The notes below the pieces were generated by a model. The model ran no database searches. It was not told where the DNA came from and saw nothing but the letters and a program-made list of their open reading frames with translations. DNA of 59,164 nt, counting the filler, from Dugesia japonica (Eukaryota), in NCBI GenBank assembly GCA_001938525.1. It is 5 parts of 5 records of this genome, joined end to end, with 100 filler letters (N's around TTAATTAATTAA, not from the genome) between each part and the next. Parts side by side here need not be neighbours in the genome. Positions count along the whole stretch, not along the records: positions 12,333 to 24,699 come from MQRL01584451.1; 4 more parts are not named here. The stretch is one strand, 5' to 3'. The position numbers and the translations under genes are program-made. Of the stretch, positions 1-59,164 are shown one piece after another (within the stretch, counting starts at the first letter, position 1; every line of letters begins with the position of its first letter).

Positions 1-12602: not shown

Positions 12603-12963
12603 TTACAAAAGATCTATCGCCTCAGAGTTAAACTACTACGCGGGCTCGTCGTTCAAAAATTCAAACGCGGCGGAATCATCATCACTGTTACAAGCGGCTT
12701 AACTCTCAATTTCCAAGCCTTTATTTGGTTCCGCAATATATAGCTTCAGGAAATTTACCTAATTACATAGTTGATTGTTGGTGTGGTTTAAGATTTCCAT
12801 CTGTTTTTTAAGTACGATCTCAAGCTTTTTTATCAGGTTATTTTTTGTGAAAGATACTTAAGAAGTGATCGTTCGCATTTCTTGGAAAAGTGAATCTATA
12901 TAATAAACTTTGTTAACAGTTTATGACATCGACGTAGGGAATTTGGCAAACCGACTCTGGGCA
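12603..12963 (-). pseudogene. LTR cassette block D' (coiled coil + acidic tail)
   Basis: CTTCTTTAG|TG then PRVGLPNSLRRCHKLL...LLKYLSQKNNLIKKLEIVLKKQ...DDSAAFEFLNDEP..FNSEAIDLL*; homologous to 44471-44853; internal stops. Confidence 0.85.
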
Positions 12964-13089
12964 CTAAAGAAGAGGAGATGAATAAAGTAAATCAATATTA
13001 AAAATAATTAAAACACTACAATGTTAGATAAGTATGATATTTAACAGAACAAGTTAACATTGACATGTATTTTTCTGAATGGTATAATT

Positions 13090-13415
13090 AAATTTCTATT
13101 TTGGGTCGCTTTATCTAATAGTAGAGGTTCCACTGGAATACGCTTGCGCAACTCTAACAAATCGGTTACCAGTTTCTTTTCACGGTCATGGAGAGACCGG
13201 CTAACCTCGGCGAAAAACTCGAGTTGTCGTTTCCATACTTGCTCCTGGTCATATGGCCTTTGGCCTCGAGCCTATATTTTTTACATCGCTGTTTAGTTCG
13301 ATTGGTTTTAGTATTTTCTGCAGCCTTTTAGTAGAGATCCCATGTCATGTCTATGTCTTCGCTATCCTCTATCATTTTTTATGAAGAGCGACGGAACAGG
13401 AATGCGAAGTAGACA
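13090..13415 (-). pseudogene. LTR cassette block C'
   Basis: TCTTTTCAG|TG then KKMIEDSEDIDMTWDLY...EQVWKRQLEFFAEVSRSLHDREKKLVTDLLELRKRIPVEPLLLDKATQ; homologous to 43968-44328. Confidence 0.85.
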
Positions 13416-13884
13416 CTGAAAGAGACAATGATTAAGAGATCGTAAAAGATACTCAATTAATTTTTTAAATGTAACACGCATTTTCTACAAAAAGTTAAAT
13501 CAATCGTGGTTAAAGATTTAAATTATCCAGATAGAAGAAATAGAACTGAAATGAGACTTCAAGAACGCCTAATTTATTTATACGGAACAATGAATTAATG
13601 ATAGCAAAAGATAATGCATAACTTGTATGTGGATAATGATAGAACATTGAATATTTAACTCTGAACGAAATTACTTTTCAATGTGTGGATTTATTAATTA
13701 AATTAAAGATAGAATGAAATATTTTGAAAATAGGAAATTTTCGACCAACTTAGACTATCAAGAATGAAGCAAAACTAAATTTATATAAAAATTACATTGA
13801 ACTGCAACGACAAGGATCACTAGTGATTCCCCGGATAATCCTACATGTCAGGTGAAGAGGCCGGAGTGAAAGTTGGCTCGGTAG

Positions 13885-14075
13885 TCAGATAGGGCCACCG
13901 CTGATAAAACCAGCATTCGGTGGTGTCAAGCTGTCGTTGAAAGATGGCCTTGGGTGGGAGGAGGTTTTCCTGTCCACTGGAATTCCCACATTCCTGTTAA
14001 AGGGGTTCTGAATGCGACGAAACAATACTAGACTCGTGGCTTCGACCAAAACTACCTGCCATCTGGATTTAGTCA
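13885..14075 (-). pseudogene. LTR cassette block B'
   Basis: TTGTTATAG|TG then TKSRWQVVLVEATSLVLFRRIQNPFNRNVGIPVDR, versus WDVTLDTRSGLTTFKKFRNLYNQDAGILVDR at 43407. Confidence 0.75.
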
Positions 14076-14214
14076 CTATAACAAATAAATGAGACGATTA
14101 TACATAGTTGAAATAGAAGATTTTATGAATTTAAAACATGAAAAAAATAACATCAAATTTAAAGTGAAATATATTTGTAATGCAAGGTTAATTTATGTAT
14201 TAATAAGGGTCTGT

Positions 14215-14460
14215 TCATCATTTGTTAACAGAGGGTTCCAGATGAAACATTTCGGCAAAGCATGACAGATTGGTTTCGTCTGGGTCCTCAATTCGCCCCA
14301 AAGGTAGCTTATTAACAATCAGTTGTGGTCGTTACACTATTTCTCTTTCACGACGGATCCATCGAAGGTGGTGAGCAGAGTACGAGTGTTGGGGTTTTAC
14401 CTTAGGTCGGTTAATTTTTTATATCACTAAATCTAGAGGTCGAATTTTGTGTAAAATTTA
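14215..14460 (-). pseudogene. LTR cassette leader remnant and block A'
   Basis: LHKIRP and the donor AAG|GTAAAACCCC (14400), then HLRWIRRERE...EDPDETNLSCFAEMFHLEP; homologous to 42969-43258. Confidence 0.75.
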
Positions 14461-17301
14461 ATTTCGAGCCATTGACCTGGTAAAACCCGGCGATGAATTT
14501 GAATCTGGTGTCCCCAAAAAATCTAGATTTTCGGAATGGAGCCGTTGACTCGGAGTCCGAGTACAGACTCGCACTTCTTTGGTTTGGGTCGAAATTTCAT
14601 GATACTCGCTTGAATTACAAATTATACTTATTACTTATCTATCTTTAGCTTATTAGACTTCAGCTTATAACTTGATCATCAGGATTCTCGTATCAATTAG
14701 TGAAGTTCTAACTAATTAAAATCTTTTCGTATTAGCGATTAAACAATTTTAACGGAGTTTAATTACTGCTTGTAGGTTAAAAACTAATACCCTATTGTTT
14801 TACTGTTATAAGAAATAGCAGAATTCAACGAGTGAAAAAATTATATTCTAAATTTTATGGTTACTAATACATAAATTTAACAATTATAACAAACAACTAA
14901 CGTGGCTGAATCCCGATCTGGAGCAAGCACAAGTCCGAAATCGTTACACTCGATGAATAACAAAATTTACCGTTTTTAATCAATAAATTAAATTGTATTT
15001 GTTACACTGGGTAAATTAGCTNNNNNNNNNNNNNNNNNNNNNNNNNNNNNNNNNNNNNNNNNNNNNNNNNNAATAACAAAATTTACCGTTTTTAATCAAT
15101 AAATTAAATTGTATTTGTTACACTGGGTAAATTAGCTAAATTTTTTATGAAAATGCATCGGTATATATACCGGTTTATCTTCCCACCCCCATTCCGTATA
15201 TTGGTTATTCGGAGTCTTACAATTTTTCTGACGTTTCTATTGGCTTGAACGTCTCGTGAGTTCTTTTTATTGGTGGTTATTTTAGGATTTCCAAATTATT
15301 GGTCAATCTTCAAACCCTTATAACTTTTTTCCTTTTCTTGCCATGATTTTCTTACTCTGATTTTTTAATTCACCGATGTTTTCTCGATCAGAAACTTTTA
15401 AATTGATAATTTTGGCACCACCGGAAGTCGTCGTTTTTGCCATTTTTCACGAAATGATTATTTTTCTTTTAAAAATAATTTATTTTAAATTNNNNNNNNN
15501 NNNNNNNNNNNNNNNNNNNNNNATTTATTTTATTTAAATAAATAAATTATTTATTTTATTTTCTTGGTGCATCTTAATTAAGTGTTTGTTTCTTTGTTTC
15601 TTGATTAATTTTTTAATCTAATTTCACTGTTTTCTTCTATTAATTAATTCATTTAATTAATTTTTTATTACTAATATATTATATCCATGTGATTTTCTTG
15701 ATTTCGACTAATGCAATAATGGTTAATCATTAGTTTTTTGTCGTCCTGCCACATCTTNNNNNNNNNNNNNNNNNNNNNNNNNNNNNNNNNNNNNNNNNNN
15801 NNNNNNNNNNNNNNNNNNNNNNNNNNNNNNNNNNNNNNNNNNNNNNNNNNNNNNNNNNNNNNNNNNNNNNNNNNNNNNNNNNNNNNNNNNNNNNNNNNNN
15901 NNNNNNNNNNNNNNNNNNNNNNNNNNNNNNNNNTTGTTTGGATTACCGCTTCTTTACTTTGTTGGCTTTTTATTTCCTCGTTATCTCCTGCTGTATTTTT
16001 AGTTCTTGCGTCCTTCACACGAATTTTGGCCTTCTTATCCAATTTTGGCTTTCGTCATTCTTCTCTCAAACTAGATTGTGCCCTTCTTGGATCCGATTTC
16101 TTCATTTTCTTTTCTTATGTAGATTTTTCGAATTTCATGCTTACTCACGTCATTTTACCCACCTCAGGCTGGTGTTTCACCCCAACACTAGGAATAACAC
16201 TAAAAAGGCAATGATAAAATTTCGAAACTGAAAAGGTCGGTTAAGTAACTATGAAAAATTGCTGGAAACTTGATTTTAGGAATCAAAATAATAGTGATTA
16301 TGAATAGAAGAATGACGGATAAATTTAATTTACGCTAAATCAATAATATTGCCAGCGCCAACTGCTGGGCGCAAAAGGACCACCGTAACGATAGACATAC
16401 TAGTTGAAATCCTCAAAGGAGGTTCGCAAGTACATTAGTATTAATTGTAGTTGTAGCATCGTCACAGGTTAATAATTTCAATATTAATCAGTAGGTTGTT
16501 CCTGATAGTAATAATAACAAAGGCAATAATAATGATAATTATAATAAATGTACGGGTAAACAAAGTATCATTGCTGACAACGGCACTAAGGGTAATCTCG
16601 ATGATAGAATCAACCCTGCAACCTGCCAAAAAGCCGTTCAAAGTAATTTTTTAATGTTTAATTTATATTTATTATATTTTAACAGTATTTCTGCTATAGA
16701 CAAAAGTTTAAGTTTTAAGTTTAAGAGCTACACTATTTAATATTGTAAGTTTTTTATTAATAAAAATTTCTGTATTTTTAAAATTTTTATTATGTAAATT
16801 AATTTTTAATGGTTTTTAATAATTATTAAGTTAAAATTTTTTGTAATAAAGTATATTTATATGAAGAATTTTAGATATTAAATTAGAGTAGAAGAAATTG
16901 AAAAAATTATATTAAACAATATTATTAAACAATTATTAAACAATTATTAAACAATTAAAAATAATAATTAAACAATTATTATTAAACAATTATATTAAAC
17001 CAATATTAAACAACTTTTAATCGGTACTTTACCAACTAATTTGTTTCAAGTCCATTTAATACATAAGAATTACTTTTAATTTAAGATTATCATTTTCTAA
17101 TACTTTTTATTGATTATAATATTGATTTTGATAAATAAATTTGTTTTGCAAGCAGTTTTCAGGAAATTTTTAAAAATGACTTTCTTTAATGGTTTTTACT
17201 GTTAAAGAATAATGAAAGCTATTTAATTTTTAGTGAAAATTCATTTGTTCATTTTCATAACAAATTTAGTTTATTGAAAAATTATTACTTTATTAAATAT
17301 A

Positions 17302-17643
17302 TCAAAAACTTTGAAATTCGAAAAATTCTGTTAATATTAGATCCTCATTTCGATTTGCTATAAATTTCGTTAACATGTTATTAATTGAAAATAATACTTT
17401 TGATTTCAACAACAAATTTATTCTATCTAAATTCAAAAAATTCAAATCCAAACTTTAGATATTTGCAATAGTTATTTTTGTTATCCAATACACTGTAGTG
17501 CACTCTGACAAAGACTTTTTAAAATTAAATTTAAAACGAAGAGTTATTAAACATCTAAAATTTTTAAGTTCAAAGACCAAAACTACTTATACATTTTTTA
17601 AAGGATTAGTTTGGTAAAATGTATACTTTACGAGAAAATTCAT
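17302..17643 (-). pseudogene. 113-codon ORF with two in-frame TAA, related to the repeats at 2330-3349 and 7130-7216
   Basis: TATAAAA upstream, AAAATG start, MNFLVKYTFYQTNPLKNV*VV..., ends TGA followed by AATAAA. A plus-strand frame is also nearly open, so the strand is uncertain. Confidence 0.35.
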
Positions 17644-19293
17644 TTTACAACCTTTATTTTATAGCTGTTAAACTTTTATAAACTTAATAATTTTTTGATA
17701 AAACTGTGTGTATGTATGTGTGTGCTTGCTGTGTGTTGGTTTATTTTTTCTTTCCTTTTTAGATTTCTATATTAAGTTCATCTATTAAACTTTTAAGTAA
17801 GATTTTATGTATATAAATTTAATTTTCTTATATTATAGGGATCCAATCAAAATCAAGCAATTTATTATAAGGTAAGAATTTGATTGTCACAATTCACTTG
17901 GTTAACTTTGTTTAGTGTAGTTATGCAGTCCATTACACACAACGTCTCTTATATGAAAGGCATTATCTGAAAAGTGTGTGTCGTAACTATCAACAGACTC
18001 TTCTGTAATGACTCATCCAGGCCAAACATATGTAACATCATTAATTTATCGTGGAGTTAAATTTTCCACCATATATGACTTACTTCGCTCGGAGCAAATC
18101 TCATATACAAAGAACAAAATGAGAAGTCGCTGTTCTTGTCCTATTTTGATTAACAGAGATACATGGTGAGATTACTGGAAATATTAAATCTATTAAATCT
18201 AGCAAGGAATTTCGGGCATTATGAGAGAACATATGCTGGGACGATCACTAGTTCTTTCTTTTCTCTCGTGGTTTGGATCAAGGATTTGCTTAGGAATAGT
18301 ATGGTTGCAACAGGAATGTGATATATTAATAACATAAGGGGGCGAGCGAGTTTGGAAATTTATTATTCCTCGTAACTGAGAAATCCCATTGATGAATCTA
18401 GGAACATGGCTATAAATTTTATAATAAATATAAAAATAAAGAAATATAAGAGTCTATTATTTTAATATATATTGATCGATTCAAAACGAACAATTATGAA
18501 TAAAAGATATAATTAAAAATTCATCTCACTTTTAAAGAGGAAAACTCTTTCGCTTTCTGCAACGGGTTTATCTTAAAAAATGACTCGATTTCGGTACAAA
18601 ATATTCTCTTCCCAATAGGTAAGTATTACTATGCTGCCACTAAATTTCCTTTTTCCTTGCTGATATATCCGATATAGAGATTTTTTCTTAAAAACTAGTC
18701 TATAGATTTTTTCGTAATAATAATTGCTGATTTCTACTGATTTTGGAGGGGGTTTTTTACCATTTTTGTGGCACAATATCAATGGCGAAGATAAAAATTT
18801 CTATGTAGATCGCCTCAAGCCAACAATCAATTCTATAGAAATTAGTCCATAATTCTGGTCGATGCAGTGTTGCGTCACAAATATCATTGGTTTTAATTAA
18901 CTATTTGTAATATTAAATAAACTTTTGAAATTCAAACCATGATGTTTATCTTATTATGAAAATGAAAAATAATTTAGAACCCAACAATTATTATAATAAT
19001 TATTATTTTAATTATTATTATTTTAATTATTATTATTATTTATAAATTTTATTATTAATATGGTTATAATTATAATTACATAATTATATATGTTATTACT
19101 TGAACGAAGCATTTTTTACAGCAAATCATGTATGAAATGTGTTCAGTTTTTTGTTCTGAGTTTAACGATACCAAACTTATTTCATTATCATAAATATTTT
19201 TAGTGTAAGAAAATTCTTTTTTCCAAAGTTGGACATGGTAACCGGTAATTTTCTATATTTTCAACTAAGCAAATTTATAAAGCAAATCCTATA

Positions 19294-19590
19294 CCATCGG
19301 TTCCCAAACTGTGGTGCTCAAACCACTGGTGATACGCAAACAGACGATAAGTGGTTCGCCAAAACATTATTTAATTTAAATATTTTTTATTTACCAAATT
19401 AATATTTAATTGAATTTCTAAATTAACCGTAAGCCTTAAATTAACGAAAATTTCACCAAATGTGAAAATATTTTGTGCACTGAAACCAGCACATTTAACT
19501 TAAATTTTGGGCAAAGAAAAAATAGGTAGTTCGCTAAATTTTTTTTGACCATTAGGTGGTACGTGAGCAAAGAAAGATTGGGATACCTTG
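19294..19590. mobile_element. Degenerate hAT (Charlie/Buster-type) MITE
   Basis: Ends CATCGGTTCCCAAAC ... ATTGGGATACCTTG resemble CAGTGGTTCCCAAAC TIRs. Confidence 0.5.
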
Positions 19591-19849
19591 TCCTGTATGA
19601 AATATGTTGCAATTGCAATCATAAAAAGTATTTACTATAAGTTTTTTATATAGCCTTATTAGTTATATATGGAAAAGTTTCATGCTTTTATGATTTTTTA
19701 AAGTAAAGTTCCACAGTTATGAATTTTTTTTAAAAATTCCCCACTTATGAATTATTTGTTAAAAAAGTTTCATATTTATTATTTCTTATAGAAAAATTAC
19801 ATACTTTTAAATTAATTAATTTTAATTAACTTATTTAAATTTTTGACAT

Positions 19850-20804
19850 ACACAGAAATATCAAGACTACAAAATTTCTTGCTAAATTTCAACACCGCCC
19901 AATCTCAAAATTATCAAGACTGTCCGATCTCTTGCAAAAATATTAAGACTGACCAATCCCATACAAAAATATCAAATCTACTCAAAAATACAATTATTTT
20001 TCATAGAACATCATTTTAAATAAATTTATCATTTTATTTAAAAATCAACATTTTTCAAAAAATTATTACGTCAACCACACCCCACAGAAAAAAATTCATT
20101 TAAATCTTATTATTAACAATAATGAATTACCTGTACACTCATACCAGTTTCCCTCGAAGGAAAAATTTCTTTAACCTCATTATACTACTTACAAAGATTA
20201 ATCAATCAAATTATCGACTAAAAATTCCTCAACTCACCACCACTTATACACTACCATACCTCCCATCACATCACTTTTTCAAAAAGCCATCACACACCAA
20301 AATCTGTCAACTACCAACAGCCCTATACCAATTCAAAAAATCAACGCGCGATAACTCGTACGATGTGCCAGTGCGCGACCCCCCTTGTATACAAACCATC
20401 CATCCTACCCCATAAGGCCTTTAGACAATGTATGGACAGAACTTTAGTCCTGACACGCCCATATCATAAAACCCACATAAAAATTAAATCCAAGATCTAC
20501 AAACCTCCCTCTAATCCACTTTTACTCTTACACACACGCCAACATACACACATCACATACATTTAACATACTTCAATTTAACCACCTTTACTTTCCAAAC
20601 ACATAGAAATTTGAAAAAATAAAATTTTACCCGACTCGCCCGCCCAGGATTCAAAATTCATGATCCGATCAAAACTTTTATGATTTCATAAATCTTTTAA
20701 AAAATCCACGATGAAACATACCAAAATTCTGTCACAACTATATGATTTATCACGAGGGCTTCTCGATAATAGGGCATGTGCTAGTGCGCCACTATCTACC
20801 TACT
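19850..20804 (-). mobile_element. Polinton terminal repeat region (right end at 20804)
   Basis: Ends GTGCGCCACTATCTACCTACT, the reverse complement of AGTAGGTAGATAGTGGCGCAC; the inner boundary is approximate. Confidence 0.6.
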
Positions 20805-20973
20805 GTTCCTTGGAAGTTGATTTTATGGATCAACCAAAATATCTTATTCCTGTTGTTAATGTGCACATTAGATTGAAGANNNNNNNNNNNNNNNNNNNNN
20901 NNNNNNNNNNNNNNNNNNNNNNNNNNNNNNNNNNNNNNNNNNNNNNNNNNNNNNNNNNNNNNNNNNNNNNNNN

Positions 20974-21012
<39 letters not shown>

Positions 21013-23469
21013 TAAATATTTTCAAAATTACGAAAATAAACTAAGGCGTAGATCGAAAAAGTTTCAAAAAATGTTTCTTTTTAAAATTTTTATTAAAGTA
21101 ACAAAACAATTTTCAAAAAAAATGTTTATTATTTTTTTCCAAATTTTCGATTTTATCTTCTTCAGGAATTGCCAATTCCAGAAGAAGATAAAATCGAAAA
21201 TTTAGAAAAAAAATAAAAATCGTTTTTTTGGTTTTTGATAATAATTCTAATTTTTGACTTTTTCTTCGTCAGGAATTGACAAAAATTGAAAAGTCTTATC
21301 CTAACGAGGACAAAATCGAATATTAGAATTATTATCAAAAAGAAAAAACAAATTTTGATCGAAGCTTTTATTTTAATTAATAACAATAATATTAATAATA
21401 ATAATAAGAAGAAGAATAAGAATAATAATATACATTAATATGATTATTACTATAAATTTTTTATTAAGCGTATTATTTTGGTCTGTAAATTCAAAAGTTT
21501 ATACAAACTTATCTCAGTAAAATCAAAAAAGTAACTTTAATTATATTTTATATACACAATTTTGATGACAATACAAATGATTATTAAATTCTGTAATTTT
21601 CCATACTTATTAACTTATTTAATCATAAAATTTGGAAGTCATGAATATTAAATAATGATTCATTAATGAGGTTACTTTGATATTTATTCAATGAGATCAA
21701 GTAGAATAACTTTAATAGATAAATAAACAAATTCTGATCTGTTATTTAAAACGTTATTATGTAACAATTTCAGAAATATTTTATATTAAAATGTTTTTTA
21801 TCAGAATTTCAAAATCATTTTTTTATAATTCCAATATTTCAATAATTGTTTTTTGTTAAGAAATAATTAATTAATGGAAAAAAAAATATTTCTGCAGCTG
21901 TAAAATGAAACATAATTCTTTGTAAACAAAAATAATCGAACAGTAAATTTAGATTTTTAATTTTAAAAATTGAACTTAAAATAAAATTAAGTCTTATTAC
22001 TAATAGAAAAATATCTTTGAAAACAATTCATTTTTATCTATTTATTTTGTCAAAAATATTATCCATTGACTTGTTTTTCTTTAAAAAACTAAAGTAAACT
22101 TACAAAACACTTTCGACATTTATAAAATATATTAAACTAGTAATGAAGATGAACTTGTAATAACCTCATCATATCGATCAGATATTGAAATATGATCAGA
22201 ATATCCAATAAATAACATCTCAATTGTATTTCCTAAATAAAAGTGACTCTGAAACATTTTTGGATATAATAAATCAGAAGTCTCAAACGCAAACGATTTC
22301 TCGAACCGCTTTGGCTAAAGTATACTGGTCAACTAATGATGTAACTGTGTATGATGTAACTGTGTATGATGTAAAATGTAAACTTTAATACTTTATAAAG
22401 TGTTGATATATTTTTACTAGCCCAGCTAAATCATTGTGGGTCGCCTTTAAACACGATTTATTTCCTACCAGATAAAGGTACATCTCTACAAGCGTATATT
22501 TAGATTGTTTTATTTGCTTTTCAAGACGAATTCTACCAGTAACATAAAGCAAAAATAGTTTGACAAGTTCCACTTAACCAAATACTTTGCAATTTTTTCG
22601 CGTATTCCAAAATTACTTTCAATGATTTTGTGATGTTTTATTCATTGCTTGATGAATATTTCCAGCTGAGTATCTAAGTTCATCTTCAATTTTATATTTC
22701 ATCTTATTAAGTTTCCTGATGTTTTATTCTTTTATAATTACAATTATTGTGAGAATAATTGTTGGACTTAACCATTGATCGCATTTGAGATTTCATTAAA
22801 ATAAGATAAGGCTTCGATCCAAACAAAATTTATTTGTAAAAAAGTTCAAATTTTCGACAATAGTCTTCTTCAGGAACATTCTTTGTTCGTTGAAGTAGCA
22901 TGCATAGGTACATCCGAGCGCATCGGAAAAATACCTTTTCCTATTCCTAAAGACAAAGATTCCTAAAACTGTCATTCGTATTCAGTTTAAAAGAGCTGAA
23001 AATTTGAATTTTTTGTATAGATATATTATTTGAATCATTAAAGTTATTATTTAAATCTGTATACAACTAAACCAGCTTTACATCAAAATAATTGACAGCA
23101 AAATATCTTGTGTTAGCCGAGTTTTCTATTAAGTGAGTTTTTTGAACATAGATGCATATTAGTTTGCAAGAAGCAAAACGTGAAATGACAAAGCTTTAAC
23201 ACAACACATGCACACAAGTAACACTGTTAGATTAGCAGCTTGGATACTGCAAATTGAATAGTAAATGAATTTGAGATTTTTCCAAAAGTGAATTTTCTCT
23301 GTTTACATGATAACGCAACCCTAATATTAATGAAGCAATATCAAATTATACATTACAGATACGTTACAAACATAGCACTGTGTGTATATGTATTTGCGCG
23401 CGATTGTCTTTACCTAATGCTATAAGAATCTTATGCATTTACTGAAGTAGTCTGTATTTCCGAAATTTT

Positions 23470-24200
23470 TTTTTGTCCACTTGTTTCTCGCTTTGGTCCA
23501 CATTTGCATGTTATAAGACTTTAAAAAAATTCGCAGATTCTAATTTCTTTGTTTTCTCCTTAGTTGCTGTCGACACTACTTTAGTCTTCTGCCAAAGCTA
23601 TTAACTAACTCCTGTATCTGCCTCCACAAATTCTTTGCAAAGTATTCGCTCTCATATATACGTATATCTTTTCAGCTCTAACATGATATAATTACTGATA
23701 TATTTCTGTTTTACATATTTTGTCATCCAGAAATTTTATTTTCTTAATTGAATCTTTTTCTTCGGAAATGTTTAATTATTCTTTATCTTTTTCCAATGTC
23801 TTAATTTTTCCTTTCTTGGCATTACCGAGTGAGATTAGACATGGTACACATACTTAACATCTTGGTCTAGATAACATATTTGAATTTGCATGTTGAATTT
23901 CTCTTCATTATATAACATCATGTCTACACTACTGAGATAATTAATCCATGTCTGGAATTGTGACTTAATTGGTTTCTTCATCGTCATAATAGAAGCAAAT
24001 ATTTTATGATATATCTCAAGATTAAATCTTCAACCGTGAAAGTAAGGTTTGAAATGTATGCAGAAATATTGAACAGCGAATAACTCTGCTTCGTGCGAAA
24101 GTCATTGAATGTGATCCATTTTTAAAAATCTTTTCTTTTCCTTATTTATTTCTCTGTGACGAAATTGTATCAAAACTGGTGTCCGTATTTAATATAAACA
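23470..24200 (-). pseudogene. Gypsy pol fragment (RNase H / integrase)
   Basis: IMTMKKPIKSQFQTWIN, YFHG.RFNL and a GSH motif; many stops. Confidence 0.75.
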
Positions 24201-24699
24201 TTCTATTTATGTCTAGAAAGCACAATATAGGCGCAGTCATTAGAGCTTTCTCCAGATCCTCGAAGATATCGTTTATTTAATCTCTGTATTCTAACTTTTA
24301 GTAAACTGATTCGCCACACGACTGTTCTAAGATCCTGGATTTTCTTGCGCAATTTTCTAAAAAACTTTCTATCGTACAAATAAATACAAATTAATATAAT
24401 AAAATAAATAAATAAAAATAAGTAAATATAATAAATACAAATATCAAAGAAATTTCGTAACTTCTTGACACAGTTGGGTTTGTCAAATGGTCTTTGTAAG
24501 GTCGATTTCAAATGTCTGAGATTTTTTAATTTTTATATATATTACATATTTTAAAATTTATTTCTGAAACTTTCAAATATTATTGAAAAAAGTGAATATA
24601 AATTTTAAAATTGTAAGTAGTTTCTTCAGAATCTTTTATTTTGTTATTTGTTTCCATAAAAATTAACTCTTGAGTTGTAAAATAATATATTTCATAACA

Positions 24700-24799
24700 N
24701 NNNNNNNNNNNNNNNNNNNNNNNNNNNNNNNNNNNNNNNNNNNTTAATTAATTAANNNNNNNNNNNNNNNNNNNNNNNNNNNNNNNNNNNNNNNNNNNN
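24700..24799. other. Artificial contig-joining spacer
   Basis: N44-TTAATTAATTAA(24744-24755)-N44. Confidence 0.95.
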
Positions 24800-24829
24800 G
24801 GTGTTTATGTGCGCCACTATCTATCTACT
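24800..24829 (-). mobile_element. Polinton terminal repeat end abutting a Gypsy gag
   Basis: GTGCGCCACTATCTATCTACT, the reverse complement of AGTAGATAGATAGTGGCGCAC. Confidence 0.65.
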
Positions 24830-24844
24830 GTCATTTCAATATTC

Positions 24845-25400
24845 TTAGAACCTCAACAACAAAGAATGTCCGAAGTTATGGAGACGTGGTACAGAAGAGA
24901 CAGTTGAGAGATACAAATATGAAAATAAATAAATATGATGAAAATAGACATATTTCAGTTTGTTGGACATGCCAAAAGCCAGTGCATATAAACAGAGATT
25001 ACCAAATGAAAAGAAGTATTCAATGCTATGAATGTGGAGCATTGGGACACATGCGCAGAGAATGCCAAACAATTCATTGTGGAAAATGTCTTTAACGGGG
25101 ACATAAAACAGCAGAATATTACACAAATTTAGAAAGAAGACAAAAAGCGAGAATAGTTGCTAATATAAATTATAAGATACATAATAAATTTAGAAATTAG
25201 ATTAATGAGACTAGAGATTCCATGAACAGAGATCAACAGAGGAACAGGCGAAGCCTAAAAATTATAGCAGCAATTGGTTCTAATTGGGATACAACCGAAG
25301 AACAAGCAAATGCACTAACTGGATAATATGAAGCAATGGAGTATCCAAAAGGTTATGCTCCTTCCAGAGAGGTGATAGTTGGAGCAATATTATTAAGTAG
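24845..25400 (+). pseudogene. Gypsy gag C-terminus with three CCHC zinc knuckles
   Basis: CWTCQKPVH, CYECGALGHMRREC, CGKCL.RGH; ends YPKGYAPSREVIVGAI, paralleling the gag end at ~29020-29075. Confidence 0.85.
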
Positions 25401-25734
25401 TTTTTATGTTGAGAATGATTTTGGCCATAATAATGTAAATAAAATAGAGTATTTTAATTTAAATAATAGTAAAGTTAAAATTTCATCTAGTAATAAATTT
25501 TATAATATGTATAGTAATAATTTTTTGATTTTTAAATATGATAATTATCTTGTAAATAATAATGATGACAACAATAATGAACACAATAAANCGTTAGATA
25601 ATAATGAGTATAAGGAAATAATTATTATTAAATATTTTTAACCAATAGAAAGTGAGTAATTTCCGTATTAAGTTTTGACCTGTTCTTTTCAATGATAATT
25701 ATTTTGAAATAGAGTTTTAGTAGTAAAATCAATA

Positions 25735-28700
25735 ATGTCTCAAAATATTAGTTTTGATTTGCAGAATGAATTACCAATTGAAGATTTACCTAACATGGTG
25801 GCAGCAGTAAATACCTATTATATTACAGAGAGATTATTGCCAAAAATGTTCTGGAGAGGAGTTGACATTGAGAAATTCATAAAGCGGTTTGAATTGTATT
25901 TCGAAGCTAATAACATCACCCATGTGAAAAAACAAGAGAGATTAGTCTTTTGTTTGTTAGATGAAGATTTGTTGGAAGAATATACAAAGACGATGAAAAT
26001 AGTTGAAGGTTTTCGGCTCGTTTAGGTATGGAATTTAAGAAAGAGAAAGATATTATCAAAGACTTTCAAAATTTGATTAACTAAAGGCCTGAAAATGAAG
26101 AGATTCAAGTTTATTTTAAAAAATGTAAAAGATTTAGTAAAAAGATTATTTACAAATAAAGATTTTACTGAAGAAAGATCCTAGTATATTGTTCAAATAA
26201 CAAAAGAGTTGAAGAAGAAGTGACTTTGCGGAAACGAAAGAGTAGAGAAAAACAGAGATCAAGTCAATGCAGTTAGAAGTTACGCGAGAGTTACAAGTCA
26301 AAATTATCAGAAACCTGTAAATCATACAGTGAATAGACATGTGGATCAAAGAAAGAAAAAATAAAATATCAAATGTTGGTTATATCATAAGATCGGTTAT
26401 ACTAAAGCAAATCTTTCGACCAAAAAAGTGGTCGAGTGTTATAAAATATGACTTGTTATAGGACTTTTTAGAAAGAAAAAAACTTGTTATAAAACAGGAT
26501 CTATAAGTCGAGATTTTTTTGGCTCCGGAAAAGTTGGTCATATTAAAAGGTTATGTCAAGAAGTGAAAATGAGGTGGTAATGGTGGACATAGGGCATAAG
26601 AGTGCTACACAAATATAAAAATGAAAAAATAAGTGAGAAATTTATGACTGCAGAAAGATCAAGAAACCGATATAATTGAGTACATGCGATTGAAGATGAA
26701 AATGTCAATTAATGCATCCAATACCGGCTATATATTTTAATACCGGTATTTCGGTACTGACAAATTTTAATACCGGCAATACTGGTATAATACCGGCATT
26801 GAAACTTAAAAAATTAAAACTTCCACGAGTTCCTCCTTCTTCAAAAACTGCAATCTCTTTGCGTATTGTTTTTGATAAAGCTTTTAAAACGCTCAATCTT
26901 CCCTAATTTTTACACTTCTTTCCATTCAAAATTGCCATGTCAAGCTTTTCTTTCAATGTCAAGTCTGCAGTGCTGTCAACAGAATCGCCATCAGATAAAA
27001 CGCTGGTCAAATGGAGAAGCTTGCCTGCTTGCTGATTGAGCCGCTCATTCAGTCAAACTATGGCATTTACAATGGCTGATTTGCTAAGGGGATCAAATGA
27101 CAGCGCTGGATCCGAATTCTCGTATCGTGCAGATATTGCAGCAAGTTAGAAAAAGTGGTCCGTCGCTCTTTTTTTCATATTACCAATGCAGTTTTCAATT
27201 TAACAGCTAAATCCGTGTCTCCAAGGTTATTTACCATGAACAATAGTGTTGTATCGGCTGACAACAGTGTCTCATCATTTTGGCACAATGTTTCCACGGC
27301 CAATTTTACTGGCACGAGACATGATACAACAGATGAAATTGTGTCGAACTCCTTATCAGTTATCTCAGTTTTTGACTCAAGGTCAATCAATGACTTGCAA
27401 ATGCAATTTTTCAATTTATGAAACATTCCAACATTGTGTGCAAGCTACTCCAACTAGTTTTAGAGTCGAGTATTAGTGGAAAAGCTTTACAAAATTCGTC
27501 TACTGTGTATGTTTGAATTGTTTTATCTTTTTTTGTAGGTGAACGGCGAAACAATTTTACAACGGTGTGCACCTTAGCAATTATCGGCTGCAAATCATTA
27601 GTCTGTTCAATAGTGTTGTTTTTCTCACTCATCGCAACTTGAAACCCGCCAAAAATGTCTTCTTCATCATCATTTGTTATGTTTGCGTCATAGTCAATTT
27701 CACTGTTATTCTCGTCATTGGAAATTCTTTTCAAGCTTTTTTTGGCAGAAGTTGACGATTTTTTGTACAAAACCTTTTGCACACCAAGTTGAATGCCATG
27801 AACAATGCAAAGCTGTTGATCACAATTGCTTGAACGTCCCACTTTTAGCATTACAGAAGCTCCATCAGTAAAAATGCACACAATGCCTTTCTCGTAATTC
27901 AGCATAAACTGCGTCAACACTTTTTGAACTAACTTTATGCATTTTTCAGCAGACAGTGAACCAACAACTCTAGCTAATCCAAGGTTCCAAAATTCATCCT
28001 TGATGTGAACGTTTACATTTAAATATCTACGATTTTTAATTGACGTCCACTCATCAAATGGCAAACTGAATCGCATTCCTTGCAGTAGGAGACGAATGAA
28101 CTTCGATATGACAGTCTCTCTGGTTGTGTTTGCGTATTTGACTACCGAATTTTAAATTGTCGTCGCCACTTTTGAAACAACAAATCCCCGAGCTTCTAGT
28201 GATGTTTTTAGTTAAGCTGATGATACAAATACGCTAAATGGCAGTCCGTTAAGAGCAGTCAAACTAGAGAAAACTGCGGGCAACGTTTTGTCATGTTGAT
28301 TTTGGAAGAAATCGGTGATCAAAGATTTGGGATATTTTGTCGATGGCAACGAAACCGTTGAAGATGTTGCGTCTTGGGGCGATTTTCTCTTTAGCAAGTC
28401 GATTTCATGGTTTGTTTTTAGATGTGCATGGAGTCCACTGGTACTGCCACCTTGTGATTTTATTTCTTTGTCGCATTTCTTAAATTTTGCAAGTTGATTT
28501 TTTTTATCAATCAGAAAATAAAACCACACAGAACTTTCGTCTACTCGTGCGCTGGTGCTGAACTCTTTGAATACCTTTTGGGACATGTTGGTTGTTTCTG
28601 GATAATAAGTTAATACAAAACTATCCATTAGACATAAAATATTTATTCTTAAATTAAATCCTTACTAAGTTAGCTTCTTAAAATAATTTACAAAAATATT

Positions 28701-30230
28701 TTTAAAAAAACTCAAAAAAACAACATAATTTTTAATAAACATTTAATACACTAATTTAAAATCATAATCCTAAAAATTAATTTATTTTGAAAAACTCAAA
28801 CTAATCAAGAATATTATATTTCACAATGAACATATTTGGGACTGTTGTATATCTTTTTTTTATTCAATACCGAAATACCGGTATTGAGCCAACTGAATAA
28901 CGGTATACCGGTATCAGTACTACCGGTATACCGGTATCAGTACTACCAGTATTGGATGCACTAATGTCAATGCAAACGATGGATATGAAGAAGTGTATGA
29001 AAGTGATTCTGAATGGCAGTACCTAAAATGCAGGGCTCCACAAGTAGATGAGTTAGTTGGAGCCATCCATCATTAAATGAATTAATTGATTATCCTCAAG
29101 GGGTCGAAAATGGTATGATATCGGAAAAGTTTCAGAAAAAGTATACAAGTTCTTAAAGAGGGAAAATTTTGCGGATTATAGAAAGGTAGAATGGGTTGGA
29201 ACAGTTGAAGCACAACAAAAAACAATTATTTTGTACCATAAATTGCAAGGCAAACCAAGTGTTATGGTATCAATTCAAGGAAATAAAGTTGAATGTCTTT
29301 TAGATACAGGGGCTAGAATTAACGTTATGAGTTTGATTTGTTTTAATAAATTACGAGAAGTTCATTTAGAAATGAGTGATGAAAGATTGAGTTGTGCTAA
29401 TAATAGTACACTTGAAATTGTTGTAAAACTTAGAATCGAGTGATAATTGATGAATTTTGCAAAGAGATTACTTTCTTAGTTGCTGAAAGNGTGACACCAG
29501 ATCTGATAGGAGGAATAGATATGCAGAAGATTTTTGGATTCCAGCTTATGCAAAACGTCGATAACAAAACGGATGAAAAAGTCGAAAATTACATGAGCAA
29601 TATTAAAGCAAAATTTAGAAGACAAATTAAAAAAGAAGAGTGATTGATAAGAGCATTAAATACTTTGAAGATTAAAGAGAATCATTAATTATTGAAAATA
29701 ATTGAAGTAAATAGAATGCTTTTATGGCAGATAAATGGGATGTAGGACGCACACATCTGATAAGACACAAAATAATCACAAGTGGTGACCCAATCAATGT
29801 AAAAATGTACAGGCAACCAATGAACGTAGAATCTAAAATTGAAGAAGTTATGCAAAACCTTTTCGAGAATAATAATATCCGGAAATGCAACTCTCTATAG
29901 AATACCCCACTGATATGTGTTCGGAAAAAAGAAAAGAAAGACATAAGAATATGTTTGGATTTAAAACAATTGAATGCTGTAACGAAAAGACAAGCCTTTA
30001 CAATGCCTAATGTCGATGAAAGGCTGGAAAAGTTAGATGGAGCTAAATATTTTAGTTCAATAGACTTGGGAAATGCATAATATCAGGTAGATCTCGAAGA
30101 AGAATCTCAAGAAAAAACGGCATTTTCAACGAAGCACGGACAATATTGTTTTAATAGAATGCCAGTTGACATCGCAGCGACACCAGGGACATTTCAAGAG
30201 ATGATGACAAAAGTGGTAGGCGGAATATGA
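25735..30230 (+). mobile_element. Decayed Gypsy internal region (gag-protease-RT) interrupted by a hAT element
   Basis: gag LPKMFWRGVDIEKFIKRFELYFEAN plus knuckle remnants; protease CLLDTGARINVM; RT PINVKMYRQP, DLGNA.YQV, KTAFST, FNRMP. Confidence 0.9.
26710..28963 (-). mobile_element. hAT DNA transposon, 2254 bp, with frameshifted and 3'-deleted transposase
   Basis: 18-bp TIRs TA(A/G)TGCATCCAATAC(C/T)GG; perfect 8-bp TSD ATGTCAAT (26702-26709, 28964-28971); subterminal ATACCGGTAT repeats; BED finger (SVWFYF..GSTSGLHAHL), FDEWTS, TDGASVM, CIVHGIQL, TSWSS. Confidence 0.96.
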
Positions 30231-30689
30231 GTAATATTTTAATTTTTATTTATATTATATCATATTATATTATATACAAATTTATATTTTAAAACATTTA
30301 AATATTATTCAAATACTACAGTAAAAAAAAGTACACAACAGATTTTTGAAATATAAAACATTTTAAAAATGCAAATTTATTTAAATAATTGCTATATTAG
30401 GTAAAATTGTAAAGGTATAAATGTCAACAATGATGATTCGGGAAATGCCAAGGCTCCAGTCAATGGGAAATGATAGGGGCTGTAAATTACATGTAAGATA
30501 TGATATTAATAATATGATGACTAGTATGTTTGAGTGTGATGATGATTATTTGAATAATTTTAATAATAGTATTAGTGTGATTGAAAATGACTCAATGATT
30601 GAATGTATATTTAAAAACGTGAATGATGAAAATAGATTTGCATGCTTGAATATTTGAATATTTTAAATTATTGTAACGTGATGGTAAAC

Positions 30690-31410
30690 CTTTTAATAAT
30701 ATTAAACTATATTCAAGTTATTTTAATGCATTATTTGATACTGGGTGGAAATAAGCGTAATGAGTAAAATTATAGCTATTGAAATGAAAAAATATCAAAT
30801 TTAATAATAAAAATGTTAATGATAAACAAATATTATGCGTAAATGGAAGGGCCATAAATATTATATATAAAGTAGATATAAATATTAAATTTAATAGGAA
30901 TCGATATTTTAAATTCTTTGCAAATAGAATTAATAGAAATAGATAGTATAAATCACAGCGTTTTAAATTAACAAGCTAAATTTTCAACAAATAATAAAAG
31001 TATTAATATTAGTAAACAATTAATTAAAAAATTAAAATTAAAAGACGATAATAGTATACATGATATTATTCTAAGGTATATTGGATTTTGTATAAACAAT
31101 AAATGGGATTTTACAGTTGCAATTTTTGTTAGAATAATTGTTGGACATAACCATTGATCGTTTTACAGAATTCGTTTAAAATTAAGCTTCGATTAAAAAA
31201 AAAGTTTCGATCAAAATTTTTTGCTTTTTTATTTAAAAAAAAATTTTAATCGAAGCTTTTATTTTAAATGAATAAATGGGATATTGGTAAACAGATATTT
31301 TAAAACATAAAATATAAACCGATTGGGAACCGATATTAATGAAAGCTAGAAAGCAGCCGATGCACTACGAAGAAAAAATAGTAGAAATTATATATAATCT
31401 AGAGGAAAAT
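30690..31410 (+). pseudogene. Highly decayed Gypsy protease/RT-start fragment
   Basis: ALFDTG at ~30728 and KWDIG..IF KH.I..IG.PI.MKARKQP at ~31275-31360. Confidence 0.55.
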
Positions 31411-31429
31411 GAGTAGTTAGATACTTCAG

Positions 31430-32270
31430 CACTATACCCTGTGGCTTTAGTTGCGACAATTTTTAAGGCTTTTTAAGCGGCAATATTTTTTAGGGTTTTT
31501 GGATGGGAATTTATTCGGTGAGGTCGAATGAGGTTAATTTTTGATTGGTTTTAAGTGTTTTTGTAAAACTATTTTTGGTGGGGTGGATTATGGTCAGTTT
31601 TTGGCTGGTTTGGATGAATTTGGTCCATTAATTCTTCTGGTTTGATCAGTTTGGGTCAACTTTGTATGTTTTAGATAATTTTTGGGTGATTTGTTAGAAT
31701 ACTTTCTCAATAATATAATTTCGTCTATTTTTGGGTAAGTTATGTGAAATTGAAAATAAATTTCATCGTTGAGGTCAAATCAGGTCAAATATGATCGGTT
31801 TTAGGTTAATTTGCTCAATTATTTCCTCCGGAATGGTCAGTTTGGTTAATTTTAGGGCGATTTTTTTGAAATTTTTCTCGTGTTTTATCAATTCAAGTAA
31901 TTCTTTGGCGATTTGGTCAAATATTTCCTCGATAATCGTTATTTTGGTCAATTTTTGGCTGGTTCCGTTGAATTTGGTCTAATATTTCTTCAGTGAGGTC
32001 GATTCTAAGCAAACTTGCTTGGTTTTAGGTTAATTTGGCCAAAGTTTTTTTTGGAAATGGTTAACTTGGGTAACTTTGGGGTGATTCAAGCAAATCTTTC
32101 ATCGATCTGGTTAAATTTGGTTCATTTTTTAGGGATTTGGTCAATTATTTAAATGCAAATGACTACTTTAGGTCAGTTTCGAGTAATGTTGGTCAGTTAT
32201 TTTCTTTGTTTGGCTAATGTTGGTCAATTATTTACACGGTTTAGGTAATATTGGTCGAATTGTTTACACT
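31430..32270. repeat. T/G-rich insert built from TTTGGTCAA-like motifs
   Basis: Dozens of TTGGTCA/TAGGTTAA variants with sharp compositional boundaries; class unresolved. Confidence 0.5.
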
Positions 32271-32274
32271 CTCA

Positions 32275-32555
32275 ATGACGAATCTTGAAAATGGATACTG
32301 CATCACACGAAAAGAATTATTGGCTGTTTATTATTTCTGTATGCAATTCAAACAATACTTGTACGGTAGAAGATTTAAATTTAGAAAAGATTATAAAGCT
32401 CTACCTTTTATGCTGACGTAATTTACGCAAGTCTATTGAACTGAAATATTTATAATTGAGAAAATTCACGAAAGATGGTATGCGGTAGTAAGAGAAAATG
32501 GACAGCGATTAGAAAGAAATAAGGAAAACTTAGAAATTTCTTAAGATAGGGGATT
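32275..32555 (+). pseudogene. Gypsy RNase H and pol-end fragment with polypurine tract
   Basis: GYCITRKELLAVYYFCMQFKQYLYGRRFK; ends ...TAAGATAGGGGAT. Confidence 0.75.
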
Positions 32556-32739
32556 TGATTAAATTATTATTAATTAAAATTTTTATTCAATAGAAATCGA
32601 TTAAACTATAAATTAATATTTAATTAATTGTAATCTTTTATATTTATATTATCAAACATATTTGTAGTAGTGAAAATAATTATGACTAAAAATATTTGTT
32701 GTGATTTCGAATATTAATTATCAATTGAAGATTTATCGA

Positions 32740-33137
32740 ACACACATATAAAAAGAATCCCCTTTGATAAAATCCTTACAAAAAAATTGAGATTTGATTG
32801 TCAAACATATACTTAAAGTAATATAAAGAGGAAATATTCAAAGGAGTTAGAATCCCAAATATAATATAATATCAAATAGTCATCTATAATAATATGGTCG
32901 AACTTATAATTGTTGGTAATGCTTATGTTCCTTTGCTGAAATCAGTTATAATTAGAGAGTTATGAAGGTGATCATTTCGTTTAAATAATAGTCAAGAATC
33001 CAATGTATCTGCCAATCATTACTTCATGTTTAAACAATATAGAAATCAACATACGCGACGACAACGGTGATTTATTTAGATTTGGTTCAGACGCACAAAC
33101 TCTTTTAACGTAACATTTTAGGAAAATAAATGTCTAA
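32740..33137 (+). pseudogene. Polinton minor capsid (penton) C-terminal part
   Basis: YNNMVELIIVGNAYVPLLKSV...NPMYLPI..SCLNNIEINIRDDNGDLFRFG...LLT.HFRK matches the Polinton penton pattern (IVGD..PLL / P.Y.P / IEI.IRDD.G / LHFR). Confidence 0.8.
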
Positions 33138-33506
33138 TCCCGATATTATATTATTATATAGTATCGGATAATCTGGTAAACAATTATCATACTTTTTAGG
33201 GTAACAGTATGGATCTAGATTGTTGCAAACAATTGGTTGATTTGCATTACCAATTCTTAGACAAATTGGAAAAATTGGAATGAAAACTGCAAATGATGTA
33301 ATAAATAATAAAGAAACATTTTACGATCACTCAAAACTAATGCAATGAATGAATTCAACAATTTTCTGGATTCAGATGAAATATCAAAAATGATGTGAAA
33401 ACCAAAGGATTAAGAAAACACTAAAGGAAGTGATATAAAACATAAGAATTCTATCTTGATGGATATAAACAAACGAATGAAAAGATGTAAAACCATATTC
33501 GACTAA
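33130..33506 (+). pseudogene. Polinton small core/membrane-active protein downstream of the penton
   Basis: SGKQLSYFLG.QYGS.LLQTIG.FALPILRQIGKIGMKTANDV...KRMKRCKTIFD: QxG motif, amphipathic helix and basic tail, in the usual position after the penton. Confidence 0.65.
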
Positions 33507-34117
33507 TGATTAGTGGAAAAACTGAGTTTGTAAAATTGATATTATGAAGAGTGTATTATTATAATAATTTATCATAATAATGCACTTTTCATAATATCAA
33601 TAAAACTATTAATAATAACAACCATTAAAAAATTTTGGTACGCATTAAGTATGTAGCTCAGCACTCATCAATTTTTGACTACTTTACACCAATTGAATTC
33701 CTCGTTCATTACGCAGGTAGAATTTTTTTAAATGCAACACGTTGACAACTCAGATGCGTTTTGGTTACAATTATTTATAATTATTACCAATCAAATTAAT
33801 GCTAATTTTATGAAACATTTGTTACTTTTACAATTTTTTCTGCGCTTTTTATATATTCTCAAGAAATATTATGCGCTGGATACAATATTTATGTGATAAA
33901 TCTATAAATATCATATATCTATATCTATCATTTACGTCATATTTTTAACAAAACATAATAATTTTTAAACAAAAAACAATACAGAAACACAGGCATATTG
34001 ACATTTATAAATAATAATAAAAATAATAATAATAATTATAATATTAATAATGATAATCATAATAATTGTTATATATATTTGCGATTATTGCTAGAATCGC
34101 ATTGATCGTTTTTCAGA

Positions 34118-34312
34118 ATTCATTTAAAATAAAAGCTTCGATCAAACTTTTTTTTATTTTTGGTATTTGATAACAATTCGATATTTGGACTTTGTCTTCT
34201 TCAGGAATTGATTTTTAAATGTCAATTCACGAAGAACACAAAGTCCAAATATCGAATATCAAATACAAAAAATAAAAACAAAATTTAATCGAAGCTTTTA
34301 TTTTAAATGAAT
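34118..34312. repeat. Fold-back (palindromic) interspersed repeat
   Basis: ATTCATTTAAAATAAAAGCTTCGAT ... ATCGAAGCTTTTATTTTAAATGAAT with arms pairing almost to the centre; partial copies at ~11370-11445, 21140-21375, 22790-22880 and 31165-31272. Confidence 0.85.
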
Positions 34313-35037
34313 AATAATAATAACAATATTAATATTAAAAATAATAACACTATTACAAGAATAATGAATTACAAGGTCCGTTACTAAATGATGAAAGACA
34401 ATTTACTCGCACTGTTGTGCATACCGATTTGTGCATCAATTTTAGCTTTTAAATAATCAAAAAACAATAGAAATTGTTTTAATAAATTGCTTTCAACGGG
34501 ATTTCAAAATATATTCATCTACATATTTTGACAAATTATTTGCCATCTTCAAATTTAATTTTTTAATCTGTTTAAGTTATTTTATATTAAAATTTCCGTT
34601 ATGTAGTCAATTTTGCCATCAAAGTTTTAATAACTTCAAAATGGTTTAAAAAATGATATCTGAAGATAGCAAATAATTATTCGAAACATGCTTTAATAAG
34701 ACTTCATTTTTGTTTTATTGTTCAATGAATTCTTTATTTTTACAATATTATCGTCTATTATTGGTTGCTGAATTTTGTTAATTAGTCATTATTAAACAAT
34801 TTGTTTCTTTACTCCAACAGTACAAATAAAAATTAAACTTATATCAGTGGTTTTATTTTATTAGACTGTTCTATTTTATTAGTGCCATTTAACAATACGT
34901 TTAACGTTATTGATTGGATCAAAGTATTGATTAATTAACCAATTAAAATTAAAATAAGTTAAACACTACTTATCCAATAGAATTTCAATATTTCTATCAA
35001 TAAACAATAAAATGGATAAATTTAACAATTTATTTAC

Positions 35038-35137
35038 NNNNNNNNNNNNNNNNNNNNNNNNNNNNNNNNNNNNNNNNNNNNTTAATTAATTAANNNNNNN
35101 NNNNNNNNNNNNNNNNNNNNNNNNNNNNNNNNNNNNN
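35038..35137. other. Artificial contig-joining spacer
   Basis: N44-TTAATTAATTAA(35082-35093)-N44. Confidence 0.95.
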
Positions 35138-35149
35138 AAATTTTCATAT

Positions 35150-36320
35150 CCTTGCTGAATGCGATAATAAAGATAATGAATAATAAACAGTTTTACCAGT
35201 TGATAACGTCACTCAGTCTGATTTCATTGTGTTCCTCTGGACTGGCGAGATCAAATAATTCCGCTGTGACGAATTCTCTGGAAAGAGGACAATCCGGATC
35301 AATTTCAAACATTCCCGAGAGTAAATATTCGATATCGACTGTTGTGATGAAATCCTTGTTGGGTCCCGAGAGAATATCGAACAAGTGTCGAGCGACAGTA
35401 GGATAATCGGGATCGATAAGCATGGCTTGAACGAGAACAAATTCAGAGAGATTCTGCGCGCATCNNNNNNNNNNNNNNNNNNNNNNNNNNNNNNAAACAT
35501 TCCAAATCAAACCATTTCTTGTTTGTGAAGAAATTCGTCAAAAAATCCATTGATAAATATCGAATTCAAATCTTTTTTATAGAAACTAGACAAAATAAAT
35601 TTATTTTTCCACGACAGATTTGTTCTTACTTTGTGAATTTCTCTTTACTTAACAGTTTAGTTTTGCTGCTTTCTTCTTCAGTTAATCGATCGAAAGTTTT
35701 CTTCCATTTGCAAAACCATTCGAAACTGTAAATATCATCNNNNNNNNNNNNNNNNNNNNNNNNNNNNNNNNNNNNNNNNNNNNNNNNNNNNNNNNNNNNN
35801 NNNNNNNNNNNNNNNNNNNNNNNNNNNNAATCGTAATCAAAATATAAAAGAGTGATTAGACAGATGTGTTCAATATACGAAATGTAAAGTTCTTCTTCTG
35901 CTTCACTTTCCTTTTTTCACATATTTAATTAAAACTAACAATTATTCATTAGAAATAACTTTACATTTAGAAAATTTCTTCTTAATAACATCATATCGCC
36001 AAGCAATTGTTTGAATGTAACATTTTCCATCTCGTATTCTGGTAATGATTTAATAATTTCATAATAATGCCAGTTTAATCTCCAGTATTCCACAATATAC
36101 GCTATCAAATCAGAAGATGAAATCAAGTCTAAGGTTGAATCGGTTTGTAGACCAGTAAACACGTCATTATTAAATATTCTATTTGAAAAATATTTGAATT
36201 TATAATATTTAATCATATTTTTACAATTTCAACTGAGGATATTTCTCAGCTATACTCATAACTTTGCTATAATCAATCAATTTTACTAGTTGATAGTTAA
36301 CTGATTGTTCATCGATTTCT
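35150..36320 (-). CDS. Divergent PP2A regulatory subunit B'' (PPP2R3C-like), multi-exon, partial
   Basis: Collinear blocks ISSSDLIAYIVE, LLGDMMLLR, KLLSKEKF, LNSIFINGFFDE and ARHLFDILSGPNKDFITTVDIEYLL...AELFDLASPEEHNEIRLSDVIN match the recalled PPP2R3C pattern (SDLENYILE / LDDLLELR / MLSKEEL / EIFDMVKP..ISLQDLIN); GT-AG intron at ~35586-35629; exon limits are obscured by gaps. Confidence 0.7.
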
Positions 36321-36999
36321 TCAATTAATAACTAAATCTTTAATATCAAAGATATCTATATGAGTAAGAATTAAAAACCTTTAAAGCATTAGAATTATCA
36401 TAGATTTGAAGATAATCTAAAGTATTTTTTTTAATAATAACAAGTTTATCTAATTCTTTATCAAAATCCATCTACATAAAAATTTTCTTTAAATATTTAT
36501 TAAAAAATCTAACAAACCATTCACAAGCAAATTTTAAATATTTAAACAAATTAAAAATGTTTAAGAAATAACTTAATTTTCAATTATTAATAATAAAATC
36601 AGAATTAAAAAAGAATTATTTTTAATCAATTTAAGCAAGAAATAAACCGAATAAATGAGGAAATAAAGAAAATAAATACTGATGGTAATTAGAGGGTGGG
36701 AAATAAAGAAGAGAAATTAATTATGGAAAAATTACAGTGAAAAATAAAATTAATTTCAATAAAATAGGATTAAATTAAAAAATAATTATTTAATTAATTG
36801 AAAAGATAAGAACAAAGGGCAATTAGTGAAAAAAAAGAGGAAGCAGCAAATAACTTTGGCCAGGATAATCAGAAAATTATCAGATAAGATAAGAAATATA
36901 AGAAAAAGGTAAAAAGATAGGCAAATAAGGGACCAGAAAACAGTTAAAACAAAGAAAAAAAATCTGGTGGTTACCTAAAATAACCACCAATACTATGTC

Positions 37000-38881
37000 A
37001 GTTACTATGTCATCTCTGTCCTAATGGAATTTACAATATCGAGAATTATATTTAACAGTTATAGAGAACTTATTTCAATCTCAATATCTTCGTACAAGTT
37101 AATTGGAATTTTAATCAAGTTTAGAAAAGTCTCTTAAAGTGATTCCTTCACTGTGCAGTTGGGTAAGGATTATTATAATCACTTTATTAGATAATAATGA
37201 TAGCCGGCTAGATGGATATAATCAGCATAACTGGATATTAGGTATTTTATGGTGATAGTGCGTTGATATTTCACAGATCCCGTCAATGACAACTATATCT
37301 ACATATTTTAACTACAGAGTCAAATAATTCGTTATGGAATTAACCGTATGCACGGGACATATATTCATTGCAACCTGGGAATCGAATGACATTCTTATTG
37401 ATATTTAAATTGTCTCACTGAACGAAATTATGTATGCAATAAAATTAATTATGTCAATCGTTTTCTTGTTCATTAAATAATCAGTGAATTTGTACCTATC
37501 TGAAAAAGGGATATTCCAAAACAATTTTTTTATCCTTGGATTAACTGTTATATAATCAATCATTCATTAGTCTCCGATTTTATGATACTTAGTGATTAAC
37601 ATATCTCCGCTTAACTCTGATTGCAATTAAATAGTTATAAAACATTAAATTTTAGATAAATATTGTTTTTTAAATAGAGGTTAATCAATGAAGTAAAATT
37701 TAGTTTGACGAAATCTAAAAGTTTTAATTTTGGTTAATTTAGTAACGAAATATAATTCTACATTTATGACAGATAAATTTTATAAATTTAACTTAATATC
37801 ATTAATGAAATTTTAATTTGACATTTACTAAAGATAAAATTTGTATTTTCTTATTCACACACTTAACACATAAAATAAATATAAAATAATCAATTACTTA
37901 TAAATATTCGATAAGATTGAGACAAAGTGAATCTTGCTGCAACGGGTTCCGGACTAATTTATGGTGAGTTCCTTCTTGTTAATATACTGATTTCTTTGGG
38001 TAATAATTTAGTTTCCTTCTGTAATTCTAAAAAATAATGAGTGTTGATGAGAGGAACTTAATCGGGTGTATCTTACAAACTTCCAAAGTTGATGTTGACT
38101 CAAATTTCCGAGATGACGTTTATTTTAACTGATTTTGCTGGATTCGGTGGTAGTGGTTATAGAGATTTCTTTTTCTATAATGAGCCTTTCGCAAAGTTAT
38201 ATTTCGTTGGATGATTTTTAGCTGGTAGCAACTTAGAAAATTTTTTCGTAAATCTAACCGTTTTGTAACTTGAAAAAATTGTGTTGTTTTTACTTGAAAG
38301 TTGAGGGTCCTTTTATAGGATTTTCTGGACACCCCAACGGCTCTTTTCTGGTTCTATTAGTGCTAGCACCGATTTTCAGAATTTTTCTACAAATTTCAGT
38401 GCCATGATTCGCAGTTATTTTNNNNNNNNNNNNNNNNNNNNNNNNNNNNNNNNNNNTTTTATTTTCTGACCGCTGATTGGTCGAATCTTAGGATCCCTCC
38501 CATACCCCTCTGGAAGGTGGTACGTTTTTTCTTTTTAGGGTCTGAATTGCACTTGGTTATTTTCCGCTCAATTTTTCTTGTTGGAGTCTTTTCTGATAAT
38601 CAGGGCCAGAGATATCCGTAAAAAACAGATTTTTATCTAATTTCATTTGATTTTTTGTTTAAAATTAATTAATTTTTCCATATTAATTAATTATTTTCTA
38701 TAATATTTTTCTTTATTAATTCTTTTTATTTATTAATTTTTTCTCAATTAAGGATCATATGCTGCTTCTATTTTCCTTGCATCTTCTTTATTTTAACTTC
38801 ATTTCTTTTTTATGGTTGCTTTTTTGTTTTATTTCCTTCTTTGGTTTATTCTCTTTTTTTGGTGGGTGTTTCACCCCAACA
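37000..38881 (-). mobile_element. 3' LTR (truncated) of the minus-strand Gypsy element
   Basis: TGTTGGGGTGAAACACCC starts at 38881, directly after the pol end and a purine tract (AAAGGAATATTAGGGATAT); homologous to 40176-41150; the left limit is approximate. Confidence 0.8.
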
Positions 38882-41800
38882 ATATCCCTAATATTCCTTT
38901 TCTTTAAAACTTTTGAGCCATTCAACATTTCTTATAAAATTTCTTCCCTTTATATCTGTAATTTCATAACTTCGTTCATGTAATCTTTTCGAAACTTTAT
39001 ACGGTCCATTATATCTTTCTACATTTTTATGTCGATTATCTTTTTTTACTAATACTGTGTCATCAACTGCAATGTTCTAATTCTCGAATGATGATCAACT
39101 GTGTTTTTATTATTATCTGTTATTTCTTCGTGAATAGGATTTCTATCTTGCATTTTATCCGTTTTATGCCATTCTGTTCTGTGTATTTTAAAACGAAAAA
39201 CCACTTCGACTGGACTCTTTTTACTTGTTTTTTGAGTTGAAGCATTCATGGAAAATTCTATTTCTGGAATCAAAACTGCCCATTTTTTGTTCTTATTATT
39301 CGTTACAGAAGTGTATTTATACAATATCTTATTGTTCTAAATTGTCGTTCTATTAATCCATTAGCGCTGTGGTGATATGGACTAGAATAAACTACTTGTA
39401 TCTTATATTTATCAACACATTCTTTAATTATTTTTTATTCAAAACTTTTACCGCAGTCTAAATATATTTTACGAGGTGCACCATATTTTAGAATCCATTT
39501 CTTAACCAAAGTATCAGTTATAGTATTTTCATCTTGTTTAGCGATTGCTGTTAATGAAATATACCTACTAAAATGATCTATTATTGCTAATAAATATTTT
39601 TCTTGATGCCAAGTTGACCACAAATATCAATATAAATATTCTAAAATGGCTTTGAAGATGTTTTTGGAATTATGTCATCTTTCGTTCCAGTAGTTATTAT
39701 TTTTGTTTTTGGGATGCTTCACATCCATCAATAATTTCTTTCACAAAGCTTGCCAAACTTTTCATATCAAAATTATTTTTAATATATGATTTTACTTTTT
39801 CACATCCAGGATGACATAAAATAAAATGAGTTTTTTTAATAAATTCAGCTTTCTTAATTTCTGGTATCCATATTTTATTATCTTTCGTTCTTATAATATC
39901 TTTTACTGACTGAAGATAACCCTTTCTAGTTTTTCCAATTTGCTTTTTTATTTCTTCTATTTCTTGAACTCCATGTTGCCATTCTTTTCCAACATTATCA
40001 GTCATTAATGTCAAGATACGAGTTTTTAACTTTCCTGATTTGGCTTTTGGATAACTCATTTGACACTGGGAACAAGCTGTACATGATTGTCGAGATAATG
40101 AATCAGCATTTTCATGTAAAATTCCCAGTCGATATTCCATCTTAATATCTAAACTGCTTAAGAAGTTTGTCCATGTGTTGGGGTGAAACACCCACTAAAG
40201 TAGAGAATAAATCAAGAGAGGAAATAGAGCACAAAAAGCAACAATAAAAGGAAATGAAATTAAAATGAAGAAGGTATAGAAGAAATGGAAGCTATTTATG
40301 ATCATTGATTAAGAAAATTTTAACAATTAAAAAGAAATAACCAGAAAAAATAATATGGAAAATAATTAATTAATACGAAAAAATTAATTAATTTCAAACA
40401 AAAAATAAACAAAATTAGTTAAAAATATGTTTTTTACCAATAACTCCGGGCCAAGACCTCAGAGAAAGTTCAAATAAGAAAAATTGAACAGAGAACCAGT
40501 CGGTGCAATAAGAATCCAAGAAAGAAAAAGCGTACCACCTTCCAGANNNNNNNNNNNNNNNNNNNNNNNNNNNNNNNNNNGACATCCAGAAAATAAAAAT
40601 AAAACAAAGACACCGATGTCAGGTGCTCCTCTAAAAATAGTTGCCAATCATGGCACCGAAATTTACAGAAAATTTCAGAAAATCCGTGCTGGCACCAATA
40701 AGATCGAAAAGAAGCTGGTCTAAAAATACCAGCAAATCTGAACATAGTTGGGGGTGTCCAGAAAACCATATATAAGGAACCCCAGTTTTAGACGGAAAAA
40801 ACTCAACAAAAACAAAAAACCAACTGATAATAAATCTTAAGTTCGACGTAATAAAAGCTTTAAGGATTTTTCTGTTGATTGATCTAAAGAAATTAATCAG
40901 TTATCAGTTACTGCGCAGCAAGTTGCCGAATAATTGAGAAATCGCATCAAGTGGGATAATTGTTAAACAGAACAAGCTTAATTAATTTTTCAGAACAATA
41001 ATTAAAGAAGTTCGATTCAAGAAGTTTTTTCTATTCGAAAACTAACAAGGCATATTTTACCAGTACCCGTTGCAGAGCAAAAAAGAAAACCGGCCCGAAT
41101 TAATTTATATTTTGTGGAAACCTTTATAAGTAATTATTTATTTCTGTGTTTTATGATGAAATATGCGTAAATGAATTTAGTAACTATATCTTTGATAAAA
41201 TAAACATTTAATCTTAATTTAATAAACCTTTGAGTATGTGTCTAAATCATTTTAACCAAATTATTTATATAGTTGACCAAGAAATAACATTTAATCGGAT
41301 TTCACTAAATAATCAAGTTTGCGAGTAAACAAAAAAACTCTGATACTTAATTCCCTCAAATGTATTCATATAATAAACATTAAACAAACTTTGAATCATA
41401 TTTCATGTGATGATTGAATGTAGGTGTTTTTAACTAACATTTCCCAACGAAAATTATTATTTTCACAAGCCTTACAACTTTATTTTTATAAGATTGATTA
41501 CCGATATGAATAAAATAATAAGTCATAATAAATGTATTCTGAATAAAAAAATCTTGTTTCATAAATGAACATGACAATATTTCGATACAATAAAGACTGA
41601 CCTGAAATTTNNNNNNNNNTAATCTCATTTAAAGAAAACCCACGATGATAAATATAACTCATAATGAGTAAATTTGATCCGCTGGAGTAAAATTCATTGT
41701 TACCTTGATTTCTTTGGTGAATAACGATGGCATATTAATTTGATTAAAATTTCCAATGTGGATTTAACTAACAAATTTTTGTCCAATACGATTAAATACT

Positions 41801-42660
41801 CCATCAAAAGCATAACTATAGATAATGCCCCTATTCCTCATTAATTGTAGTCTGAAATTTGATGGACTTGTCCTGTTCTATCATCTACTCCAGATGGCAT
41901 ATTTTTTCTTACTAAACTGAAAATGTCGTAATCTGATAACAAGCACCACAATGCCAAATTGTTGTAAATTAACTGTGTGTGTTAACAACTCCAACTGGTA
42001 CGATAATCGACCCACACACACTGTTTTAAACACACCCGCCACTAGTTGGAAATGATGGGAATTGAATTACTCTATATTAAGCCATGGCCTTGAATGGTAG
42101 GCATGGTAACATAAACAATATATTTTATTAAATTTTGTTAGTTCGATTTTCTTGTAACATTTTCTATATCTACTTAATTATAAATATTCATTGGCAAGTT
42201 GCAATAAAATACCACTGGTCAACGTAAGGACTCGGTACCTCTTTGAAATAAAACCTAGACGGTTACCAACTCTGAACTCACCAAGTGATCAATAAAATAT
42301 ATTACTTGGTAACAATTAGAATACTAAATATCGTTGTTAAGCATAAGATGCACAACCGTAATTGGGTGAAATCCCTCACATCATTCATGAATTAATTGAG
42401 TGAAATTATTGATTCTTGTATGCAATTGGGTTATTAACAGATTATGTGGATAAAGGATTAATTCACCCTCTCAGTATCACCATTATAATTCTTCATTTCA
42501 ATGCATGTTATCAATCTGATTAGCGATTCTTATTATGAACATTATGACTTCTCTGATTATTATTGTGGCCTTTGTGGTTGGGAGCAATTATGAGTATTGC
42601 TACAATTTTGTCATTTTCATAAGACGATAGTTTTTCTCATTATGATAATTAAGAATAGCC

Positions 42661-42693
<33 letters not shown>

Positions 42694-42968
42694 NNNNNNN
42701 NNNNNNNNNNNNNNNNNNNNNNNNNNNNNNNNNNNNNNNNNNNNNNNNNNNNNNNNNNNNNNNNNNNNNNNNNNNTGAGTATTTTTGCCTTGATTGTTAG
42801 AGACATTATGGTTGGTCCTACGCGTATCATATATCACTCCCAGTAGTCCTGCCATGATACTGATTCCTATTCCGTGGATATCCAATAAGAAATATAAATT
42901 CTGAGTAATGGCAAACTGAATATTCCTGTTAAGGTATCACCGTTACCAGCAGCGCTAGCCCCAGTATC

Positions 42969-43258
42969 ATGATTAAGGTCCATAAGATTCTACCCAGTAA
43001 ATTTATTAACGGTAAAACCCCCCAACCTCGACAATTATGAAATCATACGGTAATAAATTTTCTATTTTAGCAATGACAGCAAGACTACGCAACATGCTGC
43101 GATGGATCAAAAGACAGCGGCAATCCACTAGACTCAAACCATTAATTGCTCATTATCTAACACAGGGAGCAGTGGAACACCCCGACGAGACGGACCTTCA
43201 ATGTTTCGTCGAGATGTTCCCGCTCGCACCACGAGTCGATCTAGATAAGGGAGAATGA
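42969..43258 (+). CDS. LTR cassette leader exon (42969-43011) and terminal exon A (43071-43258)
   Basis: MIKVHKILPSKFIN G|GTAAAA phase-1 donor, 59-nt intron, TATTTTAG|CA acceptor in frame with MTARLRNMLRWIKR...PDETDLQCFVEMFP; TGA; AATAAA at 43303. The true start may lie further upstream. Confidence 0.7.
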
Positions 43259-43396
43259 TCAGCCCACTTGACGTTTAAGCATCCCTTTGATTTTTTTTTG
43301 CAAATAAAATGGTGTGTTGAGTTAAATTGAAATAATTGTTATATTCACCGTTCTTAATTCATCATATCGTCGATTTGTATAATTTTTCTTTTATAG

Positions 43397-43811
43397 GCTT
43401 TTAAAAATGGAATATGTCTGGGACGTGACCCTGGATACTCGATCTGGTCTAACCACATTCAAAAAATTTAGGAATCTCTATAATCAGGATGCAGGAATAC
43501 TAGTAGATCGCTCCAATGTATCTCCAGAGCAAGCCGAGTATGATCGCCACTGGGATGAGACGGAGCGAGCCGCTTACTATCATTGGCGTGGACCTAGAAG
43601 GGGACAATTAAGCTCTTCTCCCATATCGGCGGATGCATCCCTNCCACGCATAGATCGGGTGTGGTCGGAAAGCCCAACAGTAGTAGATCTGACCACAACC
43701 CAGCTACCTCCGTATTCGCAGCTTTCAGCGTTCATCCAGAATAATTTGTGGATTGAACGGAATGCCCTTAATTACGGGAACAACGAGAATGCGACTCAGG
43801 AGGATTTGTAG
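43397..43811 (+). CDS. LTR cassette exon B (134 aa from the ATG at 43407), unknown function
   Basis: Acceptor TTTTTATAG at 43396, open frame, TAG stop, AATAAA at 43888; homolog at 13885-14075. Confidence 0.7.
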
Positions 43812-43967
43812 CCCTCTCCTTTTTGTGTTTCTGAATGTGGTTTAGTTTAGTAGAAAAACTTAGGTGTCTTCTTTTGAGTCTGATTAGAATAAATAATTCT
43901 TTATGCGTTTCATAATTTAATTATATAAACCCTTATCGATTATTAATTGTATCTTGCTTTCTTATAG

Positions 43968-44328
43968 TGCACTCCTCGCTAAATCGCCCTCCGGCCCCCA
44001 CTAAAAAAATTCGTGAAGATAGTGAGGACATAGAGATGTCATGGAGTCTGTATCGTCTAGCTAAACGGCGGTGGGAAGCCGACGTAGCGACCGCGAATGC
44101 AAAGGTAAAAAGGTACAAAACTAAATGTACCAACATTCGCGAGGAAATGCGTCTTGTACAGGAACAAGAACGAGCCTGAAAAACCCAAGTCGAATCATTC
44201 GCAGAGATTATCCGGTCCAGCCATGACCGAAAAAATAAACTGGTGAAAGACATTTTGTTGTTAAAAGATAAGTCTTATCTGGAGCCCCTTATGATAGACA
44301 AGGGCACACAGACTAAGAATGCTTCCCG
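43968..44328 (+). pseudogene. LTR cassette exon C, coiled-coil protein with DKGTQT motif
   Basis: Acceptor TTTCTTATAG|TG; one TGA (44177) where the homolog has TGG; runs into an N gap. Confidence 0.8.
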
Positions 44329-44470
44329 NNNNNNNNNNNNNNNNNNNNNNNNNCATCAATTTTATTTTGTTACTTGATTGTTTTGGGTTTTTAAAGTCTC
44401 TTTTTGTTAATGATAGAATTGGTGGAAATTTTTACTTAGCTCATGCTCACTTAATATCCTTGTATTTTAG

Positions 44471-44853
44471 TGCCTAGGATTCAATTACCTAATAGCATCA
44501 GGAGATGTCATCGTGTCTTACGCCGCCTCCTCATCGAACGTCATTTGAAGAGAAAAGCTGATAAGGCTCTGCTAAAACACCTAGAACAACGCGATCGATT
44601 AATTAAAAAACTCGACCTTGTTATAAAGAAACAAACGGATTGAGCCACCCAAACTAAAGCTTTGGAAGCTGAAAACAAACTTCTTCTGCAGCGCAAGATA
44701 GACTTTCTAAAACAATATATTGCTGACCAGTCGCTCCAGATTGGCAATCCAAATACTACTCAGTGGGATGAAGACGACGATATAGCCATGTTTAATTTCA
44801 TCACCACTACCCCTGACCAATGGCTAGATCCGGAAGCTGTCGATTTATTATAA
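44471..44853 (+). pseudogene. LTR cassette exon D, basic/coiled-coil protein with acidic-aromatic tail
   Basis: Acceptor TGTATTTTAG|TG; PRIQLPNSIRRCHRVL...WDEDDDIAMFNFITTTPDQWLDPEAVDLL*; one internal TGA (44641); AATAAA at 44868. Confidence 0.8.
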
Positions 44854-46448
44854 ATATGTTATTATTAAATAAATATTTTGATTAGAATAATAAAGACTTT
44901 TAATTATCCCAAAATAATAATAGGGAAAATTTATAGAACCCGAATCAAAGGTTTGCTGGTGGGCACCTCCCATTAGGATTGAGGTCAACCGCAGTAAACT
45001 GAAAGTCTACCATAGGGACGGTAGGATTAAATTCTTGAAAGGGTTCCCCTGAGAACTGTTTTTCCCCAGTCACTTTTCAAACTCAGGTAGAACCCCAACA
45101 CATGTCTGGAATTGTGAAGTAATCGGCTTTTTTGTAGATAACATAAAAGTAATAGCCTTATGATCCGTTCGAAGAAAAAATTATTTATCATACAAATAAT
45201 GATTGAAGTGTTGAGTGAAATAATAAATAGCTAACAATTCCTTTCTTGTAATACAAGAAACTCTTTCGTGCGAACTCATTGCATGTGATCCATAAAAAAT
45301 AAATCGTTCGTTACCATTTTCATCTAATTGTGAGAGTATTGCTCCAATTACATCAAAGCTAGAGTCCATGTCCAAAATAAAAGCTTTGTTGAAATCCGGA
45401 AACACTGGAATTTTCTGTAAAGCCATTTTTAATTAATTAAACGACTCATCACACTGATCAGACCAAATCAACTTTTCATTACCTTTACCACACAATGCCT
45501 CTAGAATTCTAGCCTTTTCTGCATATTTATTTATAAGTTTTCAATAATAATTACATAATTCTAAAAAACTTCTCAAACTCTTAATACATTTCGTCCTTTC
45601 AAATTTACTTATTGCTACAATTTTACTTTGATCTGTACGTATTCCCTCACTTGTAATAATATGTCCGAGAAATTTAACTTCTTTTTTCAATAACGAACAT
45701 TTGTCTGAATTAATTCTTAAACCTGCAGTTTTTATTTTACTTAACACATTATTTAAATGAATCATGTGCTCTTCCAAGGAATTAGAAAAACTAAGATATC
45801 ATTCAAATAAACCAAGGCTTTGACACCATTTATCTCGATTAATACTTTATTCATAAGTTATTGAAACCTTTCTGGAGCAGCAACATTACCAAATGACATT
45901 CTTGTAAAATAGAATTGTCCTAATTTTGTTGAAAATGCTGTTTTTTCTTGTGATTTTCATCCAATTCCACTTGATAATAAGCATTTCCAAGNTCAATTGA
46001 ACTAAAATATCGTGCACCAAGTAAAGTATCCAACAATTCTTCCACATTTGGCATCGGGAAAGTTTGTCTAACAGTTATTTTGTTTAGTTGTCTANNNNNN
46101 NNNNNNNNNNNNNNNNNNNNNNNNNNNNNNNNNNNNNNNNNNNNNNNNNNNNNNNNNNNNNNNNNNNNNNNNNNNNNNNNNNNNNNNNNNNNNNNNNNNN
46201 NNNNNNNNNNNNNNNNNNNNNNNNNNNNNNNNNNNNNNNNNNNNNNNNNNNNNNNNNNNNNNNNNNNNNNCTTCGGTTATTATCGAATGTTTTATCAAAT
46301 TTGTACATTCAATATCCCACGCGTCTACCATGAAAGCTGACTTGTTTTTAGTTATTATATGATATAATTCAGAATTTTTCTCTATTTTAAAAGTTTTTAT
46401 AGCCTTCTCAAATCTTTGCTCATCAGTTACTTCTTTACCAAAATTTGT

Positions 46449-46548
46449 NNNNNNNNNNNNNNNNNNNNNNNNNNNNNNNNNNNNNNNNNNNNTTAATTAA
46501 TTAANNNNNNNNNNNNNNNNNNNNNNNNNNNNNNNNNNNNNNNNNNNN
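46449..46548. other. Artificial contig-joining spacer
   Basis: N44-TTAATTAATTAA(46493-46504)-N44. Confidence 0.95.
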
Positions 46549-47586
46549 AAATTTAATATATATTTTATTCTTTTTAAAATATATTTAATTTAGAAAAATA
46601 CTTTATAATAAAAATCTTTTATTCATTTCTTTTTATGTTTTAAAAAATCCTTAAATTTTAATCATTTATTTTATAGTTTATTTTCTTGATATAATTTTAA
46701 ATATACTTTTGATTTTACTAAATTCCGTTTTAAAAGATAAAAAACTTTAAATCTGTTCTTTTAAAAAACTATCTTATTGGCAGCTTCAATTACTTCCATC
46801 TTTTCATTTAATGTGATTTGACAACTTTTATATTTTCGAAGCTTCATTATATTGACTATATTATTCAAAAAAATATTTTCTTACAGTTTAACGATTTTTC
46901 CCTTAAATCAATATATAATAATAATCAAAATAAATCAATAATAATAATTTAATTTTCCAAAGATGTTGTTATATCGAGTGATAAAGTAAGGGAAATAATT
47001 ATTCATGCTTTAAAANNNNNNNNNNNNNNNNNNNNNNNNNNNNNNNNNNNNNNNNNNNNNNNNNNNNNNNNNNNNNNNNNNNNNNNNNNNNNAACGAGGG
47101 TGTCGCTACATTGAGTTTGTACTGTATAATAAATTTTCTACAATTTCCTAGATATGCCAAAAAAATTCAAATTAGTTTTTAAATTATTTGAATTTATTAT
47201 ACAAGTATTTTGTTATTATACTTGTAAGTTGTTTTCTATTGAATAATATATACAATTAAACACACGGAAAAAACAATTAAATTTTCATTTAATTTTTATT
47301 TTCTAAATCTTTTGAATAATTAATTAAAAATATATACGTAAATTTTTATTTAAGACGCCATTTTGTTCAGTTTAATAATGAATTAAAATTTCACACAAGT
47401 TATTCTATTAAACAGCAGCATTGTTCAATGAATTGAATTCTAAAGAATTTCGATATCTTACGTAATTTTCTAACTATTAACACAATTATTTAATCATCAT
47501 AATTATTTCCTGTTATTAACTGGTTTATCGCTTTTTGTAATCATTTACGCAAATAATTTCATTCATTTTGAAATTTTCTATTAACA

Positions 47587-50500
47587 ATGGAATGGTGGGC
47601 AATATTTCTTATGGTTTTGGTTTTGTTTACCCTAGTTATATGTGTTTCATATTTTGTGTTAAAAATTTATTTCCCATACCATTTTGCAACCTTCAGTTAC
47701 CATGTCAATACAGGAGGACATTATGCTTCCAATGAACCACCAACTTTGGCTACTTTTCGATCGAAATCTGACGTAAGTTTAGAAAAAATATAAAATTATT
47801 TAAAAATTACAAAGAAAATTATTTCCAATTAGGGAGATATTATTTTTACTGAAACCGGTTGTTATGCTAAACCAAATACTGCTTCGGGGAAATCGTTATT
47901 GTCTACATCGAGAGGTAACATTAATTATTTCTATTTTACTTAATTAGTTTAACTAGATTTAGATGATCTCCCAGTAACAACCGATTCTACTATATTACTA
48001 GATAGTTCTGTTACAGAATTAGGACAAATTCAAATTGGTCTTGATGTAGATTATGATACATCAGAATTGGTAGTATTAGTTATTCAAGGAAAACGATTTC
48101 AATTACCAGATTCTGTTGATATCAAAAACACAATTGAAGAATTAGATTTCTATATTTGTTTAGACTTAATTCACAGTGACGACATTACCAGCTCATCTAA
48201 AACAAAAGTTAATTTTGAATTTTTCTTNNNNNNNNNNNNNNNNNNNNNNNNNNNNNNNNNNNNNNNNNNNNNNNNNNNNNNNNNNNNNNNNNNNNNNNNN
48301 NNNNNNNNNNNNNNNNNNNNNNNNNNNNNNNNNNNNNNNNNNNNNNNNNNNNNNNNNNNNNNNNNNNNNNNNNNNNNNNNNNNNNNNNNNNNNNNNNNNN
48401 NNNNNNNNNNNNNNNNNNNNNNNNNNNNNNNNNNNNNNNNNNNNNNNNNNNNNNNNNATTTTTGATAAGAGAATTCCATAAATTTTTTAGTTAGATTATT
48501 GTTATTATTTGTAGTTTTTATTTGTATTTGATTTATAATTATTAAATTATTTTTTTCAGAAATGCATAAAATAATTGTTTTTTGAAACAAGTAAAATATA
48601 TAAAATAAAAAATTCAAAAATATCAATTATATTCCAAATTATTACTTAAAACTATTACTGATAATTATTACTTAAAAATACTTTCAAATTATTCCAATGA
48701 AGTCTTTTTTGTAGGAAAATGCCATATATATATACATGTAAAAATTATTGATGTAACAACGAAATAATATATAAAAATTAATTTTTTTTTAAATTATATC
48801 TTGTGTTTTCTTAAACTTGAAGACTAACACAAAGTTATACAAATTTTTTTTTAAAGAAAATTATTTAACAGATAAATACAACCACAAACAATTTAATTTC
48901 AAAGTGAATTTCGAAATATGCTTTTGCTAAAAATTCTCTTATATGCTGATAGAATGATTTTTTTCGCTTAACAACATTGTCAATATAAATTTTCTAATTA
49001 TTTTTTTTCCTAAATTTTCTAAAAATTTTCTAAAAATTTCCTAATTATTGTTTTCGTTTTATGCAGCCTAATATTGTCCATTAAAAAAGTTTTATTTCAA
49101 AATAGATTAATTTCATCACACTCTTGTAAAAGAAAATTGAAAATTTTCTGAATCAACTTTATTCAATGTATTTGCATTTCAATACTCTTTCTGTTGAAAT
49201 AACTACCGATATACTATTTGTTCCCTATTTGTTGAAACTGTTATTCTGGCTGGAAAACGTTTGGAATTATTGACTGTTTTTCTTATCCATAATAATTATC
49301 AGTCACCTTCATGTTATTCTCGGTTTTTTAAAGTATTTTGAAATACTAGATTGGCATTTATTTCTTCATCATATTGACATAGACTGGCATCTTCAATAAA
49401 TTTTTAAGCTGTATTTATCAGTTTATCTGATTAAAAGATTAGCTTTCGTAGCCGACTTATTAATTAATTTAATAATAATAATATTATTTAATTTAATAAT
49501 AATTTAATAATTAATGAAAATTAATTAATTAATTTTGGAAAGTCACAATCGTTTTTCTTCATTGCTTTATTCAGCCAATTATTAACAGTTATTTAGGACA
49601 AGCTCAAATCCTCGGTAATTTCACTTACATTCTTACCTAATGAATACATGTTTCATATATTTTTAATTGTTGCCAATGTGATATTTCTCCATTTTTCCCG
49701 TATTATTTCAGACAAGTTACTTGTTGGATATTCACCGTTGATCATTAGGAGTGAACAATTTTTAAAACGATATATAAATAAATTTATATAAATAAATAAA
49801 TAAATTTTTATGGAATAAATAGAAAAACTGACTACTAATTTTACTAAAAAAAATTTTTTATTTTATCTCAAATCAACATCTGATATTGCCGCTAGTCTTT
49901 TACTTTATTTTATATTTTTTCTTTAATTTTTAAACTTTCTAAAAATATCTAATTAAATGATTTGAAAATGTTAAATTAAAAATTAAACATCAGAATAACC
50001 ATTGTCAACTGTGAACATAATTAAATCATCTTATAGCATGTTTCTTTTTTTAATTTGAATTTATAAATGAATAGTTATTGTTTAAATAAATTGAACAGTT
50101 TGAATTAAATCGAGTAATTTTGTCTTTTAAAACAAATACCTATTTATATGAATCAAGTAATTTGAAAATTATATTTCTTATCGTTTTATTTAAAAATAAA
50201 ATAAAGAAAGTAATAAAGAAAAACGAAAATATTTTCGTCATTTTTATGGAATTAAAATAATACGGTTTAAAAAAAGTTTATTTAAATAACGAGGAAATAA
50301 TATATAAACTTAATTATGTATTAGCTATTTCAGGGGTGCACAATCTTTTTTCTAGACGGGCTTCAAATCAATGTCGCTGGCCATGTAAAAATTTTGGGTC
50401 GAATGTTATGCATCACTGATTTTATAGGTACTATACTATGTAACTTAGAAAATTTAATATAGTAATGGTAAAGTGTCATTTTGCAGCTAGAATTTTGGAG

Positions 50501-53500
50501 GAGATCGTTGTGAATCCCTGAAAAATTGGTCATATAGAATTAAATTTCTTTAAAAAATACATTTTTCATCGAGTTGGGTTGTGACCAATTTGTTGTGCAC
50601 CACAGGTGTATGTAATTATTTTAAACTTAATCATTTTGACTTTCTAATAATTTTCTTTCTAATAATAAAAAAAATCTTGATTAGAATTTTGACTAATTTG
50701 CCAGTGTATTGCAGTGTTCTATGTTTCATTAAAGATTGCCGATAAGCATCACTATTTACAATTATACAAATGTAGACGATTAGGCAAAAGAATAAACATA
50801 AATTATTCCAAGCGATGGTGAAAAAAATGGGATTTAAAAGACATTTTTGAATTTTCCTTTAAACGACATAGAGAAAATAAAGGAAAAACTTGTTTTGATC
50901 TTATTTTAAAATAATTATGAAATATTATTTTGACTCAATTCGTGAATGTTCTTTCTTCCCCCTTAAAAATGAACTGGCCATAAATGAAAGTGATCTTTGA
51001 ACATATGAATATATGAACATAGTATAATTTTTAGATTAATTTAAAAAATATACAAAATGGTAAAATTGTGATCAGATATTAATTCACAACGCGTATAATG
51101 AATCAAAACAAACCAATATAAACCAAGCTATGCAAGTATACTGTGTCAAGAGGCTTTTACTAGTTTTTGCTTTAAATTGGTACACCTTAATAACCACAAG
51201 TGTATATTTTGTTTATAATTATCAATAATTTATTTACAATTTAATAAGTGAAATAATTATAATGGAATCTATTATAAAGCATTCAGTTTTCGGTTAATAA
51301 GATTATTAGAATTATAATAAATCATTTTTTAATATCAAATAACTATGGAGTAGGTAGCTGAATATGGTACTTTGTCTAATTTCCATTATATCAGTGCTAA
51401 CATTAAATTTAAAATACAGTTCCATCTAAAGTGACCAGATATTCCGGATTGTGTGGGACACTCCCAGATTTAAGCTGTCCGTCCCTCATTGAACAGCGTC
51501 CCGGAAACGTCCCACATTTGGGCATTTAATATTTTTTTATTTTTTCCCTAATTTCATTGAATATAATCACGTTGTGTAATATATGAATCCATTTTTTAAA
51601 GTCAATATCGGGTGTTGTAAATAAAATATGGCCGTAGAAATAATGCCTTTGGTCATTTTTTACGTATGCTGTACATAAGGCTATGTGGTAGTATCACACT
51701 GTTTCTTTTTTTTGCAGACGTCACTAGTGAGGAGAAAACAAATAAATATTTTATTACTAGTAGCATCTCGCATTCGTACTCAAGATATCTGGTCACTTTA
51801 GTTCTATCCTTCTCTCGTTTTGTGCAATGAATCTCTGATAAAATGCAAAACATAGAGAAGTGGGAGAAAATATTATTTTATTTTTAGTAAACTATGATGA
51901 AATACAATATAAAATCATACAGTGACCAGCAAATAATTCAACAGTAAAACAAAGATCTTGTGAGTCCGTCTTAAAAAATGATGCTATTATTGTTCTAATT
52001 AAATGCGAAAACATATTTTTAACAGAAATTTCAAATTTTACAATACTATAAGCGGATCTACTTTGGGCAAACATGGCTTGTTAAAATAGAAAAATATTAT
52101 GCCACTAACATACATCATTCCGAAAACTCCGCGATATTTTCTTTCATTCTCAAAAAAAAATGAAACACACACACAGATAAATAATATGTATTAATCATTT
52201 TCTTAAAATAAAAAAAAATTCTAAATCATCTCAATTCGAAATGAACAAATGTGAAAAGATTAGTAACTATCATTATTAGCTAGAACAACTTCAATATTAT
52301 AATCCATTTGTTGATAACAATTATTTAGAGAAGTTTGTTTAAAATTGAAAGTTCTATTTGAAAAGTTCAATATTCAAACTAATATCTGCACAAATATTTC
52401 ATATTTTAAAAATTTTAAACAAAGACTTTAATTATGAACAGAAAGCTTGAAACCAAACAATCTCAAATACAATTCTCACAATTATGATGAATAAAATTAA
52501 AATAACAAATGAAATATTAACTGAATTATAAAATTTATTTTAGTAAATTTCATCGTTTATTTTTAATGCGGCAATTTTAAACTAAAATCTTTAAGGTTCA
52601 TGAAAAAGATGTCAACCCATCATTTAAAGAACGATTTCTTTTTAAAGTCAATATTCCAGAATTATCAAGGAAGATTGTACGATTCAGATTGATTGGAATC
52701 ACTAAACCGGATATTCATACGGAAATAAGCAAAGCTGTTGTGCAAATAAGTGATGTCGATTTAACAAAAGCAAAGAAATTATGGCTTAATTTAAAAGAAA
52801 TGAGTACAGTAAGAGAATGAAAACAAATTATAAAATATATAAATGTTTAAATTAAGGAAGATGATGGTCGAGGTGAAATCATGCTATCTTTGACTTATTT
52901 GCCAACTGCATCTAGAATAACTTTGGTGATAATCAAAGCAAAAGGTCTTCGATGGAAAATGTTGCGACAAAAACAAGGAGGTATACTTTTATTGAGAATA
53001 TCACTTGAATTTGATATTAACTTATATTTGTAATAAATTTACCGTGTTAATGATATAAAATAAGAAAATAATTTTTAATAGTTATTTCAAACTTTAAATA
53101 AATAAGATATTTCATAGAATCAATCTATTTAAAATTATTTTAATTAAATTAATGGATTTCGCATGATTTAGCTACATTTCTCATTAATAAAAGGCAATTT
53201 ACTTACCGTATTTGTTTTTATTTTTGATTTATTCAATTTTATATACGATTATAGATATTTGGAATAAAACAATCATATACTTATAGTTCCTCTGTCGGTA
53301 TAAACCTCTACCGGTGAAAAATATTCCAGTTTACCGGTAATGCAGTAATTTTTCAATAATTAATAAACAAGGCAAAAACTAAAGGACTCGATATCATAAA
53401 ATAGTAAATAAAAAAAACTATAAAGTACAATAAATGTAATATACATATAGTTGATTTCAATTGTTCTGTTATCAAGTGAATTTTAAAAAATATTGGTATG

Positions 53501-56500
53501 CTTGAAATTTCATTGCCAAAAAATTATAGTTGTTGTAATTATGATATAATAAATATGTATAAAATAATGAATTAATCAAAGTGTGGCGGGCCATTACACT
53601 AGATATATATCAAAAAATCGGAAAACATCTGTTACCGATGTCTGGTTAAATCTAAAACCGAAAATAGCTGTTTTTTGAAATACCTATTTTTGACAAACCT
53701 TAGATTTGATTGAGTAAATTAATATTATATTAAACAAAATAAAAATTTATAATATGGGTTTCTCGAATGTCTGGGAATATTTTGAAAAACTAAAAGACAG
53801 CAATAATGAAGCTTTTATGCAAGTTATGGTAGAAATGTATTAAGTGTGACAGTGGTTCAACAAGTGGGCTAATTGTGCATCTTAATCTGGAACATAAGAT
53901 TTTGACGAAAACAACTATATCAACTGAGGATCATGATACAGGTCTTGACACTCCTACCTTTACATTTCAAAAAAGTAAAACGTTAATATCCAGGTACTTG
54001 CAACAACAAACGTTAGAAGAGATAGTGAGTAGGTAGATGTGAGCGCACAAACACAAATGATTTATCGCACACCACCCTATGCTATGATTTGTGCCATATG
54101 TTATCGTGGATCTCTATAACTAATAACCCTGTGCTATGGGTTAATGTGGATCATTCATAAAAAGATAGAAAAATTTCAAAAGAAAAGAAAAAGAAAATAC
54201 TTAACTATCAAAAAATCTGATCCGATCAAAAAATTCTTAAATCCAAGATTACTAGTAACGTATACGGTTGGTGTGAGTGCACAAACACAGTGATCCTTGC
54301 TAAAAAAAATTAATATTTTGTTTTAATCAATCTCGAAAATAAATTTTAAATTTCCCGCCAACAAATTTACAAATTAAATCAAAACTACATCTCCCCGCAA
54401 CCAATCTAATCAAACACAAATTCAAACACCCTCTTCTCCCCGAGGGAGGGGGTGCACGATAACTCATTTGTGTTTGTGCGCTCACATCTACCCACTATAG
54501 TGTCTAAACTAGTGGCTATATATGGTTTATCTTATTATACATAACAAACTCATCTTTTTTTCGGAAAAAAATTAGTAAACTTGGATAGACTCTTCCAAAA
54601 CATTCAACGGGCACTATGAAATTACATTAAAATAAAGTAATACCTTCGATTAAATTAAATGGTTGTTTTTAATTTAATTTAAGCTATTACTTTATTTTAA
54701 TGAAATCTCAAATGCGATCAATGGTTAAGTCCAACAATTATTCTTGCAATAATTGTAATTATAGAACTATAAAATTAGTAAAACAATATTACAATCAAAT
54801 AAAATTTAAAGTTGTAGAGCAATTACAGTCTAAAATTTCTCTTGGAAAACGGGTTTCTCTTTCTTTTGACGAATGGGCAAGTATCAAAAGAGGAGATATT
54901 GCAATATTATATTGCATGATTGTCATGAAAATAACAAAACAATCTTGGTTTATCAAGAATTACTGAGAAATCTGATGAAAACAAAATTCAGGAAATAGTA
55001 AGAACACGATTAAGCGAGTGCAATGTGAATTTTTATCATATTCTCAGCTAAATCAACGACGGTGTAGCAGTTTTGCGAAAATATAGTAAAGAAAGTGCAG
55101 TTGAATCGGTTTTATGTTTAAATCATGCATTAAATGTGGCAGTGACAAAGTTTTTCTACCAAAAACATTTTGTGGATGAAGATAATTCCATTGAAACTGA
55201 AGAAGATATTATTATGGAAGAAGAATCTGAAAGTGACATTAATATTGATGATGATTATGTTTTGTAAGAACCCTACAATTATTTAATCATTAAAAATATA
55301 AATTCGGCCACTAAAAATAGTGAACATTCATTTTGCAAAACGCTATTTTGACAACTACAGCTTCAATTTTCACCACATCAATGAGATTGTTATCATCAAT
55401 ACAGAAAGGATATTCTTTTGAAGTTTTCATGGAAAAAGTCATCTTTTACAACTATTATTCGAAGCTCTTCTGACAGCAAAGCCAACATCTACCAATAATG
55501 AAAGAACCTTTCCCATAACAAGCCTAATTTGCACTAAAATAAGAACTAATTCATTGTATGAAAACCTGCATATCATTGTTTTTCTTAAATACTTATTTTT
55601 AAAATTTTCAATTAAAGATTAATTGTACAAACTACTCACAGGCAAAGCTGCTGTTGAATGATAAAATAAATTTAAATATTGATTTCTTTATTTATTTGTT
55701 CTTTTTTATGCGTGAAATACACATGTTAATTTTTTTAAAAGTTTCATTTTGTTTAACCTCGGAAAAAAAGATTGTTACCGGAATTTACGAATAAAAATAT
55801 TTTTTAATTTACCGTTTAACGGGTATGAAAAATATTCGCTAATCGAGGAACTAGACATAGCATATTATAATCAGTTTATTTTATTCTTTACAATTATATT
55901 TAATAAATTTAAATAAAAATATTTTATGGAATAAAAACATTGTAAATGAATGTTATATTGTAAATATAAAAATTAATATTTATAAATATATTAACATTAC
56001 TGAAATTAATGAATAATTTCTGGTCAAAATATTTTTGCAAAGATCGAAATAGAAAGTTGTCCAATGGATAAATATCAGGCAAATATTGAGGGTAACCAAG
56101 TTCGTGTGCTTCTGCTATGTTTTTATAGCAGTATGTGGCCTAACATTGTCATGGTGAAGAAGAACACTTTTTTTGTTGGCTAAAATCAGATATTTATTAT
56201 GTAATTTAGTTGATCATTTGTAATTGTTTTGCCAGATGGCAACAAATAAATTGTTTGAGTCCTTTTCGATCCCACTAAAGATAAAAAAAGTTTTGTTGAT
56301 GGTAATCTGGTTTTTGATGTCGTAATTACTGGTTGTCCCGGTAAATATATAGGCTATTTTACGTGCGACATTATTGTATAGAATACGGTTTTCATTTTAC
56401 CCCAAAATGAATCGTTTTCATTTCGTTAAAATAGAGAAGAACATATAAAAAATCAATTCAATTTGTTGTTTTCAATCAGTTAATGAAGTACCCAGTTAGA

Positions 56501-58831
56501 CCATTTACAATAAATCCAAGTCTATTAAAGTGGATTCTAATGGTTATATATATATAACAATTAAAATAATTTAATAAAGTTTAGTTATCTTAGAGTTTGA
56601 AAATTTTTAATGTCAAAAAAGGGACATTATTTTTTTTACCAACCTAATAATATCGATTCAAAGTTAATATATAACTATTCACAAGAGGTGAGGAACCTTT
56701 TGTGTCAAAAGGCCACAAAAGTAAAAAAAACTATTTTTCATAGGGCCACACACAAAAATTCTTTTTGAAATATATTATGTTATATATCACGTTAAATAAA
56801 TAAATTTTTGTGGAAAATACAAACAGCCGGATTTTTATATTTCAGAAAATTAAAATTTCAAAAGTTGGAAACCGCTGCAGAAAAACTGTAAAGGCCTGAA
56901 CTTTTCTCACCTCTGCTGTACACAAGAAGAAAATATCAGTTAATAACGATGCAATAGAATGTGTTTTTTAGATATAGTAAGTTTTCAAATGATAGGCATT
57001 CATAGATATAGATCATCGACATTAAAGTTTTCCAAATGTAGAATAACCAAACGGTTCCAAATAAAAGTATGTAAAATATAATTGTTGAAAATTTGAAAGA
57101 AAAAATTCAATGAGTTACTTAAATTTTAAATAAACATTAAGTTAGAATGTTTTTTTAAGTAAAATAAAAAGCAAAAGAATAAAAATTAACGTATAATTTA
57201 CTAAGAATGGTTGATATTTTTACCATTCATCAGCAGAGGCGTAACTGAGTTTTCGACTCCCTTGGCTAATTTTTTTTGGCGCCCTTGACAAATTTCAGCT
57301 TTGCGACTTTTTCAATTGTTAGAAAAAAATAATTGAATTTCTCCTAATTTTTTTATGACAATAATTACGTAGTCTGACAGTGACAGTCACACAACGTGAA
57401 TATCAAAAATGCAAAAGACGGGAACAATACTAATTTACAGTTTATTATTTACTAAATAATACTAAATAAATTGGTTAATAAAACTGGATATTGTTGCGTT
57501 AATACTGACCCCAGCAATACTTGAAGTATCATGTATTATAAATAAAAAACAATAGTTTCAATGTATCATACTCACTATCTCATACATAAAGATAGAAACT
57601 CACAATTAAAAGGAAATTTAAGTAACACATCACTGATACACTCCTAGTTCTATATCAAAGGCTCAAAGCTTAACTTTTCTCGTTTTAATGTTTGCAAAAT
57701 TAGTGATTATTTCATTGAAGTTTATTCGACGGGTAAGTTCACGTTTGATGGAAAGAAGAGCTAGAGACGATGTGCGTTGTTGGCTTGACGTCGATCTCAA
57801 GTAGTTTTTAATAATTTTTAGTTTGCTGAAACTTCTTTCAGCGGTGGCTACTGTGGTTATTAGCCTTTTTGTTATCGAGGATAAAAGTGAAATATCGTTT
57901 TAAATAAAAATTTAAAAATTAGAGATTTAGCGGCGCCTTTTTGAACTTGCTCGGGCTGACGCCATTTGCAACTGCCCCAATGCCAAGCCGTTATTACGCC
58001 ACGGTTTATCAGTAACAATAACTTAATTAGCACGTTTTTATGCATTCCAAAACCCTTTCACTATGAAAATCAACCATCCCAATCAAACAATCTGAATTAA
58101 TTTTTAATAATAATCGTAATATAGTTTTTGTTGAAATTATGTATTTTACTTAATTTATATTGATTTTGTTGGAACACAACTTTTTTTGGTTCTTCAAGTT
58201 TAATTATGTATAAGGCAAAAGTTACTCTTAATTTTTCTAAGTGACTTCAACCAGTAACTTTATGAATATTTTTCATTTTCATCTGTAACTTATTATTTCA
58301 TGTAATATTTAGATTTGATGATAAGTGTTAGTCTAATATGCAATGGTCGTCGTGTCTGCAAGCGGCAAACAAGTGTTAAAAGAAAAACTAGAGATCCCAT
58401 ATTTAATGAGTCTCTCATATTTTCCGTTAATGATCCAAATGATGACGTTAGTATGACAATGATGTATTTGTTTGAAGAATTGCTTTTAGATATTTTTGAG
58501 ATTGACAGCATCGGAAATTTTACCGACTGGTAGACTTTACACAATTGGACATTGTATTTTAGGATCAACAAGCACTGGAATAGAGCTTACACATTGGCAA
58601 CAGATGATTTCTAATCCTAGGCGCCCAAGTGCAATGTGGCATTGGTTGCATAAAACATCGAAAAAATTGAAAAATCCACCTAAAAATGAAACAAATGGTA
58701 AGAATTCACATGGTCTTACCTCAGATTCTGAACCAATGTTAGATGGTACAGATTATGATGGTAATGGAAGACATAGTGATATTACTCCCCCTGATCCATC
58801 AGAAGTACAAACTGATTTGATTCATCTTTAA
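47587..58831 (+). CDS. SYT12: Synaptotagmin-12-like protein (N-terminal TM + C2A + C2B), 7 exons, 443 aa
   Basis: Exons 47587-47772, 47833-47914, 47957-48207, 52596-52808, 52857-52980, 58313-58446 and 58490-58831; all GT-AG and phase-consistent (1332 nt). C2B GEIMLSLTYLPTASRITLVIIKAKGL, PIFNESLIFSV and GHCILG..THWQQMISNPRRPSAMWH resemble SYT12; the subfamily call is from recalled similarity. Confidence 0.9.
50331..50605. mobile_element. Degenerate hAT MITE in intron 3
   Basis: CAGGGGTGCACAA ... TTGTGCACCACAG imperfect TIRs. Confidence 0.5.
51427..51800. mobile_element. hAT (Blackjack-like) MITE, 374 bp
   Basis: Perfect 16-bp TIR TAAAGTGACCAGATAT; 8-bp TSD GTTCCATC/GTTCTATC (7/8). Confidence 0.88.
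53284..55853 (+). mobile_element. Decayed hAT transposon in intron 5
   Basis: Ends TAGTTCCTC...GAGGAACTA (TSD not retained); transposase relics SNVWEYF..GSTSGLIVHL (BED), VSLSFDEWAS, DGVAV, CLNHALNVAV, KPTSTNNERTF. Confidence 0.85.
54028..54496. mobile_element. 469-bp non-autonomous Polinton-like mini-element
   Basis: 40-bp TIR AGT(A/G)GGTAGATGTGAGCGCACAAACACAAATGA(T/G)TTATCG (38/40); perfect 6-bp TSD ATAGTG (54022-54027, 54497-54502); interrupts the hAT reading TLEEIV|SKLVA. Confidence 0.85.
55990..56648 (-). mobile_element. Decayed mariner transposon
   Basis: VLLHHDNVRPHTA and YPQYLPDIYPLDNFLF (HDNARPH / YSPDLAPSD motifs); end TATTAGGTTGGTAAAAAA. Confidence 0.75.
56683..56915. mobile_element. 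hAT MITE
   Basis: AAGAGGTGAGGAA ... TTCTCACCTCTG; decayed 8-bp TSD CTATTCAC/CTGTACAC. Confidence 0.6.
57234..58004. mobile_element. Non-autonomous hAT element, 771 bp
   Basis: CAGAGGCGTAA ... TTACGCCACGG; 8-bp TSD TTCATCAG/TTTATCAG (7/8). Confidence 0.75.
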
Positions 58832-59164
58832 ATTTTCATTAACCTCTCTTTTCATTTCAAAATACATTTGACTTTTAATTATTTATAATTAAATTAGTTT
58901 TAATCATTATCGCTTAGTTAAAATAATTTTAAAAATAGCCAAAATTGACACCATTTCTAAATCTATATACCAGATGTTGGGAACCTCTGACTACTTAATC
59001 AAAAAATGACCCATTTGAATTCGAAAAATAAAGATTAATAGATACATCACTGAAATAGTATACATGTAATTCTGTTTTTATGCGGCAGATACGTTCCGCG
59101 GCAACTCTCGTAAAAAATAGAGTATTCATATAAAAAAGAGGGGATTGGTTCACAATTTAAATAT

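Follow-up and report, generated by a model that had tools for sequence, protein, structure and literature searches.

Can a long terminal repeat (LTR) hold a set of protein-coding genes and, if so, how would such genes be read? This question is raised by a decayed LTR of Dugesia japonica that carries four peptide-coding blocks in a row. Annotation treats LTRs as non-coding and regards a solo LTR as a dead remnant, and a conserved, spliced array within them would, if true, change both views: the element would have a regulatory layer akin to that of complex retroviruses, the regulatory programme of a complex retrovirus would be built entirely within a terminal repeat, and remnants might still make proteins. 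The window analyzed here, i.e., the whole 59,164-nt stretch, consists of five AT-rich scaffolds joined via N44-TTAATTAATTAA-N44 linkers, and its relevant features are collected in Table 1. Transposon debris is abundant throughout these scaffolds, whose composition fits that described for planarian genomes (PMC11410931).

Blocks A-D are found in two copies on separate scaffolds, copy 1 at 12603-14426 (minus strand) and its counterpart, copy 2, at 43073-44853 (plus strand). A tblastx comparison of 12333-15500 against the window returned seven collinear segments pairing 12603-14367 (-) with 43097-44853 (+), at a sum E of 6.8e-40, so that the sequence-only reading was right to see the cassette conserved at the protein level in a second LTR. 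That reading also listed a “leader” peptide (HKIxP) and four blocks in the same order with conserved peptides. The peptides quoted for A, B, C and D are indeed present in both copies (tblastx, alignments), and only the HKIxP part was lost, the best protein alignment upstream of A being equalled by 99 of 500 shuffles and thus not significant; the word “leader” should probably be kept for the candidate non-coding first exon described below.

Table 1. Positions of LTRs, predicted signals and open reading frames along the window.
Feature	Position	Strand	Remarks
LTR copy 1	12333..16187	-	~3.85 kb; starts TGTTGGGGTGAAACACC; decayed
LTR copy 2, solo LTR (4,925 bp)	40176..45100	+	TGTTGGGG...CCCCAACA; CATG on both flanks
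LTR 3, 5' part, 3' LTR of host gypsy element	37893..38881	-	starts 38881
Host Ty3/gypsy pol (RT, RNase H, integrase)	38891..46448	-	Pfam; interrupted by copy 2
Promoter-like site, copy 1	15162..15189	-	GGGGTG, spacer, TATATA; putative function
Promoter-like site, copy 2	40751..40774	+	GGGGTG...TATA pattern
Promoter-like site, LTR 3	38312-38335	-	GGGGTG...TATA pattern
Predicted non-coding first exon, copy 2	40795..41129	+	start placed from TATA; no ATG; ends in A
Donor-like site, copy 1	14630..14638	-	ATAA|GTAAT; predicted exon end A at 14635
Donor-like site, copy 2	41126-41134	+	ATAA|GTAAT; predicted exon end A at 41129
Donor-like site, LTR 3	37893-37901	-	predicted exon end A at 37898; leader ATG-free
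ORF A'	14218..14426	-	weak AG|TG in frame; conserved core 14224-14367; two in-frame stops
ORF B'	13792..14075	-	AG|TG start; one in-frame stop
ORF C'	13041..13415	-	AG|TG start; two frameshifts, one in-frame stop; DKATQN near end
ORF D'	12603..12963	-	AG|TG start; one frameshift, five in-frame stops; ends DLL-stop
AATAAA, copy 1	12527..12532	-	71 nt past D' stop; putative poly(A) signal
ORF A	43073..43258	+	61 aa, open; own ATG 2 nt past acceptor-like AG
ORF B	43407..43811	+	134 aa, open (one N); own ATG 10 nt past acceptor-like AG
ORF C	43968..44328	+	AG|TG start; one in-frame stop; helical; DKGTQT near end; 3' end in N gap
ORF D	44471..44853	+	AG|TG start; one in-frame stop; basic N-terminus, long helix, acidic tail
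Two AATAAA, copy 2	44868..44894	+	past D stop; putative poly(A) signals

The pattern of divergence between the two copies is that of coding sequence. Across 286 aligned sense codons, 345 of the 572 first and second positions were identical (60%) vs. 95 of 286 third positions (33%, where 26% is expected for unrelated DNA; Fisher p 4e-14), and the same contrast was seen within block A (60/94 vs. 18/47, p 0.0035), block B (40/88 vs. 12/44, p 0.033), block C (117/182 vs. 39/91, p 0.0006) and block D (128/208 vs. 26/104, p 7e-10), with only 8 of 38 four-fold sites identical. The compared segments were chosen via protein similarity, which favours codon positions 1 and 2, so that the contrast is somewhat inflated. 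Pooled over A-D, the LWL85 estimates are a dN of 0.51 and a dS of 2.5 (dN/dS ~0.2), NG86 and maximum-likelihood estimates being saturated; block by block, the ratio is estimable for C only, at 0.23-0.34. Conservation of the DNA itself does not explain the contrast, because parts of B and D cannot be aligned as DNA (scores reached by 6/200 and 71/200 shuffles) and the spacers are near shuffle level. The spacers had been said not to align, and shuffles reached their local DNA scores 5, 9 and 174 times per 200 (A-B, B-C and C-D, respectively), i.e., any similarity is at most marginal, while scores of the regions upstream were reached by 197/200 and 106/200 shuffles. Taken together, these comparisons support purifying selection across two distant LTR lineages, in line with what had been proposed.

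Relatives of the array in a DNA sequencing run lead to the same view. For copy 2, run X9 gave 5,519 contigs, with a depth of relatives 10- to 300-fold higher on blocks than on spacers: summed depth reached 94,348 on C and was 23,119 on the A core, between 1,122 and 4,384 on B and between 3,546 and 20,849 on D, whereas spacers had 214-710 (302 in the comparison with the A core) and the long pieces listed had 11-47; such depth is not copy number, and AT bias may contribute. The run shows many related copies in which the coding cores persist and the spacers do not. It also argues against a single-copy host gene. More than 99% of the related DNA depth lacks the single in-frame stops of C and D in copy 2, which are therefore damage private to that copy. 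Overall, we are confident that the A-D array is real and under selection.

That these blocks lie in LTRs is clearest for copy 2. It ends in TG...CA with short inverted termini, its CATG flanks form a 4-bp target-site duplication, and it is inserted where the RNase H part of a gypsy pol ends, splitting that pol in two, the flanks matching residues 345-805 and 796-1227 of a related 1,227-aa protein (P0002) in register; the only domain matches of P0002 are protease, RT, RNase H and integrase. Together, termini, duplication and split pol establish copy 2 as an LTR. Copy 1 shares its first 17 nt with copy 2, its tail aligns with the copy 2 tail across 58 columns, and the LTR extends past the coordinates first given, from 16187 to the scaffold end at 12333, where its 3' tip is missing at an (AAT)n run. 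No purine tract is seen upstream of copy 1 (7/24 purines), and the copy is decayed, with frameshifts in C' and D' and stops in all four blocks. LTR 3 begins with the same 17 bases as copy 2 and is 78% identical to it across 376 nt; it starts 10 nt past the end of the host pol (38891) and is preceded by a purine tract (38882-38905, 19/24 purines). Since both tract and repeat come after pol, LTR 3 is the 3' LTR of the host element, with the sense of the cassette that of pol.

No cassette-bearing LTR attached to gag-pol was seen in the window, nor any locus with two such LTRs around gag-pol and a primer-binding site in the scanned metagenome and viral contig collections, and LTR 3, which is joined to pol, gave no A-D matches in the 3.7 kb before the scaffold end. 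These observations would suit a mobile element of another kind, non-autonomous or otherwise distinct, with borrowed LTR ends and A-D as its cargo. However, copy 2 has the 78% identity over 376 nt, a promoter-like site and a donor in common with LTR 3, its TG...CA ends and 4-bp duplication fit integrase insertion, and the absence of A-D from LTR 3 is not decisive because the scaffold end truncates it; we thus regard the cargo explanation as very unlikely, and the location of the array inside a gypsy LTR as highly probable.

The four blocks could also be exons of one captured host gene, with G|TG junctions completing a Val codon: all AG|TG sites (see below) share one phase, and GC-rich blocks (0.37-0.49) separated by AT-rich spacers (0.20-0.28) resemble exons and introns. 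The ends of the blocks contradict this. A, B and D are stop-terminated in both copies, as is C', and D is conserved right up to its stop. Phase-1 GTRA donors were sought within 90 nt of the ends of A', A, B, C' and D and, for C, ahead of its gap, with no match; B' alone carries a phase-1 GTGA close to its end, which leaves five of the six internal block ends examined without such a donor. In addition, very many related copies occur in the DNA run, and homologue searches with A and C found no host counterpart. The single-gene explanation is thus already largely refuted, and we consider it highly improbable; the blocks are four separate stop-terminated ORFs, not an exon chain.

How these ORFs begin is less usual. 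As noted from the sequence, B', C' and D' start with AG|TG like C and D of the other copy (14075, 13415 and 12963 in copy 1; 43968 and 44471 in copy 2), and the phase of this AG|TG is that of the conserved frame everywhere but at C of copy 1, with a frameshift just behind that start. A pyrimidine tract and a YAG precede every block start, including those of the ORFs with an ATG of their own. Among pyrimidine-rich YAG sites in the window, 48 of 516 are followed by TG, and the probability of finding TG at three of four genes is ~0.003. Where B' (and, weakly, A') has AG|TG, the ORF of copy 2 opens with an uninterrupted ATG, 10 and 2 nt past the AG, respectively, from which we take the AG|TG positions to be protein starts. 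Joining an exon-final A to the TG would yield an ATG with A at -3 at six of six AG|TG sites. Of the two roles that had been suggested for the invariant TG, completion of a Val codon (G|TG) or of a split start codon (A|TG), the latter is favoured on these sequence features: stops end the blocks, no matching phase-1 donors were found, and an A-ending candidate donor lies upstream.

Two other explanations of these starts have to be weighed against A|TG. C and D (and B') might begin at GTG, as non-AUG starts on unspliced or separately initiated RNAs, since the AG|TG includes a GTG in the conserved frame and no junction appeared among RNA reads on 42776-45160; yet the acceptor-like tract and YAG stand before each start even where an ATG is present, and in copy 2 the stretch from the leader to 42660 contains 37 ATGs, so that scanning on unspliced RNA would stop short of the array, which makes the GTG alternative quite unlikely. 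Alternatively, a flatworm spliced leader might be trans-spliced at these acceptors: such a leader has AUG as its last three bases and is able to provide the start codon, according to PMC9851317. A whole AUG followed by TG would nevertheless read out of the conserved frame, which requires one base before the TG, and a cis donor candidate is at hand, so that we give trans-splicing hardly any credence.

The candidate source of the missing A lies upstream in the same LTRs. New in this analysis are promoter-like and donor-like sites, one of each in all three LTRs, and an ATG-free leader in two of them. The promoter-like pattern, GGGGTG 12-14 nt before TATA, has four distinct sites in the window where 0.07 are expected, given a pattern that was itself derived from the three LTR sites; the fourth (1598-1623, -) has an ATG inside 60 nt and comes without such a donor or leader. 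In copy 1, the promoter-like site holds the single match to TATA[AT]A[AT] within the first 1300 nt. The donor-like sequence ATAAGTAAT has three matches in the window, one per LTR, each in sense, after the TATA site and before the cassette (no A-D being seen in LTR 3). Their number is at chance level (mean 2.8), and it is their placement that is special: in shuffles of the copy-1 region, a donor-like 9-mer common to all three LTRs arose in 42 of 3000, and one common to copies 1 and 2 alone in 107 of 3000. Against the candidate, A is not the base usually found at -1 of a donor.

Between TATA and donor, copy 2 has no ATG in 361 nt and LTR 3 none in 420 nt, compared with 13-24 per kb in the flanks and with 23 of 1,936 and 12 of 1,875 ATG-free background windows of similar length. 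An ATG-free run leading to A|GTAA at least 250 nt in follows two of 295 TATA sites, both of them the LTR sites of copy 2 and LTR 3, with thresholds set post hoc. In copy 1, the leader contains two short upstream ORFs, 2 and 4 codons long, which speaks against the pattern. Criteria and thresholds for donor, promoter and leader were all fixed post hoc, and copy 2 and LTR 3 are related, hence not independent for the donor and leader statistics. Identity between these two LTRs drops near the TATA site from 71-85% to ~50%, which would fit a U3/R border after template switching.

Transcript data cover the array of copy 2. Three RNA runs placed 11, 245 and 30 reads on 42776-45160, a stretch that excludes the donor and copy 1, and no joint was found in it; 10, 182 and 26 of these reads, respectively, were <90% alike. 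Most reads map to the end of the LTR and to the adjoining pol, with a depth of at most 4.5 on A, at most 3.3 on C and 0 on D, and no record containing copy 2 is listed as RNA. Because RNA depth is low and most reads are <90% alike, relatives of A and C appear to be transcribed at a low level and copy 2 itself hardly. RNA depth peaks within 90 nt of the LTR end, as would be expected if the array lay in U3, with a promoter past D, expression from the 3' LTR only and the donor near the 5' end of genomic RNA. Such an arrangement has a parallel in the LTR-encoded sag protein of MMTV (PMC11998498, accessible part), and the start proposed here is a prediction from TATA-like sites. Against a U3 array, the RNA peak lies where the DNA depth of relatives is greatest, both copies have an AATAAA after D, and a TATA-like site, an ATG-free leader and an A-ending donor precede the array within the same LTR, so that a U3 location seems unlikely to us.

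We therefore return to a leader-fed array, in which 4-5 kb LTRs of a Ty3/gypsy group would carry four separate small genes, A-D. Transcription would start ~25-30 nt past the TATA site, ~600 nt into the LTR, and since this start precedes the array, A-D would lie in R/U5 rather than U3. A non-coding leader exon ending in A would be spliced to one acceptor per transcript to form A|UG, with transcripts ending at the AATAAA past D. This splicing of leader to array is predicted and, from the signals described, likely; exact splice junctions follow from the predicted donor and acceptors. C and D would be made only from spliced RNA, as the unspliced genomic RNA has no AUG for them. Overall, we hold with moderate confidence that A-D are expressed via a shared leader that donates the A of the start codon.

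As for what the genes do, the products may be nuclear regulators, most likely including a factor for nuclear exit of unspliced RNA: the array can be inherited only if an RNA whose 5' part holds one donor and four acceptors is exported and packaged unspliced, and Rev lets unspliced RNA out of the nucleus. That A-D encode regulators of the element is a tentative suggestion. It is with slightly more reserve that we speculate on the full picture, in which each LTR, solo LTRs included, would be a self-contained multi-gene unit with one promoter, one leader and four acceptors, the leader donating the A, so that the regulators would be gated by splicing and unreadable from packaged RNA; one of them might be a Rev-like export factor or a transactivator, and the thousands of solo LTRs remaining in the genome might supply these proteins in trans.

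Known systems offer a precedent for each part of this picture. The sag gene is a single gene, located in U3 and read from the 3' LTR, and HIV nef overlaps the 3' LTR. Like sag, the array is a case of selected protein-coding sequence within an LTR (PMC11998498, accessible part); unlike sag, it comprises four genes, predicted to lie past the promoter, and a solo LTR would then contain everything from promoter and leader to the ORFs and the poly(A) signal. MMTV uses Rem for the export of unspliced RNA (same source). In springer-subclade errantiviruses of Drosophila, splicing completes the env start codon as AU|G (bioRxiv 10.1101/2023.08.03.551782, in the text available), likewise in a Ty3/gypsy element with a methionine start completed by splicing (here predicted), but there AU is given to one env ORF past pol, whereas here one A would be given to several small LTR ORFs. 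An errantivirus-type env was itself considered for A-D and rejected, the ORFs being 61-134 aa without env match and pol ending 10 nt before LTR 3.

Small accessory ORFs are known from the Drosophila MDG1 group (412, Mdg1, Stalker, Blood), where sORF1 and sORF2 are conserved upstream of gag with low dN/dS, a short transcript terminates at an early poly(A) site, and the ORFs encode a nuclear and a membrane protein, respectively (PMC11952523). Their likeness to A-D is one of description; they differ in being two, in lying upstream of gag and in that no splicing is described in the accessible part of that account. The Cer1 CERV protein of C. elegans, a spliced, lineage-specific gypsy accessory protein with a leucine zipper, is needed for export of unspliced RNA (PMC10309623, accessible part) and could by analogy serve as a functional model for the export role suggested for A-D products; in contrast to A-D, it is a single protein of 517 aa, encoded by gag-region exons together with an ORF past pol, outside the LTR. 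Conserved additional ORFs of plant LTR retrotransposons, for which the available text reports no homologue and a proposed retroviral-accessory-like role (PMC7264820), sit in the internal region, while A-D are inside the LTR.

Among planarian elements, the giant gypsy Burro/GYPSM1 has accessory ORFs in its internal region and long repeats, resides in an AT-rich animal genome, and encodes a polyprotein of 4,873 aa that includes env and apoptosis domains (PMC6431247, accessible part). Membership is defined by a giant gag-env-pol polyprotein with BIR, BCL2, MATH and dUTPase domains; the pol beside LTR 3 matches the plain 1,227-aa pol P0002, in a scaffold that ends before the part upstream of pol. 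ORFs within LTRs are not mentioned in the accessible part of the Burro account (PMC6431247), nor are ORFs inside planarian LTRs in those of PMC13524379, PMC8532177 and PMC11410931. The literature searched, to which the supplements of Grohme et al. 2018 and Repbase are external and may annotate such ORFs, held no multi-gene array in an LTR fed by one leader. Thus MMTV sag, the MDG1 sORFs, the errantivirus AU|G env and Cer1 CERV each provide a precedent for one part, and the combination has none in the literature searched, as far as the accessible text of these sources goes.

Searches with the proteins themselves were largely negative. In Pfam, none of A-D reaches the cut-off (best ADIP for C, E 0.001, and LRRFIP for D, E 0.005), Rfam gave 0 matches, and the Atlas search returned a best score of 0.77 for A and nothing for C. 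The homologue search for A gave zero candidates, and that for C gave three in a set of 5.8 billion sequences, none significant; against 1.84 billion representatives, the one match of C (E 1e-4), to a helical-repeat protein, was rejected as compositional. One of 235 stretches passed the metagenome scan, a 68% GC bacterial contig (L001) of which one short helical stretch matched, and was likewise rejected. Among viral contigs, C gave 0/11 and P0002 0/4, and the 17-nt LTR start had five matches with no further similarity to copy 2 reported. This lack of database matches may arise because genes that gain an ATG only after splicing escape ORF callers and repeat libraries.

The sequences nonetheless have recognizable features. 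A combines a basic Trp/Arg helix with an acidic PDET...C..EMF motif, as read from its sequence. B has a short conserved N-terminus, for which a hairpin is predicted at low confidence, and a variable Ser/Pro tail, its predicted fold being unusable (pLDDT 33). D opens with a basic stretch, continues as one long helix and closes with a conserved acidic-hydrophobic tail; its model is a single long helix (residues 7-90, predicted at pLDDT ~95), with no match among viral structures at E<=0.001. A bZIP or leucine-zipper regulator was considered for D and rejected, Pfam giving no bZIP match and the model being one long helix. C is helical, and the DKGTQT (copy 2) or DKATQN (copy 1) near its end resembles the TQT-anchored motif of LC8-binding proteins (PMC10046861, accessible part) and is a candidate for such a motif.

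Copy 1, the decayed LTR that bears ORFs A'-D', carries in its leader (14956-15137) an exact 66-bp duplication, with one copy on each side of an N gap, and this is an assembly overlap artefact. The 3' tip of the LTR (45082-45101 (+)) was matched at 18 of 20 positions inside copy 1, at 14387-14405 (-), within ORF A', and a motif similar to this tip is also located ahead of ORF A in copy 2, the solo LTR. The distance from the donor-like site to ORF A is ~1.7 kb longer in copy 2 than in copy 1 (41130-42660 (+)); this stretch of copy 2 contains no long ORF and has no match elsewhere in the window.

Downstream in the scaffold end that cuts LTR 3 (the 3' LTR of the host gypsy element) are two stop-free frames (see table), neither of which returned anything above cut-off against Pfam, and which may be additional cargo ORFs belonging to another LTR family. 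The ATG of the 89-aa frame lies 2 nt past an acceptor-like AG, and the frame is terminated by its own stop. Within LTR 3, the 19 nt at 36974-36992 exactly repeat, in inverted orientation, a piece from the 5' part of copy 1; this match adjoins a long pyrimidine-rich stretch and is perhaps a nested LTR fragment.

Features outside copies 1 and 2 (P0002, a 1,227-aa gypsy pol protein).
Feature	Position	Strand	Remark
Stop-free frame, 89 aa	35196-35462	(-)	LTR 3 scaffold end
Stop-free frame, 97 aa	35938-36228	(-)	LTR 3 scaffold end
Decayed gypsy pol remnant	29096-32418	(+)	related to P0002
Decayed gypsy pol remnant	23716-24514	(-)	related to P0002
Decayed gypsy pol remnant	5538-6121	(-)	related to P0002
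Zinc knuckle	24802-25092
Fragmented transposase-like frames	27178-28661	(-)
Tandem array, 41-bp unit	1-560
Short fold-back repeats, several copies	21116-21416, 34118-34347, 54617-54710, 33535-33601		MITE-like

The transposase-like frames are hAT-like as judged by eye from their motifs, and the short fold-back repeats resemble MITEs. A fourth match in the window to the promoter pattern of copy 1, copy 2 and LTR 3, here a TATA-like site after a GC-box-like run, occurs at 1598-1629 (-), outside any recognised LTR. Another TATA-like site (32642-32648 (-)) is followed by 320 ATG-free nt and adjoined by a gypsy pol remnant.

Follow-up and report, generated by a model that had tools for sequence, protein, structure and literature searches.

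Long terminal repeats (LTRs) are usually seen as modules that supply promoter and terminator but encode no protein; their solo forms pass for inert remains or, at most, regulatory ones. Viral genes that do meet an LTR, MMTV sag and lentivirus nef, are single open reading frames (ORFs) within or overlapping it, located in U3 upstream of the promoter and expressed from the 3' LTR. One non-coding leader joined to many alternative acceptors, some of them with a common poly(A) site, is the plan of the adenovirus major late unit. The foamy virus LTR contains the major splice donor (PMC3694450). In the springer subclade of Drosophila errantiviruses, which are Gypsy elements, the start codon of env is made by splicing (10.1101/2023.08.03.551782), and the Springer leader is AUG-free and begins in the 5' LTR (PMC13097621). 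The MDG1 group (412, Mdg1, Stalker) carries two small accessory ORFs, sORF1 and sORF2, which are under purifying selection and lie upstream of gag on unspliced RNA. An early poly(A) site follows sORF1, and sORF2 encodes a membrane fusogen (PMC11952523). The planarian elements Burro/GYPSM1 have an internal region of up to 25 kb with env before the protease, and their extra domains (MATH, BIR, BCL2, env, dUTPase) belong to a polyprotein of ~4,900 amino acids or immediately precede it (PMC6431247).

Here we describe a cassette of four small genes, A to D, which very likely lies inside the LTR of a Gypsy element from Dugesia japonica. The window, a stretch of 59,164 nucleotides, consists of several AT-rich contigs joined by N-spacers, and the argument is built on three related LTRs within it. 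Like springer-subclade env, the locus would combine a Gypsy element with a splice-created start codon, here predicted from DNA. However, springer splits the codon as AU|G and has a single target, env after pol, with a donor 43 nt outside the LTR, whereas here the predicted split is A|UG and several targets, together with the candidate donor, lie inside the LTR. The host element has no env-like third ORF after integrase, the end of which adjoins the purine tract, and A-D have no Pfam match. The MDG1 elements offer a likeness in small ORFs placed towards the 5' end, with early polyadenylation; in contrast to those two unspliced ORFs upstream of gag, the four ORFs here lie between LTR termini, behind aligned acceptors, and by inspection have no obvious membrane segment. 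Burro/GYPSM1 are likewise large Gypsy elements of an AT-rich type of genome, with regulatory-looking extra domains and accessory ORFs, but the part of PMC6431247 consulted mentions no genes inside the LTR, and A-D match none of the Pfam domains given there. With foamy virus, the locus would share a donor inside the LTR, by which that virus answers a similar genomic-RNA problem. In contrast to sag and nef, the four ORFs follow the TATA box. The likeness to the adenovirus major late unit is one of logic only, and no homology is expected. The literature covered describes no spliced cassette of several genes within a retrotransposon LTR, and PMC11410931, PMC8532177 and PMC13524379, where consulted, do not mention genes carried by an LTR; Grohme 2018, Lee 2026, supplements or Repbase may describe such ORFs.

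A solo LTR that interrupts a Gypsy element

The unit at 40176-45100 (plus strand, 4925 bp) is a solo LTR of the Ty3/Gypsy family. Its ends bear out the original prediction of an LTR of about 4.9 kb: they are LTR-like TG...CA termini with short inverted repeats, TGTTGGGG at 40176 and CCCCAACA ending at 45100, flanked by a 4-bp target-site duplication, CATG, at 40172-40175 and 45101-45104. The insertion splits a pol on the minus strand, and the reading of this pol resumes on the far side of the insertion. It belongs to a host Gypsy element (38882-46400, minus strand) with Pfam matches to reverse transcriptase (RT; RVT_1, 3e-08), RNase H (RT_RNaseH_2, 3e-19) and the integrase zinc finger (Integrase_H2C2, 1.7e-06), followed by a purine tract at 38882-38905; its contig stops at 46448, within RT. 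Because the LTR at 38881 comes directly after the integrase end and the purine tract, we regard it as the 3' LTR of the interrupted element (36990-38881, minus strand). The host LTR homologue thus comes after a polypurine tract that closes a pol of RT, RNase H and integrase, the order characteristic of Ty3/Gypsy.

The LTR family is marked by the terminus TGTTGGGGTGAAACAC. The 16-nt terminus has three exact occurrences in the window (40176, 38881 and 16187), against a chance expectation of 0.32 calculated with up to 3 mismatches allowed. The host 3' LTR is 78% identical over 374 nt to the solo LTR at 40176-40546. The third member, on contig 2 (12400-16187, minus strand), is more distant, with 68% identity over 88 nt, and more decayed, its 3' end being lost in an AAT run. 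We refer to the cassette A-D at 40176-45100 as the solo-LTR copy and to that at 12400-16187 as the contig-2 copy. A TATA-like box, the inferred LTR promoter, is found at 40769-40775 (plus strand) after GGGG(G)TGTCCAGAAAA and aligns with the host LTR at 38317; contig 2 has a TATA-like box at 15169. The cassette therefore lies downstream of the inferred promoter and in sense to it.

The host 3' LTR is broken off ~1.9 kb in (~36990), short of the cassette position. What ties the cassette to an autonomous element is therefore homology in the 5' part: the TATA box, leader and donor align between the host 3' LTR and the solo LTR over about 1 kb. This truncation, together with the unequal lengths of the cassette-bearing units (4.9 kb for the solo LTR, about 3.8 kb on contig 2), would suit a non-autonomous passenger with LTR ends that acquired the cassette. 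The 1 kb of shared promoter, leader and donor argues against such a passenger, as do the recurrence of the same termini and cassette in two distant units and the lack of short direct repeats at the unit boundaries; we hold this origin to be quite improbable and retain the cassette as part of the LTR.

Four separately ending genes

Gene A (43071-43258, plus strand) is intact and encodes 61 amino acids from its own ATG at 43073. Gene B (43397-43811, plus strand) has an in-frame ATG of its own at 43407 (AAAATGG) and encodes about 134 amino acids, including one N; its match to contig 2 is confined to residues around 43419-43544 (31%). Gene C (43968-44328, plus strand) starts with AG|TG and contains a predicted coiled coil and an LC8-type motif, DKGTQT, at 44297-44314; its end in the solo-LTR copy falls in or beyond a gap of 25 N. 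Gene D (44471-44853, plus strand) likewise starts with AG|TG and combines a basic N-terminal part, a predicted coiled coil and an acidic-aromatic tail. On contig 2 (minus strand) the counterparts lie at 14426-14218 for A (its start uncertain), 14075-13885 for B, 13415-13041 for C and 12963-12603 for D.

The acceptors proposed at 43071, 43397, 43968 and 44471 exist, each with 9-10 pyrimidines in the 12 bases ahead of YAG, and those of B, C and D align with contig-2 acceptors at 14075, 13415 and 12963. The candidate acceptor of contig-2 A at 14426 (TTTAG|TG), with 7 of 12 pyrimidines, is weak and was picked after the hypothesis had been formed. Recomputed, the phases are as originally given, with phase 1 for A, C and D and also for the contig-2 homologue of B. 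The 1-nt indel that had been invoked for B is unnecessary in view of its in-frame ATG. A, B and D end in their own stops (43256-58, 43809-11 and 44851-53), each followed by AATAAA (at 43303, at 43888, and at 44868 and 44889, respectively). On contig 2 all four genes reach a stop, that of C at 13041, and the stops of A and D are at aligned places in the two copies. The proposal of four small, separately ending genes behind acceptors, sense to the promoter and within the LTR, is thereby supported.

The collinear order of A-D and their common acceptor phase would also be expected if a single gene, captured or belonging to the element, had them as exons joined into one protein, and C does contain one strong donor-like site (44104). 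This donor would interrupt C, in phase 0, at the 45th of its 119 codons, and the coding sequence that follows is conserved; no donor with at least 6 of 9 matches to the U1 consensus is present in solo-LTR A, B or D; chaining is for these reasons unlikely, and separate terminal exons, as the original prediction had them, are favoured. Furthermore, donor-like sites inside the genes differ in place and phase between the two copies, and the contig-2 stops speak against a single chained gene, which we consider improbable.

Coding evidence and decay

A-D recur in the same order on contig 2 with 31-57% identity (tblastx). Across 249 aligned codons, after removal of one out-of-register segment of C and short spurious matches, identity at codon positions 1/2/3 is 0.58/0.66/0.33, compared with 0.70/0.72/0.49 for pol as a coding control and with 0.76/0.76/0.77 and 0.73/0.72/0.57 for non-coding LTR controls chosen likewise. 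The codon signal is partly inflated, because tblastx selects conserved segments, and the non-coding controls likewise give pS > pN (0.39/0.21 and 0.47/0.29); the controls indicate that this inflation does not explain the signal. In the aligned segments of both copies together, the modelled frame contains 7 stops; the two shifted frames contain 37 and 47. The sequences thus indicate that A-D were protein genes, now broken in the solo-LTR copy. C and D of this copy have in-frame premature stops, at 44177 and 44641, where contig 2 has sense codons. The comparison comprises two cassette copies, both decayed, contig 2 with more lesions. The premature stops of C and D do not figure in the original prediction.

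A stop-poor antisense frame at 41620-42291 was also considered and proved unexceptional: its 356 codons contain 20 stops, and the remaining five frames of 41620-42690 have 22-41. It has no Pfam match.

A candidate leader and split start codons

A-D were probably expressed by alternative splicing from a shared leader. With more reserve, we favour as this leader a specific, ATG-free exon whose splicing would make split start codons. The candidate non-coding leader exon (40800-41129, plus strand, start approximate) ends A|GTAATT, ~360 nt past the TATA box. No sense ATG occurs at 40651-41152 in the solo LTR or in the corresponding 530 nt of the host 3' LTR, an absence found in 79 of 9358 background windows of 330 nt, and the first ATG follows 24-27 nt past the donor in both. 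The leader end, TTTATAAGTAATT, is identical and aligned between the solo LTR and the host LTR at 37898; TTTATAA|GTAATT is identical at 41129 and 37898, and GC content there drops from about 31% to 17-21%. The solo and host leaders are related, and hence do not constitute independent evidence.

The bases behind the acceptors are compatible with such an exon. TG follows 5 of 7 clear acceptors (AG|TG), compared with 41 of 480 background T-rich acceptor-like sites; since for both C and D the acceptor of one copy is the homologue of that in the other, the five amount to three positions. In the two exceptions, solo-LTR A and B, the gene has an in-frame ATG of its own no more than 10 nt away, and the pattern as a whole therefore fits a non-coding leader that ends in A. 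Spliced from 41129, as read from the sequence, all four solo-LTR genes would begin at the first AUG, with a purine (A) at -3. Other observations fit the candidate less well: the donor at 41129 has only 6 of 9 U1 matches, and AGTAATT occurs by chance 0.19 times per kb; in contig-2 C the TG is not in frame with the core; and on contig 2 an ATG at 14872 is ahead of the candidate donor at 14767, and the leader aligns poorly.

The original prediction had placed the leader at 42969-43011 (plus strand), as 14 codons ending in a phase-1 donor, G|GTAAAA, and joined to four terminal exons, so that the four proteins would share an N-terminus. In its one-promoter, one-leader scheme the separate genes stand, whereas this particular leader and donor do not, and the segment is unsupported as a coding leader. 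In its favour, G|GTAAAA is followed by 59 nt ending in a good acceptor, the frame is open, solo-LTR A, C and D continue in phase 1, and GGTAAAACCCC is conserved on contig 2. However, the contig-2 phase-1 frame reads stop-P-T-stop into the donor, with two stops in its last four codons, and contig 2 has no AG between the donor site and the core of A, onto which the leader was to be spliced. The conserved GTAAAACCC belongs on contig 2 to A's own frame, entered from the weak TTTAG|TG at 14426, and is out of A's frame in the solo-LTR copy. Between the inferred LTR start site and 42969 lie 40 ATGs, which disfavours a start exon there; the donor at 43011 has 5 of 9 U1 matches, solo-LTR B would need the extra indel, and the TG after the acceptors would be left unexplained. 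We therefore consider this coding leader unlikely. Scarcely better are the chances that the shared leader is another unrecognised exon, coding or not, for example in the GC-rich 42776-43010 or the gap at 42694-42775. A GC-rich stretch does lie just before A in both copies, and contig 2 offers several further A|GT sites, but the two GC-rich stretches have no protein or clear DNA match to each other, and such an exon would leave unexplained why the stretch up to 41129 is free of ATG.

The acceptors could also receive a flatworm spliced leader, which ends in AUG, so that trans-splicing would start each protein; closely spaced genes with acceptors indeed resemble operons. An AUG added in this way opens frame 0 after the AG, whereas the conserved frame of C and D begins two bases in, and trans-splicing appears highly improbable. 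In the favoured reading, transcription would start at ~40800 from the LTR promoter, and the leader would be spliced from 41129 onto each acceptor. The last A of the leader and the TG would form ATG (A|TG) for C and D, and also for B of the contig-2 lineage and perhaps its A, while solo-LTR A and B would use their own ATG. Polyadenylation would follow A, B and D, with C using the site of D.

Polyadenylation and the 3' end of the LTR

AATAAA is weak evidence for transcript ends here, because it occurs in 755 of 3112 AT-rich 80-nt windows. Four poly(A) sites had been proposed, but C lacks a signal of its own: between its end and the D acceptor none of five planarian hexamers is present in either copy, the solo-LTR gap of 25 N being unread. 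C therefore probably shares the poly(A) site of D. Behind contig-2 A, the only candidate signals are the variants AATACA and AATATA, both of which planarians use (PMC5068929); these variants are common. Further AATAAA motifs occur in the solo LTR at 40829/40850, and genomic RNA might be polyadenylated there or after D.

A fifth acceptor-like site, TTTTTCCCCAG (45053-45069, plus strand), lies 31 nt before the LTR end and has a contig-2 counterpart at ~12407. Speculatively, it might join the leader to gag-pol in the full element, with the cassette skipped; it may equally be part of a 3' hairpin structure. The adjacent conserved 3' region (44940-45035, plus strand) has predicted hairpins in common with contig 2, with 8 of 24 pairs changed on both sides, a covariation drawn from two sequences, and a single-strand fold z of -1.47. 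Taken together, the LTR can be modelled tentatively as a whole viral-style unit, with a promoter, an ATG-free leader, at least four regulatory genes gated by split start codons, and a last acceptor serving gag-pol, a combination that we regard as possible rather than probable.

As the whole unit would lie inside the LTR, intact solo LTRs would be stand-alone expression cassettes. If this is true, solo LTRs are protein-coding mobile cassettes and not dead ends: the commonest remnant of the element would still be able to encode proteins, of no known family, and any solo LTR left intact would be a source, in trans, of a transactivator-like protein and of an adaptor that binds LC8. Gene regulation of the complex-retrovirus kind would then extend to an invertebrate retrotransposon, with start codons built by alternative splicing. 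In planarians, the cassette products could matter to the host; the Burro1 retrotransposon is reported to affect planarian stem-cell survival, as cited in PMC13465017.

Predicted protein products

Within the searches made, most widely with A and C, the predicted products of A-D belong to no known family. None has a Pfam match at the curated cut-off or a MATH-, BIR- or BCL2-type domain, and Pfam, PHROGs and PDB sequences gave nothing above cut-off for the cassette proteins, D being covered, as two pieces, by a Pfam search. Large protein collections were searched with A and C, B and D being searched less widely. For C, none of 19 candidates among proteins of near length held up and none of 11 viral stretches matched; one weak match among 1.84 billion representatives, a TPR-repeat protein, was rejected. 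For A, none of 337 metagenome stretches matched. With a two-sequence alignment of A, 2 of 210 matched and both were rejected, one lying inside the ORF of an unrelated bacterial-type enzyme and one in DNA of 67% GC, and a further search with A gave no candidate. The Atlas held nothing usable for C and one lead for A, with a score of 0.77.

By analogy with complex retroviruses, A-D may be regulatory accessory proteins, which we propose with lower confidence than the gene structure. Gene A has a basic start and a conserved core, E-x-PDET-x-L-x-CF-x-EMF, within its 61 residues, and its predicted fold is of low confidence (pLDDT 54). Gene C shows a heptad pattern, and its two copies have D-K-x-T-Q in common. 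The LC8-binding motif often adjoins coiled coils (PMC3078936), and D-K-x-T-Q fits it; relative to [D/S]-K-x-[TVI]-Q-[TV]-[DE], the solo-LTR DKGTQTK misses the last position and the contig-2 DKATQNR the last two. From this one short motif and the predicted coiled coil, we infer that C may be an adaptor-like coiled-coil protein dimerised by LC8. The first 80 residues of gene D are basic, its tail is acidic and aromatic, and a heptad pattern is present. A basic region, a coiled coil and an acidic-aromatic tail are the layout of a transcriptional activator, and the composition of D suggests that it was built like one.

Sequences upstream of gene A and insertion flanks

Upstream of gene A, one of the small genes carried by the solo LTR, lies a GC-rich stretch (42776-43010), and a similarly placed GC-rich stretch precedes A in the contig 2 copy, a distant LTR of the same family (14600-14470, -). 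Both stretches contain AGTATCATGA, and no match between the two was found at the protein level. The stretch may represent an additional exon, now decayed, or the beginning of A that has since been lost. Within the contig 2 leader, the candidate non-coding exon proposed to splice onto the small genes, a 66-nt exact duplicate on either side of a 50-N gap (14956-15137) is likely an assembly artefact.

The solo LTR is flanked by CATG (40172-40175), and CTAG (16188-16191) adjoins the contig 2 LTR; both are 4-bp palindromes, which hints at a preferred type of target. The element into which the solo LTR inserted is older and belongs to the same family. Beside this host element, a fourth, older fragment at 36500-36990 (+) resembles the 5' part of this LTR family (58-68% identity) and abuts the truncated 3' LTR of the host element head-on.

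An antisense frame within the solo LTR (41620-42291, -) probably reflects chance: it contains 8 stops in 224 codons, lacks a Pfam or PHROG match, and its sole PDB matches have E-values of 0.6-1.

Other features of the window

A further decayed Gypsy element (24800-32420, +) displays zinc knuckle and protease matches, together with RT and RNase H (tblastx); a matching LTR terminus was not found. It harbors a transposase-like insert (27100-28660, -), which we take to be hAT-like from its motifs. Two intact, convergent small ORFs comprise one of ~82 aa (9862-10140, +), with a hydrophobic C-terminus and a downstream AATAAA, and one of ~89 aa (10585-10926, -), presumably helix-turn-helix-like judging by its pattern. 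The segments 35193-36228 (-) and 47953-48465 (+) are probable exons of genes of the organism itself, the latter resembling, we assume, a C2 domain. Positions 1-566 form a tandem array of 82-bp units with ~90% identity.
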